Source of the DNA: an uncultured Pseudomonadales bacterium
GTDB taxonomy: Bacteria; Patescibacteriota; Microgenomatia; UBA1400; UBA12028
Direction: 5' to 3'
Length of the DNA stretch: 64,000 nt
Assembly (NCBI GenBank): GCA_964635905.1
Contig: CAZWPK010000001.1
Span: forward strand, 352,293 to 416,292
How positions within the stretch are numbered: position 1 is the stretch's first letter; each line of letters begins with the position of its first letter. Below the pieces are notes generated by a model. It did no database searches, was not told the DNA's origin, and worked only from the letters and a program-made list of their open reading frames with translations. The translations under genes were made by a program, and so were the position numbers. Positions 1 to 64,000 of the stretch are shown piece by piece.

Positions 1-3000
1 GGCTTCACCCAATGGCGCTTCGGAGGTAATTCCGATTGCATAGACGGAATCTGTGCTCCCAAACAATGCTTCTGGGTCTATTTCAAAGTCTGTTGTGGTG
101 TCTGGTCCTGGTGAAAATGCAGGGGTGACGGTGAGAGTTGTGGCAGTATTGGAAATAATACGTCGCGATTGTCCGGAGCCTGTTCCACCAGAAAGCATCA
201 CGATCATGCCTGAAAATTCGTTGGTCGTCCACGACTCTCCCGAGTCACCGATCGTAGTGGAACTCACGGTAGTCGCATCAGACACAGTGACCACACGTTT
301 CCCTACTGTTGGTCGCGCATCGTTATATAAGCGTCGTGCTTGCGCAGCAGACATTTGAGCAACCGTCGTTGCACCTGCGCTGAAGGTGACATCATCAATT
401 TGACCGTCCCAAAAGTTGAGAGCGTTTGCGGAAGCGCAGTTTGCTCCAGTTGTCGGGGAGCAGGACGCTCCAATCGTCACAATTTGGCTTCCATCTACAG
501 TTAGCGTGTTTCCTGTAGCGGTACTTAGGTTTAGAGGGTTTCCATCAATGTAGGAGTCCACGTCGTTTGCGTTCGTACGAGAGATAACTAATTGATGCCA
601 CAAGTTATCGTTATACGTTAGTGTCGATGTGGAGGTAATGTCGTAGGAAGAGCCTTGTGTCCACGTCGCATCATCGTCATTGGCAACAACGATCGTTCCA
701 GTACTTGTCATGTAGGCTGCCACACAGCCGATTGCTTGTCCTGGTGTGGCGTTGACACATTTTTCAAATAGCATATCGACACCTGCAATAGAGGTAGAAT
801 GCTTGAACCACAATGAGAGTGTCCAACCTGTTGTTGACATGTTAAAGCTCGTGTCTACATCGCAGGTTCCATTTTGATCGGCATCAGAACAGAGATATTG
901 GGAGGTTCCGTTCAAGGAGATTGCTTTTCCACGGACACCGGAGACACCTAAAGTCGGAGAGTTCACATACGTCATGTCGGTGTTATTGAAACTTATGTCT
1001 TGGGCTAGGGTTCCCGCGCTATCATCGAGCATTAAAGCCATATCAATCGCATTTGGCATCAACATCGTTTGTCGCGTTGTGTTGTAAAACTTTGACCAGC
1101 CATTGGTGAGCGTTGAGTGATCGTGGATCTCTGTTAGTCCCAAACTGTGACCAACGTAGATGATATCGGAAGCTTCTTCTGCTAGTGATCCTCGTTCAAT
1201 AACCTCCAAAGCATCCGGGGCACCGGCAATGATATTGGGGGTAGAGGTCCACAGTGCAGGACCAACTGATTCATCCCAGCGCCCATCGTACGCACCGTTG
1301 ATTTCACTGGCTTTATCGGTATCAAAGTTGTTCCAGCGCTCAACTTGATCAGAAGTCGTATTGAGGGCGTACATACGCCCTCTGCGGGTTAACTGAACTG
1401 CGGTGTAGTCATCTGCAGTGGCGTCGGAGTACTGAATAAGTTTTTGGGCGGCCAGATTAACCACGGTTATGCCAGAATCCGTTGCTAAACCGATAAAAGT
1501 ATTGCCCCCGCCTGGACTAGTGTTGGTGGCTGCACCGATTGCAATCGCAGTCGTGCTACCCGTAACTACAGCGACCGAAACATCATTGATTTTTTCCCAC
1601 TCTGCCGCAGTTCCAGAGACGGATAAATCTAAGGAAGTTGTTGTATCTAAGGAATAAGTCATCGCAGTGTTCCGTTGTCCAATTCCAACGGTGGCACTGG
1701 CACGATCAGTTCCATCAATGTTCCACATTCGATCATTCACGAAATCGATGATATACAGCCCCCCAGGAGAAGATCCGTTCGTTCCCACATAGATAACTCC
1801 ATTGACGGCTGTTACACTCGAAGGATCATTATTAGTATCCAGACCCAATGCATATCCGGATGCGTTTTGACTAAACTTCATCCACATATCGTTTGTTGCG
1901 GCATCGAAGATGTATAAAGCGTCGGTGGTAACCACAAGAATTGCTTTGCGCGGAAAATTTGTCGTGTAACAACGATCATCGTTAGCGATATCACAGGGGT
2001 CGGATGGTCCATCATCCAAGGTCTCGGTATACCAGGATAATTTATCAGTGGTAGCCCAATCGATCCAGCGACCACCATCACTATCTGCCGTCGTGTCATA
2101 GACATAAATATCTTTGATGTTGGAAAGCGAAGTCATTTGGGATAACCCAGCAGAAATCACATCTCCATAAATCGCCGCATTCCCGCGGTTGGTTCCGGAT
2201 CCAACTTGGAGCATACGTTCCGTTGAGCCTGTGACAGAAGATGTTCCAACCCCTACGCGGCCATTTCCATCGACAATGAATGGTGTGACATCAGCGGATT
2301 GATCATTAATACGCAATGCTAAATTGTTTGTTCCTGTGGCTTGATGATCAATGAGTAACGAAGTGTTCGCGTTCGCGGCACCCGTATTGGACACTTTTAA
2401 GACACTTCCATTATTTGAAAAATGAGAACCAGTTAAGGAAAATTCCGCAATAGAGCCTCCTGTAAAGTTAGTTGCACTCGAACTGACAGTTAACCCCTTT
2501 CCACTAGTCAGGGCATTAGCGGTGATTGCCAATCCAGTTTCGGTATCAATCGAATTTGCAGTAAGGTTGATTCCATTTGCAGCGTTGGAAAGTTGAACAA
2601 AGTCCGCAACTGCCATTGCAGCAGTAGTATTGTTTTGATTAAACTGCACGGCAAACGAACTATCACTTCCCGAAGAGGATGGGTTGGTGATGATGATGGA
2701 ATCATCCGTGGAGGACAAGGTGATGGTGGCATCGGAACCGTCAGCATCCGCTTCATAGGTTTGTTGTAGCGTCCCTGCTCCGCCAACCCCGCCCGCATCG
2801 GTTCCACAGGACAAAACTCCATTGCTATCGGTATCAATCGTGTCACAGTTTGCAAGATTACTGATTGCAAAGGTGGTTCCCGCATCGGTGGTAAAGACAA
2901 TGTCACCGGTGCCATCGGCAGTGAATGTTAAATTTTCATTGCTCACGGTGGTCATATCTGTAGTCGCTCCGGAAAAGGTGAGTCCGGTGGAGCCAATAGA

Positions 3001-3579
3001 TTTGTTCGTGAGTACCTCGACTCCAGCTAACGTTGCCAGGGTTCCCGTCGTTGGCAACGTCACAGTTGTCACTCCTGTTGTAGTGAAGGTTGTTGCATTG
3101 GCACCCGAAAACGTAATGACCGTACTGTTGGGAATGGTGAGTGTCCCCGTAGTATCCGTGACGGTAAGTCCTGAAACTTTGAGGGCATTCATCGCCTGCG
3201 GAACGGCTGAAAAGCGCACCCGAGGACTCATTTCCCCATCACCATTAAAGTTAATGCCTAAATAGATATTATCGGTATTAAAATCAACGGATCCCGGAAG
3301 TGTTGTAGTATCTCCTAAGTAAGTCTGGAAAATACCATTGGTAACTGTTAAGGTCTTTGTTTCTGTCCACACATGCGTACCCGCTGATGAGACGTCGTAG
3401 AGGCGGAAAGTAAAGCTATAATCTCCATCCGCAATATTTGTCCCTGTGGTTTTGTTGACAACCTTTCCTTGGAAATTAATTTGCTTAAAGGTACCGGTGG
3501 CTGCATTTGCTGTTCCAGCAAACATCCAGAGTAAACAAGATAGAAAAATGGTAACCGCGAATAGTCGCAAAACTCCCAT
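1..3579 (-). CDS. Giant secreted surface protein with a LamG/concanavalin-like lectin domain. Partial: the C-terminus runs off the window start.
   Basis: Hand translation of the minus strand from the ATG at 3579 gives an open frame to position 1 (>1,190 aa). N-terminal signal peptide MGVLRLFAVTIFLSCLLWMFAGTANA. LamG-like block LSLWFKHS...NLWHQLVISRT...FWDGQIDDVTF. Thr/Ser/Gly-rich beta repeats. It is missing from the ORF track because no stop codon falls inside the window. Confidence 0.7.
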   Translation of the reverse strand, partial: MGVLRLFAVTIFLSCLLWMFAGTANAATGTFKQINFQGKVVNKTTGTNIADGDYSFTFRLYDVSSAGTHVWTETKTLTVTNGIFQTYLGDTTTLPGSVDFNTDNIYLGINFNGDGEMSPRVRFSAVPQAMNALKVSGLTVTDTTGTLTIPNSTVITFSGANATTFTTTGVTTVTLPTTGTLATLAGVEVLTNKSIGSTGLTFSGATTDMTTVSNENLTFTADGTGDIVFTTDAGTTFAISNLANCDTIDTDSNGVLSCGTDAGGVGGAGTLQQTYEADADGSDATITLSSTDDSIIITNPSSSGSDSSFAVQFNQNNTTAAMAVADFVQLSNAANGINLTANSIDTETGLAITANALTSGKGLTVSSSATNFTGGSIAEFSLTGSHFSNNGSVLKVSNTGAANANTSLLIDHQATGTNNLALRINDQSADVTPFIVDGNGRVGVGTSSVTGSTERMLQVGSGTNRGNAAIYGDVISAGLSQMTSLSNIKDIYVYDTTADSDGGRWIDWATTDKLSWYTETLDDGPSDPCDIANDDRCYTTNFPRKAILVVTTDALYIFDAATNDMWMKFSQNASGYALGLDTNNDPSSVTAVNGVIYVGTNGSSPGGLYIIDFVNDRMWNIDGTDRASATVGIGQRNTAMTYSLDTTTSLDLSVSGTAAEWEKINDVSVAVVTGSTTAIAIGAATNTSPGGGNTFIGLATDSGITVVNLAAQKLIQYSDATADDYTAVQLTRRGRMYALNTTSDQVERWNNFDTDKASEINGAYDGRWDESVGPALWTSTPNIIAGAPDALEVIERGSLAEEASDIIYVGHSLGLTEIHDHSTLTNGWSKFYNTTRQTMLMPNAIDMALMLDDSAGTLAQDISFNNTDMTYVNSPTLGVSGVRGKAISLNGTSQYLCSDADQNGTCDVDTSFNMSTTGWTLSLWFKHSTSIAGVDMLFEKCVNATPGQAIGCVAAYMTSTGTIVVANDDDATWTQGSSYDITSTSTLTYNDNLWHQLVISRTNANDVDSYIDGNPLNLSTATGNTLTVDGSQIVTIGASCSPTTGANCASANALNFWDGQIDDVTFSAGATTVAQMSAAQARRLYNDARPTVGKRVVTVSDATTVSSTTIGDSGESWTTNEFSGMIVMLSGGTGSGQSRRIISNTATTLTVTPAFSPGPDTTTDFEIDPEALFGSTDSVYAIGITSEAPLGEA

Positions 3580-3633
3580 ACTTTCATCGTAACAATGTCT
3601 TTTGAAGGATGCAATGGCAGCGTAAGAAGTTGC

Positions 3634-4548
3634 TTAGTGTTGCGAGAGTCGAAGTGTCCACAAATGTTGCGCGATTTTAACTGTTGCTATTTCTTGAGGT
3701 GTGTCGGAAGTAATTTCTTTCTGAACACTTTTGTAGAGCAGATGCTGAGGTTGAAGGGATTCTCCATCATAAACCTCAATACAGTAGCGTTCCTTTTCTT
3801 CAGATGTGAATAATGAATCAAACAATTCGTTGACACGAAAGGCCAAATTCACTGTTCCAATGAAGGTGGATTTTCGAAGCTGTGGGGTATCTATCGATGC
3901 ACCAGGAATGTATAAGGGTAACACTAAATAGAAACTGGGAGTATTGGTTGTGACTGCCCGAACTACGGAGGACAGTTGTGGGGAATTTGTGTCTCTAGCC
4001 CGCTCCAACACAGCTGCTCGTTGCGGTTCAGAAGTAAAGTCAAAACCCATCCCTTTGATCGTAACCTCATTGAGTGGTTCCATATACGTTATGACCATAT
4101 ACTCGGATTTACGTTCATCTGGGAAAATTGTAAAGCTCGGGTATCCAGTTTCTTGTAAAGACGTATCTTGCCGAACTTGGGCGATATACGAGAGCCGGTC
4201 TTCCTCCTTAACGCGCTTCATATACGCCACGGTTGCAACTCCTGGATATCGACGCGATATATCCAGGGATGTGACAAACTGTCTCCATTCTCTTCGAGTA
4301 ACTGAATCACTCGCACTAAACATGGCTCGAGCAGCGTAAAGTAAATTAATATTCGCGTTCATGCGTTCTTCAATTCGTGATGTCATTTGTCCGGCAGACT
4401 TTACAAACTCTTCGCGTTCAACGCGTTGGTCGGAATAGACTAAAGCTCGAAATGTCCAACTGGCAATCAGAAAAATCGAAATTGCGGCCAAGGTAATAAA
4501 CCCCCTTGTGACAAATATTGAAAAGTTGGATTGTTTTACGATCGCCAT
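3634..4548 (-). CDS. Membrane-anchored CHASE-domain sensor protein with no output domain.
   Basis: N-terminal TM helix, then CHASE-like motifs (YPGVATVAYMKRV, YMVITYMEPLNEV, GFDFTSEPQRAAVLERARDT, YLVLPLY). The ORF stops directly after the sensor domain. Confidence 0.5.
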   Translation of the reverse strand: MAIVKQSNFSIFVTRGFITLAAISIFLIASWTFRALVYSDQRVEREEFVKSAGQMTSRIEERMNANINLLYAARAMFSASDSVTRREWRQFVTSLDISRRYPGVATVAYMKRVKEEDRLSYIAQVRQDTSLQETGYPSFTIFPDERKSEYMVITYMEPLNEVTIKGMGFDFTSEPQRAAVLERARDTNSPQLSSVVRAVTTNTPSFYLVLPLYIPGASIDTPQLRKSTFIGTVNLAFRVNELFDSLFTSEEKERYCIEVYDGESLQPQHLLYKSVQKEITSDTPQEIATVKIAQHLWTLRLSQH

Positions 4549-4569
4549 ATCCGTTATGATGAAAGAGCT

Positions 4570-6876
4570 ATGTCTCGATTTCGAGCTTTTGTTCTTCTTC
4601 TTACCTTCATCATACCGTTTTTTGTGGCATTTTCTAGCGTATCTGCCTTTGACGATACAGGCACTGTTGCCGTGACTGGCTCGGTTGGAGCGTCTGCCAC
4701 TGATGTTTCGTTAGGAATAGAGAGTTCTGCAGGATCAGAAGTTTCATCAGGATCAGAGATTACCTACACAATCACCTACGGATCTACGTCACCAATCTCC
4801 TTTCCGGTGACACTAGTAGCTCAATGGGAGAAAGGGAGTATTGAAGGAGCTATTGGACCGACGGTAGAGCTATTGACCTATACAGAAGGTAGCGCTACGA
4901 CAGCCTATGGTGGTACTGTACCCGTCATTGACGTTGTAAACCGAAAAATAACCTGGACAATACCATCGTTTCCAGCGCAAACAGTGGATCAAACAGTTCA
5001 GTTCGTACTCACAACTACATCGGAATATCGAGGATCCAAGAATGTGACCGCCAGAGTAACTGCAATGGTCACTACTCCCTCCGGTGTTCCTGATAAAACT
5101 GTGGTAACCACCTACAAATATCAAGAACCAGCACAGACATCGACTCCAACACCCACTCCTTCCTCCACAACAGCACCTCTCGTCAGCTCCCCCAGTTTTG
5201 AGCAAATTGAATTGGTCGAGTTGTCCGATACGCGTGCCACCTTTCGTATAACCTCGAATTCTGAGCTTCAAGTGACAGCAAAGCTAGGGACCAACACTGC
5301 ATCCATGGCAGAACGTGTTACGACGGCTGCACGATCAAAGCTACAACCACTGACACTTGTAGAGCTTTCTCCGGATACAACATATTTTGTTCAGTTTACG
5401 GGGATCAATGGAGCTGGAAGTCGAGTGACATCAAGTATCTACACCTTTAAAACAAGTAGCAAAGCTAATCCGGATTTGATTGTCGATCGTAATTCTATCG
5501 TTGTATCGCAATCCTGGGGAATTTTATTTAATCAGTCGATGCTGCAAAAGCCTACTGACTTGCCGCATTTTTCAGTCAGTCAGAATACGATGCTAGATTT
5601 TCTCTTTCGGATCCCCCTATCCAGAGACTTAAAGGAAGCGACATTGTTGTTGCGGGACCCTTATGTTTTAGGAATCTCTTCGGATCCTGAAAGTGACTAC
5701 TCTTCTTCAACGACACGGTTAGTGGAAGTGAATCCTGGAACCTTTGTTGGAAAAATAAAAACTCCATTGTTAAGTCGGACGTATGAGATTGCGATTCGCA
5801 CGGAAGATATCTATGGCAATTTGTATGAACAGACCGTAGGTCAAACTACTGTTGTTCAACCATTTCGAGTGGTTGATACTGCCTCTAAACCACTCTGGGG
5901 TGCGGAAGTATTATTGTGGTCGTATCAAGATAAAACGCGACAATTTGAACTTGCACCGTTTAATGCGCTTTCCTTTCAAAACCCCATCATTACAAACAAA
6001 AACGGCACTGCGGATTTTTCACTGATCCCAGGTCGGTATAAGGCCCGTGTCAGTATGACAGGGTTTGAAACCAAAGAAGTGGAATTTGATATAACTGCGC
6101 CCCAAAGTGAAGATCTTCCCGTTGTATCGCTTCGGCCAGTGCGATTTGGCATCCTTGGACGCTTTATGACGGGAATAGAGCTTGGGCGTCAAAACTTGAA
6201 ACTCACCATCGGTGCTCTTCCGCAGGCAAATCCGACGGGTTCGCTCTATGATGTGTTACTGCCCTTTAATCTGGTGTTCCTTTTCTTACTGATTATCGCA
6301 ATTGTGTTTCAGTTACGCATTCTCCGGTTTCCATTGCGAACCCTACTCTCTCATTTGAAGTCGAAGAACTCACAGATGTTCTCAGTCGTGTTAGAGGACG
6401 CGTCAACTTCCAGTCGGGTTTCAAATGCCATGATCTATTTGGTGGATGAACAAAAACATTTAATTGTCGCTCGTGCAAAGACGGGATTGGATGGATCTGT
6501 TCAGTTCCCCTTGGCGCTCGTACCAGCCATAAGTTCCTTCTTCATCAAGCGTCATGGCTACATACTGCCCAGTCACCCAACGTATAACAAGGCTGAAATC
6601 CAAGGTAACGCAACGATCCCCGTAACGGTGGAGCAGTTACCAGCAACCACAGTACTGACACTCTTAGCTCAGGAACTTCGATCCATGAGTAGTGAATTTA
6701 TCGGCTTTGGCAGCGAAGCGTTTCTAACTCTCTCGTTATTATGTACGCTATTATTCACGATGACCTTAACACCGACTAGAACGATTGTCTTTGCATCTCT
6801 GACACTCTTAAATGTGGCGCTTTGGCTGATTATTGCGCGGCATTCGTATGGATTACGCATCCAGAAGAATGTGTAA
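4570..6876 (+). CDS. Large secreted, membrane-anchored protein with two carboxypeptidase-regulatory-like (transthyretin-like) domains and C-terminal TM helices.
   Basis: 781-aa ORF in the track (4531, TTG start); the first ATG is at 4570 (MSRFRAFVLLL...). CarbopepD_reg-like blocks (VVDTASKPLWGAEVLL...GRYKARVSMTGFETKEVEFDI and VVLEDASTSS...DGSVQF) alternate with hydrophobic helices. Confidence 0.45.
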   Translation: MSRFRAFVLLLTFIIPFFVAFSSVSAFDDTGTVAVTGSVGASATDVSLGIESSAGSEVSSGSEITYTITYGSTSPISFPVTLVAQWEKGSIEGAIGPTVELLTYTEGSATTAYGGTVPVIDVVNRKITWTIPSFPAQTVDQTVQFVLTTTSEYRGSKNVTARVTAMVTTPSGVPDKTVVTTYKYQEPAQTSTPTPTPSSTTAPLVSSPSFEQIELVELSDTRATFRITSNSELQVTAKLGTNTASMAERVTTAARSKLQPLTLVELSPDTTYFVQFTGINGAGSRVTSSIYTFKTSSKANPDLIVDRNSIVVSQSWGILFNQSMLQKPTDLPHFSVSQNTMLDFLFRIPLSRDLKEATLLLRDPYVLGISSDPESDYSSSTTRLVEVNPGTFVGKIKTPLLSRTYEIAIRTEDIYGNLYEQTVGQTTVVQPFRVVDTASKPLWGAEVLLWSYQDKTRQFELAPFNALSFQNPIITNKNGTADFSLIPGRYKARVSMTGFETKEVEFDITAPQSEDLPVVSLRPVRFGILGRFMTGIELGRQNLKLTIGALPQANPTGSLYDVLLPFNLVFLFLLIIAIVFQLRILRFPLRTLLSHLKSKNSQMFSVVLEDASTSSRVSNAMIYLVDEQKHLIVARAKTGLDGSVQFPLALVPAISSFFIKRHGYILPSHPTYNKAEIQGNATIPVTVEQLPATTVLTLLAQELRSMSSEFIGFGSEAFLTLSLLCTLLFTMTLTPTRTIVFASLTLLNVALWLIIARHSYGLRIQKNV

Positions 6877-7572
6877 TTACTGAACGTTTTCTCCGAGGAT
6901 GACTAACAGATCTGCACTGGGTTTTTGTTCGATTGCAGGAAGAGATCCAACGGTACCGCCATACGCTTTTGCTAGTGTTTGTGCTAAGGTGGGCTGTTTT
7001 CCAGAAAGATCAACAACCATAGTTGCGGGATATTGCTGCGCTGCAGTGGCTTTGTTTGTGACTTGAAGCTGAGGATATTCCGAACTAATTCGCTTCTCAA
7101 AAGCCGTTGCCAACCCGGTTCGAGTGGTGCCGTTATAGAGAGCCACGGGAATTCCTGTCGGTGTTAAGGAAGAGGGGGACGCGGATTCTGTTGCCTCTGT
7201 ATTGGTTCGAATAGTGGTAATGTCGATAACTTTTTGAATTGATGGTCGATACAAGATTGCTTTTCCTGCCTGGGTGTAGAGCAACACTTTGTCACCATTT
7301 TGAGACTGTGCAAAGAATGGTTGGCTTGCGAGTTTGTCTTTATCGGTTACTGTTGCAATCGTTGGCGTTTCATTTGGTGGTAACAGCATTCCCTTCTCAA
7401 TGGACGCAACAATGGAATTTAATTCTGCTTCTGCTTGAGCGGCTGCTTTGGCCGGGGCATCCGATAATTTCTTGTATTGGTAGTAATACCACCCTGCTGT
7501 GGATGTGGAAATCAGCAGGACGAGTCCTCCAAAAATATATGGTAGTACCCGAAACAAAGAAGGTCGTTGCAT
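6877..7572 (-). CDS. LytR_C-domain (LytR cell-envelope-related C-terminal) protein, N-terminally membrane anchored.
   Basis: TM helix near the N-terminus. C-terminal block ALYNGTTRTGLATAFEKRI...TMVVDLSGKQPTLAQTLAKAYGG...ADLLVILG is typical of LytR_C. Confidence 0.5.
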   Translation of the reverse strand: MQRPSLFRVLPYIFGGLVLLISTSTAGWYYYQYKKLSDAPAKAAAQAEAELNSIVASIEKGMLLPPNETPTIATVTDKDKLASQPFFAQSQNGDKVLLYTQAGKAILYRPSIQKVIDITTIRTNTEATESASPSSLTPTGIPVALYNGTTRTGLATAFEKRISSEYPQLQVTNKATAAQQYPATMVVDLSGKQPTLAQTLAKAYGGTVGSLPAIEQKPSADLLVILGENVQ

Positions 7573-7587
7573 ATCGATAGACTACTA

Positions 7588-8640
7588 TTAAAATGTTGCA
7601 CTGGCAATGAGAGTAATCGTGTCAGTGTAGTCACTGGAAGCGGGAGTGAGTCCACTTGCTTTGGCTTTTACCAGTATTGCACTTCGTCCACTACTGATCC
7701 GATTTCCTGAGGATGTCAGGATATTTCTGGAGGTTGTGGAAACAATTCCTACGTTGTCACTTGCCCCATTATACGGACTGACAGCGGCAAGCGGACCCCC
7801 TGAGGACTGCGTAACAGACTCAACACGCAAACCATACCCCTCATCTACCGATGCTAGGTTTGCTGTTGCTGAGGTCAGTGTATATGAGGCGTTAGTACTA
7901 GTTAACCCGGTTCCACTGGAGTAAATGTATACAAACGCACCGGACTCGCTATTGGTGTCTAGATCCACCCAAATCTTATTGGTTGCAGTTGTTACCGAAC
8001 CTGGTGATAATTGTCCAACCGCAATGGTATATGGTGGTCCGGATTCACTATCTGAGCTGGCGATATCAATATCATAGCTAAGACTTGGATTTGTCGTCGC
8101 CGCAGTGGAGGTGCTACTAAATTCTGTTTCAGTATATTTTGTCTGGACTGCTTTCACTTTGATTTTGTAGGTAGTGTTACTACTCAAACCAGTTACGAAT
8201 TCCCCACTAGCTCCGCCCCAATCTGCGTATGTTTGATAGACTGCAGTCGCTCCAACAGTGCCATCGGACTGAATGTAAGATGTCGTAGCAAAGTCATCGC
8301 TACTAATGGCGATGACATACAGCGTATCTGATGGGTTGCTCGTATTCTCCAAAATGAATTGCAGTCGATTATAGTAATTATCCGGGTTACTAAACGTAGG
8401 GGCACCTGGCACATTGCTTTGTCGTGCAAAGGTCAGTCCAGGGCCAAGATCATAGGCTGTACCAGTCAGTTCATTTCCCGATACTTCCCCAGATATCCCA
8501 CTGATGGAATACGAGGAAGAGTTTCCAACTCCAACTCCCCCGCTTCCCAACCCCATGTCATGCAGTTGGTAGTTTGTACTAGACGGCAGAGCGAATAAAA
8601 AAAAGCCAGCAAGTAGTGTTGAACGTTGACTCCAGTTCAT
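7588..8640 (-). CDS. Secreted beta-rich surface protein, a candidate WxL-like or CscB/C-like cargo. Paralog of the 12304..13362 gene.
   Basis: Signal peptide and an FN3-like stretch (TYKIKVKAVQTKYTETEFS). The C-terminal motif SGLTPASSDYTDTITLIASATF is shared with the paralog (SGLTEAASDYADTLTVVGSGIF). Confidence 0.45.
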   Translation of the reverse strand: MNWSQRSTLLAGFFLFALPSSTNYQLHDMGLGSGGVGVGNSSSYSISGISGEVSGNELTGTAYDLGPGLTFARQSNVPGAPTFSNPDNYYNRLQFILENTSNPSDTLYVIAISSDDFATTSYIQSDGTVGATAVYQTYADWGGASGEFVTGLSSNTTYKIKVKAVQTKYTETEFSSTSTAATTNPSLSYDIDIASSDSESGPPYTIAVGQLSPGSVTTATNKIWVDLDTNSESGAFVYIYSSGTGLTSTNASYTLTSATANLASVDEGYGLRVESVTQSSGGPLAAVSPYNGASDNVGIVSTTSRNILTSSGNRISSGRSAILVKAKASGLTPASSDYTDTITLIASATF

Positions 8641-8660
8641 ATCTAGAGTTGTAGCATGAT

Positions 8661-9257
8661 TTACTCTTGCATCTCAAGTGTGGAAACAAGTTCAGTAAAG
8701 GATACTGCGTTGGGATTGGGAATTCCCGTTGCCGCAATCGAAACAGTCCATTCCTCTGATGCCAGAAATATTGTCGATGTATCAGATTCTATAAATTGTA
8801 GTGTTTCCGGCCAGCCAGTAGCCGGAGCTTGCGTTGGAACAAACTGTTCTGGGCGTTGTAATCGGGTCAGTACAGCGGTTTGTTCCAAAAGCGGACCTTG
8901 AGATGGTTTGGCTTGAATTGCAAGTCGTCCACTTGGGATCAATTTTGCCTTGAGTATACAATCATCTTGCACTGGCAAGTGCTCCAGCGTATGTGGCCAA
9001 GGGATCGAGATGGAAAAGCACGGTGTTCGATACTGTTGTGTCCCTAACACGGCCGTGGTTGGTGGAGGTGTGGCCATGGATACTTCATTCCACATGCTGG
9101 TGCCGGTTTCTCGTTGCTCTCGGATAAAATCCGTGGCTCGCTTAGACAACACACCAGTGGAACGTAAAGCTGCTACCTCGTCAAATGTCGCGACACTATG
9201 AAATAAAGGAGCACAGATCACTGCAAATGCTAGTAACTGTAGGAATCGTATGATCAT
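8661..9257 (-). CDS. Small secreted hypothetical protein within the surface cluster.
   Basis: 198-aa ORF with an N-terminal hydrophobic signal. No recognisable motif. Confidence 0.35.
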   Translation of the reverse strand: MIIRFLQLLAFAVICAPLFHSVATFDEVAALRSTGVLSKRATDFIREQRETGTSMWNEVSMATPPPTTAVLGTQQYRTPCFSISIPWPHTLEHLPVQDDCILKAKLIPSGRLAIQAKPSQGPLLEQTAVLTRLQRPEQFVPTQAPATGWPETLQFIESDTSTIFLASEEWTVSIAATGIPNPNAVSFTELVSTLEMQE

Positions 9258-10276
9258 GTCTTCCTTTTAGACTGTTTCCAACTAAGATATGCAACGACAG
9301 CTAACACGGGACACAAAAGTAGTAGCGCTGAGGGGGCATCAAGGATTACCACAACCCCTTCTTGCGTAAATTTCACATCTCCTGGTTCCGAGTGACCGGT
9401 GATGTTTACCGTGTAAGCTAAGGATGGAAGCAAGGGTCGAATGCTTCGAAGTGACACGCTGAGTTCGCGTTGCGCCCGTGGAAGTACGATAAACGATCCT
9501 TCGTTAATTGTTCCCTCTAGTACAGTTCTGCCCCAGAGATCTGTAATGGTGATTGTTCCTCTGGGAATGACATGAATATTTCCCTGATTTTCAAATAGTA
9601 ACGGGACGGTCGAGGGAAACTGGGGTTGGAAAAATGATTGCAACAACTCGACCTTACCCAACGATAAGTGGTACTGTTCCCCACCAATTTTTCGGATTAG
9701 TAAAAAAGATGATAGTGCGGGAACAACGGAGGGTGTGTCCTGAATCGACGATGAATTGGAACGTATGACCACAGCCGCATAGTGTCCACCGGGTGCTAAA
9801 TTTAATTGGTTTGCTACCCGCACTGTTAATGACTGGGTTTGTCCGGCTTTCAGCACAAATGTGGCAGGTGTCACCGTAATCGAGTCAGCTATAGAAACTG
9901 ACTCACTCGTGACGGGTTTATCCGTGAGAATTGTTGTTCCCTGACTATCAACTTGCGAAAACAAGAAGACAGAGGCGCTAAACTCTAAGTCTTTTTCAGT
10001 GGAATTATGCAATGTGAGCTCTTGAGTCGTTTCAAGACTGCCTTCCGATAATGAGAGCTGAGCAAATGGTGGACTAAGCGTGACTGTCGAATCCGTTGTC
10101 TGTGCTTGCACGGACAATGGAGAAATCACTACTCCTAGATAGACGGTGGCGGCGGCGAACGCTGCAATTTGGAGCGAATAAAGCGTACGAACGAACCGAT
10201 AGTGGTTCGTAAACCAATTCCAATAAATATGACAATGAGCAAAACTGCGAGACATATTCTCCATGGGATTACCCAA
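9254..10276 (-). CDS. CscA-like surface protein (DUF916/WxLIP_PGBD plus DUF3324/WxLIP_HBD-like architecture) with a C-terminal TM anchor. The start is uncertain.
   Basis: Signal peptide, two beta-sandwich-like halves, motif NQGNIHVIPRGTITI, and a C-terminal TM (ALLLLCPVLAVVAYLSW) followed by KQSKRKT. Paralog of the next two genes. The ORF-track start overlaps the upstream gene by ~140 nt, so the true start is probably internal (e.g. ~10255) or a frameshift is present. Confidence 0.45.
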   Translation of the reverse strand: MGNPMENMSRSFAHCHIYWNWFTNHYRFVRTLYSLQIAAFAAATVYLGVVISPLSVQAQTTDSTVTLSPPFAQLSLSEGSLETTQELTLHNSTEKDLEFSASVFLFSQVDSQGTTILTDKPVTSESVSIADSITVTPATFVLKAGQTQSLTVRVANQLNLAPGGHYAAVVIRSNSSSIQDTPSVVPALSSFLLIRKIGGEQYHLSLGKVELLQSFFQPQFPSTVPLLFENQGNIHVIPRGTITITDLWGRTVLEGTINEGSFIVLPRAQRELSVSLRSIRPLLPSLAYTVNITGHSEPGDVKFTQEGVVVILDAPSALLLLCPVLAVVAYLSWKQSKRKT

Positions 10277-11211
10277 AACGATACAAAGGATTCTACAGGA
10301 ACATCGCGTTCCCCATTATCGTACACTAGAAGGAGGTGGGCTGTGTAGCGCCCAATCCGAAAGGTATCCGTTGTAGAAAAATCGACATTCAATCGTTCCC
10401 CTGTTTCCTTTCCATTTTCTTGCTTTGTCACATAATTGGGAAATCCTTCATTCCATTTAATGGAATAGGTTCTCGTAGAGTCTGGCAAAATCGTCGCTTG
10501 GTTGGGGTTAAGTGCCATGACCGCAAGGTCTTTCTCTCCTCGGCCGTCAATGAAAACATTTCCAGTAGGAGTCACATGCACGTTTCCAGTGTTTTGAATC
10601 GTGACAATAAATTCTTGTGGCAAAAATTCTACGATCGGTCGGCGTACAGAAAACCCTTGTAACGCGAGCTCTCGTTTTGCAAAGGGTGAGTTCACATTGG
10701 CTAAAAGTAAGATAGCTGGTGCTCCCGCAATGCTTGTGTTTCCATCAGATTTTGCCGCAACCGATCGTTCAACAATGATCGTATAGTAATACGAGAGTGC
10801 AGCATCTTTTGGAGGGGAGAATGTAAGCGGTATAGTTTTCCATTCACCTCCCTGAATAAGAATTGAGTCTTTGGTAATTTGGAGCCAAGAGAGATAGACA
10901 TCTTCTGGTTTTCCATCGACAAAGATTGGCTTGTTTCCTGTCGCATCTGCGCGAAATGTTCCGATTCGTATTCGGACCGATTCTTCTTGCGTTCCATTAT
11001 TTCGGATTTTAACTTCAATATCTTTTGGCACACCAGGATCAGTTTGTACATTCAGTGTCACTGGTGAAACGGTCAGCGAGAGTGGTTGGGTAGGTGGAGC
11101 AATACTGGCACTCGGTGTGCCGATCGATTCGGTATCGACTGCTCGTACTAACGAGATTGGAAGTCGATTGACTCCAATGGTAAGTAGGATGAGGGTAACA
11201 ATTAATTTCAT
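10135..11211 (-). CDS. CscA-like surface protein paralog (DUF916/DUF3324-like, C-terminal TM anchor).
   Basis: 358 aa with signal peptide. Motifs NTGNVHVTPTGNVFIDGRGEKDL and YTAHLLLVYDNGERDVPVESFVSFWVIPWR, then a TM and a basic tail. Confidence 0.5.
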   Translation of the reverse strand: MKLIVTLILLTIGVNRLPISLVRAVDTESIGTPSASIAPPTQPLSLTVSPVTLNVQTDPGVPKDIEVKIRNNGTQEESVRIRIGTFRADATGNKPIFVDGKPEDVYLSWLQITKDSILIQGGEWKTIPLTFSPPKDAALSYYYTIIVERSVAAKSDGNTSIAGAPAILLLANVNSPFAKRELALQGFSVRRPIVEFLPQEFIVTIQNTGNVHVTPTGNVFIDGRGEKDLAVMALNPNQATILPDSTRTYSIKWNEGFPNYVTKQENGKETGERLNVDFSTTDTFRIGRYTAHLLLVYDNGERDVPVESFVSFWVIPWRICLAVLLIVIFIGIGLRTTIGSFVRFIRSKLQRSPPPPSI

Positions 11212-12302
11212 GGTAAGGGTTCCACAACTTGTTTTTTAAGCTGCCAACGCATGAGGACATAGACTAGAATGGCGGGGATCATCGGAATGGCAATAGCAAG
11301 AGCAATGAGCCGAAACGGTATCACCCAAAACGTTACATACGACTCAATGGGCACGTCGCGTTCCCCATTGTCAAACACAAGTAAAAGATGAGCAGTGTAG
11401 CGTCCAAAACGAAACAAGTTTGCTTTAGAAAAGTCCCACGAGAGTCCATTGGTCGTGTTCACTGGAAACCCATCGTTCCAGGGAATTTCTAGAATACGTT
11501 TAGAATTGGGAAGCACAACACTGCTATTTGGATTTAATGGTAACACCGACAAATCCTTTTTCCCTTGTCCATCGATAAAGATATTGCCGATAGGAGTGGT
11601 ATGGACATTTCCAATATTCTCAATTTCTACCTGAAACGTTTGGGGAAGAAACTCAAGAAGTCTATGCGAAACATTAAACGCATTTAAGGATAGTTCTCGT
11701 TTGGCATACGGTGAATCCACACTCGCAAGCAGCAAGATAGCAGGTGCCCCACTTATTTGAGTTGCATTTCCATCCGGGTTTGTAGGTGATAAGCGCTCAA
11801 TGGTTAAGGCATAATAATAAGCAAACGCCGTGTCTTTAGGAGGGTGAAAACTAACTTTAATGGTTTGCCATTCCTGCGGCTGTATGACAAATTCGTTCTG
11901 AGAAAAGCTAATCCATTCAAGGTACGTATCATCAGGCCGCTTCTCGCGAATTTTTGGTTTGCCTGTTGACTGCTCTGCTTCCAATGGGAGTGGATAAATA
12001 CGGACAGGTTCTGGTTTTTGACCATTGTTGCGAACCCGAATTTCCGTAAACACTTCTTCTCCCGGAGACGTCGAAAGCTGTGCAACAATTGGTGATAACG
12101 TCAAATTAAGCTGATCAGAGGGAACAATAGAGGGGGTTGGCGATGCAGAAGAGCTTGCTTGTTCCAAGAACTCGATACCAGGGCTAGACTGAGCCTGAAC
12201 AGATCTTGGAAATCCAATTGTTGCAAGAACCAACACTAAAAGAATGCAAAGGACACGCATATACCGATTATTACAGAAAAAAGGAAGTCCGCTAGAGTGC
12301 AA
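11208..12302 (-). CDS. CscA-like surface protein paralog (DUF916/DUF3324-like, C-terminal TM anchor).
   Basis: 364 aa, a close paralog of 10135..11211 (YTAHLLLVFDNGERDVPIESYVTFWVIPFR; NIGNVHTTPIGNIFIDGQGKKDL). It overlaps the previous gene by 4 nt, which looks like operon organisation. Confidence 0.5.
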   Translation of the reverse strand: MHSSGLPFFCNNRYMRVLCILLVLVLATIGFPRSVQAQSSPGIEFLEQASSSASPTPSIVPSDQLNLTLSPIVAQLSTSPGEEVFTEIRVRNNGQKPEPVRIYPLPLEAEQSTGKPKIREKRPDDTYLEWISFSQNEFVIQPQEWQTIKVSFHPPKDTAFAYYYALTIERLSPTNPDGNATQISGAPAILLLASVDSPYAKRELSLNAFNVSHRLLEFLPQTFQVEIENIGNVHTTPIGNIFIDGQGKKDLSVLPLNPNSSVVLPNSKRILEIPWNDGFPVNTTNGLSWDFSKANLFRFGRYTAHLLLVFDNGERDVPIESYVTFWVIPFRLIALAIAIPMIPAILVYVLMRWQLKKQVVEPLP

Positions 12303-12303
12303 T

Positions 12304-13362
12304 TTAGAAAATTCCAGATCCTACGACAGTGAGGGTGTCAGCGTAGTCACTTGCGGCTTCAGTCAAACCTGAGATTGCTGCTCTTGGAATTAGTGTCACA
12401 ATATCGCCGTTGCCTGCTCCATTGGAGGAAGCGATCGGTTGATACGACGTTGATAATGTTCCACCCGAAGAGGTATCAGAACCATCGTACTCTGCATCAA
12501 TCGTTACTGTTCCACCACTACCAGCATCAGTTGTTAAGTTCACATCTAAAACATATCCTTCTGTACCCGCAGAGAGCGAGGAAGGTGCCGCATTGATCGT
12601 TCCCGTTGTGGCAACCGTATATGTCGCATTTGTTGAAGTTAATCCAGCGTTTGCGCTTTTGACCCAAGCAGTCCAGCCACTTGCAGAGTTAGTGGTGATC
12701 GTGATTCCCGTTCCAGTTCCGGAAGAGACAGAACCTGTCGTTAAAGTTCCTAGAGCCTGTGAGTTATTTGCAAAAGAAAACGTAAAGGTTGGTGCAACGG
12801 TTGCCGTTACCGCAATTTGATCATCGGAAATTGTAGGAACTGCGACATCTTTGGTATCTGCAGTGCCAGCATCCGCACCCGTACGTGTAAAGATCGTGTG
12901 AAGAATAGTTGTTGAGGCAGAAGGATTGGAGATTAATCCTGTTCCACCATTCGTTATGAAAAACCCATACGTTGTACTATCTGTGAGGGCAGTAATCGGG
13001 AAACGGATTGTATTCGATGATACTGAATCCGCCGTAGAGACACCTGGCATCGCTGTAACTCCAGCTGGGAGGCCGGTTGTTGAAACCGTGTAATTTGATG
13101 CTGTGGTTGAGAAATTGGTGGTAGATACCCATTCTGAATCAAGTGTGATTTTGATCGAGGTTTCGGTGGCTGCGGTCGCTGAGGTGGTAAAGACTACTAA
13201 GCAGTTTCCTGGGTTTGTAGCGGCTTTCATTCTGTCACAGCGCATATAGGTGTTTCCTGCGGCTGCGGCTTGGACTTGCGCCACTCGAAGGTGAATTGCG
13301 ATCGAGAAGAACACGAACGGAACAACGACTGCAACGGTAATACTCTTTTTTACAAAACTCAT
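12304..13362 (-). CDS. Secreted beta-rich Thr/Ser/Gly-rich surface protein, paralog of the 7588..8640 gene. Candidate WxL-like cargo.
   Basis: The track ORF extends to 13476, but the plausible start is the ATG at 13362 (MSFVKKSITVAVVVPFVFFSIA signal). Shared C-terminal motif and shared internal GLTSTNATYT block with the paralog. Confidence 0.45.
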   Translation of the reverse strand: MSFVKKSITVAVVVPFVFFSIAIHLRVAQVQAAAAGNTYMRCDRMKAATNPGNCLVVFTTSATAATETSIKITLDSEWVSTTNFSTTASNYTVSTTGLPAGVTAMPGVSTADSVSSNTIRFPITALTDSTTYGFFITNGGTGLISNPSASTTILHTIFTRTGADAGTADTKDVAVPTISDDQIAVTATVAPTFTFSFANNSQALGTLTTGSVSSGTGTGITITTNSASGWTAWVKSANAGLTSTNATYTVATTGTINAAPSSLSAGTEGYVLDVNLTTDAGSGGTVTIDAEYDGSDTSSGGTLSTSYQPIASSNGAGNGDIVTLIPRAAISGLTEAASDYADTLTVVGSGIF

Positions 13363-13426
13363 ACACTCATCATACGCACAGCCAAAAATCAGTGTCAAGC
13401 TGGACTTCTTACAGAATCGGTACTCA

Positions 13427-14083
13427 ATGAGGCTTATATTGCTCAAAACTCTTGAGGAAGCGGTTCGCAATAGCATGATAAACTTATCTCACATGAAAAG
13501 CGCACAGCCTTCAACAGACTATGAAATTCGTTCGTTCGCAAGCCAAACGGATTGGGAGGCCTGGCTAGAGATGTATCATGACTCGGTTAACGGTGTTTGG
13601 TTACAGTTTTCCAAAAAAGGATCTGCGATTCCCTCTGTAACGTACTCACAGGCATTAGATGTTGCATTGTGTTATGGATGGATCGATGGTCAATCTAAAC
13701 GGTTGGATGAATTTAGTTATTTACAGAAATTCACGCCAAGACGAACAAATAGTCTGTGGTCCAAACTTAATATTGAACGTGTCACTCGCCTAATTGCAGA
13801 TCACAAGATGAAGCCAGCAGGGATAGCACAATTCGAGGCTGCAAAAGCGGATGGCAGATTACAACGTGCGTATGATTCTCCTTCTACGATGCACGTTCCA
13901 GACGATTTTTTATCCCTACTGGATCAGCATCCGAAAGCGAAGTCATTCTTTGCGACACTATCTAAAACAAACGTCTATGCCATTACCTGGAGATTGCAGA
14001 CAGCTAGAACGCCGGCTTTGCGACAGCAACGTCTGGAATCCATTGTGCGTAAACTCAACAACCACGAGGTTTTTCATCAATAA
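13427..14083 (+). CDS. YdeI/OmpD-associated family protein.
   Basis: Motifs WEAWLEMYHDSVNGVWLQFSKKGS, ALCYGWIDGQ, FTPRRTNSLWS and PAGIAQFEAAK are characteristic of the YdeI/OmdA family. The start may be an internal Met. Confidence 0.55.
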   Translation: MRLILLKTLEEAVRNSMINLSHMKSAQPSTDYEIRSFASQTDWEAWLEMYHDSVNGVWLQFSKKGSAIPSVTYSQALDVALCYGWIDGQSKRLDEFSYLQKFTPRRTNSLWSKLNIERVTRLIADHKMKPAGIAQFEAAKADGRLQRAYDSPSTMHVPDDFLSLLDQHPKAKSFFATLSKTNVYAITWRLQTARTPALRQQRLESIVRKLNNHEVFHQ

Positions 14084-14143
14084 GAGGTATAATACGAGAT
14101 TCTATAGTTCTGGATTTCTACGCATTCTTGTGCGTGGTGTCTC

Positions 14144-14509
14144 ATGAAACAATCGCTTCGATTTTATACCAGCTACTTTTTAATTCCTGGCTTTATTTTA
14201 AAGGCAGGCGTTGTCGTGTTGCTATTTGGTTCCACGATGTTTTCCTATGCCTGTTCTCCGGCAGATACACTGACCTATTTCTTCTATTTATTGTTATTAA
14301 CTGTATTCCTCATTCCAATTGTTGATGTCCCGATCCTTGCGGTTTTACGGTTCCAGCAACTACGCGGACATCCAATCGCGCGCAAAGTACGATCGATTAG
14401 TTATGCTGTAGTCGTCGGGCTTGGAGTTGGGATAGCAACGATTGTCATCGCCTTAGCACTAGTCAGCATTATTACAATGCTGGGACTTCCATTTTGTGGT
14501 CGGCCATAA
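14144..14509 (+). CDS. Small integral membrane protein (hypothetical).
   Basis: 121-aa ORF that is almost entirely hydrophobic helices. Confidence 0.35.
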   Translation: MKQSLRFYTSYFLIPGFILKAGVVVLLFGSTMFSYACSPADTLTYFFYLLLLTVFLIPIVDVPILAVLRFQQLRGHPIARKVRSISYAVVVGLGVGIATIVIALALVSIITMLGLPFCGRP

Positions 14510-14527
14510 CTCGGGTCACAAAGTTCT

Positions 14528-16468
14528 TTATTCTTGGTACACCGCTTGCAGGAGCAGACTTTGTAATTTCAGCCCATTGGAAGATTGCACTTGCCCTAAT
14601 ACGGATTGAGCTTGATCTCGATTTATTTGCGCCAGTACTGCGGTATATAAATCCCCCCATTCGTGTGCTGCTGGGTTCGGCACCGTTCGCTGCACTTCTG
14701 TCAGGATTGCTGGAAGGGTTGTAATAGTGGTCAAATAGTCACTTGCTGGGGTAAAGGGAAGCCACTGAATTCCGTACACGTGCATCGGATCCGCAGAGAA
14801 CCACGTTGCAAATTCGCGCTTGCCTCCCCAAATCAAAGAGGCAGTTGGACGTGAGTATCCGGCTGGAAAGGGGTTGTCTTGCGCAAACCAATAGGACTGT
14901 ATTGCTGATAAATCCGTTGCGAACAGCCACTTGGCGCGATTGGTAAGTTCTGGCTGCTTAGTGTATTCTCCCCATAACGCAATGGCATACCAAGCGTTTA
15001 ACGATTCAGAACTGGATTCTTCATTGTTTCCATCTGCAAATTGCGCACGTCCATCCGCCCAAGCATGACCTTCAAAGACAGAAAACATCCGTAACCGAGG
15101 AAAGCGATTGCTAGGATCTTCCAATGTGGCGATATCTGCAATTAACTCTTCCATTCGTGGTTGAAAACGTTCCTGTAGTGCCGGTCGGTACTTGACCAGT
15201 ATCGCTGCAGCTCGGATGTAATAGGCGTAATGAAAATGATGATCATTTCCAAATTCGTTGCCAAATTCTGGGTTCGTTGCCACCATCATCGTAGTAGCTT
15301 CGTCATAGCGAAATTGCGAAAGGGATTCGGTGGTGACGCGTTCTAAAAGATCTAACAATTGGTCTCGTTCCGTTGTCAGGGAATACAGATCGGCAAGTTG
15401 TACCAAAGAAGTTAGTGACCCAATCCATGTTCCTTTAAAATACACACCCTGCGGCATGGCATTTTTGCCAGTCAGAAACCCTTCTGCATCGAGCCGAATT
15501 GCAGCTTGTAGTGCTTCGACTTGTGAAGGCGAGGTAACGGCAGAAAATTGTGTTGGTAGGGCTGGAAGCGGCTGACTCGTCGTAAACTGAGTACCCTCTC
15601 GAATCGTTTGAACTCCAAGGACTGTTTCATACACTCCCAGAGTTGCGGGTAATGGTGTTTCTAATCGGTGATGCGGCCATGTTGTAAAGAGTATTGGTTG
15701 GTTATCTTTTGTAACGAAATGGTAGGTGGTACGCACAGTATCCCCCTCCACAGCGTAGGATGCTTGCGTGTGGGTTGGAATTGTCCACGGTAACATTGTG
15801 ACGCGTTCCAACAATGGCTGTGATTCCATCGGCAGAATAATCACTCGAAATTGCGAATCAAGTGAGGATAGGGTTGCATCCCGTTCGCTGGTGCGAACAA
15901 CGGTTCCATTATTTGCTTGGAACAAAACAGCAAGACGTTCATTGCGTAAAATCACACCTTGCTCTGTTTGCTCAATCAATCCACCTGGACACTGTAGCGT
16001 AATCGTCGACACATCTGTGACATAGGAAACAGGGCTTCCTGAGAGTAGATGCAGTAGCATGGATGACTGATCATTCCCGGCTGCGATTGTGACGTTCCAG
16101 TCTCCATAGGAGACCACAGAGCTTGTAGTCAGGGAAAACTCCGGTTTGATCGTACACAGTGTTGCAAACGGTGCTGCAACTAAGGTTTCTGTCGCACGTA
16201 CACTAGGATACGAAACTTCAATTCCTGTTTGAGAAATTTTAAATGCTCCAGGGTAGGAAAAGAGCGGCTGTGACGGAAAGGTAAACGCACTACTAAACCA
16301 AGCATTAGTTTTTCGCGCTGTTGAGACAATGGGACGTGTCAGTTCCACGCCCTGAGACTTTTGGGTATCTGGACTAAGTATATTTTTAGGGACAAATTTC
16401 CAAGCGGAAACTCCTCCAATAATTAGGAGGATTCCCATGACTGCAACTTGGAATGATTTATCGATCAT
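14528..16468 (-). CDS. Glycoside hydrolase family 81 endo-beta-1,3-glucanase, membrane anchored.
   Basis: N-terminal TM. GH81 hallmark NDHHFHYAYYIRAAAIL. An ExxxE pair of catalytic-type glutamates lies in GNNEESSSESLNAWYAIALWGEY. Confidence 0.65.
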   Translation of the reverse strand: MIDKSFQVAVMGILLIIGGVSAWKFVPKNILSPDTQKSQGVELTRPIVSTARKTNAWFSSAFTFPSQPLFSYPGAFKISQTGIEVSYPSVRATETLVAAPFATLCTIKPEFSLTTSSVVSYGDWNVTIAAGNDQSSMLLHLLSGSPVSYVTDVSTITLQCPGGLIEQTEQGVILRNERLAVLFQANNGTVVRTSERDATLSSLDSQFRVIILPMESQPLLERVTMLPWTIPTHTQASYAVEGDTVRTTYHFVTKDNQPILFTTWPHHRLETPLPATLGVYETVLGVQTIREGTQFTTSQPLPALPTQFSAVTSPSQVEALQAAIRLDAEGFLTGKNAMPQGVYFKGTWIGSLTSLVQLADLYSLTTERDQLLDLLERVTTESLSQFRYDEATTMMVATNPEFGNEFGNDHHFHYAYYIRAAAILVKYRPALQERFQPRMEELIADIATLEDPSNRFPRLRMFSVFEGHAWADGRAQFADGNNEESSSESLNAWYAIALWGEYTKQPELTNRAKWLFATDLSAIQSYWFAQDNPFPAGYSRPTASLIWGGKREFATWFSADPMHVYGIQWLPFTPASDYLTTITTLPAILTEVQRTVPNPAAHEWGDLYTAVLAQINRDQAQSVLGQVQSSNGLKLQSLLLQAVYQE

Positions 16469-16470
16469 AG

Positions 16471-17256
16471 TTATTTCTTAATAATGAATCCGTTCCAGAA
16501 TTCCGCAATCCGTTCGGCTGGATTTTTTGCCATCTCGTTTCGTGTCTGTGAAATCACTTCTAATCCTTCTCCTTGAATGAAGGATGCCCCTTCATTTGGA
16601 TCAGAGAAACGAAATTGTAGTTCATACTTACTTTCAGAATATGTCGTTGCCGGGATGACTCGCCCTGCACCTTCCAATGTCACACTAAAGATCTGTCCAA
16701 ATCGAGGACTATAGAGATCCAAGGTTTTGTCTTTTTGAACCTGGGTATATTGTTCATTGTTGACTAGTCCCGTTAGCTTAATATCATCATCCGCAAATAA
16801 AATCATCATAGGTGTGGAGTGATTTAAGTAGGCGCCTTCGGCGATATTAACCTGATACACAATTCCATCTCGTGGCGCTTTAATCTCAAATTGTGGGATT
16901 TGGGCTTGGAGTACCTTTGCTTCGGTTTGTGCGGATAGATTCGAATTTCCCAGTTCTTCTAGCGTTTCCAGTTTTTGAGTGATCGCGTCATTACTTAATT
17001 TGACGAGCGTATCCCCTTTGCGAACATGCTGACCCGCATCAACTTGAAGCGATTCCACCTTTCCTTCTACGGAGTTTGAGATCACCACTTCTGGTTTTTT
17101 GACATTGAGAACCAAGGTCTGTTTTGTCATATGGTAGGAGTTGATCTTTCGCGTGAGCGACAAGGTTGCGATCGAAAATGCCACGATGAAAATGATGACA
17201 AAGTAGATAGTGTTTACGAGTGTTAAGCGTAGGTGAACCAGGTTAGTTGATTTCAT
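16471..17256 (-). CDS. HlyD-family membrane-fusion/periplasmic adaptor protein.
   Basis: N-terminal TM. Biotin-lipoyl-like hairpin VESLQVDAGQHVRKGDTLVKL...IKAPRDGIVYQVNIAEGAYL. Directly downstream of the GT2 gene. Confidence 0.6.
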   Translation of the reverse strand: MKSTNLVHLRLTLVNTIYFVIIFIVAFSIATLSLTRKINSYHMTKQTLVLNVKKPEVVISNSVEGKVESLQVDAGQHVRKGDTLVKLSNDAITQKLETLEELGNSNLSAQTEAKVLQAQIPQFEIKAPRDGIVYQVNIAEGAYLNHSTPMMILFADDDIKLTGLVNNEQYTQVQKDKTLDLYSPRFGQIFSVTLEGAGRVIPATTYSESKYELQFRFSDPNEGASFIQGEGLEVISQTRNEMAKNPAERIAEFWNGFIIKK

Positions 17257-18794
17257 ACGGTTTTTAGGGAGTGATGAACTTTTCGATTTTCTCCCGTGAT
17301 AAAGATAATAAGTAAATACATGTTAAACAGAGCCCAGATGCTGTTATAAAACGTGGACCAAAAGTTGACAGGGTCATACCAGCCGATGATCAAGGCAAAT
17401 ACCGTGAGGATAATTAAAAAGACGTGTGGCCAGATCCATTGTAAGTCAAAGACACCTTTTGTGTTCGTGGTGGTGGCAATCCATCGCAGTTTCGTTCCAA
17501 AAATCACCGTAATCGAGGCAAGGATGTAGGGGTAGAAACTTGCCATAGCAGTCGCAATCGTGGAAATATGCAGTCGGCCCACCAATAGCCAGGTCAAACC
17601 ATAGTACAAACCAAAGAATGGGAGGTAGTGAATAAGCCACATCAATCCATTTTCTGTCTCTAACGACTTAATTCCAAACAATAAATAGATTAACGGAAAC
17701 AAGATATACATGAGGATGGTAAAGCCACACAAGTAAAAGAAGTTGGCAGAAAAGTAGTGAAGCTTTTGATCAATCGTTAAATGCTTGGACAACAACGGAT
17801 TGTGCAAAAACATCATCGATAGTCCCCCTTTGGACCAGCGCAACTGTTGTTTGAAAAAGGAGGCAATTGTAGAAGGAGCCATGCCGACCGCTAAGATTTC
17901 GTTGACAAAGAGTGTCTTCCATCCGTGTTCATGCAATAAATAGGAGGTCCAAATATCTTCGGAGTGTCCCACCTGTGCAATGCCATTAATTTCATCGATT
18001 GCTTTTCGTCGAAAGATAACGTTTGTTCCCACACAAAAGGCACTGTTCGTAACATTCTTGGCGGGACAGACGTGACGGTAAAAGATTTCTTGGGCTTGGG
18101 CGGTTCCATGGGCGATAAACTCATGTGTGTTTTTGTAATGCTGTGGAGACTGTACCATCGCAATTTCTGGATTGGCTAAGAATGGGAGAAGTTGCACTAA
18201 GAAGTTACGTTTGGGAACTTGGTCAGCATCAAAGATTGCAAAGAATTCTGCACTACTATAGCGTAGTCCATGATTCATGTTTCCAGATTTTGCGAACTCT
18301 CGATTCGTTCGGGTGATGTAGTGTGCTCCGAACTGCTTAGCGAGCGCTTCCACCTCTTTGGACTGTCCATCATCAAGTAGAAACGTTTGGTGAGGATAAT
18401 CCATGGCGACAGCTGCTTTGATCGTCTCTGCAATAATCTCCACAGGTTCTCCTGCGACAGGAATAAAGACGTCGACGGTGCGGATATCTTCAAACAAGGA
18501 GTGATTCTCTTTAGAAGATAAGTGTCGATGATGAATGGCAACTAACACATCCATCAGAATGGTTAACCAAAGGGAGAGCAAAATAACAATTGAGATCAAG
18601 TCTACCGAAGCATGAAGCAGATACATAATAGGATGGTCTGCATTTGCAGGATTAAAAACGAACGAACCATACAAGAGCACCACGATCGGAGCTGCCAGTA
18701 AAAATAGGATGGTTGTTCCCTGTAGTTGATCGGCGGTGAGTTTGTTAAAACTACGATTAAAAGCCATATTAGTTTTCCCTCGCTGTAACAACAC
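17253..18794 (-). CDS. Processive family-2 glycosyltransferase of the cellulose/curdlan/chitin-synthase type, i.e. a beta-glycan synthase.
   Basis: Multi-TM. GT2 motifs DDG, FDAD (DxD), SED and QQLRWSKGG (QxxRW). Overlaps the HlyD gene by 4 nt. Confidence 0.7.
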   Translation of the reverse strand: MLLQRGKTNMAFNRSFNKLTADQLQGTTILFLLAAPIVVLLYGSFVFNPANADHPIMYLLHASVDLISIVILLSLWLTILMDVLVAIHHRHLSSKENHSLFEDIRTVDVFIPVAGEPVEIIAETIKAAVAMDYPHQTFLLDDGQSKEVEALAKQFGAHYITRTNREFAKSGNMNHGLRYSSAEFFAIFDADQVPKRNFLVQLLPFLANPEIAMVQSPQHYKNTHEFIAHGTAQAQEIFYRHVCPAKNVTNSAFCVGTNVIFRRKAIDEINGIAQVGHSEDIWTSYLLHEHGWKTLFVNEILAVGMAPSTIASFFKQQLRWSKGGLSMMFLHNPLLSKHLTIDQKLHYFSANFFYLCGFTILMYILFPLIYLLFGIKSLETENGLMWLIHYLPFFGLYYGLTWLLVGRLHISTIATAMASFYPYILASITVIFGTKLRWIATTTNTKGVFDLQWIWPHVFLIILTVFALIIGWYDPVNFWSTFYNSIWALFNMYLLIIFITGENRKVHHSLKTV

Positions 18795-20862
18795 TTGGCA
18801 TAGGACTTGTTGGGGCCAGAGACCCGATGACGGGATCGGATGCTAATGGTGTAACCTTCTTTTTCTTACTTGCATGGGATGTTCCAATTGCTCTGGAAAT
18901 TAGATCCAGGATTACCACCAGAATTGTCAAACCAATCATGTTTAGTTGTAATGGCCAATGCCATGCTGGCCAATGATTTTCTAAGTGGACGACAGACGGA
19001 CGATTGGAGCTAGGAAGTCGAAGCACCATCAGTCGTTCGGAGGTTGGTGACAGAGTGAATCCACTCTCTTGAATTTTCCAGTTAGAATCGTAACTTTGCA
19101 TCAGCAATACATTATTAATTGATGATGGTACATTCGATAAATCGATCTCCAATTTGTTTGTATCGGAAGTTCTCAACTCAATGGGAAGCAACTTCTTTTC
19201 TCGGATTGCATAATCAAGTGCGACAAATCGTTCATCCCACGGTTTCCAACTCGTTGCGTGCATCGTTGGTTTTTTAAGTGGAGCATACGAAATCACGGAA
19301 TCATCCAAGACTGCATACGCACTCGAGATGGGAAATGTAGATTCCAACACAACCAAACCAGAATTTGTTTCAAATGGAATCTGTTTGAAACCAGAGCCAT
19401 TGAGCGATTCTCTAGTCAACATGGGTATACTCGGTGATAACTTTGGCAAAAAGAGATACTGCAAACCTAAGACATGCGAGTAGGAAATCAAATAATCAAC
19501 CTGTTGCTGTGAGATTCCTGTATAGGCAATATCGTTTCGAAGTAGACCTGCAAACCGCATTGCTGTGGGGCTTGGTAGCATTTGTTCGAAGTATGAGTTC
19601 ACAAACTGGGTTCCACTTGGAGATAAAAACGACGCATTCGCAATATCTGTCGTGAAAATTCTTCCCTTTGGTGTTCCTTGCTTGTTTACAAATTCCGCTA
19701 CAGGACTGTCAACAGAATTAGTAGCAGATGGAGCATATCGCGATGCATTACCAATTGCGGAACTACAGAAGAAGGCTAAAAGTAAGACTCCAACTGTCTT
19801 TAAAAAACGTGAGTGCTTTGGCCAAACCTGATTGGCAATAGATGCGATAACAAAGCTTAAAAGTACTCCGAGTAATGGCACTGATCGAGCAAATTGCAAT
19901 TGAAGAATGAAGCTTGGGAGAGCCCCTGATTGACCAAGTCGAATCATGATAAAAAAGATTGTTACAAAGACTAATAAAACTTTTGTCCATTTCGGTACTT
20001 GCCGAGGCATTGCTAAGATCGATAACCAAGAAACACTTAGAAGTGAGAACATGAGAAGCCCAAAGCCAAAACTTTCCCCAGGCAAATTTTCCCGATAGAA
20101 CTGAGCTGAAGCAAATGACGGATTTCCAAAATAGTAACCTTTAGTGATGTAAGGAAGCCAAAATACACTTGAGATGATCAAATATAGGATGGCTCTACTT
20201 AAGATCTGTCGTATACTATGCCAATTCAGTTGAAGATTAAACGTAAAGAGCCAAAGTCCACCGGTCACATACGCTAATGTGGGATGAAATACCCAAGCAA
20301 TTCCTGCTAATGCAGGGAGGATAAATGAGTGTCGTTTGTGGATCATGTCTTGAATCCACAAATAAGTGAACAAAGATATTAACGTTAGAGGGAACAAAAT
20401 ACTAAACTCCTTGACTGGTGCCCATAACTGCGGCATCGTCAAAAATGCGATGATAGCCAACAAAGTAGGTAGCGCTTTAATCCTTAGTTTTCGTAATAGT
20501 ACATACGTGACGGATAGGTGAAGCAGTAGAATCCCTACAGTTTCGATGATCATCGCTTTTGTCAAAGACACGGATAGAAACTTCGAGATTCCAACGGCAA
20601 CAGCGTGTGGTAAATACTGGTATAACCGCCAGTGATTCATCCCATTTGCCCAGATATGATCCCAAGATGCAAATCCATGTTCTGCAACAGATTTAACTTG
20701 GAATGCCTGATACATCCAATCTGCATAACTAACCCACAAATATTCATAGAATAGATATGAACCAAAGAGGAAGAGTCCAAAACCGATCAGCAAAGACAGG
20801 AAAAGCACGTCAAGACCCACGGAAAGAATGGAAAATTTATGCTCAGTATGATTGGCAGACAT
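18769..20862 (-). CDS. Large polytopic membrane protein with a C-terminal extracytoplasmic domain, possibly a GT-C-type glycosyltransferase or polysaccharide-associated protein.
   Basis: Track ORF 18769..21003. The likely ATG is at 20862 (MSANHTEHKF...). There are at least 10 predicted TM helices followed by a ~300-aa hydrophilic C-terminal region. No diagnostic motif. Confidence 0.35.
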   Translation of the reverse strand: MSANHTEHKFSILSVGLDVLFLSLLIGFGLFLFGSYLFYEYLWVSYADWMYQAFQVKSVAEHGFASWDHIWANGMNHWRLYQYLPHAVAVGISKFLSVSLTKAMIIETVGILLLHLSVTYVLLRKLRIKALPTLLAIIAFLTMPQLWAPVKEFSILFPLTLISLFTYLWIQDMIHKRHSFILPALAGIAWVFHPTLAYVTGGLWLFTFNLQLNWHSIRQILSRAILYLIISSVFWLPYITKGYYFGNPSFASAQFYRENLPGESFGFGLLMFSLLSVSWLSILAMPRQVPKWTKVLLVFVTIFFIMIRLGQSGALPSFILQLQFARSVPLLGVLLSFVIASIANQVWPKHSRFLKTVGVLLLAFFCSSAIGNASRYAPSATNSVDSPVAEFVNKQGTPKGRIFTTDIANASFLSPSGTQFVNSYFEQMLPSPTAMRFAGLLRNDIAYTGISQQQVDYLISYSHVLGLQYLFLPKLSPSIPMLTRESLNGSGFKQIPFETNSGLVVLESTFPISSAYAVLDDSVISYAPLKKPTMHATSWKPWDERFVALDYAIREKKLLPIELRTSDTNKLEIDLSNVPSSINNVLLMQSYDSNWKIQESGFTLSPTSERLMVLRLPSSNRPSVVHLENHWPAWHWPLQLNMIGLTILVVILDLISRAIGTSHASKKKKVTPLASDPVIGSLAPTSPMPSVVTAREN

Positions 20863-21106
20863 AGTACGTAAGAAAGAATAACAAACACTAAACTTACCGG
20901 TGTATGAGTTGTGTGAAAGAATGGTAAGTATGACAGTCTGGCTGTGATCCAGATTACAAACGAAAAGAGTGTCTATTATAGGGGGATGCAATCGTCGTTG
21001 CAAGCTCAGGTTCTTACGATAGTAAATCTATAGTCTGCTGGAAGTCTGTACTACTAGATTCTTTCTTCTCAAACTTTCTGGTAAAATAGCAAAGTCCCGT
21101 TGCGTT

Positions 21107-21177
21107 TGCCCGGTCGTCTAAAGGTAGGACTGCAGATTTTGGATCTGCGTATTGGGGTTCGAATCCCTGCCGGGCAG
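21107..21177 (+). tRNA. tRNA-Gln (anticodon UUG).
   Basis: Perfect 7-bp acceptor stem TGCCCGG/CCGGGCA. Canonical GGTTCGAATCC T-arm. Anticodon loop TTTTGGA with UUG at positions 34-36. No encoded CCA. Confidence 0.8.
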
Positions 21178-21258
21178 CACATCAGCGCATCTGATTACAA
21201 TTTTTAAAAACCTCAATGTTTTTAGTTTTTTATTTGAGATAGCGACTGATCTATTTTT

Positions 21259-21837
21259 ATGTCCCCTACAGTGATTTTTATCCCCGGTTGGCACAACGGC
21301 GGAATTGATATGCTTTCCCCGAAACACCAGATGTGGTTTGGGTGGCTAGCAGAGAAACTTTCAAAAGTGAATGTCCCTGTACTCGCACCCAATTATCCTG
21401 ATGCCTACTTGTGCAGAGCGAATTCTTGGTTGCCTTTCTTGAAGCAAATAGGTGCTGATAAGCACACAATTCTAGTAGGCCATTCAACTGGGGCAATTGC
21501 AAGTATGCGATTTGCTGAAGAAAACCAGATCCTAGGGTCGGTGTTAGTCGGCAGTTACTATACGGACTTAGGTGATGCGGATGAGGCAGCGAGTGGATAC
21601 TTCGATCATCCTTGGGAATGGGAAAAAATCAAGGCAAATCAAGAATGGATTATCCAGTTTCACTCAACCGATGACCCCTGGATTCCAACTTCCGAAGCAT
21701 CAGTGGTTCATGAAAAATTGGATACGGAATACCAACAATTTCATGATAAGGGGCATTTTGGAGTTGATCGTCCATACATAGAATTCCCTGAGTTACTTGC
21801 TGCGCTGACACAAAAAATCCCTGCGATTCATTCGTGA
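21259..21837 (+). CDS. RBBP9/YdeN-family alpha/beta serine hydrolase.
   Basis: Nucleophile elbow GHSTG. Blocks VGHSTGAIASMRFAEE, TDLGDADEAASGYF, PWEWEKIKAN and IIQFHSTDDPWIP closely parallel RBBP9. Confidence 0.75.
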   Translation: MSPTVIFIPGWHNGGIDMLSPKHQMWFGWLAEKLSKVNVPVLAPNYPDAYLCRANSWLPFLKQIGADKHTILVGHSTGAIASMRFAEENQILGSVLVGSYYTDLGDADEAASGYFDHPWEWEKIKANQEWIIQFHSTDDPWIPTSEASVVHEKLDTEYQQFHDKGHFGVDRPYIEFPELLAALTQKIPAIHS

Positions 21838-21951
21838 AACGATAAGATTTTGTAATTTTCTATACTGTTTTCTCTTTCTACAATTATCGAGGGTCTTTCT
21901 TTTCTTTCAGACGGTATTACAATCAGAGTTAATTTGAGAGGAGAGGATTGT

Positions 21952-22284
21952 ATGACTGAGACACTGAAGCGAATAGAAGTACTCAAGTTTTTCGTTATCA
22001 TTGAAGGTCATCAGATACCCGCTCAATTGAGAGGCAATCAAGTTGCTGCTGAAAACGGCTCATTTTCCAATTCTAGACTCTACGATAGTGTCGAGAATGC
22101 TCAAAAGGCAGCCCGATCTTCGGCAAATGCAGCAAAAACAATTGAAATTCATGCTTATCTTGCAACACTAACGGCTGAAGAGAGAGCTCAACTTCCAAAG
22201 GGATTGCCATTGAGTTCGAAGTTAGATTCAACCCAAATTAATCTTGAGCATACTGGACTACGAGCAACAATTATCCGAAAATAA
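21952..22284 (+). CDS. Hypothetical protein.
   Basis: ATG at 21952 preceded by GAGAGGAGAGG (strong SD). No recognisable motif. Confidence 0.35.
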   Translation: MTETLKRIEVLKFFVIIEGHQIPAQLRGNQVAAENGSFSNSRLYDSVENAQKAARSSANAAKTIEIHAYLATLTAEERAQLPKGLPLSSKLDSTQINLEHTGLRATIIRK

Positions 22285-22331
22285 GGGGAAAATCTACGTA
22301 GCTTGGGGTATATATTGTTAGTAGGTTTCCA

Positions 22332-22934
22332 TTAATACAGTAGTGCTTCGCCAGAGCTGACCTTGGATTGTAGTGCATCTATATTCAGTAATCGAATTCG
22401 GTGTTGAGAAATTTCAATCAGCTTTTCCTGACGAAGATGGCTGAGTTCTCGGGTGACCGTTTCTCGGCTTAGCCCGGTAAGCTCTGCAAGTTGTTGGTGC
22501 GTCAACGCGATATGGATCGTTCTTTCATTGGAACTGTCTGGAAATCGCTCACTTAATATTAATAGCGTTTGTATTAACAACGATGCGGCATCTCCCTGCA
22601 TCAGTTTTTCGGTTTTTTGAAGCATTCCATGCAGACCGCTTAACAAGCGCAGCATCACAGAATACGCAACCGTTGGATCCGACTGTAAGTATTCCTTGAC
22701 CTTAGAAAGTGGAGCCTTAAATCCTTGACACTCCGTGACACAGACAAAGGCATAGGTGTTGGGAAGATCCAGGAGCCCATTCATCAAGGGAAAGAAGCTA
22801 CCCGGTTTAAAGAGATTGAGTGTCAACTCCTGACCTTTGGGGGTCGTAGCGATTTGCTTTACAATCCCATTCGTTAAGTAAAAGACTTGGGGTGTCGTCG
22901 TATGTGAGGTGATTAAGAGTTCAGTGGGTTGCAT
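22332..22934 (-). CDS. Crp/Fnr-family transcriptional regulator.
   Basis: cNMP-binding-like N-terminal domain. C-terminal HTH LTHQQLAELTGLSRETVTRELSHLRQEKLI. Confidence 0.7.
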   Translation of the reverse strand: MQPTELLITSHTTTPQVFYLTNGIVKQIATTPKGQELTLNLFKPGSFFPLMNGLLDLPNTYAFVCVTECQGFKAPLSKVKEYLQSDPTVAYSVMLRLLSGLHGMLQKTEKLMQGDAASLLIQTLLILSERFPDSSNERTIHIALTHQQLAELTGLSRETVTRELSHLRQEKLIEISQHRIRLLNIDALQSKVSSGEALLY

Positions 22935-23096
22935 CGTAAATGGTGCGAATTGCCCAAAAAATCATAGCAATGATGGGTTCTGGGAGTGCTTTAGTGACGA
23001 TGAGTGGGCCATGATTACTCTATAAACGTGGACAATACTACTCTGTGAGTTCTATCACGAAACTACGGTAAAAAAAAGACTATCCTACAACCGTAG

Positions 23097-23112
23097 ATCA
23101 ATCAAAATTGAT
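23097..23112. promoter_or_regulatory. Perfect 6-4-6 palindrome ATCAAT-caaa-ATTGAT in the divergent crp/fnr-ldh intergenic region. Candidate operator.
   Basis: Read directly from the sequence. It sits ~60 nt upstream of the ldh ATG (23174) and ~160 nt upstream of the regulator start. Confidence 0.4.
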
Positions 23113-23173
23113 TCTTCCGTTGGCTAAGAATATAGTAAAAGCATTCTTACTCTACCTACCGATAGGAACACCT

Positions 23174-24094
23174 ATGCAATGTGATTTACGAAAAGTAGCC
23201 ATTATTGGCGGAGGACATGTTGGGATTACTGCTGCATATGCCCTCCTGTTAACCCACACCGTCGATGAGTTGATTCTCGTCTCCCGGTCTCTGGAAAAGC
23301 TAGAGGGAGAAAAATTAGACCTAGAACATGGACTTTCTTTTCTGGAAGCGACTAAAGTGACGGCTACGACCGACTATGCAGCTCTCCAAAATGCCGATGT
23401 TGTGATCATCACTTCCGGAGTGGCACAAAAATCGGGACAAAGTCGCATGGACCTAGTGGAGGAGAACAAAGCCATCCTTGCGGAAATGGCACAACAGATC
23501 CTGCCCTACGTCCAAAACAGTGTGGTCGTTGTGGTCAGTAATCCCGTCGATGTGCTTACCTTCCATCTTGCCAAGGCCCTCGGATTACCAGAAGGACGAG
23601 TCTTTGGAACGGGAACGATGCTAGACACAGCCCGCTTTCGTTTCCATTTAAGTGAATTTTTGCACTTAAATCCGCGCAGTATTCATGCCTATATTTTAGG
23701 TGAGCATGGGGAGAGTGCTTTCCCTGCATTAGAGAGCGCCTCCGTGGGAGGTCAGCCACTTTCTGAGTTTCCGCACTACTCCAAAGAACAGGCTCTAGAA
23801 TCCTTCACCAAGACTCGGGAAGCCGCGGCAAGTATTATTAAGGCTAAAGGAGCGACCTATTACGCCATTGGCGTGGTGATTAGTCAGGTTGTCCGTACCA
23901 TTTTGTTAGATCAACGTTCCGTTCTCCCAGTCACCATATCCATTGAAAATTACTATGGAGAATCCGAGGTAGCTGTAAGTGTCCCCTGCATCGTGGGAAG
24001 AAATGGCGTACAGCAGATATTACGCGTGAACCTTTCGAGCGAGGAACAAGAACAATTCAAAAAATCGTGTGGAATTGTGCGATCGTTTATTTAA
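23174..24094 (+). CDS. ldh: L-lactate dehydrogenase.
   Basis: Rossmann KVAIIGGGHVGIT. Substrate loop GVAQKSGQSRMDL with Gln at the specificity position (LDH rather than MDH). Catalytic ILGEHGES. The track start 23108 is a TTG; the ATG is at 23174. Confidence 0.8.
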   Translation: MQCDLRKVAIIGGGHVGITAAYALLLTHTVDELILVSRSLEKLEGEKLDLEHGLSFLEATKVTATTDYAALQNADVVIITSGVAQKSGQSRMDLVEENKAILAEMAQQILPYVQNSVVVVVSNPVDVLTFHLAKALGLPEGRVFGTGTMLDTARFRFHLSEFLHLNPRSIHAYILGEHGESAFPALESASVGGQPLSEFPHYSKEQALESFTKTREAAASIIKAKGATYYAIGVVISQVVRTILLDQRSVLPVTISIENYYGESEVAVSVPCIVGRNGVQQILRVNLSSEEQEQFKKSCGIVRSFI

Positions 24095-24176
24095 TTGAAT
24101 ACATGCGAGTGAAAGCCATTGTACTCTTGAAATTGTTTGATAGACTTTAGGGCAGTACGACTAGAGGAGGAACCCT

Positions 24177-24422
24177 ATGGAATATCGCGCCTATTTTGAA
24201 ACGGGTACGAATGGGGAAACACGACATAACATAGAAGCAGAGAGTGCGGACGGATTGATGGAAGCCCTTACAGCGTTACTTGTGTCGCTCCAATTAGATA
24301 AAAACTACATCGAAGATATAGTGATTTGGACGCCAAACAGGGATCACTGTTTACTGGTTGAGCGTGACCCTCATGGGGTCATACTTGGCAGTTTTACCAA
24401 ACGTCCTATCCGATTGATTTAA
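24177..24422 (+). CDS. Small hypothetical protein.
   Basis: 81-aa ORF with SD GAGGAGG upstream. Confidence 0.35.
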   Translation: MEYRAYFETGTNGETRHNIEAESADGLMEALTALLVSLQLDKNYIEDIVIWTPNRDHCLLVERDPHGVILGSFTKRPIRLI

Positions 24423-24471
24423 CACCATGGGCTCCGTGGTACTTAAGAATTTCTGATCAATTACCCATTGC

Positions 24472-25581
24472 GTGTTTCGTTGTTTTTCCCTTCGTTCTTA
24501 CACTCCTGGTATAATAGATCCTCTGAATACTGGACTCTCTCACTCCTATGCCCTTCGGTCTAAACAGAAAACGAACATCCTTAGACCGTTGATCACTAGT
24601 GCCCTGAAAACGGGGCTCGTTCTTTTCATGGTGCTTTTGCCACTGCTCATCACGCGCTTTGAGAGTGTAACAAGTTGGATCCAACGCCTACAGTCTCCTA
24701 CTCCCGTGCGCGTTCACAAGAACTTTCCCATTACTTTACCAACCTGTACTGCCAAGTCGGGTTCCATTGTGTTTTCCTCCGATCGATCCGGGAATTACGA
24801 TCTATATATTCAAGAGTTATCGACTGGGATGATTACGAACAAAACGACTACCGCTTTTGATGAATTTAATCCGCAAGTGTCAACAGACGGAGCCAAACTT
24901 GTCTATTATGCGAATCGCTATGGAAATACCGATATCTTTTCGATGGAGATTGGAAGTGGAGCCTCATCGCAGTTAACCAGCGATCCATCCAGTGACTATG
25001 ATGCGACCTTTGCCTATAACGATCCTGATACCGTGGTCTTTAAATCAAATCGCGATGATGGGTTTGGAGATCTCTTTTCAATGTCAATTTCTGGAGAATT
25101 GCAAACGAATTTAACGCCCTTGCGAAAAACCTCGGAAGAGTGGAAACCGGAATTTATTTCTGAACACGTGATGGTCTTCTCCTCGCGCTTAAACCCGGCA
25201 AGTGGCAAAGATGTCTCTGATGAGCTGTTTACTTTGGATTTGAATACCAATGTCTATGTGCAGTTAACCTCCAATGACTATTCCGATTGGTATCCAGCCT
25301 ATGATCACACGAACAATACGTTTGTCTATGTGAGTAAAGGTCCCAACAACGATCAAGCTATTTTCCGGATGAATCCGGATGGAAGCGGGAAGAAACTGGT
25401 GATCGATCATCCAGGTGATGATGTGGATCCAAGTGTTGGAGAAAATGGGGATTTAATCTATCTGAATAACAAATCTGGAGATTGGGATATGCGGATCATT
25501 GATGTGCACGGCAATGAATGTATCGTGAACAATGATGATTCCGACGAGCTGTCCCCAGAGTTTATTCCCACTACAAAGTAA
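24472..25581 (+). CDS. TolB-like (PD40/WD40-like) beta-propeller repeat protein, membrane anchored.
   Basis: Repeated blocks SSDRSGNYDLY..., YYANRYGNTDIF..., FKSNRDDGFGDLF... and YVSKGPNNDQAIFRMN typical of TolB/PD40 repeats. N-terminal TM. Confidence 0.55.
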   Translation: MFRCFSLRSYTPGIIDPLNTGLSHSYALRSKQKTNILRPLITSALKTGLVLFMVLLPLLITRFESVTSWIQRLQSPTPVRVHKNFPITLPTCTAKSGSIVFSSDRSGNYDLYIQELSTGMITNKTTTAFDEFNPQVSTDGAKLVYYANRYGNTDIFSMEIGSGASSQLTSDPSSDYDATFAYNDPDTVVFKSNRDDGFGDLFSMSISGELQTNLTPLRKTSEEWKPEFISEHVMVFSSRLNPASGKDVSDELFTLDLNTNVYVQLTSNDYSDWYPAYDHTNNTFVYVSKGPNNDQAIFRMNPDGSGKKLVIDHPGDDVDPSVGENGDLIYLNNKSGDWDMRIIDVHGNECIVNNDDSDELSPEFIPTTK

Positions 25582-27438
25582 TTAGCGTTTCAGCACGTCT
25601 TGCAGTGCCCGAACCGCAGAGAGTGGTTCATAGTTTTCTCCAAAGGGTAAACCATCACCGATTTCTAAGGTTTGATTGCGTCCGAGTCCGGACGTGGAAC
25701 TGTATTTCTCTGTGATTCCCCACATGCTAAACGCGATACAATTTGGTACCTGGATACAGGCTGACAGTGTGTTTGAAAACTGGCTTGCTTGCTGTGAACT
25801 ATCATGGCCATATGCATCCAATTCGGAAACCCGCACGTAGAGTTTTTTGTTGTATTTATTGCCAAGTGTTACCACCTGCTCCATATGAGACTGTAAGGTT
25901 TTGGTCGAAATTTCATCACCACGTTCATAGACATGCGCCTGGAATCCGAGTCCATCGATCGGGACATCTTTTTTCAGAAGTTCCTCGATCAGTGTGAGCA
26001 TCCCAGTGAAGCGGTCACTCTCTTCTTCCAGTCCCCATTCGTTGATAAAGAGTAAAGCTTGGGGATCACTGGCTTTAGCTGCGCGCAGTGCTTTTTCGAT
26101 ATAGGAGGGACCCATCGCCTGATGCCAAAGATGATTGCGATAGGTTACCTCTCCATCCCAGTAGTCTTCATCGAGGGGCTCATTAATCACATCCCAGGTT
26201 TTAATCGTTCCCTTATAGTGGGAGACCACGGTTTTAATATGGGAGAGCATCATTTCTTCACGTTTTTCTTTGGGAGTTTGCTGCATCCAGGCTGGGTTGG
26301 CTTCCCCAAACACGAGCGTGTGTCCATGCACGGCAATTCCGGCTCGTTTTGCGACGGTGACGATAGCATCGGCTTCGCCAAATGCATATTGATCTGGGGC
26401 CGGATGTACAAATTGGGCTTTGAGTGCATTTTCCGTGGTAAAGACCCCATACCATCCCTGAGTAGCCAACTCAAAATACCACGGATCCGAGACTAATGGG
26501 CCCAATGCGACTGCCGCTCCGATCTTTAAACTGGATGACTTCTTTTTGGCAAGTTCTTGCCAGGATTCAGCAATTTTTGCCGGCAGTTGTAGGGTGTCTG
26601 GGGTGTTGACGATCGTTGTAGTGGAGCCCTGTAGTGGGGTCAAGGAAAATTGGGTCAAGCGAAGTTCGCCACCTGGTGTGGGAGTATCTAGACCGAACCA
26701 TAGTTTCCCATTGGAGAGTAACGACTTTGTGGGTACGGAGCCGACGGTGTTGCCATTGAGTGTAATCGCGATGGTTTGTGCATTCGTCTCCACCGAGAGT
26801 TCTGCGGTGCTAGTGGGTGGTACCGAAAAGGTCGTTTGGGTGGGTCGATTCCTTGCGCCATCGTACTGAGCTAGGCGAAGTGAGCCAGCATTCAATTCTA
26901 CGACCAGTGCTGGTTCCCAAAACAAAAACTCGTCATAGATTCGAGGAGGTCTTCCGTACAACGATAATCGCCAGGCGTTGGTGGTGGTGATTTTTGCGGT
27001 GATTTTGAAATCACCGGCTAGTTTTAATTGCGGTCCAAATAAAGCGATGGCCGGATTTTGGACACCCGGTGTTCCATCTTGTTCTACGATGGAGCGACCC
27101 GTGTGTTTGACGATGAGTGTTGCTCCCTCTCTGGAAGAGCCAGGCAGTGAGGTCCAATCGCGACCGGATAGGAGGTCGGTTGGGGATTGTTGAACCACTA
27201 CTGTTTTGGGTTGTTGCGTTGCTGCTGGTGACGCCGTGATCGTGGGTGTGGGGCTAGGAGTGATCGCGGTGGCACTACTGCTCGCACTTGCGCTCGCGTC
27301 ATCTGCCAACGGGGTTGTGGGTGGGAGTCGTTTCACTCCAATCAACGAGAGACAGATCATCGACAACGAGACGATCTGGTGCCGGAGAGCATCGAGGGCG
27401 GGAACAACGGTCTGACTAAATGATGTATCCATAGGCAT
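25582..27438 (-). CDS. Secreted GH10 endo-beta-1,4-xylanase with an N-terminal Thr/Pro linker and a putative binding module.
   Basis: GH10 blocks WDVINEP (acid/base Glu), FINEWGLEE and VSELD (nucleophile Glu). TM/signal plus PT-linker. Confidence 0.7.
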   Translation of the reverse strand: MPMDTSFSQTVVPALDALRHQIVSLSMICLSLIGVKRLPPTTPLADDASASASSSATAITPSPTPTITASPAATQQPKTVVVQQSPTDLLSGRDWTSLPGSSREGATLIVKHTGRSIVEQDGTPGVQNPAIALFGPQLKLAGDFKITAKITTTNAWRLSLYGRPPRIYDEFLFWEPALVVELNAGSLRLAQYDGARNRPTQTTFSVPPTSTAELSVETNAQTIAITLNGNTVGSVPTKSLLSNGKLWFGLDTPTPGGELRLTQFSLTPLQGSTTTIVNTPDTLQLPAKIAESWQELAKKKSSSLKIGAAVALGPLVSDPWYFELATQGWYGVFTTENALKAQFVHPAPDQYAFGEADAIVTVAKRAGIAVHGHTLVFGEANPAWMQQTPKEKREEMMLSHIKTVVSHYKGTIKTWDVINEPLDEDYWDGEVTYRNHLWHQAMGPSYIEKALRAAKASDPQALLFINEWGLEEESDRFTGMLTLIEELLKKDVPIDGLGFQAHVYERGDEISTKTLQSHMEQVVTLGNKYNKKLYVRVSELDAYGHDSSQQASQFSNTLSACIQVPNCIAFSMWGITEKYSSTSGLGRNQTLEIGDGLPFGENYEPLSAVRALQDVLKR

Positions 27439-27478
27439 GCCTTGGATTGATCATCCTAACACGTTTTGGAACAGATGC

Positions 27479-28051
27479 CTATTGAAGTTTGGCGCGTGCT
27501 TCTTTGAGGACCTCACCCCAGAAGGTGAGTTGATCAATTATTTCATTGGCAGATTTTTCATGGCGTTCATTAAACTGATAATTGCCCTGTGCATCCAGGT
27601 TTTCCCAGTAATTGGGAAGCAGTATTTGTTCCCGCAGATCGTACAGTCGAACCTCGGCAGCAATTTGTCGCAAGTGTTCGACCGCCCGTGATCCTCCTGC
27701 AAGAGAACCGTACGAGACAAAACTGACTGGTTTGTAATGCCACTCCGAAAAGAGATAATCAATCGCATTTTTTAAGGCTGCGGAAGTGGAGTGATTATAT
27801 TCCGGGGTCACCATAATGAAGGCATCGGCACTTTCAACGAGGGTGGACCATTGTTTGGTATGCTCCTGACTGTATTGATGCATGGAAGGTGGAACGGGCT
27901 CATCTAAGAGAGGTAAATGTATCTTGGAGAGATCCAAGAGTTCGACCGCAATGTCCGTTCGCTTCTTCGCTAAGTTATAGATCCAGTGAACGGGTTGGTC
28001 GTTGAATCGACCTGGACGAACGGAGCCAGTAAGGATTTTAAGGGTGATCAT
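27479..28051 (-). CDS. NADPH-dependent FMN reductase family oxidoreductase.
   Basis: Flavodoxin-like IMVTPEYNHSTSAALKNAIDYL motif. Confidence 0.7.
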   Translation of the reverse strand: MITLKILTGSVRPGRFNDQPVHWIYNLAKKRTDIAVELLDLSKIHLPLLDEPVPPSMHQYSQEHTKQWSTLVESADAFIMVTPEYNHSTSAALKNAIDYLFSEWHYKPVSFVSYGSLAGGSRAVEHLRQIAAEVRLYDLREQILLPNYWENLDAQGNYQFNERHEKSANEIIDQLTFWGEVLKEARAKLQ

Positions 28052-28136
28052 AGCTTCTATTTCTTTTTACGTAACGAGCTATTAGAATAAACACCAACAG
28101 CCAATAGAACAAGTACACACTAAAAGAATAGGTACT

Positions 28137-28460
28137 ATGCATGAAGTACGTATGAATGCACCATCAAACTGCCATGTCGATACCACGCTGCAAGTCATCG
28201 GTGGGAAATGGAAACCCGTTATCCTCTGGCACCTAACCCAACAAACACTTCGTTTTAGTGAACTTGAAAAACGAATTAACGGAATTACCCAGAAGATGCT
28301 GACCCAGCAGCTTCGAGAAATGGAACACGATCGCCTTATCACCCGTACCGTGTACCCGCAGGTCCCACCCAAAGTGGAGTATGCACTCACCGATCACGGA
28401 CGGTCCCTGCAATCGGTGTTACGTGCTCTAAGTGACTGGGGAATTGCCCATGAGCACTAA
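28137..28460 (+). CDS. HxlR-family winged-helix transcriptional regulator.
   Basis: LQVIGGKWKPVILWHL...RFSELEKRINGITQKMLTQQLREMEHDRLITR. Divergent from the FMN reductase gene, which is a classic pairing. Confidence 0.75.
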   Translation: MHEVRMNAPSNCHVDTTLQVIGGKWKPVILWHLTQQTLRFSELEKRINGITQKMLTQQLREMEHDRLITRTVYPQVPPKVEYALTDHGRSLQSVLRALSDWGIAHEH

Positions 28461-28713
28461 GGCATTTATTGTCTACATGCTGGAATGTGGTGATCACACC
28501 TTTTATATCGGCTCGACGAGTGACATTTCCAATCGAGTGCATCAGCACAATCACACAGCAGCGGGTGCAAAATATACCAAAGCCCGTCGTCCGGTACGTC
28601 TTGTCTATCAAGAAACCTGTGCAAATTACGCTATAGCAAGAAGTCGAGAAGCAGCCCTCAAGCGCCTGACAAGAGCTCAGAAACTAAAATTGTTCTTCAA
28701 GTCGAATGTTTAA
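28450..28713 (+). CDS. GIY-YIG nuclease family protein (UPF0213/YhbQ-like).
   Basis: FIVYMLECGDHTFYIGSTSDISNRVHQHN...GAKYTKARRPVRLVY. Confidence 0.65.
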   Translation: MSTKAFIVYMLECGDHTFYIGSTSDISNRVHQHNHTAAGAKYTKARRPVRLVYQETCANYAIARSREAALKRLTRAQKLKLFFKSNV

Positions 28714-28771
28714 GCAAACTGTCAGAATCGAGCATCGTTCTGTTCTCTTTAGTTATAGTTCTTGTTAAAGA

Positions 28772-29428
28772 GTGTCTAAGGTAATATTATCTCAGGCTAC
28801 AGGCTTAGGAAGTTTTATGGATGTATCTACAATTTCTGCAACTACGTCCGCAGTAGCACAATTGACCAGCAGGACTCAAGGTTATGGTGCAATTGAGATT
28901 TCTGCTTTTCTCATTTCTTCCGGATTTTTATTTACTTTAGTCAAACTAATTTTTGTGTTGGGGAAAAATCAAAGAAGCTTTGAAGATTTAAAAGAAAGCG
29001 TTAATAAATTGACCCCAGTGGTGACGAGATTAAATAGTTGTGTTCAAGAAATACAGTCAGTCATGAAAAACAGATATAAAACTCTCACCCTTATGCAGGA
29101 AACTATGGACATGTATGGAATTGCAAATAGCCCAATCGTTTTGAAAGAAGAATTTAAACACTATATTCTGGAATCAGGACTTTCAAATCAAATTGAAGAG
29201 AATAAGCCAAAAATTATTGAGTGGCTAAAAAAGAAAAATCCTATAACAGGGCTTGATGCACAAAATTTCCTTATGGATTTTGTCGTCTCCGATAAGATTG
29301 ATAAGTATTTGGACACTAGGGAATTCAAAAAATTACTGTATGACAGTGGAAAAACTGCGAAGGATTACTATTTTATTTTAGCAATTTATTTGTTCGAGGT
29401 AATAATTCCAGAAGTAATTGAAGAATAA
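28772..29428 (+). CDS. Hypothetical membrane protein encoded in an AT-rich segment.
   Basis: 218-aa ORF (GTG at 28772; ATG at 28817). One TM helix, Lys/Glu-rich. Local GC is visibly lower (~30%) than in the flanking genes. Confidence 0.35.
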   Translation: MSKVILSQATGLGSFMDVSTISATTSAVAQLTSRTQGYGAIEISAFLISSGFLFTLVKLIFVLGKNQRSFEDLKESVNKLTPVVTRLNSCVQEIQSVMKNRYKTLTLMQETMDMYGIANSPIVLKEEFKHYILESGLSNQIEENKPKIIEWLKKKNPITGLDAQNFLMDFVVSDKIDKYLDTREFKKLLYDSGKTAKDYYFILAIYLFEVIIPEVIEE

Positions 29429-29596
29429 TGCGTAATCCTATTTTTAGCAGGCACCCATGCCCTTCGGGAGCAACTACTGCAAAATTCTGTATACCATAGA
29501 TTTCATTATTTTGAGAACGAGTGATATAAGTGCAGATTTGCCATCTTCCATTGCAGTTCCTTGCGTGGCTCGCTAGAATGCAAAGACGATTCAAAT

Positions 29597-30487
29597 ATGT
29601 CGCACGCAGCGCGTTTATCCAAACTCCAGCACCACAACAAAAAATCCAAAGAGAAACTGGCGCGTCATTTTCCCCACGCGATGACAAAGCTACAACAATT
29701 AGGTCTCGACTTAAAAGAGTTACGACGTCATACAAGCCGGGTCCTGTCCGCAGCGGCAATTGCCTCGGGTGTGTTTGCCACGGCTCCACTCATCAAAGAA
29801 ATCAGCTTCCCGACACAACAGCAGATGGAGGTCTCAACCGAGCAAAAAACGGAACAACTCAAGATGGGTTTAAAAGCGATCTTGCCCCCGCTCGTCGGTC
29901 CCTTACCCAAAGAAACAGAACAACAGATCTCAAGGCTCGTGAAGTCGACGATCGGCGTGAATGCAGTCGCTTCCCTTAATGGGAATAAGCTGAATACTTC
30001 CTATGGGATCATTGGTGGAGAGCAGCACATGCCCCGTTTTCCCGGAGATACACTGGCGAATCATGATGCATTGCAAGTCAAAGGTATTACTGCCCATCGG
30101 GGAGCGTTTGGATATTTTGCTGACTCTCCCGCTTCGTTATCACAAGAAGCCATTGATCAGGAAAAATACTATGTGGCGGTGCAGACACTGTATTTACCCA
30201 ACTGGAATCAGGAGCATAAGACACTCAAGCAATGGTATAAATTCCGCAAAGTTTTGGTCGTCAACCCAACGACGGGCAAATCGGTAGTAGCAGTAATCGG
30301 CGATGCTGGTCCCGCAGCCTGGACGAAAAAGCACTTTGGTGGATCACCGGAAATCATGGATTATCTTCGTCCTTGGGAACAGCAGAACAAAGGAAAAGTG
30401 CTCCTCTTTTTTATCGATGATTCCCATCAACACATCGCACTCGGACCCGTAGATGGACCCATCACACAATTTATTGCACAAAAATAA
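29597..30487 (+). CDS. RlpA-like double-psi beta-barrel (DPBB) domain protein, a putative cell-wall-active protein.
   Basis: C-terminal block YKFRKVLVVNPTTGKSVVAVIGDAGPAAW resembles the RlpA/expansin DPBB motif (V.V.N..NGksv.vrvnDRGP). N-terminal TM. Confidence 0.4.
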   Translation: MSHAARLSKLQHHNKKSKEKLARHFPHAMTKLQQLGLDLKELRRHTSRVLSAAAIASGVFATAPLIKEISFPTQQQMEVSTEQKTEQLKMGLKAILPPLVGPLPKETEQQISRLVKSTIGVNAVASLNGNKLNTSYGIIGGEQHMPRFPGDTLANHDALQVKGITAHRGAFGYFADSPASLSQEAIDQEKYYVAVQTLYLPNWNQEHKTLKQWYKFRKVLVVNPTTGKSVVAVIGDAGPAAWTKKHFGGSPEIMDYLRPWEQQNKGKVLLFFIDDSHQHIALGPVDGPITQFIAQK

Positions 30488-30488
30488 T

Positions 30489-30848
30489 ATGGCAACTGTT
30501 TTTTACGATCATTTAATTCCCTGGCATAAAGTCGAGGCGTTCATCGTTTCGGTTCAACCCACTGCTGAGGAAAAGTGGGAGCTAATAGAGATCATTGAAG
30601 AAACGGTGCACACCGAGGTTCTCACGCTCGTGCTCTCGCACCTGCCAGAGACGACCCACGCTGAATTTTTAGAGCGTTTTCATGCCGCTCCCCATCAGGA
30701 GGAACATCTGCATTTTCTACGATCACAAAACACAGTGGATGTGGAAGCTACAATTGCTGCAGCTATGGATCTCTTTATCGAAGACTTACTGTCCTCTTTG
30801 CAATCTCCCGACGAAAGTTCTCCAGAGGACGTAGGGAGCGTAGCATAG
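30489..30848 (+). CDS. Acidic hypothetical protein.
   Basis: ATG at 30489 sits right after the upstream stop codon. Glu/His-rich, no motif. Confidence 0.35.
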   Translation: MATVFYDHLIPWHKVEAFIVSVQPTAEEKWELIEIIEETVHTEVLTLVLSHLPETTHAEFLERFHAAPHQEEHLHFLRSQNTVDVEATIAAAMDLFIEDLLSSLQSPDESSPEDVGSVA

Positions 30849-30866
30849 GCAGAAAGGACGAAGAGT

Positions 30867-31250
30867 ATGGGAATTTTGCATGGGTTGCTTGGAAATGCAT
30901 CCGAAGTCGATATTGATCATGTTGAACGAGAACTGCTTCCACTGCTTGCTCCAGCGGAAGATGTGGAGAAAGCGTTTCGCTTAATTCGCGATTTATTTAT
31001 CTTCACCAATAAACGATTAATTCTTATAGACAAACAAGGACTTTCTGGAAAGAAAACGGAATATCATTCCATCCCCTATCGCAGTATCGCGCATTTTTCT
31101 GTGGAATCAGCGGGACATTTTGACCTAGATTCAGAGCTCAAAATTTGGGTTAAAGGGATGTCAAGTCCGCTCATTAAAACATTTCGAAATGGTTCGAATA
31201 TCGTGGGGGTTCAACAAGCTCTGGCAACGTACATGTTTAACTTGGGGTAA
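30867..31250 (+). CDS. Bacterial PH-domain (YokE-like) protein.
   Basis: Pattern LIRDLFIFTNKRLILIDKQGLSGKKTEYHSIPYRSI...DLDSELKIWV matches bPH/GRAM-like domains. Confidence 0.45.
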   Translation: MGILHGLLGNASEVDIDHVERELLPLLAPAEDVEKAFRLIRDLFIFTNKRLILIDKQGLSGKKTEYHSIPYRSIAHFSVESAGHFDLDSELKIWVKGMSSPLIKTFRNGSNIVGVQQALATYMFNLG

Positions 31251-31444
31251 CATGGAAGAAACCATACACAAAGACATGCAGTTAGAGAATATAGAAGAGA
31301 AACTCTCGTTTATAAAATGGAATAGTGTGTAGCATTGCGGGAATTTCTTTCTCAATTTTTGTGCAATTCCTCTACGCAATACAACCGGATGTTGACCATC
31401 TTACCAACATATGAAAATCAACTACAAGTGCTTAATACTGGGGA

Positions 31445-32602
31445 CTAGTTTCGATCGTGTCCAAGTGAGGCATTCATGCGTTGAAGTTGACGAATATCTT
31501 TCTGGAGAACTGTCCATTTTTCAGGGATGATGACTCCTTCTCTACGTAGATACACAAGTACCCGCTTCACAATCTCTGACTTGCTTCCTCCCTTTACTAG
31601 TTCTTGAGCTAATATAGTATAAATATTTGCTTTAAGCGCTATTCTTTTTCGACGATTGATTGATCTGTTAATTGAGAGATTGAACAAATATTCAAGGTAA
31701 GCATTTGCTCGTTGTTCTGTATATTCCAGTCCTCTGATTAATTTAAAATGTTGTGATTCTTTTTCCGAGAATTCACTAATATCTGGAATAAAACTTAAAT
31801 CCAACATGTACAATTTCCCCGTTGGTTTTCCGTCCTCTAACTCAACTTGAAATTGGCCAGGATGGATATCCGTATGAATATAATACGTTCCATGACGTAT
31901 TGGATGTTCAAGCATCTGAATCGTCGCTCTCTCGATAAGCCTTAATGAGTTTGTTACGATTGCTTGATCCCCAGATAATGCATACTGGCGCAATGTACTA
32001 CCATTAACCCATTCCTCCATCTTTATTTTTGGAACTCCACTATATACAAATTCTGGAATAGCAAGTTCTATGTTTGGTAGTGTGACAGAGGATAAATGAG
32101 TTCTAAGTTCCGATCGTTGGCCGTACTGCTCTACGGCATTAATGTCGGCAACACACCACGTTGCAATATCCGCAAATAATCCACTGCTAATCTGGATATC
32201 ACGGATTAATGAAGGATTTTTTTTGACTCGAGGGCGATGACGCAGTTCCGCAACAACAGTATTTATTTCCTGTAACGATTCGCTGATACGAGCTTCCGCA
32301 TTTGGGACTAAAACTTTAATTGCTAATTCTCTAAATGGGACGGTCTGCATGTCGGATGCCGTAAGTGTCGCGCGATATACTCCAGTTAATGAACCTCCTG
32401 CTCCCGTAGCATAAAATCCTTCTAATGACTTGGCAGAGATCTCCAGCCTTTGAAGGCTGGAGGTGAATGCCTGCCCGGAGCGAAGCGGAGGTACAATGTC
32501 ATGATTGATGAGAGAATATAAAACAGGAGCCTCCACAAAACATAGACTGCTAGTACATTTGGTGTGGTGCCCGAAGTATCGACGACGGGTATTGATAGGC
32601 AA
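31445..32602 (-). CDS. ABC1/UbiB-like (APH-like) atypical protein kinase, apparently 5'-truncated or fused by the IS200 insertion.
   Basis: N-lobe GAGGSLTGVYRATL...ELAIKVLVPN. Catalytic-loop-like IHTDIHPGQFQV and LDLSFI. The first ~55 codons of the ORF are antisense to the IS200 left end and tnpA start. No start codon exists between the IS and the conserved kinase N-lobe. Low GC. Confidence 0.45.
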   Translation of the reverse strand: MPINTRRRYFGHHTKCTSSLCFVEAPVLYSLINHDIVPPLRSGQAFTSSLQRLEISAKSLEGFYATGAGGSLTGVYRATLTASDMQTVPFRELAIKVLVPNAEARISESLQEINTVVAELRHRPRVKKNPSLIRDIQISSGLFADIATWCVADINAVEQYGQRSELRTHLSSVTLPNIELAIPEFVYSGVPKIKMEEWVNGSTLRQYALSGDQAIVTNSLRLIERATIQMLEHPIRHGTYYIHTDIHPGQFQVELEDGKPTGKLYMLDLSFIPDISEFSEKESQHFKLIRGLEYTEQRANAYLEYLFNLSINRSINRRKRIALKANIYTILAQELVKGGSKSEIVKRVLVYLRREGVIIPEKWTVLQKDIRQLQRMNASLGHDRN

Positions 32603-32955
32603 AGTAGCCGAACGGTTGAAAGAACTGTTTGAACAATGTTGTCAGATGAATGAATGGGATATTGTAGAGCTGAATGTGCAGAGGGATCACGTTCACCTGT
32701 TAATACAGATCAATCCACGGAACTCAGTAGCAGAGGTTATGCAACGATTGAAAGGTGGGAGTAGTAGAGTGATCCGCATGGAATATCCAGAACTAGAAGA
32801 GTTTTTGTGGGGGGATAGCTTTTGGTGTGATGGCTACTTTGCCGAGAGTGTTGGAACAGTGAACCAGACCATCATCCAAAACTATATTAAAAATCAACAT
32901 CAATCATGAGGTAGGAGTAAAATCCCCGCTCTTCAGAGCGGGGATTACATTAATC
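32430..32955 (+). mobile_element. IS200/IS605-family insertion sequence (tnpA only). Ends are approximate.
   Basis: Y1/HUH transposase gene flanked by a left-end hairpin (ctccagcctttgaaggctggag, 32441..32462), a GGAGCGAAGCGGAG motif, and a perfect right-end hairpin atccccgctcttcagagcggggat (32922..32945). Confidence 0.6.
32508..32909 (+). CDS. tnpA: IS200/IS605-family transposase TnpA (HUH Y1).
   Basis: HRLLVHLVWCPKYRRRVL, RDHVHLLIQINP (HuH), SFWCDGYFAESVG (catalytic Tyr region). The track start 32505 is a TTG; the ATG is at 32508. Confidence 0.85.
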   Translation: MREYKTGASTKHRLLVHLVWCPKYRRRVLIGKVAERLKELFEQCCQMNEWDIVELNVQRDHVHLLIQINPRNSVAEVMQRLKGGSSRVIRMEYPELEEFLWGDSFWCDGYFAESVGTVNQTIIQNYIKNQHQS

Positions 32956-35900
32956 TGTGCCAAACTTCTTTTAAGGTCGGTGCTGCATTCTTCCCCAAGG
33001 CTTCTCTACGAAACGATCGCATCGCGGTGTATTTAAGTTGTCCCCGAACGCTATCAAAGGAACTTTGTAAAGCCTCTTCATATTCTTTTGCAAGATTATG
33101 TGCGACTGTTGCATTTTGCTTGTACCGAACACCCATTGGACCTTTTGAATCGGCAAGAAGAATCATGCTTTCAATCGGAGTATAGCGCTTTGTTTGTGTA
33201 TTTCGCTGTCCTGATCTAAACGAGTGAAGCAGACGTTCTTTTTGAGCTTTGAAATCTTCAATTTCAATACTTTGTCCAACAGTAGTTTCACTCGGATTAA
33301 AATCCAAAATTCTTGTTGCAATCTCAACTCCTAATGTGGCTCCTCTGTCCTCAGTATCAAAGAAGACAATTGGAAGTTCATTTTCATCATTTTCAGTACG
33401 CAAATCTTCTTGCAGTTGTTCCAGATCTTGGCGAACTTCCCGTTCAAAATACATGAAATTGGAAAGATCGAACTGATTTCCACCTACAAACTCCGTGTTT
33501 TTTCCAATCCGATCCGCCGCAGCTGTGTTATCCCCTCGCTTATTTGGTTGAATAAATAGTTGATTTCGTAAAAGACGCATACAGATATCCCCAAGATTTG
33601 TGGGGTGAATCGTTAATGTTTCGTCGTCATGTTTATCAACGGAAAGGATACAAAAGAGTAGATCTTCTACCAATTCATTTGCTGAGGGATCTTTAGATGG
33701 CTCAATCGCTTTACTAAGAACCAGATGATATAGCTTTGTTCGACCTTCTTGAGTTGTAAGTAGACCATTAGGGGCAAATAGCATTCGTCGCAGAAGGTAA
33801 TCGATTTCAGGCTGTGTTAGGGAAGTATAAAAACTGTTAACAAACGTATCGAATGACCTGTAAGAATGGATATCACCCAATAGATATGGATGACCAGTAT
33901 CGTCGAGCATGATTTTTACGTCCCGATTTGAATGGACCGATAGAATCACAGAATGGATCCAAAATGGTGCGAGTAGCTCTCGTAGTTTTGAATCACTACC
34001 CGTGTCCATAGCTGCTTCAAACAGCTCAATTGCATGGTTTCCTAAGAAATAGTCGAACCTCTCATCGGTAGTAGCTAATAAGGTGATTTTTTGTTCTCCT
34101 GTTCGCGTAATGGAATCAATGTTGCGTTGAAATAATGCGTCAAAGCGTTCAAATTCTTCTTTACTATTCATTAATTGTTCTTGTACATAATCCAGAACAT
34201 GAATATTTACTTTACTGTTTTCGAAGAGATAATCAAGAAAAGCAATTGCTTGGTCAAATGTCATCAATTTGACCATGATCATTTCAAACTTGTATTGATA
34301 GTATTCTGTCTCTCGTCTATTTAGAAGTATGGGGAGTAATTCATAAACCTCCCACAACGAATGCAAACTATGCTCATCCAGTTCAACTCTTTTTAGTGCA
34401 TCGATCATCGTACTAAGCAATGGGCCAAGAAAATTTTGTTGGGTGGGTGATTTTCCAATCAGTGTCTCTTCATCGGATTTTCCAAATGCAATAGATGCGA
34501 CACGGCTAATCTGTGTATACAATCTGGAGATTGTAGGATTTTGTTGTAGCACAAATTGGACGTACTCATCTCGAAGAGTAATCAGAATTGGATGAGCATA
34601 GAGTCCATCTAGGGCTGCTGAAGCCGACAGTTCATTACTTGAGCGGTAATTTGCGCTGCGCTTTAACTCCTCTAAGATCGTCCCTAACAGCAATACTCTC
34701 CCAGCAGTTGAAAGTCGAAACGGTTCTACCTTGTCTAAAATGGATCGACATGCCTGTTCAAAATCTGAAGGATCTGGAAGACTGCGTACAAAATCGAATA
34801 CATTTGCGATATAACCAAAACATTCTAGATCATATCTATTCACTCTCAGCGGTTCAGAATGATGTAGAACGGTAATCGTGAACTGTTCTTCTGATGGATT
34901 TGTTTCTGTAGGAATTTCGAACTCTTCAAAAATTTCTGAATAGAGTTGTATTAACCGGGTGTCCTGCGGAATTCTAGTATCAATAAAGGAAGAATCTGGA
35001 GAACAGAATAACGCATGAAGCTCATCTACTGCATACATAGAACCAGTTGCGTGAAGATGCGTTTGAGGTAAATAAGATCTTAAGTGGTCAATGGTGAAAA
35101 AATTTGTAGATTGATATACCGATGCAATATCCCCCGGTTGTATTCCCTCCTGTAATGCCAAATGATAGTCGGACAGAGAAGCGTCCACTCTGGTGAGTGC
35201 TTGAATTAAATGATGTTCAGTTCGAGTTTGGACAAAGGGATCATTCAATGATCTGCTAATGGATCGATAGTATACCTGTACAATCGATCCAATACTCTGA
35301 CTGAAGTCGGCGATCAAACTTCCATAGTTTCTACTTCGACGTAAATGTTTGGTAGTTTCGTGCACTTTTACAAATTGTAAGATGATGGGGAGCAACAATG
35401 TTTCCTCTTGTGAATAGAGATAGTCTTTTGCTTGTTCAAAGTCATTTGATTGAAGTGTTTTTAACTTGATAGTTTGTATTTCTTGAGCCTGAACGATCAT
35501 CGGTTCGACCGTGTGTTTCTGTAATAACTCAGGAATACCGTATGCTTTTTGTCTTCCATTCCGAACCTTAGCAGTTAGAGTCGATAAATAACCTGTAAAC
35601 TCAGTTAGTAAAATATTCCCATCTTGGTCTAAGAAGCAGTCTTGAAATGATGGAAGTAGTAATAACTCATCTAAAATAGAATTCCAGGATTCATCTCCTG
35701 AGCTTTTCAGAGTTTCCCAAAGATGAATTAAAAGAGATCTGGGGTTACTCACAACACTTCGTGTTCTGTGATTTCGGCGAAACTGATGTGCGAATTCAAA
35801 AAATGCTACAAATCTTTCTGGTGTATCAATGCTTTGTAGGAATCGTTGGTGAATATCAATTCCGTTGACAAGATCTAGAGTTTCTGAGTTAGATTTAGAC

Positions 35901-36985
35901 TGCTGTTTTGGTGAATAAAAATTGATAACTGCATCATAAGATGCAAAGGTGATATACAAGCTCCATGTTTTTTCAGGTTCCGATGCAACGAGGACTGTCT
36001 CATCTACGATTCCTTCAATGATTTTTTGCAATTTACTAATCTGATGCTTTATCGTCTTTAGTTCATTTGCATCTGTTAGTTGAGATGAATCAAAGAGCAG
36101 TTGTCTAAGCAATCGATTGAAGAGTGACATTAGCGTAGAAAGGGAGAAAAACGGTAGAAGTTCCTGGATCGCGGGTTCATTATTTGTCGAGATTGCCGTA
36201 AGCAACTGCTTGATACGGCTATCTTTTTCCTCAAGATGTTCAAGTACCCTTGGTTTCGGTGTCGGTTCTTGCTGTGAATGTTCAAAATCATGAAGCTGAG
36301 CTAGGTATCCTTGCCAACTCATGCGATCATACAGGGAGCCATGTGCGAAGTCAGAATTATTATTTCCTGGATTAATAAAGAGTTCAAGTGTGCTTCTGTA
36401 TTCACTCGCTCGGTACCCAGCCTGATCTACTCGAAATGGACTAATTGTTTCGGCTTCCCATTCATGGATTCGTGGGAGAGAAGCAGCCGTGATAGAGTCT
36501 TCAATATCGTGAGTCAAACTTTCCAGGTCATATTGCTTCAAGCCATGCAATTGTTGGACATGTGCTCCTTCATGAGCGCCTATACTTGCAATCTTATCTT
36601 CCGAATTCAACCGATTCATCATCGCTGTAGAGACAAACAATTCTGTTCCCAATGCATAGGCGAATTCTTCATTCGACTTACAAAGCCAAATATTATCTGG
36701 AAGTTGTTTCGCTGAGTCCAACACTCCTAACCCTGACTTACCTTCATAGATGATTCGTTTTAGCTCTTTTACCTCTGGGGATTCCGGATCATACGTTTCG
36801 TAAATTTCCAAAAAGTACTTAATTGCTTTCTTGCATTCTTTCACATACTTTTCCATTGCGTTCACTCGAAGTTCTTCAAGGTAACGTTGATACGCATCCG
36901 ATTGGCGTGCAACAGGTGTCCATTCTCGGTTCTTGTGGTGGATTGACGAAGATTCTCTAGGTGAAATTTCGTGTACAACTGCCAT
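32945..36985 (-). CDS. Giant (1,346 aa) cytoplasmic protein with a single HExxH zincin-like motif and otherwise unknown function. Low GC.
   Basis: Uninterrupted ORF. Motif IGAHEGAHVQQLHG near residue 140. No signal peptide, TM or P-loop. GC is noticeably lower than in neighbouring housekeeping genes. The stop codon abuts the IS200 right-end hairpin. Confidence 0.5.
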   Translation of the reverse strand: MAVVHEISPRESSSIHHKNREWTPVARQSDAYQRYLEELRVNAMEKYVKECKKAIKYFLEIYETYDPESPEVKELKRIIYEGKSGLGVLDSAKQLPDNIWLCKSNEEFAYALGTELFVSTAMMNRLNSEDKIASIGAHEGAHVQQLHGLKQYDLESLTHDIEDSITAASLPRIHEWEAETISPFRVDQAGYRASEYRSTLELFINPGNNNSDFAHGSLYDRMSWQGYLAQLHDFEHSQQEPTPKPRVLEHLEEKDSRIKQLLTAISTNNEPAIQELLPFFSLSTLMSLFNRLLRQLLFDSSQLTDANELKTIKHQISKLQKIIEGIVDETVLVASEPEKTWSLYITFASYDAVINFYSPKQQSKSNSETLDLVNGIDIHQRFLQSIDTPERFVAFFEFAHQFRRNHRTRSVVSNPRSLLIHLWETLKSSGDESWNSILDELLLLPSFQDCFLDQDGNILLTEFTGYLSTLTAKVRNGRQKAYGIPELLQKHTVEPMIVQAQEIQTIKLKTLQSNDFEQAKDYLYSQEETLLLPIILQFVKVHETTKHLRRSRNYGSLIADFSQSIGSIVQVYYRSISRSLNDPFVQTRTEHHLIQALTRVDASLSDYHLALQEGIQPGDIASVYQSTNFFTIDHLRSYLPQTHLHATGSMYAVDELHALFCSPDSSFIDTRIPQDTRLIQLYSEIFEEFEIPTETNPSEEQFTITVLHHSEPLRVNRYDLECFGYIANVFDFVRSLPDPSDFEQACRSILDKVEPFRLSTAGRVLLLGTILEELKRSANYRSSNELSASAALDGLYAHPILITLRDEYVQFVLQQNPTISRLYTQISRVASIAFGKSDEETLIGKSPTQQNFLGPLLSTMIDALKRVELDEHSLHSLWEVYELLPILLNRRETEYYQYKFEMIMVKLMTFDQAIAFLDYLFENSKVNIHVLDYVQEQLMNSKEEFERFDALFQRNIDSITRTGEQKITLLATTDERFDYFLGNHAIELFEAAMDTGSDSKLRELLAPFWIHSVILSVHSNRDVKIMLDDTGHPYLLGDIHSYRSFDTFVNSFYTSLTQPEIDYLLRRMLFAPNGLLTTQEGRTKLYHLVLSKAIEPSKDPSANELVEDLLFCILSVDKHDDETLTIHPTNLGDICMRLLRNQLFIQPNKRGDNTAAADRIGKNTEFVGGNQFDLSNFMYFEREVRQDLEQLQEDLRTENDENELPIVFFDTEDRGATLGVEIATRILDFNPSETTVGQSIEIEDFKAQKERLLHSFRSGQRNTQTKRYTPIESMILLADSKGPMGVRYKQNATVAHNLAKEYEEALQSSFDSVRGQLKYTAMRSFRREALGKNAAPTLKEVWHRLM

Positions 36986-37033
36986 AGTTGTAAGCTCTAA
37001 AAAAAGTATTATAGGGTAACACTGGCATAAAGT

Positions 37034-38803
37034 CTACTCCAGAGACAGGATAGAAGAGGTATTCACAATGTCATTTGGTGTTGCCCACCCGCGCTGTGCA
37101 TTAAAGATTCCGTAGTGCATCATTGCCATGCCATCTACATGATGAGCATCGGTATTAATAATGAATTTCACTCCTGCTATCTTTGCGTCACGAATGAGGG
37201 GAGCCGGAAGATCAGTGCGATCGGGACCGCTGTTAATCTCCATCCAAATATCGTTTTCACCACAGAAGGCAAAGATTGCATTCCAGTCGGCATCGATTCC
37301 ATCGCGCGACTCTAAGATGCGACCGGTTGGATGTCCCATAAAACGTACTTTGGGATGGGAGAGGGCTTTTAAAATTCTAGCGGTAGCTGTTTTGCGATCC
37401 TGACGAAACTGCGAATGCAAGGATGCAATCACATAATCAAGTTCATCGATCGCTTCTTCTTCCAGCGCCAAATTTCCATCGGGCAGAATATCTATTTCAA
37501 GCCCTTTATAGACTTGAATGGTTTGTTTCTTTCCCTTAAAAAACCGGGCGACTATTTCATCGATAGCAATATTGCGCTCTTTGACACAGGTAAGGCGCTC
37601 TGCTGCTGTCAACCCGGTACGCTTGGGATTATGATCAGAAAAGCCGATGTAGGAATACCCTAATTCTTTTGCCCGTAACAAGAGATCATCGATGGTACTT
37701 CGACCGGAATCATGACTACTGGGAAACGGCAAATTGGTATGGATATGCACATCCCCTTTGATCATTGGAAGTGTCACGAGGTTTGGCAGTGTGTTGGAAG
37801 TTGCCTTAACGATTTCTCCACTGTCTTCGCGTAGCATCGGTGGAATCCATTCCATTCCCAGCTCTTTATACAGGAGTGCTTCAGTGGCATAGGTGTGGAC
37901 TTTTCCGTCTTTCTCAATACCCCGCTCAGAGAGTGACCATCCTTTTTTGACAGCGATCGTTCGCAACGCAATATTGTGCATTTTGTTTCCGGTGTAGTGT
38001 TGCAGCATGGAACCCCAGGCTGCAGGGTCGCTTGTTTTACAGTCCACCTGCCAGCCGGTGGCGTGGATGAAGGTGAATTGTTTTGCCCCTCTTCCGATTA
38101 ACCGATTAATTCCTGGATAAGTTGCCAGATGATCAAAGACGATAGCACTATCTTTCGTGGATATGGCAATATCGATGTCCCCAACCGTGGGTGATTTTCG
38201 ACGCAGACTTCCTAAAGGTTCTGCAGCAAGTACTACCGGACAGGAGGAAATAAACGCAACTACATCACCGGCGATTTGTTCTGCGATGGGAAGCAAGAGT
38301 CGTGCTTGGGACTTCTCTCGGGTGTGTTCAATTGCCGACAAAATGCGTGCCTGCGAGACTGCAGAAAAGCCCTCCAAAGCAGCAATGCGATTTTCTGTGG
38401 CAGCTTGTTTAACCTGCTCGACTGCAGATTCTGCAGACGTTAGATTGAGTTGGGTGACCAGTTTTAGGGCAGTTTTGGGACCGATCCCCTGAATGGGGAG
38501 TAAGGCAAAGAATCCTTGAGGAACAGTGTGCAGCAGGTTCTCAAAATGTTCCACCTTCCCTTCCAAAAACAAGGTGTGTAAATCCCCGGCAATTGCTTTC
38601 CCTACCCCCGGGATGGCATCCAGTGCCTCGTCATTGGTCCAAATGTCTTGGATGGGAATAGAATACTGCTCAATACTATTGGCGGCATTCTCAAACGCTT
38701 TAATCTTAAAGATATTCTCTCCATTGAGTGCATAGATTGCGGCAACATTGCGAAGTAACGTGGCTACTTGTGCGTTAGAAAAAGAGATTGCTGGTTTGTG
38801 CAT
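37034..38803 (-). CDS. polX: DNA polymerase X family protein (Pol beta-like polymerase domain plus C-terminal PHP phosphoesterase).
   Basis: HhH motifs IPGVGKAIAG and IQGIGPKTA. Pol-beta palm GSLRRKSPTVGDIDIAI. PHP His clusters (GDVHIHT, HSQFRQ, INTDAHH). Confidence 0.85.
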   Translation of the reverse strand: MHKPAISFSNAQVATLLRNVAAIYALNGENIFKIKAFENAANSIEQYSIPIQDIWTNDEALDAIPGVGKAIAGDLHTLFLEGKVEHFENLLHTVPQGFFALLPIQGIGPKTALKLVTQLNLTSAESAVEQVKQAATENRIAALEGFSAVSQARILSAIEHTREKSQARLLLPIAEQIAGDVVAFISSCPVVLAAEPLGSLRRKSPTVGDIDIAISTKDSAIVFDHLATYPGINRLIGRGAKQFTFIHATGWQVDCKTSDPAAWGSMLQHYTGNKMHNIALRTIAVKKGWSLSERGIEKDGKVHTYATEALLYKELGMEWIPPMLREDSGEIVKATSNTLPNLVTLPMIKGDVHIHTNLPFPSSHDSGRSTIDDLLLRAKELGYSYIGFSDHNPKRTGLTAAERLTCVKERNIAIDEIVARFFKGKKQTIQVYKGLEIDILPDGNLALEEEAIDELDYVIASLHSQFRQDRKTATARILKALSHPKVRFMGHPTGRILESRDGIDADWNAIFAFCGENDIWMEINSGPDRTDLPAPLIRDAKIAGVKFIINTDAHHVDGMAMMHYGIFNAQRGWATPNDIVNTSSILSLE

Positions 38804-38831
38804 AGCAGTGATCCCGTATAATATCCCGACA

Positions 38832-39968
38832 ATGTCACCCTGTCGATTCGAAGCAGTTCAACCATTGTACGGGAGTTTTCAGGATTATTTGAGCCCCGTA
38901 CTAGATTCTACCCAAGATAGCTCTGTTCTCGTGCAAGTTCCCATGGTGGGAGAAGGTAATCCTGCCACGGCGATGGCAATTGCACGAAAACTACGATCCA
39001 GTCACCTACCCACAGAGTTGTCGTTTCTGACGATCTCCGGCTTCCCTGCGAATCTTTGGCATCAAAAGATGACCCAATCGGAAAAAAAAAGCGCAGCATA
39101 TACGGTTTCAAGTGAACAGAGACGCAAAGGACCATTAGCCAAAGTGTTTGGGAATCTTTCCAAACTGGAGATGGACATTTCTCTTAAAGAATTCTTTGAT
39201 TTTAATCCTTCCCCAGTCATGATTGGTGTGCAGGAACTACAATTTCTCGCATTCACGGTTCCGCAACTCTTAGCGCGTTTCTTAAAAACCTTTCTCTATA
39301 TTCCTGATGTGTTTCCCAAAGCGAGTGCCGTAGAGATTCTCCAGCGTTTGCCGATCACCGCCTTAGTTTGGAATGCAGAAGCACGGGAAGACTTGGAGAA
39401 GAAAAGAATCACGGTTAAGCTGGTTGAGCCGGTACTTCCCTATGCCTTCGCAGACGCATTTCCTGTTTCGTCTCCATCAGACCCCTATGTGTTGATCAAA
39501 TCGTCGGGAAGCGGAATGCCCAGAAAACTTGCAGAGGCATTGACGACCTTTTATCGCGAGAAAAAGATTCCGTTTCAACTCTGGCTTCCTGATCGTGTGG
39601 AACTGTTGGAGGAAAGTCGACCGCTTCCCATCGCACGTCAGGAAAGAACGATGGCTTTTTATCACAATCTCTTGAATTGCCCTCCCCAAGCGGTGATTGC
39701 CTACCCTTCGGAAATGGTGCAAGTCTTGTATGCATTGGCAGTGCATGGGCAGCGTATTCCCTACTTGAGTCTTCCACCACGGGGAGCGCACGAGCTCGCG
39801 AATTTAAATTGGGGGATGAAAAAAGGAGTGATTAGTGCCGAGTGGAAAGGCAAAGAGACGTTATCACGCTTCCAGGACACGCTTAGTGGCAACGATCGAA
39901 AGCCAGTGGTTCTGCCACAAACCGATGCTGTTTCGCTTCGGGAGCTGATTACTCGAGTGCGTTCTTAA
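38832..39968 (+). CDS. Putative GT-B glycosyltransferase with a MurG/GT28-like C-terminal domain.
   Basis: Track ORF starts at 38748 and overlaps polX; a plausible ATG is at 38832. C-terminal pattern SSGSGMP...YPSEMVQVLYALAVHGQRIPYLSLP...ELANLNWGMKKGV resembles the Glyco_tran_28_C fold. The match is weak. Confidence 0.3.
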   Translation: MSPCRFEAVQPLYGSFQDYLSPVLDSTQDSSVLVQVPMVGEGNPATAMAIARKLRSSHLPTELSFLTISGFPANLWHQKMTQSEKKSAAYTVSSEQRRKGPLAKVFGNLSKLEMDISLKEFFDFNPSPVMIGVQELQFLAFTVPQLLARFLKTFLYIPDVFPKASAVEILQRLPITALVWNAEAREDLEKKRITVKLVEPVLPYAFADAFPVSSPSDPYVLIKSSGSGMPRKLAEALTTFYREKKIPFQLWLPDRVELLEESRPLPIARQERTMAFYHNLLNCPPQAVIAYPSEMVQVLYALAVHGQRIPYLSLPPRGAHELANLNWGMKKGVISAEWKGKETLSRFQDTLSGNDRKPVVLPQTDAVSLRELITRVRS

Positions 39969-40019
39969 GGTCGACGTGCACTACTTGGACTTTTATCGGG
40001 ATACGCTACACTACAGACT

Positions 40020-40883
40020 ATGCCACGTGATAAATTTACCGCAACTTGGATCTCACATTCTTCACTCTCAGATTTCTTGAAATGCCCGCGAGCGTACTAT
40101 CTAAAGAACATGTACAAGGATCCAAAGACTGGACACAAAATTCAACTCATGTCTCCTCCATTAGCCTTAGGGCAGGCCGTGCATGAAGTGATTGAATCCT
40201 TATCCATTCTTCCCACCGAGTTGCGTTTTAACACCCCATTACTTGAAAAGTATGAAAAGGTTTGGACCAAGTTATCAGGGAAACGCGGAGGCTTTCTCTC
40301 TCCCGATACCGAACAGCGCTACAAAGAGCGTGGGGCCCAGATGTTGCGACGAGTCACCAACAATCCTGGTCCTTTAGCAAACAAAGCCGTGAAGCTCAAA
40401 GAAGACATCCCCAATTTCTGGTTGTCGGATGAGGACAATATTATTTTGTGCGGGAAGATTGATTGGATGGAGTACACCAGTAGTACTGACAGTGTCCACA
40501 TCATTGATTTTAAAACAAGTAAAAGTGAAGAAGATGGCAAGTCACTCCAGTTGCCCATCTATGTTCTCTTAGCTTCTCGTTTGCAAAAGCGTCCTGTCTC
40601 AAAAATTAGTTACTGGTATTTAGATTTTTCAGACTATGTCACGACCAAAGAGATGCCAGACACCGTCGCTGCGAAAGAAGAGCTCCTAAAAATTGGGAAA
40701 CAACTCAAGCTTGCCCGACAGTTAGGTAAATTGGAATGTAAGAGTGGGGGGTGCCGGCATTGTGCTGATATGGAACGCATTCTGTTAGGTGAAGGTGAAC
40801 TAGTCGGATTGGATGAAACCAATAAAGATATCTATATTCTTCCCACGATTCCTGCAACAGAAGATGATAGTGTTCTTTTGTAA
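40020..40883 (+). CDS. PD-(D/E)XK nuclease of the Cas4/RecB family with a 4-Cys Fe-S cluster. Stand-alone.
   Basis: N-terminal FLKCPRAYYL. Nuclease motifs IDWMEY...IIDFKTSK...QLPIY. C-terminal CKSGGCRHC. Confidence 0.65.
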   Translation: MPRDKFTATWISHSSLSDFLKCPRAYYLKNMYKDPKTGHKIQLMSPPLALGQAVHEVIESLSILPTELRFNTPLLEKYEKVWTKLSGKRGGFLSPDTEQRYKERGAQMLRRVTNNPGPLANKAVKLKEDIPNFWLSDEDNIILCGKIDWMEYTSSTDSVHIIDFKTSKSEEDGKSLQLPIYVLLASRLQKRPVSKISYWYLDFSDYVTTKEMPDTVAAKEELLKIGKQLKLARQLGKLECKSGGCRHCADMERILLGEGELVGLDETNKDIYILPTIPATEDDSVLL

Positions 40884-40896
40884 AGAAAGGTAGCGT

Positions 40897-41514
40897 ATGG
40901 TTGCTCGATACCAATTACTTCTCGTGTTGTTCTGTGGTTTTCTGTTTGTTGCTTGTTCACAACAAACAGCCGCTCCGGTTGAGACAAGTAGAAATGCTAC
41001 TCCAGTTATCTCCTCTGCTCCAAGTCCCATCAGTCACAGTCGTCCAATTGAGTCCGAACGACAATTTTTAGAACTGATGATTGCGCATCATCAAGAAGCC
41101 ATTGATCGCTCCAATGAAATCCAAGAACGCACTACAACTCCCAAGCTACTGCAGTTTTCCCAAAATGTTGTTGAGGCGCAGCAAAAAGAAGTCGATACCA
41201 TGCAGCGATGGCTCAAGCTCTGGTATGGAAATGAAGCAGACTCATCAACATCGTATGTTCCCATGATGGAAGACTTGAGTGGTTTGGATCAAAAAAATGC
41301 GGAACGTGTCTATCTTTCCGGTATGCTCGAGCATCATCGGGAGGCAATTTCCATGGCTAAACAAGTAAAACTCAAATCTCCAAGAGCCGAAGTAATCAAG
41401 CTGGCAGACGAAATTATTTTGATTCAAAGCAAAGAAGTAAACTTGCTATCTCTCTGGATTATGGACTATGAAGGTCAAAACATCCAACAAGAGAGTAATC
41501 CAACAGATCACTAA
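40897..41514 (+). CDS. DUF305-family lipoprotein.
   Basis: Lipobox LFVAC. Two FLELMIAHHQEAI / YLSGMLEHHREAISMA repeats typical of DUF305. Confidence 0.6.
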   Translation: MVARYQLLLVLFCGFLFVACSQQTAAPVETSRNATPVISSAPSPISHSRPIESERQFLELMIAHHQEAIDRSNEIQERTTTPKLLQFSQNVVEAQQKEVDTMQRWLKLWYGNEADSSTSYVPMMEDLSGLDQKNAERVYLSGMLEHHREAISMAKQVKLKSPRAEVIKLADEIILIQSKEVNLLSLWIMDYEGQNIQQESNPTDH

Positions 41515-43001
41515 GGTAAGCGAATAGAGATATCCGCAGAAGTCGAGTTCGTTTTGTTCCCGGAAGTTACTGTGGTGTATGGAAGAAGGGTGTGAAGGTT
41601 GGCCAGTACCTCTTCTGCGATTCTTTCATGGTGCACTGTAATCGCTGCCGACGATGTCGCTGCGTATTTTTGGTTTTTTACCGGATACCACTTCGCTGAT
41701 AACGCAGCAGAAAGAGAGGCGGAGAGACTGGCCGATTGCTGGGATGCCAGTATCTCAATTTGTGGATAGCGCAGCGCAATTGCAGGATTTTCTGTGGACG
41801 CAATCCAGTTGTGAATGGCTTGATAGTTACCCTGCCCAGCTTTGGGAAGCAAGACGTACTGTTTGTCCACTGGAAGATCATCCGAGAGGTAATTTTGATC
41901 GGTTAGGGACAGTGAGGTAATCGGATAATCTCGGATTGCAGACGCTTTCGGGAGGTATGTCACCCAGTCAGCAGCCGAAAAATCCGTATCAATATGGGAT
42001 CGAAGTGTCGTGACAAAGCTGGGTAATTTGGTGATTTGGTTGAGCGAAAATAGTTTGTCCACTACAGCCAGCATTAATTTCTTTTGCCGATTGGATCGGG
42101 AAAAATCCGAACCCTCTTCACTACTATGACGGGAGCGAACATATTTGAGGGCCAGACTACCCGTTAAGTGCTGTTCTCCCGCCGCAAACCGAAGAGCTTC
42201 ATAGCGACAGGGAAATTCTTTTGACAATGCAGGAAGGGAGTCAGGATTGAGCGTGCCCGCAGCAATTTCTTCTTGCAGCGAGGTAGGAGTGTTCGTGGTT
42301 TTCTCAATCGCAGTGGCACAGTCGGTCCGTTCCCGACCAGCGATCGGATATTCATAGTCTACAAAGGCACGATCGACGGTTACATCAACGCCTCCGATCA
42401 GATCAATGGCTTGTTCAAATCCAGAAAAATCGAGCACCACATACCGATCCAGTGATAGACCAGTAACGGTAGAAAGAACGGTTTTTACCAATGCACCTCC
42501 ACCAGTAGGCCCAGTAAATTTCTCAAGCTTGTTGGAATAGTTCTTGGAATCAATGCCAATGGCGTACGCAGCATTCAATTTTCCAACATGGTATGTTCCG
42601 TCATACGGGATGTCGACGTACAGATCCCGAGGAACGGAAAGTAAGAGTACCCGTTTAGATTCCAAGAGAATCTTGGCGATCACAATGGTGTCGGTGAGTG
42701 CGCCTCCATCATGTCCTGCTCCACCGCGACCAAGCAAGACAATCGAGAACGAGGGTTCGGGGCTGGGCAGTGGTGTACCACCTGCTGAAGGGAGTGGAGA
42801 CGCTGGTAGATTTGTAGATGAGAGCGGACGCGCCTGCGGCAGGATTAAACTGACAATGAGGAGAACCACTGAGAGAACAGTAGCTAGGCTGCCGGCAATC
42901 AGCCAACGATGCCCACGATTTGGCGGTGGGAGTGATGAGGTCAACTGATCCTCTGATGGTGGTATCTCTTGCGGCGTCTGCATGACACCATAGCCTAGCA
43001 T
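41511..43001 (-). CDS. LCP-family (LytR-CpsA-Psr) cell-wall polymer transferase.
   Basis: TM anchor, Pro-rich linker, LCP core TDTIVIAKIL...LLLSVPRDLYVDIPYDG...KLNAAYAIG...LDRYVVLDFSGFEQAIDLIGGVDVTV. Confidence 0.75.
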   Translation of the reverse strand: MLGYGVMQTPQEIPPSEDQLTSSLPPPNRGHRWLIAGSLATVLSVVLLIVSLILPQARPLSSTNLPASPLPSAGGTPLPSPEPSFSIVLLGRGGAGHDGGALTDTIVIAKILLESKRVLLLSVPRDLYVDIPYDGTYHVGKLNAAYAIGIDSKNYSNKLEKFTGPTGGGALVKTVLSTVTGLSLDRYVVLDFSGFEQAIDLIGGVDVTVDRAFVDYEYPIAGRERTDCATAIEKTTNTPTSLQEEIAAGTLNPDSLPALSKEFPCRYEALRFAAGEQHLTGSLALKYVRSRHSSEEGSDFSRSNRQKKLMLAVVDKLFSLNQITKLPSFVTTLRSHIDTDFSAADWVTYLPKASAIRDYPITSLSLTDQNYLSDDLPVDKQYVLLPKAGQGNYQAIHNWIASTENPAIALRYPQIEILASQQSASLSASLSAALSAKWYPVKNQKYAATSSAAITVHHERIAEEVLANLHTLLPYTTVTSGNKTNSTSADISIRLP

Positions 43002-43039
43002 ATCTGGATTACTGTGCGAAAGGACAGTATCAATAGGAC

Positions 43040-43672
43040 TCAGTCCGCTTTGAAGGATCTCTGTGCGTGCGCAATCAACAGGCTACTACTGCTTGCGATA
43101 GCAATGGCTAAACTTGCTCCTCCGAGGATATCTGTTGTCCAATGTTTCCCTAAGACAATCAAGGCAATCACTAGACTGAGTGCAATCAATGAAAAAAGTG
43201 TCGCAACGGTGAGATGAACGATGTTCAGTGATTTACTGACCATCAAGTGCAGAATCACCAGAGTTGCAGCAAAAAACGTGCGATAGGTGTGTCCCGATGG
43301 GTAGGAATACTGGATTTGGACATACGAACTGGGGAAATGCAATCCACTCCCACCGCGATGGAACAAAAATGGGGGTGCTGGATGGTGGAGTGTTTCTTTG
43401 CCCACCCAAATTAAAAATAGACCGATCACATATGCTCCCAACACTCCAAGTTTGTAGCGTTTTTTTGTCGGAAGTAGTGCGGTGATCCCCACAACGATGA
43501 GGGTCATGAATTCCATACTGCCAATATCGACAATATAGGCAAGTTCATTGTCAAAACGACGGATGACGTTATCTTGAAGTCTAACCGTGAGGTTGAAATC
43601 AGTTTGCACAAATCTACCTTGTGACACCAAAAAAGTGACCAACAAAAAAAACGCAAACGAGAGCACGGTCAA
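43040..43672 (-). CDS. PAP2-family membrane phosphatase.
   Basis: PAP2 motifs YPSGHT and LGKHWTTDILGG within a 6-TM protein. Confidence 0.65.
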   Translation of the reverse strand: MTVLSFAFFLLVTFLVSQGRFVQTDFNLTVRLQDNVIRRFDNELAYIVDIGSMEFMTLIVVGITALLPTKKRYKLGVLGAYVIGLFLIWVGKETLHHPAPPFLFHRGGSGLHFPSSYVQIQYSYPSGHTYRTFFAATLVILHLMVSKSLNIVHLTVATLFSLIALSLVIALIVLGKHWTTDILGGASLAIAIASSSSLLIAHAQRSFKAD

Positions 43673-43762
43673 TCCAACAAGAAAACGCTTATACTGTAGA
43701 GACGAGATTTTCAGAAGATACTATTGTATCAATCGCCCGCAAATTGGATAGAAGAGCAGCGA

Positions 43763-44137
43763 TTACCAGATACCCTGATGTTTCATGAAACAGGCATTGG
43801 AGGTGACCTTGATCCCCAACGCGGTTGCCTTCTGTATGGCGGCAGCTGATTCTGACCCCGGTTGCATCCAGATTTCCTTCACCTTCAGACTGTGACATTC
43901 TTGGACAATAGCTTCGGTTACGGTGGGTGGGACGACGGTGATTACCAGTTCTGGGGTTTGGGGAAGCGCAGAGAGGGTCGGATAGACAGTCTGACGTTCG
44001 ATGGTTCCCCCTTTTGGATTGACTGCAACGACGGGGTATCTGGCAATCAGTAAATCTTTAAAGACGCGATGCCCATATTTGGAAGGGTCTGCGGAGACGC
44101 CTACGACAGCGATGGAAGAAAAGACAGGCCTAGTCAT
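43763..44137 (-). CDS. CoA-binding domain protein (YccU-like).
   Basis: IAVVGVSADPSKYGHRVFKDLL...VVAVNPKGG...VPP...WMQPGSES pattern of the CoA_binding_2 family. Confidence 0.6.
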   Translation of the reverse strand: MTRPVFSSIAVVGVSADPSKYGHRVFKDLLIARYPVVAVNPKGGTIERQTVYPTLSALPQTPELVITVVPPTVTEAIVQECHSLKVKEIWMQPGSESAAAIQKATALGIKVTSNACFMKHQGIW

Positions 44138-44210
44138 AGTGGTATGAACAAACTATACTACTTGGTAGGCGCTTCTCCTAGGGCGCTTTTTTAGTTACAG
44201 TAATCGTACT

Positions 44211-44711
44211 ATGCCAGCCTCTTCTTTGGATACTCTATCCGATCACGTCACCCGTTGGATGGGATCTACCCTCTCCATTGCATTACACACCGTTTTGTTT
44301 ATCGGAGCGTTTGCCCTGCTTTTAATTGGTATTGAATTTGACAAAATTTTGCTGGGACTGACGACGATTGTCTCTTTGGAAGCAATTTATTTATCCCTCT
44401 TTATTCAGCGCTCGGTAAACAAACAATCGGCCAAACTGGAGCAAGCGGTAGAAAAAATTGTTCATAATGTGTCGGAGAATTTAGAGCAACCGTTGGATGA
44501 AGTCGTGGGAGAAATATTACACGTGGTCAACAGTACCCATCATGCTGTCATTCGAGTAGTCGCCGCCGAATCCGATGAAGTGATTGAGAAAGTCTCCGCT
44601 CGCTTGGTTGCAGAATCTGATGATGTAGTCAAAGAAGTCACCGACCAACTGAAAGAAGAAACGGACGATTTGTTGGAAGACCTAAAAAACCACAAGAAGT
44701 CACTTTCCTAG
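44211..44711 (+). CDS. DUF1003-like membrane protein with an acidic coiled C-terminus.
   Basis: Two TM helices flank LEAIYLSLFIQRSVNKQ, followed by a Glu/Asp-rich helical tail. Confidence 0.35.
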   Translation: MPASSLDTLSDHVTRWMGSTLSIALHTVLFIGAFALLLIGIEFDKILLGLTTIVSLEAIYLSLFIQRSVNKQSAKLEQAVEKIVHNVSENLEQPLDEVVGEILHVVNSTHHAVIRVVAAESDEVIEKVSARLVAESDDVVKEVTDQLKEETDDLLEDLKNHKKSLS

Positions 44712-44756
44712 AATTCTGCTTGTCAGCTGATACCCCTAGAGAGTATAAAAGGAACA

Positions 44757-46184
44757 ATGGAACCTTTCGCATTCTTCTTATTTGGGGTAACGGGAAACCT
44801 TGCTCAAATTAAAGTCATTCCGGCAATTTACGACTTGTTTGAAAAAGGTCGTATCCCAACGGGCACACCCATCGTTGGTGTCGCGCGCAAAGAGATGAGC
44901 AATAATGACTTTCGTTCTTTCGTGTGGGATATTTTACAGATTCCCAATAAAAGCCATCAACACGTCATCAAACCCGACGTTTGGGAGACAATGGCTGCCT
45001 CCCTTTCCTACATTCAAGGCGATTTTTCGGATCCGACATTGTATGTAAAAGTTCAGGATCAGGTTGAGTCTGCACCCACCCAAAACGCCATCTATTATTT
45101 AGCAACGTATCCGCAGCTGTATGAAACGATTTTCCATCAATTAAAACAGCACGCTCTAACCGACGAGGAACACGGTTGGAAGCGTCTCTTAGTTGAAAAA
45201 CCGTTTGGAATTGATTTACCATCCGCCCAAAATCTCAATGCCCTGATGGCCTCCTATTTTAAGGAATCTCAAGTCTATCGTCTGGATCATTATTTAGGCA
45301 AAGAAACACTTCAAAACATCCTCACCTTTCGTTTTGGAAATGGATTATTGGAGCCACTGTTTTCTCATGAATATGTCGATCACATTCAGATTTCTGCATT
45401 AGAAGATATTGGAATTGGTCGACGTGGAAACTATTTTGATAGTGTCGGAATGTTAAAGGATGTCGGACAGAATCATAGTTTGCAAATGTTGACGCTGTTG
45501 ACCATGGATGCCCCCAGTGCCTTTACCAATGAGGAGGTTACCAAGCGACGGGTAGAAATTCTCAAGAAAATCGTTGCCGATCGCTCCTCGATCGTCTTTG
45601 GTCAGTATGATGGGTATTTGGGCGAAGAGTTCGTTTCAGAACGATCGACCACGGACACCTTTTTTGCGTTACGCACCACCATTGATGTTCCACGTTGGAA
45701 AGATGTCCCGATTTATATCCGTGCGGGAAAGCGACTTAAACAGTCGTGTACCGAAATCTCCGTGATCTTTAAGACTCCGATCAATCGCTTGTTCAAGCAC
45801 TTGGAATCTGGAATGGAACCCAATGTATTAACCTTTCGGATTCAACCCAATGAAGGGATTGTCTTGCGCTTCCTCTCAAAGAAGCCCGGACATGAATTAG
45901 AAGTGGAGTCGCAAGCGATGCAGTTTTGTTATCGATTGCAAACCTCCGATCTTCCTGATGCCTATGAACGTTTAATTGCGGATGTTGTGGAGGGAGATCA
46001 AACCTTTTTTAATGATGCCGTAGAAGTGGAAGCACAATGGGAGTTTACCGATGCCCTAATGAAAGAGCCGCATCAAGTCTTCCCCTATTCTCAACAATCA
46101 TGGGGTCCAGAGGCTTCCAACACGTTAATTCAGCGCGATGGCCGAGAGTGGCTCGAACCGAGTTCTATCGTTTGTGCGCTGTAA
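44757..46184 (+). CDS. zwf: Glucose-6-phosphate 1-dehydrogenase.
   Basis: NADP-binding FFLFGVTGNLAQIKVIPAIYDLF. Active-site RLDHYLGKE. EKPFG motif. Confidence 0.85.
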   Translation: MEPFAFFLFGVTGNLAQIKVIPAIYDLFEKGRIPTGTPIVGVARKEMSNNDFRSFVWDILQIPNKSHQHVIKPDVWETMAASLSYIQGDFSDPTLYVKVQDQVESAPTQNAIYYLATYPQLYETIFHQLKQHALTDEEHGWKRLLVEKPFGIDLPSAQNLNALMASYFKESQVYRLDHYLGKETLQNILTFRFGNGLLEPLFSHEYVDHIQISALEDIGIGRRGNYFDSVGMLKDVGQNHSLQMLTLLTMDAPSAFTNEEVTKRRVEILKKIVADRSSIVFGQYDGYLGEEFVSERSTTDTFFALRTTIDVPRWKDVPIYIRAGKRLKQSCTEISVIFKTPINRLFKHLESGMEPNVLTFRIQPNEGIVLRFLSKKPGHELEVESQAMQFCYRLQTSDLPDAYERLIADVVEGDQTFFNDAVEVEAQWEFTDALMKEPHQVFPYSQQSWGPEASNTLIQRDGREWLEPSSIVCAL

Positions 46185-46317
46185 CGAAGGCCTTATCTAA
46201 AAGTGTTCCAAATCACCGAAAAGTAGAATTACTGTAGGTCATACTGATGGAGATTACAGTCTTCTGGGGGATACCCCCATTGACTTTACCTTTGTAAGAA
46301 GAGTGTAATGGGTCTAT

Positions 46318-47226
46318 ATGGATGCAACCTCAGTCAACCCTACAAACTCAACCACTACTGTTAAAGATTCCACAAAATCTGATTGCTGCGGAAAAGGAAA
46401 TTGTGGAGAATGCTTAAAAGGCGGAATGCCGTTTAGAAAAGAACTGCTTTCCTTTGCCTTGATGCTGATGATTGGGCTTTCTACAGTGCTTACAGTTCTT
46501 TTTATTCAAGCAAAGCGTGAAAACTCCGTCCAGCCTGCACAGTCCGCCAAAGTTGAAACGGTGGCGCCGAGTCCAACACTCTACCCGACATCCGCACCAC
46601 GCACCTACAGTAACTCCATTGCCTTACCAAAGCCGAGTCTAAAGGGTAGTTTGTCGGTAGAAGCTGCACTTCAAACGCGACGAACCAAGCGTACGTACAC
46701 GAGCGAATCGGTGAAACTTGCCGATCTTTCCCAGATGCTCTGGTCTGGTCAAGGAATTACGGTGCCTGGAACTGAAAAGAGAACGGCACCATCTGCACGT
46801 GAATCCTATCCAATGACACTCTTTGTTGCAGTCAAACGTGTTGAAGGTCTGCAACCGGGTCTGTATGAATATTTACCAAAGACGCATTCCTTGGGTCTGA
46901 TGAAGGCTGGCGATATTGATCCAGCGCTCAAAGAAGCTGGGGTGCAAGAAGGGGCTCAGTCTGCACCAGTCGCAGTCTTAATTAGTGCCGCGATTGGAAA
47001 CTACCAGGCAAAGACGAAATCAACGACAACCACTGCAACGTATCTTGAGGCCGGACATATCGGACAAAATATGTACCTCCAAGCAGAATCGATTAAACTG
47101 GGAATGGTTGTCATGGCAGGTTTTGATAGTCAAAAAGTAGCCAAGGCCTTAGAGCTTGGTGCCGGAGAAACCGTTGAATATGTGGTGCCAATGGGCTATC
47201 CAGCACCGGAGCCAGTTGAAGAATAA
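46318..47226 (+). CDS. Nitroreductase/SagB-type dehydrogenase family protein with an N-terminal Cys-rich segment and a TM helix.
   Basis: RRTKRTY (RxSxRxF-like), LISAAIGNY...LEAGHIGQNMYLQAE nitroreductase-fold blocks. N-terminal CCGKGNCGEC. Confidence 0.45.
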   Translation: MDATSVNPTNSTTTVKDSTKSDCCGKGNCGECLKGGMPFRKELLSFALMLMIGLSTVLTVLFIQAKRENSVQPAQSAKVETVAPSPTLYPTSAPRTYSNSIALPKPSLKGSLSVEAALQTRRTKRTYTSESVKLADLSQMLWSGQGITVPGTEKRTAPSARESYPMTLFVAVKRVEGLQPGLYEYLPKTHSLGLMKAGDIDPALKEAGVQEGAQSAPVAVLISAAIGNYQAKTKSTTTTATYLEAGHIGQNMYLQAESIKLGMVVMAGFDSQKVAKALELGAGETVEYVVPMGYPAPEPVEE

Positions 47227-47228
47227 TT

Positions 47229-47912
47229 GTGTACACTGTATCTATGATAAAACGCTCACTCCTTCTTTCGTTGCTGATTGGCTTTCTGCTCCTATTGTTG
47301 GGAAGAACTCCAGTGTTTGCGCAAACACAAACCATTACATTGGAAGAGCTTAGTAAGTTTGACGGAAAAGATGGACGCAAAGCCTACTATGCTTTCGAAG
47401 GTGTAATCTATGATGCGACAAATAGTCCACAGTGGAAGTTGGGCCAACATTTCGGATTGAGTGCGGGTCGTGATCTTACGGGAAAACTGGAAGGTGCCCC
47501 CCATGGCGATGGGTTGGTAAAAAGCATGCCTGTTGTGGGAACAGTAGCAACGACGACTTCAACACAAGTTACGCCCGCAGCAACTGCCGCACCGACCACA
47601 CCAACCGAAGCGAAACCCACATCTGCTTGGTGGCAGTCTCGTATTCGGATTCTCGGCATTAGCATTTTGGGATGGACGGGCATTATTCTTGCAGTCGTCT
47701 TTATCTTAAACTTTGCGACCTGCTTTGCGTTACCCTGGAGTAAGCTTCCCTTGCCTTGGATGGGGTCACGTCCAGGAGCAGATCCACTGGATACCACGAA
47801 GGTGCACTTAAAATGGGCGCAGATCCATAAGTATTTTGCCTGGTCGACGGTCATTGTCGGAATCATTCACGGGGTCATTGGGTTGTTACAGGTATTGGGA
47901 ATTTATCTGTAG
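47229..47912 (+). CDS. Cytochrome b5-like heme/steroid-binding (MAPR-like) domain protein with a C-terminal membrane domain.
   Basis: TLEELSKFDGKDGRKAYYAFEGVIYDATNSPQWKLGQHFGLSAGRDLT matches the MAPR/cyt-b5-like fold without the His ligands. Followed by TM helices. Confidence 0.5.
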   Translation: MYTVSMIKRSLLLSLLIGFLLLLLGRTPVFAQTQTITLEELSKFDGKDGRKAYYAFEGVIYDATNSPQWKLGQHFGLSAGRDLTGKLEGAPHGDGLVKSMPVVGTVATTTSTQVTPAATAAPTTPTEAKPTSAWWQSRIRILGISILGWTGIILAVVFILNFATCFALPWSKLPLPWMGSRPGADPLDTTKVHLKWAQIHKYFAWSTVIVGIIHGVIGLLQVLGIYL

Positions 47913-47992
47913 CTCTTACCAGAATCTTTAATAGGTGTGGTAGTGTTACTATAGACAGTAAAGAGTTACCACAATTCCTTTCTGTCACACCC

Positions 47993-49249
47993 ATGGTTAA
48001 CTTTTTCCAATCGTTACTTGTGAGGGAATATCAGACCTTTCTCTCCATTTCTAATTCTGCACGAAAGTTGCTTCTGTCCGTCTTTGTTTTCAACCTGGCA
48101 ACACCACTACTCAATTTATTTTCGAGTTCCTTTTTGTTACGTACAGGAAATGACTTCAAAATGGTTGCGATCTATAACATCGCTGTCTACGTTGCCCTTG
48201 CTTTCAGTTATTACCTCAATGGCAAGTTATTCCGTTTTGCTTCCGTTACGCAGCTGTATCAGATTGGAGTCTTGGGACAAGCGGTCGTACTGGTAGCATT
48301 TTTCTTTTCAGCACCCACCACAGTGATTGGGGTTCTCATCTTTGGACTGTTGCATGGAATTCCGGCAGGGCTATTTTGGGCTAATCGAAAATTGATTGCA
48401 ATGGATACGACGGCGGACGGACAACGTTTTTACTTTACCGGGATTGAACAGATCTTAGGTGTAATTGGAGGAATACTCACTCCTCTCGTCGTGGGCTGGT
48501 ATGTAGGCGATTTACATGCACTCTCGCAGAGTGTGAGTTCGCGCTACCAAACACTGTCGTTGGTCGCTTTTGTGCTACTGGCGGTGTCGGCATTCTATGC
48601 CACAAAAATTCGGCAAAAGATACCCGTTGAATTTCAGTTTCATCCCCCATTTACAAGTTTTCGCTGGAAGCAGGTGCGAAAGATTCAGTTTCTAGAGGGT
48701 TTTCGCAATGGGGTGAATGGATTCTTACTTCCCTTGTTTGTGTTTGAATATGTCGGGGCAGAAAAAGAACTCGGGAGTATCGCTTCGCTGGCAGCTCTAT
48801 CTTCTTGTGGAATTTTATATGTGTTGATCCGCAAACTGAAAACTCGGGCCAGAATGGAAGTACTGGCAATTACCTATCTAGCCTTTATCATGGTGACGTT
48901 GATTCACTTTTTTGTAGGGTCCAACGCCAGTGCCTTAGCGTTTGTGTTACTGATTGATCCGATCTTTAATCTGAATTGGTCGGCATTCAATCCTCTGTTA
49001 CTTCGACAAATTGAGATAGAAGATCAGGGAATCAAACGACACAACTATGCCTATATCACCGATTTACAAGCATTTTTAAATGGAGGCCGAATTGTATCCA
49101 CACTTCTATTCTTGGTTGCGCTGTTGTATCTGTCACAGTCACAAGTGTTACGATTCTTTCCACTGCTGTTAGCGATTTCCCAACTAATCATTCTTCTTTT
49201 GTTTCGAAAAGTCCAGTCTGAGAGGCTTGTACGAAGCGAGCAGACCTAG
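47993..49249 (+). CDS. MFS-type transporter.
   Basis: About 12 predicted TM helices. Arg/Lys-rich cytoplasmic loops (RKLIAMD, RKLKTRAR). Confidence 0.55.
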   Translation: MVNFFQSLLVREYQTFLSISNSARKLLLSVFVFNLATPLLNLFSSSFLLRTGNDFKMVAIYNIAVYVALAFSYYLNGKLFRFASVTQLYQIGVLGQAVVLVAFFFSAPTTVIGVLIFGLLHGIPAGLFWANRKLIAMDTTADGQRFYFTGIEQILGVIGGILTPLVVGWYVGDLHALSQSVSSRYQTLSLVAFVLLAVSAFYATKIRQKIPVEFQFHPPFTSFRWKQVRKIQFLEGFRNGVNGFLLPLFVFEYVGAEKELGSIASLAALSSCGILYVLIRKLKTRARMEVLAITYLAFIMVTLIHFFVGSNASALAFVLLIDPIFNLNWSAFNPLLLRQIEIEDQGIKRHNYAYITDLQAFLNGGRIVSTLLFLVALLYLSQSQVLRFFPLLLAISQLIILLLFRKVQSERLVRSEQT

Positions 49250-49316
49250 TTTGCTCTTACATCCTTGTGTAGTGCTTGTGATGGAAGTTCGTTGCTCTGA
49301 TGGATATAGTAGTTGT

Positions 49317-49688
49317 ATGAATCCTGTTGCTACAAAACATCTCCAGTTTGCTCGAACACTTACCTACTTTTTGGATAGTCGATTTTCAATTCTTGGGTTT
49401 CGTTTCGGTCTTGATCCCATCTTGGATCTAATCCCAGGAATTGGAACCGTGGTTCCGACCGTGTTGTCTGGCTATTTGATTTGGATTGGAATTCAAGTAG
49501 AGCTACCAGGCAAATTGTTGACCCAAATGATCATTAATGTGATTGTGGATGGCATTTTAGGGAGCATTCCTGTGGTCGGGCTAGTAGCAGACGCCTTCTT
49601 TAAAGCTAACGAAGAGAACTTAAAGATCTTGGAAGCGCATGTTCAACGGGATGCGCAGGACAAACCCACAAAACGTATCGTAACTTGA
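49317..49688 (+). CDS. DUF4112 domain membrane protein.
   Basis: FRFGLDPILDLIPGIGTVVP...VDGILGSIPVVGLVADAFFKANEENLKIL is the DUF4112 signature. The ATG is at 49317 (track start 49227 is upstream). Confidence 0.6.
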   Translation: MNPVATKHLQFARTLTYFLDSRFSILGFRFGLDPILDLIPGIGTVVPTVLSGYLIWIGIQVELPGKLLTQMIINVIVDGILGSIPVVGLVADAFFKANEENLKILEAHVQRDAQDKPTKRIVT

Positions 49689-49742
49689 ACTGTCTGGGCT
49701 GCTTGGCTTGTGAAAAAAAACAATAGCATTTAAGATGCAAGG

Positions 49743-50291
49743 ATGGGGGAAGATCGGAAACAAGCAATCGCTACGTCAAATATTCGTGTATTAAGTTCTT
49801 CGGACGCAGCCGACTATCAGAAACTTCGTCTACTCGCGTTAACAACCGATGCGGATGCCTATTTTTCCACCGTTGAGGAAGCTAGAAACCTTCCGTTGTT
49901 TGCCTTTGAACAAGAAGTACGCACCCAGCCGAGTCCCTTTGGTTACTATGGCTGGTTTGAGGATGGCTTAAAAGCCTATGTCTCTTTGCAGATGCCCTAC
50001 TTTGAAAAGCAGCGACACACGGCAGATATTTTTAATCTCTATGTGCATCCGGACTTTCGTAAACGTGGGATCGCCCGTGCCATGGTGACGCATGTAATTG
50101 AGCGTTCCCATCAGATTCCAAAAATCGAAGCCTTGTTTTTGTCGGTGATGGACAGCAACACAAAGGCTATACAACTGTATGAACATTTAGGCTTTCAAAT
50201 CTATGGCAACAAAGAGCATGCCTTAAAGTCCGGTACCCGCTACGTCAACGAGCTCTACATGCGGTTAGATTTAACCACGACAGGGTTGTAA
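49743..50291 (+). CDS. GNAT-family N-acetyltransferase.
   Basis: Acetyl-CoA binding motif LYVHPDFRKRGIARAMV. Confidence 0.7.
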   Translation: MGEDRKQAIATSNIRVLSSSDAADYQKLRLLALTTDADAYFSTVEEARNLPLFAFEQEVRTQPSPFGYYGWFEDGLKAYVSLQMPYFEKQRHTADIFNLYVHPDFRKRGIARAMVTHVIERSHQIPKIEALFLSVMDSNTKAIQLYEHLGFQIYGNKEHALKSGTRYVNELYMRLDLTTTGL

Positions 50292-50363
50292 CGGATTTCA
50301 AATCAAGAGCACGACGCGCACCCCAATGCGGATGATAAGATAGCTGTAAAGGAATGTACGTGT

Positions 50364-51602
50364 ATGACGCAACCACAAGTATTAAAAGGTTTTCGAGATT
50401 TTATGCCCGCTGACAAAGCCGCCAGAGATTTTGTCATGGAAAAACTAACGCATACCTTTCAGTCTTTTGGATTCTTGCCCATTGAGACTCCTACGTTAGA
50501 ATATCGAGAGACCATCATGGGAAAATACGGGGACGAAGCGGATAAGCTCGTGTATCAATTCGTTGATAACGGCGATCGTCAGGTTGCGCTGCGCTATGAC
50601 CAAACCGTTCCGACAGCTCGTTTTATCGCCAACCACTTCGGAGAGATCACCTTCCCTTTTCGTCGCTATCAGATGCAGAATGTGTTTCGCGCAGATAAGC
50701 CACAACGCGGCAGATACCGAGAGTTTACGCAGTGTGATATCGATCTGTTTGGGTCCACGGACCCGATCGCTGATGCCGAAGTACTTGCCTGTGTGTATGC
50801 GTCGTATACCGCAATTGGCTTTTCCTCCATACAGATTCAAGTTAATGATCGTCAAACGTTAGTTTCTGCCTTGGAAGGTTGTACGAAACCCGGCGTGAAT
50901 GTTTTTTCATTGATCCAGTGCATTGATAAATTGGACAAACTGCCACCGGATGAAGTCATTGCCGAATTAGTGCGAAAAGGTTTAACCAATGTCGAGGCTG
51001 CTAAAGTCTTAGAAACGTTAGGCCAGCTACAGCCATCGGCCAATTTAGAACAAATACTGTCGCTTGCCCAGAGTTTGGGTGTGCCAACCTCCCAACTGCA
51101 GTTTAATGCTGCCTTAGCCCGTGGTTTGGATTACTACACCGGAATGATCTTTGAAGTGCGGATTCCGGAATACACCGTCGGTTCCGTTTGTGGTGGTGGT
51201 CGGTATGACAATTTAATTGAGCAACTATCCGGAATCAAGATGCCTGCAGTGGGTATGGCGGTTGGATTTGATCGAACAGTGGAGGCAGCCAAGCAACTCG
51301 GACTACTTTTCGATGCTGCTAGTAATCAAACAGTGTTAGTGACGGTGTTTGATGAACATCTGGTCGGTGAATCCGCCAAAATTACAGCCTCACTTCGGAA
51401 TGCAGGCATCCCTGCTGAGCTCTATTCCAAAGTTGATAAATTAGGGAAACAGTTCAAATATGCGGACAAGCGTGGAATTCGGTATGTCGTAGTCCTGGGC
51501 TCTGAGGAGCAGACGCGACAAGAATGTGTCGTAAAGGATTTACAGTCTGGAGAACAAGAAACTATGCCCATTGCTGATTTGGTTTCTAAATTGTTGGGTT
51601 AA
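50364..51602 (+). CDS. hisS: Histidine--tRNA ligase.
   Basis: Class II motifs. HisRS-specific blocks RYDQTVPTARF, FRRYQMQNVFRADKPQRGRYREFTQCDIDLFG and GGGRYDNL. Confidence 0.9.
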   Translation: MTQPQVLKGFRDFMPADKAARDFVMEKLTHTFQSFGFLPIETPTLEYRETIMGKYGDEADKLVYQFVDNGDRQVALRYDQTVPTARFIANHFGEITFPFRRYQMQNVFRADKPQRGRYREFTQCDIDLFGSTDPIADAEVLACVYASYTAIGFSSIQIQVNDRQTLVSALEGCTKPGVNVFSLIQCIDKLDKLPPDEVIAELVRKGLTNVEAAKVLETLGQLQPSANLEQILSLAQSLGVPTSQLQFNAALARGLDYYTGMIFEVRIPEYTVGSVCGGGRYDNLIEQLSGIKMPAVGMAVGFDRTVEAAKQLGLLFDAASNQTVLVTVFDEHLVGESAKITASLRNAGIPAELYSKVDKLGKQFKYADKRGIRYVVVLGSEEQTRQECVVKDLQSGEQETMPIADLVSKLLG

Positions 51603-51613
51603 GAAAGGAAGCT

Positions 51614-51964
51614 ATGACCAGCCGAATTTTAGAAGAGAGCGGAGTTTCTGCAGACGATCATCTTTCTTTGCGCTGGAAAAAAGTAGTTGCCGCAAATCCA
51701 ACTTGGAATGAGTTGAACGATATGCAATTCTTATTTGCTCTTAATACACAAATAGAAATGCATAACCCATTCCTTTTTGTGGTGTCTGAACGAATAATGA
51801 AGGCACCTATTTTTTCAGTTTTATCGCCATTCATGCTAGAGGCAATTTCTCGAACCCTTCTTGTGTCCACCGATCAAGAAATCCTACAGATGCCAGGAAT
51901 TGAGGAGTCCGACGCATCACTGATTGATTCTGCTTTTCGCATGCTACAGTCTCAACGAGACTAG
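51614..51964 (+). CDS. Hypothetical protein.
   Basis: 116-aa ORF with an SD-like GAAAGGAAG upstream. Confidence 0.35.
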   Translation: MTSRILEESGVSADDHLSLRWKKVVAANPTWNELNDMQFLFALNTQIEMHNPFLFVVSERIMKAPIFSVLSPFMLEAISRTLLVSTDQEILQMPGIEESDASLIDSAFRMLQSQRD

Positions 51965-52030
51965 AGATCTGGAACTTTAAAAAAAGAATTATGGTAAATT
52001 ATTGCTTTCCATGCAGAAAACCGCGCAGGA

Positions 52031-52162
52031 CATTCCATTGGAGCGAAGCGAGGAATGCGCGGATGAATGAGCGAGAGCATGGCGGAGCCATGCTAAGCTG
52101 TTCATTCCTTGCACAGAACCCCGCATAAGTTACCATTGGAGCGAAGCGAGACGAATGCGGGG
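52031..52162. repeat. Cluster of three imperfect palindromic hairpins (IS200-family subterminal structures). Two share the loop ATTGGAGCGAAGCGAG.
   Basis: cattcc-ATTGGAGCGAAGCGAG-gaatg (52031..52057). agcatgg-cggag-ccatgct (52077..52095). ccccgcat-...ATTGGAGCGAAGCGAG...-atgcgggg (52119..52162). The GGAGCGAAGCG motif is also present in the other IS left end (32475..32488). Confidence 0.6.
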
Positions 52163-52207
52163 GTGGATGAAACTAACTTGCCACGTGAAATGTGGTAAGT
52201 TGTCAGC

Positions 52208-52639
52208 ATGAGAACAAGGAAGTTGAATCATTCTGTGTACCAGCATCAATATCACTTGGTGTGGGGTACACGGTATCGTAGACCCTTCATCAAACAGTAT
52301 GTGAAAGATGAACTCCTCATCTACATTAAACGGATTGTGGCCAAGTACCCCACACTCCACCTCATCGAAGTGAATACTGATAAAGATCACATCCATCTTC
52401 AGATTGAGATACCACCCAATTTGACAGTAAGTACGGTTGTGCAACGCATCAAGAGCGAGAGTAGCGTGCCATTAAAGAAACGATTTCCCTTTATCAAGGA
52501 GATGTACTTAGATGAGGGGGTATGGAGTGTGGGCTATTATTCAAGCACGGTAGGACTCAATGAGAAAACAATACAGGAATATATTAAGTATCAGCAACGA
52601 GAGGAGAAGCCCACACAATTCAAACTTCCGTTCTCATGA
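52208..52639 (+). CDS. tnpA: IS200/IS605-family transposase TnpA (HUH Y1).
   Basis: YHLVWGTRYRRPFI, DKDHIHLQIEIPP (HuH), VWSVGYYSSTVG (Tyr region). Confidence 0.85.
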   Translation: MRTRKLNHSVYQHQYHLVWGTRYRRPFIKQYVKDELLIYIKRIVAKYPTLHLIEVNTDKDHIHLQIEIPPNLTVSTVVQRIKSESSVPLKKRFPFIKEMYLDEGVWSVGYYSSTVGLNEKTIQEYIKYQQREEKPTQFKLPFS

Positions 52640-52724
52640 TGGAACGTTGGATACCCCGTACGACCATCGGGAGTGCGGGGAGGACGTCATTACCTACAAC
52701 TTTCCTTAATTGTCTGAAGCATTT

Positions 52725-53084
52725 ATGACAACAAGATATTTAGAGCAACATCTTCCCATGTTGATACATTCCAGCTTAGATATTCGGGCTTCAAAAGTTG
52801 AAGAGGAATGGCCAGGTATTAGACATGTTCCAGATGAAATACTACGGGTTGAATTAATTGGGGCATTTCAACTTCTCGCGGAGAGGCTAGATTTTAACAA
52901 ATCTAAAGAACGTGCAAATAGAATCCTGCAGTTGCTGTATAGATCAGGAAAGGTACTACCTGGATTTAATATCGCCGCTCAGTTTTTAGCTTCTGCAACC
53001 AATAGAGAGTTAGCTTCAATTGCACATATTCCTCATGATGAAATCGATGCAATTGATTTAGCATTAAGAAATAATCGAGAGTAG
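52725..53084 (+). CDS. Small paralogous protein (family A) with a C-terminal HhH-like motif.
   Basis: Shares the W-PG-R...LLRSGK...GF block and C-terminal ELASIAHIPHDEIDAIDLALRNNRE with the 53240 and 54599 genes. Confidence 0.45.
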   Translation: MTTRYLEQHLPMLIHSSLDIRASKVEEEWPGIRHVPDEILRVELIGAFQLLAERLDFNKSKERANRILQLLYRSGKVLPGFNIAAQFLASATNRELASIAHIPHDEIDAIDLALRNNRE

Positions 53085-53239
53085 TCTGTAGATGCATGCC
53101 ATTCCGTCTGTATGTTGAGATGTAGTGTCCTATCTCCCCTGCCAGCGCTTGAACCCTCTGGGTCTAGCAATCTGCCAGTCCAACTAGAGTTGTGTTAGAA
53201 TTACGGCCAGCTAAGTACTCGTTTAGTGTAGGAGAGAAT

Positions 53240-53602
53240 ATGACCACTGAATTTATTCAAAACAACTTCCCTGATTTCGAGAAATGGTATCTTTCGCTTC
53301 GAGCTAGAAAAGTTGTTGAAGTATGGCCCGGGGTTCGATTGGTGAGTGACGAAGATTTTTTCGTTGCTCTAACACAAGTATCGGCCAAATTAAACCCTGA
53401 TGCGGATGCGAATAGGTGGGAAGCGAATGCACGAGGAATTCTCAACCAACTACTGCGCTCTGGTAAAGCGATACACGGGTTTGATATGACAGCCAAAGTT
53501 TCAGCAGCGTTAACAGATGCAGAGTTACTAACGATTCCTCAGATTGGCCGTGAACGTATCAAGGCTATTAATCTGGCCATAGATTCCCTGCGACGTGAGT
53601 AA
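53240..53602 (+). CDS. Small paralogous protein (family A) with a C-terminal HhH-like motif.
   Basis: Strong SD AGGAGAG before the ATG at 53240. VEVWPGVRLV...LLRSGKAIHGF...ELLTIPQIGRERIKAINLAIDSLRRE. Confidence 0.5.
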   Translation: MTTEFIQNNFPDFEKWYLSLRARKVVEVWPGVRLVSDEDFFVALTQVSAKLNPDADANRWEANARGILNQLLRSGKAIHGFDMTAKVSAALTDAELLTIPQIGRERIKAINLAIDSLRRE

Positions 53603-53628
53603 GGTAGGCAACGATTATCATTAGTCTC

Positions 53629-54516
53629 ATGCGATCATCTGTACGATTCGGCGCAACATTTTCGCATTTGCATGCACAGTGGCTAGGTCTTGATGTTCGT
53701 TCTACCTTCAAACAGACACTCGCGTTGAAATTCGATTACCTTCGTTTGTGCTGCTACTGGAAAGAGTGTGAACCACAGCGGGGTGAGTACCATTTCTCCT
53801 CACTGGATGAACTGCTCACATTTTGTGAGCGATCAAAACAAGCGGTGGTAGTGACTGTGGGAATGAAAGCTCCACGATGGCCAGAATTTCATCTCCCAGA
53901 GTGGACCAGTTTTGATGATCCTGACCTCCATGCGCATGTGTTGCGATTCATAACAGCTGTTCTTTTGCATCTGCGTCACTATCATTGTATTCGTTATTGG
54001 CAGGTAGAAAACGAGCCGATAGAACGAATGGTTACGAATTTCCGTGCTATCTCTACGTCGTTTTTTTATCAGGAGGTATCATTGGTGCAAAGCTTAGATC
54101 ATCGTCCGATCATCGGTACGATGCTTGCCAATTCCCGTTACCTTTTTTTCCCCGAGCGGACTCTAGGGAGATACTGTGATGTCCTGGGAGTTGATTTGTA
54201 CTTCAAGATCCCGATTTTGGGAGTCTTGACCCTGCCCTTTCTCGAAATTCCAGGAAGTCTACGACGATTGATCATGGGAAGTTCGAAACCTGTTTGGATC
54301 ACGGAACTTCAGGCAGAACCCTGGGAATCGCAGAACTCTTTTTCCAAACAGAAACGAACTGTGGACATCACGGCATCAGGACTTAGAGACAACACGTATA
54401 AGGCACAAAAAATGGGTGCGACAACCATTTTCTTTTGGGGAGTGGAGTATTGGTTTGCTCAACAAAAAAGAGGAGATCGTTCGCTTCTACAAACAGCAAA
54501 AATGATCATGCGTTAG
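53629..54516 (+). CDS. Clan GH-A glycoside hydrolase (GH5/GH42/GH113-like).
   Basis: Acid/base WQVENEP and nucleophile ITELQAEPW spaced ~100 aa apart, as in the (beta/alpha)8 clan GH-A. Confidence 0.45.
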   Translation: MRSSVRFGATFSHLHAQWLGLDVRSTFKQTLALKFDYLRLCCYWKECEPQRGEYHFSSLDELLTFCERSKQAVVVTVGMKAPRWPEFHLPEWTSFDDPDLHAHVLRFITAVLLHLRHYHCIRYWQVENEPIERMVTNFRAISTSFFYQEVSLVQSLDHRPIIGTMLANSRYLFFPERTLGRYCDVLGVDLYFKIPILGVLTLPFLEIPGSLRRLIMGSSKPVWITELQAEPWESQNSFSKQKRTVDITASGLRDNTYKAQKMGATTIFFWGVEYWFAQQKRGDRSLLQTAKMIMR

Positions 54517-54598
54517 CCTCGATAGATTCTTACCGTATTTTCAAACATTTGGCGTATACTCTGCCCTACAGAGACACGATCCTACTATTTAGAGTTTG

Positions 54599-54964
54599 AT
54601 GACCGATCAATTCTTGGCTCAACAACAATTTTCCTCCCCTACTTCCTTTGACGCTCGCATGGCGATTTTAGTTAAGCTGGAATCTCTTGAGCGTATCCGA
54701 ACCCTGACCGATCACGCCACAATTCAATTTCTGATAAAAGCCCAGGTCCAATTAGGTGGCACAGAGAAATCTGCCAGCTCGTATGCGACGCAGATCTATC
54801 ATATCTTCATCCGCAAAGGTTGGGTTCTCGTGGGAATGCAGGAATTTGCTGTAGCACTGCACGCGGTAACAACCAAAGAGCTTCTTTCCGCTGATCGAAT
54901 AGGAAAAATTGCTATTCCTCGAATAGATCTTGCGATTGCACTCATGCATGGAAATAGGCACTAA
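54599..54964 (+). CDS. Small paralogous protein (family A) with a C-terminal HhH-like motif.
   Basis: KELLSADRIGKIAIPRIDLAIALMHGNRH aligns with the C-termini of the two paralogs upstream. Confidence 0.4.
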   Translation: MTDQFLAQQQFSSPTSFDARMAILVKLESLERIRTLTDHATIQFLIKAQVQLGGTEKSASSYATQIYHIFIRKGWVLVGMQEFAVALHAVTTKELLSADRIGKIAIPRIDLAIALMHGNRH

Positions 54965-54967
54965 GCA

Positions 54968-55711
54968 CTACTCCAAGAAATGGACAAACAGTCCTAAGAG
55001 CAGGATTCCTCCCAAGAACGGCAGAGTCTGCATCCACTTCCGTTTTTCCGAAAGTTCTTTGTGCAGTTCCGGGATCAAATCTGAACAGGCGATGTACAGA
55101 AACATTCCAGCCGTAAAGCTCAGAAGTATCCAGGAGAGTCCCTCGATCGTTTCAAAGAAAAAGTACGCAGATACTGCCCCAATTACGGCGGTGAGTCCGG
55201 AGATGAAGTTATACAGCAACGCTTTTTTCTTTTTCATCCCCCCACTAATGAGCACACTAAAATCTGCAATTTCCTGGGGAATTTCGTGCGCGGCAATGGC
55301 CAGAGTGGTAGTCATCCCTAGAGCTGGATTAACCAAAAAGGCAGCCGCGATCGCAACCCCATCGATGAAGTTATGTACGGCATCACCAAGCAAAATCAAT
55401 ACTGAAGTGGGAGCATGTCCGTGCGAGGCATGGTGGTGATGAAACCAGACTACAAAGCGTTCTAAAAAGAAAAACGCTACGATTCCCACCAAGACTGGTA
55501 CAAAGACAGCTTCTTCCCCGCCGGAAGCCTCTAACGCTTCTGGGAGCAAGTCTAATAAGGCTGCCGATAACATGATGCCAGCCGCAAAGCTTACTAATGA
55601 CGAGGTAAAGGTTGAGTTGGAGAAAAGCCGATGATTGACTAGAAAGATCCCTCCCACAAACGAGACGGCACTGACTAAAAGGCTTGCAAGCAAAATGAGG
55701 AGTAATGTCAT
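54968..55711 (-). CDS. ZIP-family divalent metal transporter (ZupT-like).
   Basis: His-rich loop HHHHASHGH. ZIP signature LGDAVHNFIDGVAIAAAF and HEIPQEIADFSVL. Confidence 0.75.
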   Translation of the reverse strand: MTLLLILLASLLVSAVSFVGGIFLVNHRLFSNSTFTSSLVSFAAGIMLSAALLDLLPEALEASGGEEAVFVPVLVGIVAFFFLERFVVWFHHHHASHGHAPTSVLILLGDAVHNFIDGVAIAAAFLVNPALGMTTTLAIAAHEIPQEIADFSVLISGGMKKKKALLYNFISGLTAVIGAVSAYFFFETIEGLSWILLSFTAGMFLYIACSDLIPELHKELSEKRKWMQTLPFLGGILLLGLFVHFLE

Positions 55712-55743
55712 GCCCTAATTATCGCAACAGAGTTGCGTATTGT

Positions 55744-56316
55744 CTAGAGGGATTTGAGTGCAAATTCTAAACCGATTCGATGGATTTCACCATACAGCTT
55801 GCCATAATCACTCCAGCGAAAGATTTCTTCCTCTATGATAAGAGGGTTTTTACTTGGAATGGTAATAAGCTCTGAAGGTAGGGAGGCATACGTGCTTATC
55901 AGCTCTTCCATTTCTTTGAGGGTGAGATGTCTGACTCCATCGAGATCATCATTTGCGGTGATATCTTGAGAGTCACAGGTAAGCGCATACAGATAGGTGG
56001 TAAACTCGTAGGCTTTTTTGGTGGATTCCTCATCAATTTGCGCAATGATGGTGGCAACCTCGTTGAGAGCGGTAGGATATACCTCAATACCCAGTTCTTC
56101 TTGAAGCTCTCGTGCTGCTCCCGTTTTAGGATCTTCGTTCCCCTCCAGTCCCCCTCCGACAAAGCGCACAATTCCAGGAGGATAGATATCTTTGGCGCCC
56201 AGTACAAGCTTCCCCTGCTCATCGATGACCATGATGAGGGCATGTCGACCACGTTTCATGACGGGCGGTACGTGTGTAAATGAAAACTGCAGTTTACGGG
56301 AAGGAGCTGAATCCAT
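55744..56316 (-). CDS. NUDIX hydrolase.
   Basis: Nudix box GGGLEGNEDPKTGAARELQEELGIEV. Confidence 0.8.
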   Translation of the reverse strand: MDSAPSRKLQFSFTHVPPVMKRGRHALIMVIDEQGKLVLGAKDIYPPGIVRFVGGGLEGNEDPKTGAARELQEELGIEVYPTALNEVATIIAQIDEESTKKAYEFTTYLYALTCDSQDITANDDLDGVRHLTLKEMEELISTYASLPSELITIPSKNPLIIEEEIFRWSDYGKLYGEIHRIGLEFALKSL

Positions 56317-56368
56317 AGAGTTCTATTGTACATGGAAGCGAATCATTTTCCCATGATATACTCGAGGA

Positions 56369-57133
56369 ATGCAGCATTCACATCAATCCTGGGATAATGT
56401 ATCGACTTGGTATGACAAGTTAGTCGGAGCCAAAGGGCAATATTTCCATCAACATGTTATTTTCCCAAACGTCTTTTCGCTCCTTCGCTTAAAGACCCCG
56501 GTGTCTATTTTAGACTTAGGTTGTGGACAAGGAGTCTTTTGTCGAGAGTTAGCCCAAAAAGGGCACACCGTGACCGGAGTGGACGCATCAAAGAAACTCA
56601 TTGAACAAGCCAAGCACTATAAGTCAAACGCCAGCATTGACTACATTGTGGATGATGCCCGCACGCTAAAAAACCTTACCAATCGGCAATATGATCGGGT
56701 TGTCTCCATTCTCTCATTACAAAACATTGATCCGATTGAGGGTGTGTTTGAACGCGTGAAAGCGCTGTTGAAACCGGGTGGTCTATTTGTCGTTGTGATC
56801 CTGCATCCCTGTTTTAGATCGCCGCGTATCACGGGATGGGGTGAGGATGAACGACGAAAACTGCAATATCGTCGCGTTGATCGCTATCTATCCCCCATGG
56901 AAATTCCGATTCAAATGCATCCCGGAAAAGAACATGGACCCATTACTTGGACTTATCATCGTTCCTTGACCTTCTATAGCAAAATAGCCAGAGCCAATGG
57001 TTTACTGATTGATGCCATTGAAGAATGGACCAGCGATCGACAATCTGAAGGAAAATTTGCGAAGATGGAAAATTTAGCTCGAAGTGAAATTCCGATGTTT
57101 ATGGCACTTCGCTTCAAAAAGGTAGTCAAATGA
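56369..57133 (+). CDS. Class I SAM-dependent methyltransferase.
   Basis: Motif I ILDLGCGQGVF. Post-I acidic VTGVDAS. Motif LKPGGLFVV. Confidence 0.75.
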   Translation: MQHSHQSWDNVSTWYDKLVGAKGQYFHQHVIFPNVFSLLRLKTPVSILDLGCGQGVFCRELAQKGHTVTGVDASKKLIEQAKHYKSNASIDYIVDDARTLKNLTNRQYDRVVSILSLQNIDPIEGVFERVKALLKPGGLFVVVILHPCFRSPRITGWGEDERRKLQYRRVDRYLSPMEIPIQMHPGKEHGPITWTYHRSLTFYSKIARANGLLIDAIEEWTSDRQSEGKFAKMENLARSEIPMFMALRFKKVVK

Positions 57134-57759
57134 CACGTGTACTACACTGGCTAGCCTTAGTCATTATTCCCATCTGGTGGATCTTTCATCTGTTATGGAA
57201 TCCTGTCGTTGTGGATGTCATGGCTTCCATAAGTTATCGATTACAATCACCAATTGTTTCGTCGACGACACTTCTAGAGGCTCGAAATCGTGCCCTAAAA
57301 ATTGCAACCAACGGCACTAGGGATGAGCGTGATGTTGTGTTCACTCCCAATGAGGTTTCGCATTTAAACGACGTGGCGACCTTGTACATTCCAGTTGCTA
57401 GGGTTCTAAATTTCTTATGTGTCTGTGCCTGGATACTACTGTTGGCGACGTTACTTAAACAACACTCCATCCTCCCAAGTTTGAAACTGGCGGCAGTGAC
57501 ATTTAGTGTTCTTGTGGTCATCTTAATTCTTTGCAGTCTCTTTTTCTCGCTCTTCTTCACCCAATTTCATTCGTCGCTGTTTCCTCAAGGAAATTGGCAG
57601 TTTCCCGAGGATTCTTTGCTCATTCAATCCTTTCCAGAGATCTTTTGGAAACTCATGGTAGCGCTTCTTGCCCTGCTTTGTGCTGGTGTGGCAACACTCT
57701 ATGCGCTACTATCGTTGCTAGGACGGTCGTCCTCAAGCAATGATGAATCTACTTGCTAA
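57130..57759 (+). CDS. Integral membrane protein (DUF1461/TIGR01906-like).
   Basis: Four TM helices plus FHSSLFPQGNWQFPEDSLLIQSFPEIFW, reminiscent of TIGR01906. Overlaps the MTase gene by 4 nt. Confidence 0.35.
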   Translation: MTRVLHWLALVIIPIWWIFHLLWNPVVVDVMASISYRLQSPIVSSTTLLEARNRALKIATNGTRDERDVVFTPNEVSHLNDVATLYIPVARVLNFLCVCAWILLLATLLKQHSILPSLKLAAVTFSVLVVILILCSLFFSLFFTQFHSSLFPQGNWQFPEDSLLIQSFPEIFWKLMVALLALLCAGVATLYALLSLLGRSSSSNDESTC

Positions 57760-58348
57760 ATACGGTCACTATCTGTTTCTACTCATCGTTTCCCTTGGTC
57801 TGATTTATGGCTCGGGTGGTTCGATTAAGTTGGATCAGTTGCCGACAATCTATCCTAAAGTGCTTTCGATGTTCATATCGGTTCCGGAAGGTTTCGTGCC
57901 CGTTCTAGATGTGTTAGACGGCGATACCATTGTGGTTGATTTGGATGGATCTGAAGAAACGGTACGACTATTAGGCGTTGATACTCCAGAAACACGCGAC
58001 CCGCGCCGACCTGTTCAATGTTTTGGCAATCAAGCCTCAGACTACACCAAACAGATGCTGTTAGGCAAAGCGGTCAAATTGGTGATTGATCCTACAGATG
58101 ATAACCGTGATAGTTTTGGGCGACTGCTTCGCTATATCTATCTTGAAGATGGCACCATGATCAACGAACGATTAGTGTATGATGGCTATGCCTTTGCCTA
58201 TGAAAAATACCCAACAGCGCGAACGACTCTGCTCAAACAAATGGAAGCCGATGCAAAAAAGAACAATCGCGGATTATGGGGAGGCTGTGACGTAACGATC
58301 AAAGACAATGGAAAATCAAAGGCTACCCAGTCCGTAATCAAACCCTAA
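57740..58348 (+). CDS. Thermonuclease (staphylococcal nuclease-like, SNase) family protein.
   Basis: VLDGDTIVVDL...VRLLGVDTPET...GKAVKL..D...DSFGRLLRYIYLEDGTMINERLVYDGYA...GLWG. Confidence 0.8.
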   Translation: MMNLLAKYGHYLFLLIVSLGLIYGSGGSIKLDQLPTIYPKVLSMFISVPEGFVPVLDVLDGDTIVVDLDGSEETVRLLGVDTPETRDPRRPVQCFGNQASDYTKQMLLGKAVKLVIDPTDDNRDSFGRLLRYIYLEDGTMINERLVYDGYAFAYEKYPTARTTLLKQMEADAKKNNRGLWGGCDVTIKDNGKSKATQSVIKP

Positions 58349-58354
58349 CACTGT

Positions 58355-59020
58355 ATGGAAACCGGAATTGTATACACCCGAGTAGTCTCCGATCGGGCAC
58401 GACGTATTTCAATCAAAATTAATGCGCAAGGAGAAGTGGTGGTCACAACACCCCGCTGGGTTGCCAACCGCGATTTGAGTCGCTTTGTAGAAGCATCCCG
58501 CGATTGGATTATGGCCCACAAACATAAAGTCGCGACTAAGCCACATTTAATCAGCTTGCAGTCAGTCTATTATTTGGGCAAGGAGTATGCACTCAAACAA
58601 TCCAACAAGATGGACGGTTCGGTCCGTTTTTATCAGGATTCTTTGATCCTCGCGCCGACCATCCTTACCGCAAAAAACGCACTAGCATTACTTGAAAAAT
58701 GGCTGCAATCCAAGGCACGACACCTCATCACGCAGCGAACCCAGTATTGGAGTGAACAGATGCAGCTTCCTTTCAATGGAATGGCATTCAAACAGCAAAA
58801 AACCCGATGGGGCAGTTGTTCTTCAACCAAGCACTTAAATTTTAATTGGAAACTGATTCATGCACCACTGGAAGTCATTGATTACGTGATCATTCATGAA
58901 TTAAGCCATACCAAGCACATGAATCATGGCAAGCAATTTTGGGATTTGGTGGCACGTTTTGACCCAGATCATCCGCACCATCGACGCTGGTTACAGCGAT
59001 TCGGGAGTACCGAAGACTAG
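58355..59020 (+). CDS. YgjP-like (DUF45) M48-family metal-dependent hydrolase.
   Basis: C-terminal HExxH IIHELSHTKHMNHG in the YgjP/WLM context, with KTRWGSCS upstream. Confidence 0.7.
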   Translation: METGIVYTRVVSDRARRISIKINAQGEVVVTTPRWVANRDLSRFVEASRDWIMAHKHKVATKPHLISLQSVYYLGKEYALKQSNKMDGSVRFYQDSLILAPTILTAKNALALLEKWLQSKARHLITQRTQYWSEQMQLPFNGMAFKQQKTRWGSCSSTKHLNFNWKLIHAPLEVIDYVIIHELSHTKHMNHGKQFWDLVARFDPDHPHHRRWLQRFGSTED

Positions 59021-59094
59021 TTGATGCCTGAGTCATAGACGACTTTCTTACAAAAGGCGTACAATACTCGGTAGTACAATTTTCAAACCCTTGT

Positions 59095-59475
59095 ATGGAT
59101 ACTTTGAACAGCCCAGATGATTACCGAAGTGACGACATTTCATCTCAGCCTTCTGGAGAGGCTAGCACACCCATACCGTCTACTAACAAGCGACGAATTG
59201 GACTCATTTCGAGTGTGATACTCGTGCTTTTTTTAGGTGCATCTGTAAGTTATGCAATGTTGAAACGTTCAACCACGAATGGCAATGCAACGGAAGTCAC
59301 ACAGGAAGAGTTGATGGAAGACACTCTACCCGATCATAATTCTCGTCAGGAAGACGATACGCGTGATACGCTGACGGCAGCAACCCGCTCCGCAACAGCG
59401 TCACCTGCAGTTGTTCGGTCGACGTCATCCCCGCCGAGTGGGATACCCCCACCATTTTCTCCCCTAATAATCTGA
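59095..59475 (+). CDS. Hypothetical Ser/Thr-rich membrane protein. The 3' end overlaps the recombinase gene, which may be an element junction.
   Basis: One TM helix (IGLISSVILVLFLGASV). Low-complexity C-terminus. Its last 130 nt are antisense to the recombinase C-terminus. Confidence 0.3.
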   Translation: MDTLNSPDDYRSDDISSQPSGEASTPIPSTNKRRIGLISSVILVLFLGASVSYAMLKRSTTNGNATEVTQEELMEDTLPDHNSRQEDDTRDTLTAATRSATASPAVVRSTSSPPSGIPPPFSPLII

Positions 59476-60935
59476 TACATGGGGCTAATTTCATAGTTCG
59501 GTGTGCCTGTTTTGTCCATACTCAGTCCGGAAGGGAAGACCGAACACAACAAGACCTTGATCTGGTGGCGATTAGATCGTTGGTACGTTTCTCCTAAATC
59601 AGCTAAGCGAGTTTTGACGAAATCAGTAATAGCAGTGATATCGTACTTCTCAAAAGTACCGTCATCTTTAGCGATCTGAGCCATTAGCATTTTTTCTTCG
59701 ATGATGTCGTTTTGTTCCTTAAAGACATCGTCTGAGTACACCCCATTTAAGTTTTTCCCCACCAGGGTTTTTCTAAGATCCTTCAGATTAGCTATTTCTT
59801 GCTCAGCACTCTGTCTAATGACACTAAATTTTTTCAACCGGTCGGTGTAGGTTCTGGTAATCATAGCAATGAATAAGTCTAAACCCTCCTTTTTAGGTGA
59901 GATACCTTTGAGCAGGGACACTACAGTACTTTCAACTTTGTCAGCATTCACCGAAGCGGTCACACACTTATCACTACAACGGTAGTAGCCATACTTTTTG
60001 AGTTTCCCCTTACTCCACGAAGCAGTCAAACCTGCTCCACAATAACTACAGCGAATAATACGGCGCAAAGGGAAATCTATGCTTAGCTTATCGCGCTGAG
60101 CAAATTGGATTTTACTGACATTTCTGCCATCCAGAATTGCTTGTACCTTATAAAACTGTTCTTCACTAATCATGGGAACGTGCTGGCCTTTTACTTCATC
60201 TGGATACTTTCTTGACGTGATAATCCCCATATAAAACTTGTATCTGAAGATTCGTTGAGTGGTTTGTGGCCTAAGCAATTGCTTGTGGTGACCTCTGCCG
60301 TCTCTTAGCCCCCACTCATTCATAACTTTGGCTATGTCAGCCAAACTCTTACTACCAGTTGCCATCAAATCCCAAGCGTCTTTGACTTTGTCATAGGTCT
60401 CGGGATCTTTTACGACTAAACCATTCGATAAAATGTACCCTAGAGGTGGTTTACCGCTGATTAAACCAGACAGGAAACGTGCTCTCAAACCATTTCTAGC
60501 TCGTTCTCCTCGGATATCGTTATCCAGTTGTGCAAACCCTGCCAGCATTGTTTCTACTAACTTTTCAGTTGGAGTATCACCCGTTGGTTCTGTCGCCGAA
60601 ATAACACTCACACCATATTCTTCCAGTTTCTTTCTAATGGCAAGGTAGTCGGAAGTCTGGCGAGAAATGCGGTCTAACCGATAAATAAAGACCGCACCTA
60701 GCTGACCTTTGTTTTTACGGCAGTACTCAATTAAATTCAGCAAAGTTGGTCGCCCAATAATTGTTTTGGCTGACTTTCCTTCCTCCCTAAAAGTATCTAT
60801 AACTTCATACCCTCTTTTTTGAGCTTCTTTCCGACAGATATCTGCCTGTGTTTCTAGTGAGAAGTTTTCAACTTGTTCCTCACTGGATACCCGCAGGTAG
60901 AGCACCGCCTTCTTTAGCTCAGCGTCGTTTGACAT
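59346..60935 (-). CDS. Large serine recombinase (resolvase/invertase N-terminal domain, recombinase domain and zinc ribbon).
   Basis: Catalytic YLRVSSEEQ. Motif ISATEPTGDTPTEKL. Zn-ribbon CSYCGAGL...YYRCSDKC. The ATG at 60935 has a perfect AAGGAG SD (track start 61001 is upstream). Confidence 0.85.
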   Translation of the reverse strand: MSNDAELKKAVLYLRVSSEEQVENFSLETQADICRKEAQKRGYEVIDTFREEGKSAKTIIGRPTLLNLIEYCRKNKGQLGAVFIYRLDRISRQTSDYLAIRKKLEEYGVSVISATEPTGDTPTEKLVETMLAGFAQLDNDIRGERARNGLRARFLSGLISGKPPLGYILSNGLVVKDPETYDKVKDAWDLMATGSKSLADIAKVMNEWGLRDGRGHHKQLLRPQTTQRIFRYKFYMGIITSRKYPDEVKGQHVPMISEEQFYKVQAILDGRNVSKIQFAQRDKLSIDFPLRRIIRCSYCGAGLTASWSKGKLKKYGYYRCSDKCVTASVNADKVESTVVSLLKGISPKKEGLDLFIAMITRTYTDRLKKFSVIRQSAEQEIANLKDLRKTLVGKNLNGVYSDDVFKEQNDIIEEKMLMAQIAKDDGTFEKYDITAITDFVKTRLADLGETYQRSNRHQIKVLLCSVFPSGLSMDKTGTPNYEISPMYQIIRGENGGGIPLGGDDVDRTTAGDAVAERVAAVSVSRVSSS

Positions 60936-61251
60936 AAGCTCCTTTCTCGTGCAGTATTTCTGCAACTGTTTTACCTTTAAAAATACTTTTCTCAAATTCA
61001 TCTAACCAGCAGGTAGTGAGATACTTCACCTCAGTAACAATTTCCTTTAACTCATCAGCTGTAAATTCATCTGCCAGATCACCAAGTATTTTCCTTGCTT
61101 CTTTTACTTCTTTATCCTCTGAATCAAGCTGGGAAAAGTAGGATCGTAGTAACTCGCCAGTGTTTTCTTCAGTTTGCCGAAAAGATTCTTGAGAGGGCAT
61201 GGTTGAAAATTCAGGGAAAGTCGTAGCAGGAGCAGCATAGGTATCAGGCAT
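60919..61251 (-). CDS. Small acidic hypothetical protein upstream of the recombinase, possibly an element accessory protein.
   Basis: 110-aa ORF overlapping the recombinase start by 17 nt. No motif. Confidence 0.3.
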   Translation of the reverse strand: MPDTYAAPATTFPEFSTMPSQESFRQTEENTGELLRSYFSQLDSEDKEVKEARKILGDLADEFTADELKEIVTEVKYLTTCWLDEFEKSIFKGKTVAEILHEKGAYVKRR

Positions 61252-61394
61252 ATCACTTCATTCAAGTTTCATCATACTATACTCATATTGATATAACTAT
61301 AAGTATAGTTTACCAGATGAGATAGGCCTGTCAAGTAAAGCTAAAAGAAGTTATTTGCGTGATATACTAAGCACTAATTTGATGATGTAAAAAT

Positions 61395-64000
61395 ATGGAC
61401 ATACTTGAGTATTTAGTTACTACCATTCCACTTTTTCAAAAACTGAGTTTTTTTCTAGTTGAACTAAGAATTTTGCTCAACGCAGTACTGCCTATTTTTT
61501 TGCTTTTAATTGTGCTGGCAACTATTATTGTGACGATTCTACAAATAGCCATAAGAATGTATCGTTTCGCTGTCTTTAAGAAACAAAAAACAGTTTTACT
61601 CGAGCTGATACCGCCCTCTGTCACTAATCAAGAACCACACACTACAGAACAACTTTTTTCTCTGATTCACGCCCTGGGTGGAAGAGGTACTTTTATTTCA
61701 CGGTTACTTGGCATTAAACCCAGATTTTCACTAGAGATTGTTTCCACCAAGCATCAGGGCATTCGCTATTTAATCCAAACTTCAGTAAAAGAAGCGGCTA
61801 CGCTTAAGCAGAACCTTCTCTCATACCTGCCACAACTGACAATTCGGGAAACGATTGATTATGTTCCCCAAACGGTTGCAAAAAACAATGAACGCTTGAT
61901 TGAACTGTCTTTAGCTCGCCACTTTATCTACCCATTAAAGAAACAAAATGAGCTGGATGAACATGACCCCATTGCCTACATCACCGGTATGATGAGCAAG
62001 TTGCTTCCAGGGGAACTGATTGCCTTGCAGATTGTCCTGTCACCAGTCGTATCAAGAGAAGCTAAGAAAATAGCCCAGCAGGCTTTAAACAATAAAGACA
62101 TACTTTCTGTCATTGAAAACCAAGAACGAAACAAAGTTTTTTTGCTCGTTTCTGTTCTAAAATTTATTTTTACTTGTGTTAGCTTTATTTTCACTTTGCC
62201 AGTTTGGCTGATTGGTAACTTAGCGACTGATGGCAATACGCCGTTTCCGATGGAGCTATTTCCTAACAATCACAAGTTGCGTCAGGAGACTACTTTTGAA
62301 AAAGATGTGGTTAATAGTATCTACGCCAAAGCTAGCCAACCGTTATTTGAAGCTTCAATTCGGTTGGTAGTGATGACTGATGCTCCGCATACGTTGGACA
62401 GTAGACTAAAGGGAATTGTGACTTCTTTTTCCAGTTTCAACTCGCCTCAGGGTCAAACCTTAGTCAGCAAAAAGCCATCTTTTTTTAGCTTTATGAAGAG
62501 TAGGCATGAAGAATTTAGTTATCGCTTACCATCACTCAAACCAGCCGTTCTTTCAGTCTCTGAGGTGTCTGACTTGTATCACTTCCCCCATACGCGGATC
62601 ACAAAGACAGAAGATATTGTTAAAACATATAGCAAACAATTGCCAGCACCACTATCTCTCAAGAGAAATACACTGCTCGATGTGACGTTTGCGCAAAATA
62701 CCTATGGTGGCACTAGTACATCAATTGGCTTAACTGAAGAAGAACGTCGCCGTCACGTCTATATCCTCGGAGCCACTGGAACCGGTAAAACAACCTTACT
62801 ACTCTCCATGCTTAACCAAGACATTCAAAAAAGGAAAGGTGTCTGCTTAATTGATCCTCACGGTGATTTGGCAGAAAGCCTCTTACCGCTAATACCTAAA
62901 GATAGAGTCAAAGATGTGATTTATTTTAATCCTGATGATAGTGAAAATCCCATTGCCTTAAATCTGCTTGAGCTGCCTAACTCGCCTGGTGCTACAGAAG
63001 CGGAGAAATTGCGAGATCAAGAATTTATCACAGAAAGTATTATTTCACTCTTTAATAAACTTTATCCAGATCATACTGCCCGACCACGGATGGAATACAT
63101 ATTGCGGAATACGATCTACACCGCTTTTCTCACACCAAACCCAACTATTTTTACGATTCTGAAATTACTGGTGGATGCACCATTCCGACGAACAGTGGTG
63201 AAGAAACTCGCCACACTGCCTGATAAAAATTTATACAACTTCTGGAAGTATGAATTTAACAAAGCGGGTGATTACCAAAAAGTGTCTATGATTATGCCGA
63301 TCACTAACAAAATTGGCCGTTTCCAGTTTTCACCTACAGCCCGAGGCATATTAGAACAAGAAAAATCAAAGATTGATTTTGAAAATATTATGGACTCAGG
63401 GAAGATCCTAATTTGTAATGTCTCCAAGGGCAGATTGGGAGAAGATATTTCAGAGATGTTTGGGATTTTACTGCTGACTAAGATTCAACTTGCGGCTCTG
63501 AGAAGAGCGAAAAAGAAAATAGCTGATCGTAAAGATTTCTATCTGTATGTTGATGAGTTTCAAAACTTTGCCACTCCTGCCTTTGCCCAAATTTTATCTG
63601 AGGCTCGAAAGTATCGTTTGAATGCGATTTTGGCTCACCAAACCGTTTCTCAAATTGAAGATCGCTCATTGGTGAATGTCACCTTAGCCAATGCTGGCAC
63701 GGTCATTTGTTTTAGAACAGCCAACCCTTTGGACGAAGAATTAATGTTACCTCAATTTGTACCCCATATTGATCAAGGTGAAATCAGTAACTTACCTTCA
63801 TATCATTTCTTTATGAAGGTTTCTGCCATTGAACCACAAATGCCTTTCTCCGGTGAAACTTTACCAGTAAAAATACCAGATGATCGAGAAAAAGTTGCGA
63901 ACATTATTGAGAGTTCAAGAGAACAATATTCCACACACATTAATCCAGTGTTATCAGCTCAGGAGCAAGAAAAAGATAAATCTCCAAAACCGAGAACTGA
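61395..64000 (+). CDS. TraD/VirD4/TraG-like (FtsK/HerA-clade) P-loop ATPase with N-terminal TM helices, a putative type IV coupling protein. Partial: it continues past the window end.
   Basis: Open frame from the ATG at 61395 to the window end (>868 aa), absent from the ORF track. Two N-terminal TM helices. Walker A YILGATGTGKTTLL. Walker B FYLYVDEFQNFAT. Low GC. Confidence 0.55.
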   Translation, partial: MDILEYLVTTIPLFQKLSFFLVELRILLNAVLPIFLLLIVLATIIVTILQIAIRMYRFAVFKKQKTVLLELIPPSVTNQEPHTTEQLFSLIHALGGRGTFISRLLGIKPRFSLEIVSTKHQGIRYLIQTSVKEAATLKQNLLSYLPQLTIRETIDYVPQTVAKNNERLIELSLARHFIYPLKKQNELDEHDPIAYITGMMSKLLPGELIALQIVLSPVVSREAKKIAQQALNNKDILSVIENQERNKVFLLVSVLKFIFTCVSFIFTLPVWLIGNLATDGNTPFPMELFPNNHKLRQETTFEKDVVNSIYAKASQPLFEASIRLVVMTDAPHTLDSRLKGIVTSFSSFNSPQGQTLVSKKPSFFSFMKSRHEEFSYRLPSLKPAVLSVSEVSDLYHFPHTRITKTEDIVKTYSKQLPAPLSLKRNTLLDVTFAQNTYGGTSTSIGLTEEERRRHVYILGATGTGKTTLLLSMLNQDIQKRKGVCLIDPHGDLAESLLPLIPKDRVKDVIYFNPDDSENPIALNLLELPNSPGATEAEKLRDQEFITESIISLFNKLYPDHTARPRMEYILRNTIYTAFLTPNPTIFTILKLLVDAPFRRTVVKKLATLPDKNLYNFWKYEFNKAGDYQKVSMIMPITNKIGRFQFSPTARGILEQEKSKIDFENIMDSGKILICNVSKGRLGEDISEMFGILLLTKIQLAALRRAKKKIADRKDFYLYVDEFQNFATPAFAQILSEARKYRLNAILAHQTVSQIEDRSLVNVTLANAGTVICFRTANPLDEELMLPQFVPHIDQGEISNLPSYHFFMKVSAIEPQMPFSGETLPVKIPDDREKVANIIESSREQYSTHINPVLSAQEQEKDKSPKPRT

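What the first reader, a model, noticed from the sequence alone, without database searches (positions are those of the whole stretch)
7588..13476. Csc/WxL-like cell-surface complex locus with three tandem CscA-like paralogs
Six co-directional minus-strand genes. Three tandem paralogs (9254..12302) each have signal peptide, two beta-sandwich halves with an N(Q/T)GN(I/V)H(V)xPxGxIxI motif, a single C-terminal TM helix and a short basic tail. This is the architecture of CscA (DUF916/WxLIP_PGBD plus DUF3324/WxLIP_HBD). They are flanked by two paralogous Thr/Ser-rich secreted beta proteins that share a C-terminal motif SGLT(P/E)ASSDY(T/A)DT(I/L)T(L/V), which are candidate WxL-type cargo, plus a small secreted protein. 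Such loci are described mainly in Lactobacillales, where they assemble sortase-independent surface complexes for glycan binding. Finding an expanded version next to GH10, GH81 and GH-A enzymes hints at a polysaccharide-capturing surface apparatus.
Basis: partly seen in the sequence, partly recalled or inferred. Interest (0 to 1): 0.6.

Follow-up and report, generated by a model that had tools for sequence, protein, structure and literature searches.

The report
Pam-type pilus operon in a Woesebacterium

Summary
Six, probably seven, tightly packed minus-strand genes encode two Thr/Ser-rich secreted proteins that share a C-terminal domain (A, C). They also encode three paralogs (B1, B2, B3) built as signal peptide, two Ig domains, TM helix and basic tail, plus a small protein (S).

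No window protein hits PF06030, PF11797 or PF13731. However, profile comparison links the B family to genuine Bacilli WxLIP/CscA (98%, E 2.6e-13). The N-domain matches DUF916 specifically, and two orthologs pass Pfam's PF06030 cut-off. E. coli PapD chaperones give no sequence signal.

A and C are not detectable WxL proteins. Only a post-hoc two-motif resemblance remains (p about 0.005 to 0.02).

The operon is conserved across Microgenomates/CPR genomes, and its glycosidase neighbours are not. Its parts match the Pam pilus operon described in a 2026 preprint: two-domain pilins joined by donor-strand exchange and PapD-fold chaperones with a TM anchor. I could not compare sequences with the Mycosynbacter Pam proteins.

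Verdict: a new member of a recently described kind. The WxLIP link appears in no paper my three literature searches returned.

The parts
12304..13362 (-). A: pilin-like secreted protein (352 aa from M39; the ORF extends to 13476). It has a signal peptide, a Thr/Ser-rich N-terminal beta domain with a Cys pair, a conserved linker strand (PTFTFSF) and a C-terminal domain shared with C.
   Evidence: A vs C C-terminal domain 99.2%, E 9e-20; conservation starts at M39 and peaks at the linker, the GWxAWVK strand and the C-terminal strand; 743 homologs, none with a Pfam domain; best 89% identical, from Candidatus Woesebacteria.
11208..12260 (-). B1: membrane-anchored protein with two Ig domains, chaperone-like (PamC/PamD-like; distant WxLIP/CscA homolog).
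   Evidence: AF2 pLDDT 86.8. Foldseek top hits are WxLIP 9i25/9i1y and the chaperones CsuC, CfaA, Caf1M and FimC. hhalign vs WxLIP 98%. TM helix plus basic tail.
10135..11211 (-). B2: tandem duplicate of B1 (48% identity) with the same architecture.
   Evidence: A second B copy is present in some related loci only.
9254..10255 (-). B3: divergent paralog present once in nearly every related operon. It has two Ig domains and a TM helix, and keeps the PGGHY motif. It is either a second chaperone type or a PamR-like anchor/terminator. Start is uncertain (ATG 10255 or 10264, or TTG 10276).
   Evidence: 99.9% to B; 98.0% to WxLIP; 23/33 orthologs hit PF06030, best E 2.1e-9.
8661..9257 (-). S: small (198 aa) protein with one N-terminal hydrophobic segment, belonging to a poorly conserved family. 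Role unknown; it sits where a tip or adaptor subunit could be encoded.
   Evidence: no detectable relation to A, C, B, WxL or E. coli pilins.
7588..8640 (-). C: pilin-like secreted protein (350 aa). It has a short signal sequence, a conserved Gly-rich N-terminal extension (about 19-71), an fn3-like N-terminal domain (about 75-181), a linker strand at 187-194 (SLSYDIDI) and a C-terminal beta domain (about 200-350).
   Evidence: 775 homologs, top 120 at 50% identity or more; AF2 pLDDT 82; residues 1-46 and 50-71 below 50; fn3 hits; CfaB pilin at E 1.1e-3.
6877..7572 (-). Probable seventh operon gene: TM segment plus a LytR_C-like domain (231 aa).
   Evidence: 15 nt downstream of C. PF13399 at 22.8 bits vs a cut-off of 22.2. 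Recurs beside the operon in several loci.
4531..6876 (+). Recurrent neighbour, a possible accessory or envelope component: a 781-aa protein with an N-terminal hydrophobic segment, Ig/fn3-like region, CarboxypepD_reg domain and several C-terminal TM segments.
   Evidence: PF13620 at E 5.3e-9. A homolog is adjacent in 14 of 35 long loci and in the distant operon L164 (E 3.8e-26). Hydrophobic segments.
13369..13398 (-). Promoter-like site (TTGACA, 18 nt spacer, TATGAT; 11 of 12 matches). It ends 6 nt before ATG 13362 of A, so the transcript may be leaderless.
   Evidence: This is a consensus match only, and the region's total count of such sites is not above shuffles.

Best explanation
The locus is a Pam-type pilus operon of a Woesebacteria/Microgenomates (CPR) bacterium.

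Shown here:
- It is a conserved operon.
- It encodes two secreted two-domain beta proteins (A, C) that share a linker plus C-terminal domain.
- It encodes two or three membrane-anchored two-Ig-domain proteins (B1, B2, B3). Their predicted fold matches both chaperone-usher chaperones and WxLIP. By sequence profile they are related to Gram-positive WxLIP (DUF916).

Inferred, by analogy with the cryo-EM and AlphaFold work on Ca. Mycosynbacter amalyticus:
- A and C are exported by Sec.
- On the outer face of the cytoplasmic membrane the anchored B proteins cap each subunit's incomplete Ig-like C-terminal domain by inserting a beta-strand.
- That strand is then exchanged for the conserved linker strand of the next subunit (PSLSYDIDI in C, PTFTFSF in A). 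The result is a thin linear filament grown from the membrane without an usher.
- B3, the divergent paralog that is always present, is either a second chaperone specific for one pilin or the membrane anchor/terminator.
- The filament probably serves surface or host-cell contact.
For: - Operon conservation: the same gene set recurs in two orders, A-B(-B)-B3-S-C or C-A-B(-B)-B3, in most of 35 long related contigs. A more distant version exists in L164.
- B1 model: two Ig domains plus a TM helix. Foldseek finds CsuC, CfaA, Caf1M and FimC chaperones at E 1e-10 to 1e-7 with TM-scores of 0.5-0.6 on the target, and WxLIP 9i25/9i1y at about 1e-10. JGI names two homologs 'P pilus assembly chaperone PapD'.
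- C model: fn3-like N-terminal domain, a confident single strand at 187-194, then a C-terminal beta domain. This is the architecture reported for PamA/B/E. The A/C homology begins at the linker. In A, conservation peaks at the linker, the GWxAWVK strand and the C-terminal strand, as reported for Pam pilins (Fig. S5 legend).
- The preprint describes PamC/D as PapD-like with a C-terminal TM helix, and reports Pam homologs in Microgenomatia. The closest named homologs here are from Candidatus Woesebacteria, which sits in the Microgenomates group.
- A and C are large, highly conserved, unannotated families (743 and 775 hits), as expected for major structural subunits.
Against: - I could not make a direct sequence or structure comparison with the M. 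amalyticus Pam proteins. The sequences were not obtainable, and PDB 25PZ/25QA are absent from the local copies. The assignment therefore rests on architecture, fold class and taxonomy.
- Donor-strand exchange was not modelled, because no multimer prediction was available.
- Foldseek of C against the PDB is dominated by fn3 hits. Only a weak pilin hit appears (CfaB, E 1.1e-3).
- There is no profile similarity between A/C and E. coli pilins, or between B and PapD chaperones.
- S and the conserved disordered N-terminal extension of C have no counterpart in the published model.
- The Pam work itself is a preprint, and its chaperone and assembly steps are AlphaFold-based.
Confidence: 0.7

Rival explanations
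1. This is a WxL/Csc-type, non-filamentous cell-surface complex. B1-B3 act as WxLIP/CscA membrane anchors. They hold A and C on the envelope through a divergent WxL-like C-terminal domain, and the N-terminal domains of A and C bind polysaccharide or host ligands.
For: - B/B3 are homologous to WxLIP: hhalign 98%, PF06030 passed by two orthologs and Foldseek hits to 9i25/9i1y.
- The gene content parallels the defining 'one WxLIP plus two WxL proteins with a C-terminal domain'.
- The A family keeps G-W-x-A-W-V-K where WxL has G-W-x-L-x-V-K. It also keeps a C-terminal Y-x-D-T-L-T-V strand where WxL has Y-x-T-x-L-T-W-x-L. The spacing is 120 residues against 121.
- The two-motif score exceeds composition-matched shuffles (median p 0.005 for A, 0.02 for C) and all 307 ORFs unassigned to any operon family.
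Against: - No PF13731 or PF11797 hit was found anywhere.
- hhalign of the A and C C-terminal domains against WxL equals the reversed control, and a WxL HMM finds nothing.
- The motif test was devised after the resemblance was seen, and its absolute scores are far below real WxL proteins (about -2 against a median of 83).
- Glycoside hydrolase neighbours are not conserved.
- Filaments made of architecturally matching proteins have been solved in a CPR bacterium.
- This rival partly overlaps with the best explanation, because WxL clusters might themselves work by strand complementation.
Confidence: 0.17
2. This is an unrelated envelope or matrix module. A and C would be abundant S-layer-like or matrix proteins, and the B proteins generic Ig-domain membrane proteins. 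Examples of their role would be adhesins or scaffolds linked to the neighbouring CHASE sensor, LytR_C protein and 781-aa membrane protein, with no chaperone role.
For: - Ig/fn3 folds are generic. B members also hit fn3_5 (39/45), CARDB and ASH-type models weakly.
- The conserved neighbours o781, o231 and the CHASE protein are not part of the published Pam operon.
- The N-terminal extension of C and protein S are unexplained.
Against: - The specific, colinear, domain-matched similarity of B to WxLIP, with clean negative controls, argues against generic Ig noise.
- A/C and B/B3 are strictly co-inherited in operons.
- The most conserved parts of A are a linker strand and C-terminal-domain strands. 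That fits strand exchange better than a lattice.
Confidence: 0.08

Closest known systems
Pam pilus operon of Candidatus Mycosynbacter amalyticus (Saccharimonadia): pilins PamA/B/E, tip PamT, TM-anchored chaperones PamC/D, anchor PamR (Troman et al., bioRxiv 10.64898/2026.03.03.709456)
   Same: - Found only in CPR bacteria.
[quoted passage not shown]
- Several two-Ig-domain proteins of PapD-like fold, each with a C-terminal TM helix.
- No usher.
- All are unannotated 'hypothetical' proteins.
- The preprint reports homologs in Microgenomatia.
   Different: - Homology to the Mycosynbacter proteins was not tested here.
- The operon is smaller and ordered differently: two pilins, one or two B plus one B3, and S.
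- C carries a conserved Gly-rich N-terminal extension.
- The conserved neighbours are a CarboxypepD_reg multi-TM protein, a LytR_C protein and a CHASE protein, not ATP synthase, CorB or MFS genes.
- The preprint relates the chaperones to PapD/FimC by fold and does not mention WxLIP/DUF916.
WxL / Csc cell-surface clusters of Bacilli: WxLIP = CscA (PF06030 DUF916 + PF11797 DUF3324 + TM) with small and large WxL proteins (PF13731) (PMC1534035, PMC9772566, PMC10599100)
   Same: - The B proteins have the WxLIP architecture and size.
- The N-domain is a detectable DUF916 homolog.
- The cluster logic is the same: an anchored two-Ig protein plus two secreted proteins that share a C-terminal domain.
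- WxLIP is predicted to insert a beta-hairpin into WxL.
- There is a weak two-motif and spacing resemblance between the C-terminal domain of A/C and WxL.
   Different: - The window proteins fail all three Pfam models.
- The DUF3324 domain is not recognisable.
- The NQIDKxxxYFDLK signature is absent; the aligned segment reads N-L-T-L-S-P.
- The second W-x-L motif is absent in A and C, and the first is absent in C.
- There is no LPXTG partner.
- The phylum differs: CPR rather than Bacilli.
Classical and archaic chaperone-usher pili (Pap, Fim, Csu, CFA/I, Caf1)
   Same: The predicted fold of B1 superposes on CsuC, CfaA, Caf1M and FimC. The proposed mechanism is donor-strand complementation and exchange.
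   Different: - No usher and no outer membrane.
- The chaperone is TM-anchored.
- The pilins have two domains, and the donor is presumed to be an inter-domain linker.
- There is no sequence-profile similarity to eight E. coli chaperones (0.6-3.7%) or 19 E. coli pilins (under 4%).
- A PapD HMM finds nothing in 1098 CPR ORFs.

Membership tests
WxL/Csc cluster (WxLIP + WxL proteins) | WxLIP N-terminal domain matches PF06030 (DUF916 / WxLIP_PGBD) | tested here: inconclusive
   Window B1, B2 and B3 give no hit at E up to 1. At family level the result is different. 10 of 45 B members and 23 of 33 B3 orthologs hit PF06030 at E up to 1. Two orthologs pass the gathering score (37.9 and 31.6 bits against 27.3). 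hhalign of the N-domain against PGBD gives 94.3%, E 1e-7, with clean controls. This makes them homologs, but the window proteins fall outside the curated family boundary.
WxL/Csc cluster (WxLIP + WxL proteins) | WxLIP second domain matches PF11797 (DUF3324 / WxLIP_HBD) | tested here: not met
   PF11797 appears neither in the window proteins nor among the 25 most-matched families listed for the 45 B and 33 B3 family members. hhalign of the C-domain against HBD gives 39.6%, E 3e-4. An HBD HMM gives no significant hit.
WxL/Csc cluster (WxLIP + WxL proteins) | Signal peptide plus C-terminal TM helix, 337-365 aa | tested here: met
   (B1 350 aa, B2 358 aa, B3 about 333 aa).
WxL/Csc cluster (WxLIP + WxL proteins) | Conserved NQIDKxxxYFDLK sequence near the N-terminus of the PGBD | tested here: not met
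   The aligned segment in the CPR family is p-x-N-L-T-L-S-P-v-x-l-n-L. The exact motif does not occur.
WxL/Csc cluster (WxLIP + WxL proteins) | At least two neighbouring proteins with a C-terminal WxL domain (PF13731, two W-x-L motifs) | tested here: not met
   No PF13731 hit for A, C or S, or for 37 C-family members. hhalign against WxL gives under 1% for the C family and the trimmed C-terminal domains, equal to reversed controls; full-length A gives only a 14-column N-terminal match at 37%. A WxL HMM gives 0 hits. Only a post-hoc motif and spacing resemblance remains.
Pam pilus operon (CPR) | [quoted passage not shown] | tested here: met
   The AF2 model of C shows the N-terminal domain at about 75-181, strand 187-194 and the C-terminal domain to residue 350. 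A and C share the linker plus C-terminal domain. The structure of A was not modelled.
Pam pilus operon (CPR) | PapD/FimC-fold chaperones carrying a C-terminal TM helix, encoded in the same operon | tested here: met
   operon linkage.
Pam pilus operon (CPR) | Restricted to CPR (Saccharimonadia, Microgenomatia) | tested here: met
   Most named homologs are Woesebacteria or Patescibacteria; two carry other MAG labels ('Undibacterium sp.', 'bacterium').
Pam pilus operon (CPR) | Sequence or structure homology to PamA/B/E, PamC/D, PamT and PamR of M. amalyticus | not testable with these tools
   The sequences WP_260763277-289 and PDB 25PZ/25QA were not retrievable.
Pam pilus operon (CPR) | Polymerisation by donor-strand exchange of the linker into the neighbour's C-terminal domain | not testable with these tools
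   No multimer prediction was available. The only indirect support is conservation of the linker and C-terminal-domain strands.
Classical chaperone-usher pathway | Outer-membrane usher, PapD_N/PapD_C chaperone and Fimbrial-family pilins | tested here: not met
   No usher-like gene lies in the operon. hhalign of B against PapD gives 0.6-3.7%, and A/C against pilins under 4%. A PapD HMM gives 0 hits.

The most novel reading that the evidence does not exclude
The Gram-positive WxL/Csc clusters and the CPR Pam-type pilus operons may be two branches of one ancient monoderm system. In it, a membrane-anchored two-Ig-domain protein (WxLIP, PamC/D, the B family) completes an incomplete Ig-like C-terminal domain by beta-strand insertion. 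That domain would be the WxL domain in one branch and the Pam pilin C-terminal domain in the other.

Under this reading, the C-terminal domain of A and C is a divergent WxL domain. The A family would still carry the first G-W motif at the canonical spacing. WxL proteins would then be pilin-like subunits, or Pam pilins polymerising WxL proteins. The origin of Pam pili would lie with WxLIP-type rather than PapD-type chaperones.
Probability: 0.35. Interest if true: 0.7.

Novelty: new member of a known kind. Interest (0 to 1): 0.45.

Why it matters
CPR/Patescibacteria may make up a large share of bacterial diversity and live attached to other cells, and most of their surface proteins have no annotation. 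This locus gives a Woesebacteria example of the filament system first seen in 2026 in one cultivated Saccharimonadia species. It also shows that the core gene set (two pilin-like genes, one or two B genes and one B3 gene) is conserved in most related Microgenomates-type contigs long enough to judge.

The extra finding concerns evolution. The anchored chaperone-like proteins are sequence homologs of DUF916/WxLIP (CscA) from lactic acid bacteria and enterococci, not of PapD. This suggests where Pam pili came from. It also raises a testable idea about how the long-puzzling WxL clusters hold their cargo, namely strand complementation.

The finding corrects a tempting but unsupported link to polysaccharide degradation.

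Tried and rejected
- Direct Pfam and NCBIfam scans of the six proteins gave nothing significant.
- Profiles of the B and C families against PDB sequences gave no meaningful hit.
- Five forms of hhalign comparison between A, C, S or the merged C-terminal-domain alignment and WxL gave no significant similarity; for the trimmed C-terminal domains the scores equalled reversed controls.
- S and o231 were compared with every other family and gave nothing.
- The 1.84-billion-protein profile search showed a very large family (10,621 clusters). It lists only the top 150, so the distant tail, including any Saccharimonadia or Firmicutes members, could not be inspected.
- Cluster look-up gave no organism names.
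- The preprint's supplement holds no sequences.
- I considered the operon as part of a glycan-utilisation locus with GH81 and GH10 and rejected it. They are separate transcription units and the association is not conserved.
- I considered a classical chaperone-usher system and rejected it. There is no usher and no sequence signal.

Full report
**What is there**

The region holds six tightly packed minus-strand ORFs: A 12304-13476, B1 11208-12302, B2 10135-11211, B3 9254-10276, S 8661-9257 and C 7588-8640. A seventh co-directional gene (6877-7572) starts 15 nt after C.

- B1 and B2 are 48% identical, and B1 and B3 are 25% identical.
- A and C share about 150 C-terminal residues (38% identity, E 2e-15).
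- Simple sequence analysis confirms N-terminal hydrophobic segments on the B proteins, S and A, and a shorter one on C. It also confirms a C-terminal hydrophobic helix plus basic tail on B1-B3, and 29-30% Ser+Thr with pI of about 4.3 for A and C.
- Family conservation places the real start of A at M39 (13362). A strong promoter-like site ends 6 nt upstream of it.
- B1 starts at 12260.
- For B3, only the starts at 10255, 10264 or 10276 keep the signal peptide.

The NxGNxHxxPxG motif occurs once per protein, in the second domain.

No window protein hits PF06030, PF11797 or PF13731 even at E up to 1. Only weak generic Ig models appear, and NCBIfam gives nothing. Taken literally, the refutation criterion is met. 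The question needed deeper tools.

**Whose genes these are**

B1, C and A each have hundreds of homologs (170, 775 and 743 hits at E up to 0.001). None is functionally named and almost none has a Pfam domain. Most of the few named ones come from Candidatus Woesebacteria or 'Patescibacteria group'; two carry other MAG labels ('Undibacterium sp.', 'bacterium'). Woesebacteria belongs to the Microgenomates group. A profile of the B family finds 10,621 clusters at 50% identity in 1.84 billion proteins.

**Conservation of the operon**

Gene tables from six contigs, and ORF classification in 88 related contigs, show the same module in two orders: A-B(-B)-B3-S-C or C-A-B(-B)-B3.

- Where the flanks are long enough to judge, the module carries one or two B genes, almost always a single B3-type gene, and both A and C.
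- The window's 'triplet' is thus a duplicated B plus the conserved, distinct B3 lineage.
- A 700-800-aa multi-TM protein with a CarboxypepD_reg domain (window 4531-6876) recurs nearby. So do a TM + LytR_C protein (6877-7572) and a CHASE protein (3634-4548).
- A more distant operon (L164) has pilin-like, B-like, pilin-like, B-like and o781-like genes. Its pilin-like proteins end in ...AGDYSSIITYTCTANF.

Glycoside hydrolases are not part of the conserved context. GH81 in the window belongs to a GT2/HlyD/GH81 operon beyond a plus-strand gene, and GH10 lies 12 kb away.

**Structure**

The AF2 model of B1 (pLDDT 86.8) shows a signal helix, two beta-sandwiches and a long C-terminal helix. The top Foldseek hits against the PDB fall into three groups:

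- ASH/SPD-2 Ig pairs.
- The newly released E. faecium WxLIP structures (9i25_C at E 9e-11, 9i1y_B at 2e-10, 9i1y_A at 3.7e-10).
- The chaperone-usher chaperones CsuC, CfaA, Caf1M and FimC (E 1e-10 to 1e-7).

The AF2 model of C (pLDDT 82) has four parts: a low-confidence N-terminal stretch (residues 1-46 and 50-71 below pLDDT 50) that is nevertheless conserved from about residue 19, an fn3-like domain, a confident single strand at 187-194, and a C-terminal beta domain. Its PDB hits are dominated by fn3, with the CfaB pilin at E 1.1e-3.

**Is the B family really CscA/WxLIP?**

I retrieved 68 Bacilli loci using the published WxLIP signature NQIDKxxxYFDLK. From them I extracted 53 WxLIPs and 50 small WxL proteins. 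A sample was confirmed against Pfam, with PF06030 + PF11797 at E 1e-35 to 1e-54 and PF13731 at up to 2e-69.

Profile-profile results:

| Comparison | Probability | E-value |
|---|---|---|
| B family vs WxLIP | 98.0% | 2.6e-13 |
| B3 family vs WxLIP | 98.0% | 1.8e-13 |
| B vs WxLIP, signal peptide and TM removed | 95.0% | 3.9e-8 |
| N-domain vs PGBD (DUF916) | 94.3% | about 1e-7 |
| C-domain vs HBD (DUF3324) | 39.6% | 3e-4 |
| Cross-domain and reversed controls | 2.4% or less | not significant |
| B vs eight E. coli PapD-type chaperones | 0.6-3.7% | not significant |

- Pfam itself recognises relatives. 23 of 33 B3 orthologs hit PF06030 at E up to 1 (best E 2.1e-9). Two orthologs exceed the gathering score.
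- A Bacilli PGBD HMM picks out only B/B3 proteins among 1098 CPR ORFs.

So the N-terminal domain is a genuine, distant DUF916 homolog. The overall architecture equals WxLIP. The second domain is not demonstrably DUF3324.

**Are A and C WxL proteins?**

By every standard test, no.

- No PF13731 hits.
- hhalign against WxL gives under 1% for the C family and for the trimmed A and C C-terminal domains, no better than reversed controls; full-length A gives only a 14-column N-terminal match at 37%.
- A WxL HMM finds nothing.

One lead remains. The A family has an almost invariant G-W-x-A-W-V-K where WxL has G-W-x-L-x-V-K. A and C end in Y-x-D-T-[IL]-T-[LV] where WxL has Y-x-T-x-L-T-W-x-L. The spacing is 120 residues against 121.

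I scored this with PSSMs of the two literature-defined WxL motifs. The A family scored a median of -2.5 and the C family -11.5. The 307 ORFs unassigned to any operon family scored a median of -32 and a maximum of -11.5. Composition-matched shuffles gave a median empirical p of 0.005 for A and 0.02 for C. This test was designed after I had seen the match. Family members are not independent, and real WxL proteins score about 83. It is suggestive only.

**What it most likely is**

A 2026 preprint (bioRxiv 10.64898/2026.03.03.709456) solved thin filaments of the CPR bacterium Ca. Mycosynbacter amalyticus.

- Pilins PamA and PamB are built as a beta-sandwich N-terminal domain, a linker strand and a truncated Ig-like C-terminal domain.
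- They polymerise by donating the linker to the next subunit.
- The operon also encodes PamE, a tip subunit PamT, two PapD/FimC-fold chaperones with a C-terminal TM helix (PamC, PamD), and a TM-anchored two-FnIII protein, PamR.
- Homologs are reported only in CPR, mainly Saccharimonadia and Microgenomatia.

The window's operon matches component by component. A and C fit the pilin plan. They share exactly the linker plus C-terminal-domain region, and conservation in A peaks there. B1 and B2 fit the TM-anchored chaperones. B3 fits either a second chaperone or PamR. S is a candidate minor subunit.

I could not obtain the Mycosynbacter sequences or the coordinates 25PZ/25QA, so homology to the Pam proteins is inferred, not shown. 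I put 0.70 on this reading.

**Mechanism, with status**

Shown:
- Operon structure and its conservation.
- Domain architectures.
- Fold class.
- WxLIP homology.

Inferred:
- Sec export.
- Capping of the pilin C-terminal domain by a strand from the anchored B proteins.
- Exchange of that strand for the next subunit's linker strand.
- Usher-free growth from the cytoplasmic membrane.
- A role in host or surface contact.

Unexplained:
- The conserved Gly-rich N-terminal extension of C.
- Protein S.
- The recurrent o781, LytR_C and CHASE neighbours.

**Comparison and novelty**

The locus works like, and is probably a member of, the Pam pilus family. It is a distant relative of WxL/Csc clusters through its B proteins, but it fails the membership tests for that family (no WxL proteins, no DUF3324). 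It is not a classical chaperone-usher system.

The preprint does not mention WxL or DUF916. Of the three literature searches I ran, the one combining 'WxL' with donor-strand and pilus terms listed no paper that contains 'WxL' among its 12 results. Linking Pam-type chaperones to WxLIP therefore appears in no paper those searches returned. That is a limited claim, because the library is incomplete.

Overall this is a new member of a recently described kind, with a modestly interesting evolutionary lead.

Noticed in passing
window 6877-7572 (-): A 231-aa protein with one TM segment and a LytR_C-like domain (PF13399, 22.8 bits against a cut-off of 22.2). It starts 15 nt after C and is probably a seventh operon gene. 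It recurs beside the operon in several related contigs.
   Followed up: partly
window 4531-6876 (+); L164:11145-12638: A 781-aa protein with an N-terminal hydrophobic segment, Ig/fn3-like region, CarboxypepD_reg domain (E 5.3e-9) and several C-terminal TM segments, convergent on the operon. Homologs sit next to the operon in 14 of 35 long loci, and also in a much more distant operon (E 3.8e-26). It may be an unrecognised envelope or assembly component.
   Followed up: partly
window 3634-4548 (-): A CHASE-domain protein (E 3e-42) that recurs next to the operon in several Microgenomates-type contigs. It could be a sensor linked to the filament system.
   Followed up: no
window 7588-8640, residues about 19-71 of C: A Gly/Ser-rich N-terminal stretch with invariant positions across the family but AF2 pLDDT below 50. 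It is absent from A and is not accounted for by the published Pam pilin plan.
   Followed up: partly
window 13369-13398 (-): A near-consensus -35/-10 pair (11 of 12 matches) ending 6 nt before the likely true start codon of A (13362). This hints at a leaderless transcript, and suggests the 390-aa gene call for A is 38 codons too long.
   Followed up: partly
window 10135-10276: The only start codons that keep the B3 signal peptide overlap the 3' end of B2 by 121-142 nt. The public gene call (285 aa) avoids the overlap but removes the signal peptide.
   Followed up: partly
window 14528-18794 (-): A separate operon of a GT2/cellulose-synthase-like glycosyltransferase, a HlyD-like membrane-fusion protein and a GH81 endo-beta-1,3-glucanase-family protein. 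It looks like a beta-glucan synthesis and trimming module. An unannotated 744-aa ORF lies upstream (18769-21003).
   Followed up: no
window 25582-27438 (-): A GH10 xylanase-family domain (E 6.6e-68) occupies only residues 297-613. The N-terminal 290 or so residues have no Pfam match.
   Followed up: no
window 1-3579 (-) and 32945-36985 (-): Two very large ORFs (more than 1193 aa, running off the window start, and 1346 aa) have no Pfam match. In related contigs the gene in the first position is a giant Laminin_G_3 protein.
   Followed up: no
L115:2965-3903 and L145:11144-12178: Two CPR orthologs of the B3/B proteins pass Pfam's gathering score for WxLIP_PGBD (37.9 and 31.6 bits). DUF916 is therefore not confined to Firmicutes-type WxL clusters.
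   Followed up: yes
window 59346-61001 (-); L076:17753-19438: A large serine recombinase (Resolvase + Recombinase + Zn ribbon) lies in the window. Another lies about 6.7 kb from the operon in L076. No link to the operon was examined.
   Followed up: no

What the first reader, a model, noticed from the sequence alone, without database searches (positions are those of the whole stretch)
14528..21003. Putative beta-1,3-glucan (curdlan-like) exopolysaccharide synthesis/export locus with a cognate GH81 glucanase
Four consecutive minus-strand genes: a large polytopic membrane protein, a processive GT2 synthase with D, DxD, (S/T)ED and QxxRW motifs, an HlyD-type periplasmic adaptor (translationally coupled by a 4-nt overlap), and a membrane-anchored GH81 endo-beta-1,3-glucanase (NDHHFHYAYY, ExxxE). 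The pairing of a synthase and a glycanase parallels bcsA/bcsZ in cellulose operons. An HlyD partner for a GT2 synthase is known from cyanobacterial cellulose export. The GH81 specificity argues that the polymer is a beta-1,3-glucan.
Basis: partly seen in the sequence, partly recalled or inferred. Interest (0 to 1): 0.6.

Follow-up and report, generated by a model that had tools for sequence, protein, structure and literature searches.

The report
Beta-glucan synthesis operon in a CPR bacterium
A four-gene operon in an ultra-small, uncultured (CPR/Woesebacteria-like) bacterium encodes a cellulose-synthase-like enzyme, a stripped-down HlyD adaptor, a beta-1,3-glucanase and a lipid-sugar-dependent (GT-C) glycosyltransferase; the first three recur together in many wall-only (monoderm) bacteria and probably make and trim a curdlan-like surface sugar polymer that nobody has yet described in these organisms.

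Summary
Four tightly packed minus-strand genes (14528-20862) encode a 697-aa membrane protein, a processive GT2 synthase, a 261-aa HlyD-type adaptor and a GH81 glucanase. The first gene really starts at ATG 20862, not 21003, and the GT2 gene at ATG 18767.

The GT2 groups with BcsA/BgsA-type beta-glucan synthases, not with NodC or PgaC. The GH81 call passes Pfam and aligns over its full length to solved GH81 structures, with the catalytic motifs intact.

New points:
- The organism is a CPR/Patescibacteria (Woesebacteria-like) bacterium, which has no outer membrane.
- GT2, short HlyD and GH81 occur together in 70 of 80 related loci, from CPR phyla to cultivable Actinoplanes.
- The "polytopic membrane protein" is a GT-C-fold glycosyltransferase (AlphaFold pLDDT 91.6; the top PDB matches are AftD, AftA, PglB and ArnT). 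It is found only in the CPR loci.
- The HlyD lacks the long hairpin that docks TolC.
- The synthase has no PilZ or c-di-GMP domain.

A beta-1,3-glucan product is the best inference, but it rests on GH81 family specificity alone. I found no published description of this cassette. I rate it a new variant of synthase-dependent exopolysaccharide systems, of moderate to good interest.

The parts
20975..21003 (-). Promoter-like site (TTGCAA, 17 nt, TATAAT) about 110 nt upstream of the first gene of the operon
   Evidence: 10 of 12 consensus matches. This is a consensus match only, and promoter-like sites were fewer in the region than in shuffles (5 against a mean of 13.5). The ORF finder's TTG 'start' at 21003 is its -35 hexamer.
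18769..20862 (-). GT-C-fold membrane glycosyltransferase (697 aa). It has about 11 N-terminal TM helices, an invariant Asp48 in the first outside loop, an extracytoplasmic alpha/beta + beta-sandwich domain (about residues 380-630) and a C-terminal TM helix. It belongs to no Pfam family.
   Evidence: No Pfam or NCBIfam hit. The exact 697-aa product is on record. AlphaFold model: pLDDT 91.6, pTM 0.90. The top 16 Foldseek PDB matches are all GT-C enzymes: AftD (3e-7), ALG12, AftA, STT3, PglB, AglB and ArnT. D48 is invariant in 52 relatives. Weak YfhO, PTPS_related and DUF6541 hits occur in distant members, and one relative is fused to a GT2 (PF00535) domain that looks DPM1/GtrB-like.
17253..18767 (-). 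Processive family-2 beta-glucan synthase (504 aa). It has 2 N-terminal TM helices, a GT-A domain with DDG, DAD, SED and QQLRW motifs, and C-terminal channel helices. It has no PilZ or c-di-GMP domain.
   Evidence: BcsA structures match at 5e-50 over query residues 106-508. The BgsA-type protein matches at 31% identity, 7e-69. The protein ends about where the last ~140 residues of the BgsA-type protein begin; the papers place its c-di-GMP-binding domain at the C-terminus.
16471..17256 (-). Short membrane-anchored HlyD-type adaptor (261 aa): TM helix 16-34, lipoyl and beta-barrel domains, and an alpha-helical hairpin reduced to about 20-30 residues. Its start codon overlaps the GT2 stop codon (ATGA).
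   Evidence: In the alignment to the 410-aa S. meliloti HlyD partner, about 175 residues between the two lipoyl halves of that protein have no counterpart here.
14528..16468 (-). GH81 endo-beta-1,3-glucanase homologue (646 aa) with an N-terminal hydrophobic anchor or signal peptide (residues 8-26), all GH81 domains and intact catalytic motifs. It carries no CBM.
   Evidence: It aligns to 6fop over residues 48-580 and to BH0236 over 243-620. NDHHFHY and DGNN(Q/E)ESSSE are conserved in the cluster-linked orthologues.

Best explanation
This is a four-gene operon of a Woesebacteria-like CPR bacterium, an organism without an outer membrane. It encodes a synthase-dependent system for making a surface or extracellular beta-glucan, most probably one with consecutive beta-1,3 links (curdlan-like), and it has no c-di-GMP-binding domain.

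Proposed mechanism:
1. The BcsA/BgsA-like GT2 polymerises UDP-glucose at the cytoplasmic face and threads the chain through its own transmembrane channel.
2. The short, membrane-anchored HlyD-type protein sits on the outer face. It acts as a co-polymerase or guide collar, taking the place of BcsB, Alg44, BgsB or XcsB. Having lost the hairpin, it does not reach for an outer-membrane channel.
3. The membrane-tethered or secreted GH81 cuts beta-1,3-glucan outside the cell. It may trim, release or relieve jams of the nascent polymer, as BcsZ does for cellulose.
4. The GT-C enzyme, present only in the CPR versions, uses a polyprenyl-phosphate sugar on the outer face to decorate or branch the glucan, or to attach it to an envelope acceptor.

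What is shown: the protein families, motifs, fold, operon structure and conserved linkage.
What is inferred: the substrate (UDP-Glc), the linkage, the role of each accessory protein and the physical complex.
For: Families and motifs. Tight operon with overlapping or abutting genes and one promoter-like site upstream.

Conserved linkage among 80 loci that carry a GT2 relative:
- A HlyD gene is present in 76.
- GH81 is present in 70; 5 of the 10 without it are truncated contigs.
- The GT-C gene is present in 42, all of them CPR.
- Gene order is permuted in some Moranbacteria-type loci (GH81 upstream of the GT-C gene), yet the cluster is kept.

The triad GT2 + 259-274-aa HlyD + GH81 also occurs in Peribacteria and in Actinoplanes and other Micromonosporaceae. 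The GH81 catalytic motifs are kept across these orthologues.

Endo-beta-1,3-glucanase is the only activity reported for GH81, with laminaritriose as the minimal substrate (PMC9609564).

Precedents for a GT2 synthase with an HlyD-type partner:
- BgsBA (PMC13438883).
- The cyanobacterial XcsA/XcsB/XcsC operons, which add an endoglucanase (PMC12430437).
- Alg8/Alg44, from my own knowledge; the paper PMC4436075 appeared in the search but I did not read its text.

The best plasmid-borne relative of the GT2 is the BgsA-type protein (221 bits), against 184-189 bits for BcsA.

GT-C assignment. Evidence that it uses a lipid-linked sugar donor: one relative is fused to a GT2 (PF00535) domain of DPM1/GtrB-like appearance, and a GtrA-family gene lies nearby in 11 loci.

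Monoderm context: the closest relatives are named Woesebacteria, Moraniibacteriota and Levyibacteriota, and the window carries an LCP ligase.
Against: - No experiment bears on the product. Linkage cannot be read from a GT2 sequence.
- I could not compare the GT2 with curdlan synthase CrdS, because no CrdS sequence was available in the tools.
- The GT2 scores far below the NCBIfam CelA cut-off (250 against 699 bits), so it is not an orthologue of any characterised synthase.
- Its nearest comparator available to me makes a mixed-linkage glucan, not curdlan.
- The cluster-linked GH81 proteins are only about 30% identical to characterised enzymes, so a shifted specificity is possible.
- No gene for a polyprenyl-P-sugar synthase or a GtrA flippase lies in the 64-kb window.
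- The role of a hairpin-less HlyD in a monoderm is untested.
Confidence: 0.6

Rival explanations
1. The same machinery makes cellulose or a mixed-linkage beta-1,3/1,4-glucan like that of BgsA or RiGT2. In that case the GH81 has a diverged specificity, or cuts only occasional beta-1,3 stretches.
For: The nearest characterised relatives available to me are BcsA (cellulose) and the BgsA-type synthase (mixed-linkage glucan). RiGT2 shows that BcsA-like GT2 enzymes of Gram-positive bacteria can make mixed-linkage glucan (PMC10374906). Sequence cannot separate the linkages.
Against: Only endo-beta-1,3-glucanase activity is known in GH81, with laminaritriose as the minimal substrate. A strictly alternating 1,3/1,4 glucan would not offer that substrate. 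The catalytic motifs are strictly conserved in the linked GH81 proteins. Where synthase operons carry a glycanase, it normally matches the product (BcsZ, XcsC).
Confidence: 0.2
2. The GH81 is not a partner of the synthase. It is a feeding or attack enzyme against foreign beta-1,3-glucans (fungal, algal or host), and its position next to the GT2 is only a matter of co-regulation.
For: The characterised bacterial GH81 enzymes are secreted degradative glucanases. The window also carries a GH10 xylanase-like gene. CPR bacteria depend on external carbon.
Against: GH81 is linked to GT2 and HlyD in 70 of 80 loci, across CPR phyla and Actinomycetota, even where gene order is shuffled. Unlike the degradative enzymes, it has no CBM and has an N-terminal membrane anchor or signal. 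The gene abuts the HlyD gene with a 2-nt gap.
Confidence: 0.08
3. The GT2 makes a GlcNAc-containing polymer (chitin-, PNAG- or hyaluronan-like), or is a non-processive transferase.
For: The GT2 gives weak hits to the PgaC/IcaA and NodC models. A CE4 deacetylase gene lies next to the cluster in one Peribacteria locus.
Against: The CelA model scores 250 bits, against 71 for PgaC and 37 for NodC. The alignment to BcsA runs through the channel helices, and QxxRW is present. The CE4 neighbour is not conserved; it lies beside the cluster in only 1 locus.
Confidence: 0.05

Closest known systems
BgsBA mixed-linkage beta-glucan system of Sinorhizobium meliloti (with TolC)
   Same: A BcsA-like GT2 synthase without a PilZ domain is encoded next to an HlyD-type protein. 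The BgsA-type protein is the best plasmid-borne relative of the window GT2 (31% identity, 7e-69).
   Different: BgsA has a C-terminal c-di-GMP-binding domain that is absent here. BgsB is 410 aa with a long hairpin, and the system needs TolC. The window HlyD is 261 aa and hairpin-less, in an organism without an outer membrane. bgsBA has no glycanase and no GT-C gene. The product there is an alternating beta-1,3/1,4 glucan.
Cyanobacterial XcsA/XcsB/XcsC cellulose system (Thermosynechococcus; operons in Synechococcus PCC 7942 and Nostoc punctiforme)
   Same: The three-part logic is the same, and in some species the genes form one operon: synthase + HlyD-like protein + endoglucanase (PMC12430437).
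   Different: XcsA has a PilZ domain and makes cellulose. XcsB is proposed to dock a TolC-like channel in a diderm envelope. The glycanase is a beta-1,4-endoglucanase, not GH81. There is no GT-C partner.
Curdlan synthase locus crdASC of Agrobacterium
   Same: It is the known bacterial system for a linear beta-1,3-glucan, and it too uses a BcsA-like GT2 without PilZ (my own knowledge; PMC10374906 reports that BgsA was suggested to derive from CrdS).
   Different: crdA and crdC are not HlyD or GH81 genes, the locus has no glycanase and the organism is diderm (my own knowledge). Orthology to CrdS was not tested here, because no CrdS sequence was available.
BcsA-BcsB-BcsZ cellulose synthase
   Same: The GT-A domain and channel architecture and the motifs are shared. 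BcsA structures are the best solved relatives. The synthase is paired with a cognate endoglucanase.
   Different: The window operon has no PilZ, no BcsB and no BcsC. It has 2 rather than 4 N-terminal TM helices. The hydrolase is GH81 instead of GH8. The GT2 scores below the CelA cut-off.
GtrA/GtrB/GT-C and CsbB/YfhO three-component glycosylation systems
   Same: The 697-aa protein has a GT-C fold with a conserved Asp in the first outer loop. Some relatives give weak YfhO/PTPS_related hits, one is fused to a GT2 (PF00535) domain of DPM1/GtrB-like appearance, and others have a GtrA-family gene nearby.
   Different: The protein belongs to no Pfam GT-C family. Its acceptor is unknown. No GtrA or GtrB homologue lies in this window. 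Here the GT-C gene is coupled to a processive synthase operon rather than to O-antigen or teichoic-acid genes.

Membership tests
Processive GT2 beta-glucan synthases (BcsA/CesA/CrdS/BgsA type) | GT-A domain with D, DxD, (T/S)ED and QxxRW motifs | tested here: met
   DDG132, DAD180, SED269 and QQLRW307. These are invariant in 30 relatives.
Processive GT2 beta-glucan synthases (BcsA/CesA/CrdS/BgsA type) | Transmembrane channel helices following the GT domain, homologous to those of BcsA | tested here: met
   Query residues 106-508 align to E. coli BcsA residues 274-697. Hydrophobic segments were found at 348-373, 413-431 and 448-471.
Processive GT2 beta-glucan synthases (BcsA/CesA/CrdS/BgsA type) | Gating-loop motif FxVTxK | tested here: inconclusive
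   The window has WIATTTNTK at the aligned position. W429 and T432 are invariant in the family. This is a variant, not the canonical motif.
BcsA cellulose synthase proper (NCBIfam TIGR03030/PRK11498) | Score above the curated cut-off; C-terminal PilZ domain; BcsB partner | tested here: not met
   The scores are 250 against a cut-off of 699, and 195 against 992. No PilZ hit was found. No BcsB-like gene is in the operon.
Curdlan synthase CrdS / crdASC | Orthology to CrdS, crdA and crdC neighbours, and a linear beta-1,3-glucan product | not tested
   No CrdS, CrdA or CrdC sequence or model was available in the tools. The product cannot be determined in silico.
BgsBA mixed-linkage glucan system | GT2 with a C-terminal c-di-GMP-binding domain, plus a full-length HlyD protein that works with TolC | tested here: not met
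   The GT2 alignment ends at about residue 525 of the 664-aa BgsA-type protein. The HlyD lacks about 175 residues present in the BgsB-type partner. The host is a CPR bacterium.
Glycoside hydrolase family 81 | GH81 domains above the Pfam cut-off and alignment to solved GH81 structures | tested here: met
   PF17652 scores 164 bits against a cut-off of 25.6. 6fop aligns over residues 48-580 (4e-47) and BH0236 at 5e-41.
Glycoside hydrolase family 81 | Catalytic Asp and two Glu (NDHHFHY and ExxxE motifs) | tested here: met
   NDHHFHY408 and EESSSE483-488, conserved in the cluster-linked orthologues. That these are the catalytic residues rests on my own knowledge of the RmLam81A and BhGH81 structures.
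Glycoside hydrolase family 81 | Endo-beta-1,3-glucanase activity | not testable with these tools
   This needs an enzyme assay on curdlan, laminarin and pachyman, with lichenan, CMC and chitin as comparisons.
HlyD / membrane fusion protein family | Lipoyl and beta-barrel domains behind an N-terminal TM anchor | tested here: met
   HlyD_3 scores 43.5 (cut-off 22.2), HlyD_D23 41.1 (cut-off 30) and Biotin_lipoyl_2 32.3 (cut-off 29.8). The TM segment is at 16-34.
HlyD / membrane fusion protein family | Long alpha-helical hairpin that docks an outer-membrane factor | tested here: not met
   Only about 20-30 residues separate the two lipoyl halves, against about 175 in the BgsB-type protein. All NCBIfam adaptor models score far below their cut-offs.
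GT-C glycosyltransferases | GT-C fold: a multi-helix membrane module plus an extracytoplasmic domain | tested here: met
   The model has pLDDT 91.6. The top 16 Foldseek matches are all GT-C enzymes, with probability 1.00 and the best E-value 3e-7.
GT-C glycosyltransferases | Conserved acidic residue in the first extracytoplasmic loop | tested here: met
   D48 (in Y46-x-D48-W49) is invariant in 52 relatives.
GT-C glycosyltransferases | Use of a polyprenyl-phosphate-linked sugar donor | not testable with these tools
   The support is indirect: the P0145 fusion to a GT2 (PF00535) domain, and a GtrA-family neighbour in 11 loci.
YfhO / PTPS_related Pfam families | Pfam score above the gathering cut-off | tested here: not met
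   The window protein has no hit. Only 2 of 52 relatives reach YfhO, at 2.4e-7.

The most novel reading that the evidence does not exclude
The GT2 + hairpin-less HlyD + GH81 cassette, with a GT-C enzyme added in CPR lineages, is a previously unrecognised beta-1,3-glucan (curdlan-type) synthesis and secretion system specific to monoderm bacteria. It is shared by many CPR phyla and by Micromonosporaceae.

If so, many ultra-small episymbiotic CPR bacteria would coat themselves with a fungal-like beta-1,3-glucan, decorated or anchored through a lipid-linked sugar pathway. The cassette would also supply the missing genetic basis for the curdlan-type matrices reported in Gram-positive bacteria such as Cellulomonas.
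Probability: 0.4. Interest if true: 0.75.

Novelty: new variant of a known kind. Interest (0 to 1): 0.6.

Why it matters
The cell surface of CPR/Patescibacteria is almost unknown, although it mediates their attachment to hosts.
- A conserved operon for a beta-glucan coat gives a concrete target that can be stained (aniline blue, Dectin-1, anti-beta-1,3-glucan antibodies).
- The same core triad occurs in cultivable Actinoplanes, so the prediction can be tested genetically now.
- The cassette would extend synthase-dependent polysaccharide secretion to a minimal, outer-membrane-free form in which an HlyD-type protein works without a TolC partner.
- It would show a processive synthase coupled to a GT-C enzyme.
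- It may explain how Gram-positive bacteria make curdlan-type polymers, which are of industrial interest.

Tried and rejected
- Pfam and NCBIfam gave nothing for the 697-aa protein, scanned alone or as 29 and 52 relatives, beyond two weak YfhO hits.
- Word-indexed homologue searches for that protein returned only 7 close relatives, even with a profile.
- A first AlphaFold model from 7 sequences was poor (pLDDT 57.6) and its fold search was meaningless. A 52-sequence alignment of library representatives then worked.
- A profile search of PDB sequences found nothing significant.
- The Actinoplanes sporangium-matrix paper (PMC12691653) proved to concern an unrelated GH5/imp cluster.
- A CE4 deacetylase next to the cluster in one Peribacteria locus raised the idea of a GlcNAc polymer, but it is not conserved.
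- A search for GtrA or GtrB-like genes in the window found none.
- The contig look-up for the 697-aa protein did not name the organism. Taxonomy rests on named relatives.
- A direct comparison with CrdS was not possible, because no sequence was available.
- Literature searches pairing GH81 with CPR terms, curdlan synthase with CPR, GH81 with membrane fusion proteins, and cellulose synthase with Patescibacteria found no description of this cassette.

Full report
**Observation.** The region holds four consecutive minus-strand ORFs.
- They are packed as an operon. The stop of the first gene and the GT2 ATG are 1 nt apart, with a GAGGG ribosome-binding-like site upstream. The GT2 stop and the HlyD start overlap as ATGA. 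The HlyD stop and the GH81 start are 2 nt apart.
- Downstream genes converge on the operon. Upstream lies a divergent tRNA-Gln.
- The ORF finder's TTG start at 21003 is the -35 hexamer of a promoter-like site, TTGCAA-17-TATAAT.
- The products on public record are 697, 504, 261 and 646 aa, each on a 504,786-bp contig. The first gene therefore starts at ATG 20862 and the GT2 gene at ATG 18767.

**Component identities.**
- *GH81.* It matches Pfam Glyco_hydro81C at 7e-48. It aligns to C. thermocellum Lam81A (6fop) over residues 48-580 and to B. halodurans BH0236. It keeps NDHHFHY and DGNNEESSSE. An N-terminal hydrophobic segment (residues 8-26) serves as a signal anchor or a cleavable signal peptide. 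No CBM was found.
- *HlyD.* The 261-aa protein has a TM anchor and passes the HlyD_3, HlyD_D23 and lipoyl-like cut-offs. Aligned to the 410-aa HlyD partner of the S. meliloti GT2, its two lipoyl halves are separated by about 20-30 residues instead of about 175. The hairpin that contacts TolC-type channels is therefore essentially missing.
- *GT2.* It carries DDG, DAD, SED and QQLRW. It scores 250 bits on the CelA model, against 71 for PgaC and 37 for NodC. It aligns to BcsA structures through the channel helices. It has no PilZ domain and ends about 140 residues before the C-terminus of the BgsA-type protein, whose c-di-GMP-binding domain the papers place at the C-terminus.

**The fourth protein.**
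- It has no Pfam or NCBIfam hit.
- Its family is small: 141 representatives among 1.84 billion proteins.
- With a 52-sequence alignment, AlphaFold gave a confident model (pLDDT 91.6, pTM 0.90).
- The top 16 Foldseek matches in the PDB are all GT-C glycosyltransferases: AftD, ALG12, AftA, STT3, PglB, AglB and ArnT.
- Asp48, in the first outer loop, is invariant.
- Distant members give weak YfhO, PTPS_related and DUF6541 hits. One relative is fused to a GT2 (PF00535) domain that looks DPM1/GtrB-like. In 11 Moranbacteria-type loci a GtrA-family gene lies about 2 kb away.
- Together these point to a GT-C enzyme that uses a polyprenyl-phosphate sugar on the outer face. Its acceptor is unknown.

**Organism and distribution.**
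- The GT2's relatives are named Woesebacteria (96% identity, same gene order in L001), Moraniibacteriota, Levyibacteriota, Gottesmanbacteria, Berkelbacteria, Paceibacterota and Peribacteria. The window is therefore from a CPR/Patescibacteria genome.
- That CPR bacteria lack an outer membrane rests on my own knowledge. It is consistent with the LCP ligase gene in the window.
- Of 80 genome loci carrying a GT2 relative, 76 have the HlyD gene and 70 have GH81. Five of the ten without GH81 are truncated contigs. The GT-C gene is present in 42 loci, all CPR.
- No other gene family recurs around the cluster.
- In some Moranbacteria-type loci GH81 lies upstream of the GT-C gene, so the order is shuffled but the linkage is kept.
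- Peribacteria and cultivable Actinomycetota (Actinoplanes, Krasilnikovia, Klenkia and others; 37% GT2 identity) carry GT2 + a 259-274-aa HlyD + GH81.
- The GH81 catalytic motifs are conserved across these orthologues.

**Mechanism.**
- The best-supported reading is a synthase-dependent beta-glucan system for an envelope without an outer membrane.
- The GT2 polymerises and translocates the chain. The hairpin-less HlyD acts as an outer-face collar or co-polymerase. The GH81 trims or releases the chain. In CPR, the GT-C enzyme decorates or anchors it.
- A GT2 synthase paired with an HlyD-type protein has precedents. These are BgsBA, which needs TolC (PMC13438883), and the cyanobacterial XcsA/XcsB/XcsC operons, which also include an endoglucanase (PMC12430437). 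Alg8/Alg44 is a further case, from my own knowledge.
- The beta-1,3 linkage is inferred from two points. Endo-beta-1,3-glucanase is the only activity reported for GH81, with laminaritriose as the minimal substrate (PMC9609564). Glycanases encoded in synthase operons usually match the product.
- The linkage is not shown here. The GT2's nearest comparator available to me is the BgsA-type protein (221 bits, against 184-189 for BcsA), and BgsA makes a mixed-linkage glucan. I could not compare the GT2 with CrdS.

**Rivals.**
- Cellulose or a mixed-linkage glucan as the product cannot be excluded from sequence (confidence about 0.2).
- A purely degradative GH81, unrelated to the synthase, fits poorly with the conserved linkage, the membrane anchor and the lack of a CBM.
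- A GlcNAc polymer fits poorly with the model scores. The CE4 deacetylase neighbour lies beside the cluster in only one locus.

**Novelty.**
- Relatives are annotated only as "glycosyltransferase", "HlyD family efflux transporter periplasmic adaptor subunit" and "hypothetical protein".
- Full-text searches found no description of a GH81-linked synthase cassette in CPR or in Actinomycetes.
- Curdlan-type matrices are reported for Cellulomonas; the one paper I read on this names no dedicated synthase genes, and I did not establish whether such genes are known.
- I rate the locus a new variant of a known kind. It follows the logic of synthase-dependent exopolysaccharide systems, but with a distinctive, conserved part list: GH81, a minimal HlyD, no c-di-GMP module and an added GT-C enzyme, in monoderm bacteria.

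**Verdict.** Interest is 0.6.

Noticed in passing
window 21107-21178 (+): A tRNA-Gln (anticodon TTG) lies immediately upstream of the operon and is divergent from it. It is the only RNA gene found in the 64-kb window.
   Followed up: partly
window 7588-13476 (-): A run of consecutive minus-strand ORFs (198-390 aa) has no significant Pfam match; one gives a weak Fn3-like hit. They are flanked by a LytR_C-domain protein (6877-7572). This may be a CPR-specific surface or pilus-like gene block.
   Followed up: no
window 32945-36985 (-): A 1346-aa ORF has no Pfam hit at all.
   Followed up: no
window 25582-27438 (-): A 618-aa protein has a C-terminal GH10 (xylanase) domain and about 296 unassigned N-terminal residues. 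It is a second glycan-active enzyme close to the operon.
   Followed up: no
window 41511-43672 (-): A LytR-CpsA-Psr (LCP) ligase gene lies next to a PAP2 phosphatase gene. This is typical of wall-glycopolymer attachment in monoderm bacteria, and the ligase could in principle anchor a polymer to peptidoglycan.
   Followed up: no
window 22332-22934 (-): A Crp/FNR-type regulator (cNMP-binding domain + HTH) lies 1.3 kb from the operon's promoter region. No link to the operon was tested.
   Followed up: no
L008:2262-2774 (+), and 10 other Moranbacteria-type loci: A GtrA-family gene (PF04138), of the kind linked to flipping polyprenyl-P-sugars, lies about 2 kb upstream of the GT-C gene. An amine-oxidase-like flavoprotein gene lies between them.
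   Followed up: partly
proteins P0145, P0208, P0209, P0250 (relatives of the GT-C protein): Some relatives are fusion proteins. P0145 has a GT2 (PF00535) domain of DPM1/GtrB-like appearance fused to the GT-C module. P0208 has TPR repeats. P0209 and P0250 have response-regulator receiver domains.
   Followed up: partly
loci L002, L005, L008, L009, L011, L013 and others (record titles): Many 'TPA_asm' metagenome bins that carry this CPR-type cluster are titled Gammaproteobacteria, Bdellovibrionales or Pseudomonadales. The taxonomic labels of what look like CPR genomes are probably wrong.
   Followed up: no
L045:5518-6411 (+): In one Peribacteria locus, a CE4 polysaccharide deacetylase gene and an ABC-2 transporter gene sit directly upstream of the GT2 gene. 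This is not conserved elsewhere.
   Followed up: yes

What the first reader, a model, noticed from the sequence alone, without database searches (positions are those of the whole stretch)
31250..37000. Low-GC island: a 1,346-aa HExxH giant protein and a kinase-like gene split by an IS200 insertion; possible ancestral operon or fusion
Both the giant ORF (32945..36985) and the ABC1/APH-like kinase gene (31445..~32430) are on the minus strand and have markedly lower GC than the flanking polX, hisS and zwf genes. An IS200-family element sits exactly between them. The giant's stop codon abuts the IS right-end hairpin. The kinase ORF has no start codon between the IS left end and its conserved N-lobe, and its current start lies inside the IS, antisense to tnpA. 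Note also that 32947-32602 = 345 nt, which is divisible by 3, so the two ORFs share a reading frame. This suggests the IS inserted into a single transcription unit, perhaps even a single longer ORF, encoding a giant protein with a C-terminal or partner kinase. The giant protein has only a zincin-like HEGAHVQQLH motif and no other recognisable domain. This looks like an acquired effector or defence-type module rather than housekeeping.
Basis: partly seen in the sequence, partly recalled or inferred. Interest (0 to 1): 0.75.

Follow-up and report, generated by a model that had tools for sequence, protein, structure and literature searches.

The report
IS200 element splits giant protease–kinase gene
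A very small mobile DNA element has inserted into one long bacterial gene, so it now reads as a "giant protein" plus a separate "kinase"; the insertion is ordinary, but the broken gene belongs to an unnamed conserved family that joins a metalloprotease domain to a UbiB-type kinase-like domain.

Summary
The 1,346-aa ORF (32945..36985, minus strand) and the "kinase" ORF (31445..32602, minus strand) are two pieces of one 1,670-codon gene. A 528-bp IS200/IS605-family element (32427..32954) interrupts it.

I fixed the element's ends independently from seven related elements in metagenomes. The giant's stop codon lies inside the IS right end. The kinase piece has no start codon of its own. In-silico excision joins the two pieces in frame.

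About 36 homologues of 1,400–1,800 aa or more carry the same architecture in one ORF, and 47 of 52 homologues align straight through the junction. The IS sits inside a UbiB/ABC1-type domain, between its KxGQ element and its nucleotide-binding loop (hhalign versus E. coli UbiB; AlphaFold2 model; COQ8A is the top structural match). The N-terminus is an M48-type zincin.

The "acquired effector or defence island" idea is not supported. No defence model matches, homologues sit among housekeeping genes, and they too are lower in GC than their flanks.

Verdict: an ordinary IS-inactivated gene, in an undescribed protease–scaffold–kinase family of moderate interest.

The parts
32955..36985 (-). 5' fragment of the disrupted gene: native codons 1-1343 plus the first two bases of codon 1344 (M48-type zincin, variable helical region, conserved helical scaffold, KxGQ part of the UbiB-type domain)
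   Evidence: ORF. Right-end boundary of the IS at 32954. Homology to full-length relatives.
31445..32426 (-). 3' fragment of the disrupted gene: last base of codon 1344, codons 1345-1670 and the native stop (kinase-like core: nucleotide-binding loop, catalytic loop, C-lobe)
   Evidence: Pfam ABC1 31.5 bits against a cutoff of 22.9. Excision. No start codon of its own before Met-26.
32427..32954 (+). IS200/IS605-family insertion sequence, 528 bp, tnpA only
   Evidence: Ends defined by comparison with 7 related elements (alignments A1 and A4). The same boundary rule restores host ORFs in L012 and L014.
32420..32426 (+). Target sequence TTCTAAT flanking the IS left end; part of the host gene, reading ATTAGAA (R-L-E) on the coding strand
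   Evidence: A (T)TCTAAT motif lies 6-7 nt before GCAGAGATC in all related elements.
32441..32462 (+). Left-end subterminal hairpin (CTCCAGCC-TTTGAA-GGCTGGAG; an extended imperfect stem spans 32432-32471)
   Evidence: Conserved in position, with compensatory sequence changes, in relatives.
32505..32909 (+). tnpA, a Y1 HUH transposase (134 aa from TTG, 133 aa from ATG 32508); HUH motif 'HVH' and C-terminal 'YIKNQ' are present
32921..32946 (+). Right-end subterminal hairpin (12-bp perfect stem). On the minus strand it is followed by a T-run and scores as terminator-like
   Evidence: (z = -5.3).
32945..32947 (-). The stop codon (TAA) that ends the 1,346-aa ORF; it is supplied by the IS right end, not by the host gene
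   Evidence: with the IS...WHRLM*; without it...WHRLEGFYATGAGG....
36560..36574 (-). HEGAH (H138-E139-x-x-H142), the zincin motif; further conserved ligand and signature residues are E175/D179 (36449..36472) and HGSxxDR (36323..36343)
33098..33136 (-). KxGQ-equivalent element of the UbiB-type domain (MGVRYKQNATVAH; family consensus GVRFLQLxGQY), upstream of the IS
   Evidence: hhalign against E. coli UbiB pairs it with '[14 protein letters not shown]'. Coordinates.
32384..32410 (-). Nucleotide-binding glycine-rich loop (ATGAGGSLT), 5-13 residues downstream of the IS junction
31850..31882 (-). Catalytic loop YIHTDIHPGQF (family HSDxHxGN; UbiB FHADMHPGN); the metal-binding Asp lies in MLDLSF at 31790..31807
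37008..37036 (-). Best promoter-like match in the region (TAGACT-17-TATAAT, 10/12), just upstream of the gene's start codon at 36985
   Evidence: This is a consensus match only; promoter-like sites are not enriched over shuffles.

Best explanation
One gene of 1,670 codons on the minus strand (31445..36985 without the insert) has been interrupted by a 528-bp IS200/IS605-family insertion sequence (32427..32954; tnpA on the plus strand). The element inserted 3' of a TTCTAAT target, within codon 1344.

The gene encodes a soluble multidomain protein: an N-terminal M48-type zinc metalloprotease domain (~residues 60-250), a poorly conserved helical region, a conserved helical-repeat scaffold (~720-1270), and a C-terminal UbiB/ABC1-type atypical kinase-like domain (~1276-1670). 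The IS lies inside that last domain, between the KxGQ element and the nucleotide-binding loop.

Consequences of the insertion:
- The upstream reading frame runs 3 codons into the IS right end (R-L-M; R and L happen to equal the native residues) and stops at an IS-encoded TAA. This gives the 1,346-aa 'giant'.
- On that strand the right-end hairpin plus T-run looks like an intrinsic terminator.
- The remaining 326 codons have no start codon or promoter of their own. The annotated 'kinase gene' borrows a start inside the IS, antisense to tnpA.
- The kinase-like module is therefore inactivated and the locus is a split pseudogene.

Shown: the IS ends, the in-frame restoration, the homology of both pieces to single-ORF relatives, the domain identities, and the position of the junction within the fold.

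Inferred: loss of function, transcriptional polarity, and any biochemical role. My working guess for the role is a UbiB-type ATPase/kinase module that gates or targets the tethered M48 protease on a helical scaffold.
For: IS ends:
- Seven related elements (TnpA 60-78% identical) share the end architecture.
- Independent insertions diverge immediately after ...GATTnnnTTAAT on the right, and all carry (T)TCTAAT 6-7 nt before GCAGAGATC plus a hairpin on the left.
- This places the ends at 32427 and 32954, a length of 528 = 176 x 3.
- The same cutting rule opens a frame across both whole flanks of L012 (83 + 153 codons; that element is 547 bp, not a multiple of 3) and joins 442 + 77 codons in L014.
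- This architecture (target flanking the LE, subterminal hairpins, precise excision) is that described for IS608 (PMC5027513).

Excision: it yields one 1,670-aa ORF. Shifting the left boundary by +/-1 or 2 nt gives stops within 0-31 codons.

Homologues:
- Exhaustive phmmer with the kinase fragment finds 52 relatives. 36 of them are at least 1,384 aa, mostly with the domain at the extreme C-terminus.
- BLASTP of the repaired protein gives a single alignment block crossing the junction in 47 of 52. For P0007, residues 553-1658 align to 559-1633 (E=6e-116) and the N-terminal 56-301 to 41-288 (E=7e-41).
- The 11 nearest relatives have no relative indel within +/-15 residues of the junction.
- P0010 and P0009 carry precomputed Pfam M48 + ABC1 in one product.

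Domain spans the junction:
- hhalign of the family profile against E. coli UbiB residues 59-324 gives probability 96.8%, E=2.4e-10. The block starts 68 residues upstream of the junction at the KxGQ element.
- In the AlphaFold2 model (pLDDT 73.5, pTM 0.72) the junction falls between a helix and strand beta-1, at pLDDT 95-97.

M48: the family profile hits solved M48 peptidases (3c37 E=1.6e-21; BepA ~3e-14; also HtpX and Ste24p). HExxH, E175 and HGSxxDR are conserved.

Other points:
- The two fragments have the same composition (GC 0.396 and 0.399; GC3 0.32 and 0.30).
- There is no start codon before Met-26 in the 3' fragment.
- The IS right end is terminator-like on the minus strand.
- Both junctions appear in independent Logan contigs.
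Against: - No IS-free allele was observed. The exact repaired protein is absent from the 15-billion-protein collection, so the empty site is inferred.
- The conserved target means the left boundary cannot be fixed to the nucleotide by comparison alone. It rests on the symmetry with the right-end cleavage site (both end in TAAT), on ORF restoration in L012 and L014, and on the in-frame result here.
- Pfam's ABC1 model does not extend across the junction on its own (profile positions 38-219; score unchanged by adding the upstream part).
- The window's copy deviates at 15 of 55 family-conserved columns. These include the GQ of the KxGQ element and N->Q and R->L in the catalytic and Mg loops. The gene may therefore already have been diverging or decaying, or the subfamily may simply be divergent (P0016 has 12 deviations, P0007 has 8).
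- Nothing here measures expression. The 1,346-aa truncated product could retain protease or scaffold function.
- No biochemical function is known for any family member.
Confidence: 0.92

Rival explanations
1. Two separate genes (a giant HExxH protein and a partner kinase) in one operon, with the IS sitting in the intergenic spacer. The giant has a native stop and the kinase a native start.
For: As annotated, both ORFs are complete in the present sequence (NCBI calls a 363-aa kinase). Pfam ABC1 matches only the downstream ORF.
Against: The giant's stop codon and both candidate kinase starts lie inside the IS. Excision fuses the two ORFs in frame. 47 of 52 homologues align through the junction without a break, and 36 are single ORFs of at least 1,384 aa. 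UbiB homology and the predicted fold both span the junction.
Confidence: 0.02
2. The gene, split or not, is part of a recently acquired low-GC island that encodes a secreted effector or an anti-phage defence module.
For: The gene's GC is ~2 SD, and its GC3 ~3 SD, below the window's other genes. Two IS200-type elements and a serine recombinase lie within 27 kb. The protein is a singleton at more than 50% identity, and the family is rare (53 representatives among 1.84 billion).
Against: No PADLOC model matches the repaired protein or P0007/P0009; P0010 has one insignificant hit. There is no signal peptide or TM segment. Homologues lie between housekeeping genes (ClpP/RecR/ATPase; RF-1/Ddl/Mur ligase) with no conserved partners. 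In 4 of 5 homologue loci the gene is also lower in GC than its flanks (for example 0.336 against 0.435), so low GC is a trait of the gene family. The low-GC stretch is the gene itself, not a multi-gene island.
Confidence: 0.1
3. The insertion is a reversible switch. IS200/IS605 elements excise precisely, so the intact TnpA could restore the full-length gene in a subpopulation, giving on/off variation of the kinase module.
For: TnpA is full length with its HUH and Tyr motifs, and both subterminal hairpins and TAAT cleavage sites are intact. Precise excision with a sealed donor joint is the documented family mechanism (PMC5027513). Neither gene fragment has acquired a stop or frameshift.
Against: There is no sign of an empty-site allele. 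Both junctions assemble without alternative branches in the Logan contigs I could read, and the repaired protein is not on record. IS200-type elements are described as transposing very rarely (PMC4513863). Precise excision is a general property of the family, not evidence of a regulatory role here.
Confidence: 0.05
4. Assembly artefact: the IS was placed between two unrelated contig ends by misassembly.
For: The Logan assembly of the same run breaks inside the IS left end; the two contigs overlap by only 14 nt (32464-32477).
Against: One Logan contig runs from the bPH gene through the kinase fragment and 51 nt into the IS. The other runs from 38 nt inside the IS through tnpA and the right end into the giant gene. 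Both match the window exactly. The two flanks are halves of one conserved protein, which a chance misjoin would not produce.
Confidence: 0.01

Closest known systems
IS200/IS605 family, IS200 group (IS200 of Salmonella; IS608 as the mechanistic model)
   Same: A single Y1 HUH transposase gene. Subterminal hairpins instead of terminal inverted repeats. A short specific target that flanks only the left end. The cleavage site lies a few nt 3' of the right-end hairpin. There is a hairpin in the left end upstream of tnpA.
   Different: The element is much smaller: 528 bp (relatives 547-559 bp), against 707 bp for IS200, which PMC4513863 calls the smallest fully autonomous IS known. The target is (T)TCTAAT rather than IS608's TTAC. 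TnpA is at most 46% identical to anything in the plasmid collection. Transposition activity was not tested.
UbiB/ABC1 atypical kinase family (E. coli UbiB, human COQ8A/ADCK3, M. tuberculosis Rv3197)
   Different: It is the C-terminal domain of a ~1,600-aa soluble protein, not a ~450-550-aa membrane-associated stand-alone protein. There are no TM helices and no link to quinone-biosynthesis genes. The family consensus has LxGQ rather than KxGQ. The window's copy has lost the GQ and carries N->Q and R->L substitutions.
M48 zinc metallopeptidases (BepA, HtpX, Ste24, Oma1; plastoglobule PGM48)
   Same: HExxH, a downstream Glu, and an (S/T)H(P/G)xxxxR-like signature. The family profile matches solved M48 structures (3c37 E=1.6e-21; BepA ~3e-14).
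   Different: No membrane anchor or TPR domain. It is fused to ~1,400 further residues. The window's own copy scores below Pfam's threshold (17.8 against 20.3 bits).
Plastoglobule/cyanoglobule pairing of an M48 protease (PGM48/sll1280) with ABC1K kinases
   Same: The same two domain families are found together, co-localised on lipid droplets and co-expressed (PMC12223511; PMC8956952; bioRxiv 10.1101/2021.02.05.430006).
   Different: There they are separate proteins on a lipid monolayer in photosynthetic organisms. Here they are covalently fused in non-photosynthetic-looking genomic contexts. No functional equivalence has been shown.

Membership tests
IS200/IS605 insertion sequences | Encodes a Y1 HUH transposase (TnpA) with a HUH motif and a catalytic Tyr | tested here: met
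   Pfam Y1_Tnp E=1.9e-43 over profile positions 2-121 of 121. NCBIfam transpos_IS200 151.8 bits against a cutoff of 55. 'HVH' and 'YIKNQ' are visible in the sequence.
IS200/IS605 insertion sequences | Subterminal hairpins at both ends on the same strand; no terminal inverted repeats | tested here: met
   LE hairpin 32441-32462 and RE hairpin 32921-32946. Their positions are conserved, with compensatory sequence changes, in 7 relatives.
IS200/IS605 insertion sequences | Inserts 3' of a short specific target that flanks the left end only, without target duplication | tested here: met
   (T)TCTAAT is present at the LE flank of all 8 elements, while the RE flanks are unrelated. Excision by this rule restores ORFs in the window, L012 and L014.
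IS200/IS605 insertion sequences | Single-strand 'peel and paste' transposition with precise excision | not testable with these tools
   Mechanism known from IS608 and ISDra2 (PMC5027513). No empty-site allele was found.
UbiB/ABC1 atypical kinase family | Sequence match to the ABC1 domain model above the curated threshold | tested here: met
   PF03109 31.5 bits against 22.9. hhalign of the family profile against E. coli UbiB: probability 96.8%, E=2.4e-10. PDB profile hit 5yjz at 1.4e-7.
UbiB/ABC1 atypical kinase family | KxGQ element N-terminal to the kinase core | tested here: inconclusive
   The family consensus GVRFLQLxGQY aligns with UbiB's IKFGQ, so the element is present in the family, with L in place of K. 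The window's copy reads VRYKQNATVAH: R and the first Q are kept, but the GQ is lost.
UbiB/ABC1 atypical kinase family | Protein-kinase-like bilobal fold closest to COQ8A/ADCK3 | tested here: met
UbiB/ABC1 atypical kinase family | Catalytic loop HxDxHxGN and a metal-binding Asp | tested here: met
   H1528, D1530, H1532, G1534 and D1553 are conserved. The window has Q at the N position (as do P0005-P0007) and L at the family's R1554.
UbiB/ABC1 atypical kinase family | Stand-alone, membrane-associated protein of ~450-550 aa linked to prenylquinone metabolism | tested here: not met
   Here it is the C-terminal domain of proteins of ~1,500-1,800 aa. There are no TM segments and no quinone-pathway neighbours.
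M48 zinc metallopeptidases | HExxH plus a downstream acidic third ligand and the C-terminal (S/T)H(P/G)xxxxR signature | tested here: met
   H138, E139, H142, E175, D179, H215 and R221 are at least 90% conserved across 33 members and present in the window, except D179->E.
M48 zinc metallopeptidases | Significant match to M48 models or structures | tested here: met
   The window copy alone is below threshold (PF01435 17.8 against 20.3 bits). The family profile hits 3c37 at 1.6e-21 and BepA at ~3e-14. P0010 and P0009 have precomputed PF01435 hits.
M48 zinc metallopeptidases | Proteolytic activity | not testable with these tools
Known anti-phage defence systems (PADLOC-DB 2.0) | Match to any defence-protein model | tested here: not met
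   No hit for the repaired protein, P0007 or P0009. P0010 has only a 15.7-bit hit (E=0.002) to PD-T4-6.

The most novel reading that the evidence does not exclude
The broken gene is a member of a previously undescribed, conserved family of soluble ~1,600-aa proteins. In these proteins an M48 metalloprotease and a UbiB/ABC1-type kinase-like ATPase are permanently coupled through a helical-repeat scaffold. Read as a 'Rosetta stone' fusion, this would mean that M48 proteases and UbiB/ABC1 proteins work together directly, for example through nucleotide- or lipid-gated proteolysis. That would give a testable mechanism for their unexplained co-occurrence on plastoglobules and cyanoglobules, where PGM48/sll1280 accompanies ABC1K kinases.
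Probability: 0.25. Interest if true: 0.6.

Novelty: new variant of a known kind. Interest (0 to 1): 0.4.

Why it matters
For this genome, the result corrects the annotation. The "hypothetical 1,346-aa protein" and the "ABC1 kinase" (whose called start lies inside an IS, antisense to the transposase) are one IS-disrupted gene and should be annotated as a pseudogene or split gene.

More generally, it brings to light a rare family that no source names. I found 53 representatives among 1.84 billion protein clusters. The family combines an M48 protease, a helical scaffold and a UbiB-type domain in one soluble polypeptide. The UbiB family's biochemical role is still debated, and a natural fusion to a protease offers a concrete hypothesis about a partner activity.

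The IS itself is also of note. At 528 bp, with relatives at 547-559 bp, it is markedly smaller than IS200 (707 bp), which has been called the smallest autonomous IS.

Tried and rejected
- **Second IS copy.** None exists at the DNA level. The other IS200-type tnpA is 33% identical.
- **Genome-contig scan.** I spent the single scan on a 22-mer from the IS left end. The host genome is not among the representatives and all 9 hits were chance matches in high-GC genomes. This scan was wasted.
- **Word-indexed homologue searches.** Searches with the giant, with the kinase fragment and with the family profile each returned only the query's own fragments. Homologues appeared only with the exhaustive HMMER search.
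- **Plasmid collection.** TnpA relatives there are at most 46% identical and were useless for defining the ends.
- **Pfam across the junction.** I expected Pfam ABC1 to extend across the junction in the repaired protein. It did not. I treated my by-eye alignment as unconfirmed until hhalign against UbiB and the structure settled it.
- **Single-sequence AlphaFold2** of the repaired C-terminus gave pLDDT 36 and was discarded.
- afdb50 was not available. The Pfam scan of the 33-member alignment exceeded the size limit.
- **Naming and organism.** No source names any family member, and SRR8893623 appears in no paper searched. I did not identify the organism and make no claim about its lineage.
- **Sequence erosion.** The window copy has 15 deviations at 55 conserved columns, the joint maximum of 33 members, but its nearest relatives are also high. 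I judged this test inconclusive.
- **Guide/cleavage-site pairing.** I considered using the IS608 rules to fix the left boundary. I dropped this because I could not derive a clear pairing from the sequences.

Full report
**1. What is in the sequence**

ORF listing confirms a 1,346-aa ORF at 32945..36985 (-) and a 385-aa ORF at 31445..32602 (-), in the same frame. A 134-aa ORF at 32505..32909 (+) lies between them.
- The middle ORF is a full-length IS200-type Y1 transposase (Pfam Y1_Tnp E=1.9e-43; NCBIfam transpos_IS200 151.8 bits against a cutoff of 55).
- The downstream ORF matches Pfam ABC1 above threshold, but only from profile position 39 onward.
- The giant has a sub-threshold M48 match around HEGAH.
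- Both fragments have GC ~0.40 and GC3 0.30-0.32. The other 44 genes of the window average GC 0.452 +/- 0.027 and GC3 0.434 +/- 0.041.
- The window holds no second copy of this IS. A second IS200-type tnpA near 52.2-52.6 kb is only 33% identical in protein.

**2. Defining the IS ends**

The window offered no second copy, so I fetched relatives of TnpA from metagenome contigs (60-78% identity) and compared their flanks (alignments A1 and A4).
- **Right end.** All elements are conserved through a hairpin and '...GATTnnnTTAAT'. Independent insertions (for example L013 and L014, the same element at two sites) diverge at the next base. This puts the window's right end at 32954.
- **Left end.** Every element has (T)TCTAAT, then 6-7 element-specific bases, then GCAGAGATC, a hairpin and GTGAATGC. 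In this family the target flanks the left end and is not part of the element (IS608: PMC5027513). Both cleavage sites then end in TAAT. This puts the IS start at 32427.
- **Length.** The element is 528 bp, or 176 codons.
- **Check of the rule.** Excising the related elements by the same rule opens a frame across both entire flanks of L012 (83 + 153 codons; that element is 547 bp, so this is not a trivial frame coincidence) and joins 442 + 77 codons in L014.
- **Hairpins.** Both hairpins fold well as single-stranded DNA; the right end has z = -5.3.
- **Independent assembly.** Two Logan contigs of run SRR8893623 confirm both junctions. One ends at 32477, having crossed the left junction. The other starts at 32464 and crosses the right junction.

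**3. Consequences for the two ORFs**

The giant's TAA (32945-32947) lies 8 nt inside the IS. The native frame contributes codons 1-1343 and two bases of codon 1344, and the IS supplies '...A TTA ATG TAA'.

The downstream piece has no ATG, GTG or TTG between the left IS end and Met-26, which lies beyond the glycine loop. Both the ORF's TTG (32602) and NCBI's GTG (32536; 363-aa call) lie inside the IS, antisense to tnpA.

Deleting 32427..32954 gives one 1,670-aa ORF reading ...KEVWHR|LEGFYATGAGGSLTGVYRA.... Moving the left boundary by 1 or 2 nt gives stops within 0-31 codons.

**4. Homologues show the single ORF is the native state**

Word-indexed searches found nothing but the query's own fragments. 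The exhaustive HMMER search with the 326-aa downstream fragment found 52 relatives among 1.84 billion representatives. Of these, 36 are at least 1,384 aa, mostly 1,480-1,810 aa with the matched domain at the extreme C-terminus.

BLASTP of the repaired protein against them gives one alignment block across the junction in 47 of 52. For P0007:
- residues 553-1658 align to 559-1633 (E=6e-116);
- the N-terminal HExxH region, residues 56-301, aligns to 41-288 (E=7e-41).

In the family alignment, the 11 nearest relatives have no relative insertion or deletion within +/-15 residues of the junction. P0010 and P0009 carry precomputed Pfam hits to both Peptidase_M48 and ABC1 in one product.

**5. The IS is inside a domain, not a linker**

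Pfam's ABC1 model alone did not extend upstream of the junction, so I tested the point in two other ways.
- **Profile comparison.** hhalign of the family profile against E. coli UbiB aligns UbiB residues 59-324 in a single block (probability 96.8%, E=2.4e-10). The block starts 68 residues upstream of the junction. UbiB's '[20 protein letters not shown]' pairs with the family's 'GalGVRFLQLlGQY..ippEy'. The KxGQ element is a hallmark insert of ABC1 proteins (PMC8956952).
- **Structure.** An AlphaFold2 model of residues 471-1670, built with 49 homologues, has pLDDT 73.5 and pTM 0.72, and residues ~720-1670 are mostly at 80-97. The junction falls between a helix and the first strand of the N-lobe, in blocks at pLDDT 95-97.

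**6. The N-terminal domain**

The 33-member alignment conserves H138-E139-x-x-H142, E175/D179 and H215-G-S-x-x-D-R221. Its profile hits solved M48 peptidases (3c37 E=1.6e-21; BepA ~3e-14; HtpX; Ste24p). A hydropathy scan finds no TM segments or signal peptides in the repaired protein or in most relatives. The family therefore differs from classical membrane-bound M48 and UbiB proteins.

**7. Is it an acquired effector or defence island?**

I found no support for this.
- PADLOC has no significant match.
- Homologues lie among housekeeping genes, with no conserved neighbours.
- In 4 of 5 homologue loci the gene is also lower in GC than its flanks (L030 0.336 against 0.435; L031 0.328 against 0.387; L033 0.353 against 0.405; L034 0.485 against 0.504). 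Low GC therefore tracks the gene family.
- In the window, the low-GC stretch coincides with the gene itself.

I could not identify the organism. The host genome was absent from the genome collection I scanned, and no source provides names.

**8. State of the gene**

Neither fragment has an internal stop or frameshift, so the insertion is probably recent, or the 5' fragment is still under selection.
- The copy deviates at 15 of 55 family-conserved columns, the joint highest of 33 members. Its nearest relatives are also divergent, so this is inconclusive.
- The right-end hairpin with its T-run scores as a terminator on the gene's strand, and no promoter-like site precedes the 3' fragment. These are consensus matches only.
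- TnpA and both ends look intact, so precise excision (PMC5027513) could in principle restore the gene. No empty-site allele is on record.

**9. Comparison with what is known, and verdict**

The mobile element is a small member of the IS200 group. The event, an IS inactivating a gene, is commonplace. The disrupted gene combines three known modules (an M48 zincin, a helical-repeat scaffold and a UbiB/ABC1-type domain) in an architecture that no source names and that I did not find described in the literature searched.

M48 proteases and ABC1 kinases are known to co-reside and be co-expressed on plastoglobules and cyanoglobules (PMC12223511; PMC8956952; bioRxiv 10.1101/2021.02.05.430006). The fusion suggests, but does not show, a direct functional coupling.

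Overall:
- The core interpretation (one ORF split by the IS) is confirmed.
- The 'acquired effector or defence module' interpretation is not supported.
- Novelty is modest: a new variant of known kinds. Interest is 0.4.

Noticed in passing
window 32427..32954; L012-L016, L019, L026: This IS and its relatives are only 528-559 bp with an apparently complete tnpA and both ends. That is well below the 707 bp of IS200, which PMC4513863 calls the smallest fully autonomous IS known. Whether they are autonomous is untested.
   Followed up: partly
window ~52015..52640: A second, unrelated IS200-type tnpA (~52209..52638, +; 33% identical to the first). It is preceded by two tandem hairpins (52015-52060 and 52113-52165) whose loops share CATTGGAGCGAAGCGAG. 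The same GGAGCGAAGCG motif, which contains the GCGAAGC mini-hairpin sequence, sits in the left end of the first IS (32477-32487). The far end of Logan contig SRR8893623_173293 is calculated to fall here (~52028).
   Followed up: partly
L032:5023-9920 (NCBI GCA_044223895.1, JBGALL010000002.1): The nearest relative's copy of the gene is also broken. ORFs of 949, 61 and 639 aa are separated by a frameshift near family residue ~980-1000, a different place from the IS here. This is either an independent pseudogenisation or an assembly error.
   Followed up: partly
L034:12950-15454 (NCBI GCA_964583365.1): In P0009's locus the intact family gene is followed, overlapping by 4 nt on the same strand, by a separate 834-aa ORF with an APH (aminoglycoside phosphotransferase-like kinase) domain. 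P0009 is also the only member with a lipoprotein-like signal peptide.
   Followed up: no
L030, L031, L033, L034 (family gene against its flanks): The family gene is consistently lower in GC than the surrounding genome, by up to 10 percentage points in L030. This suggests a compositional trait of the gene, perhaps tied to its Lys/Asn/Glu/Ile-rich helical regions or to low expression.
   Followed up: partly
window 32464..32477: The two Logan contigs of SRR8893623 that cover the locus overlap by only 14 nt inside the IS left end, just 3' of the left-end hairpin, rather than joining. The cause is unknown; it could be a coverage drop at the hairpin, a variant, or a partial repeat elsewhere.
   Followed up: partly
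window 28772..29428 (+): A 218-aa ORF with the lowest GC in the window (0.333; GC3 0.30) and no convincing Pfam match. It is a more island-like outlier than the finding itself.
   Followed up: no
window 59346..61001 (-): A 551-aa large serine recombinase (Resolvase + Recombinase + Zn_ribbon_recom), possibly marking an integrated element near the end of the window.
   Followed up: no
window 14528..27438: A cluster of carbohydrate-active genes: GH81 (14528..16468), a GT2 cellulose-synthase-like gene (17253..18794) and GH10 (25582..27438). This is background on the organism's lifestyle and is unrelated to the finding.
   Followed up: no
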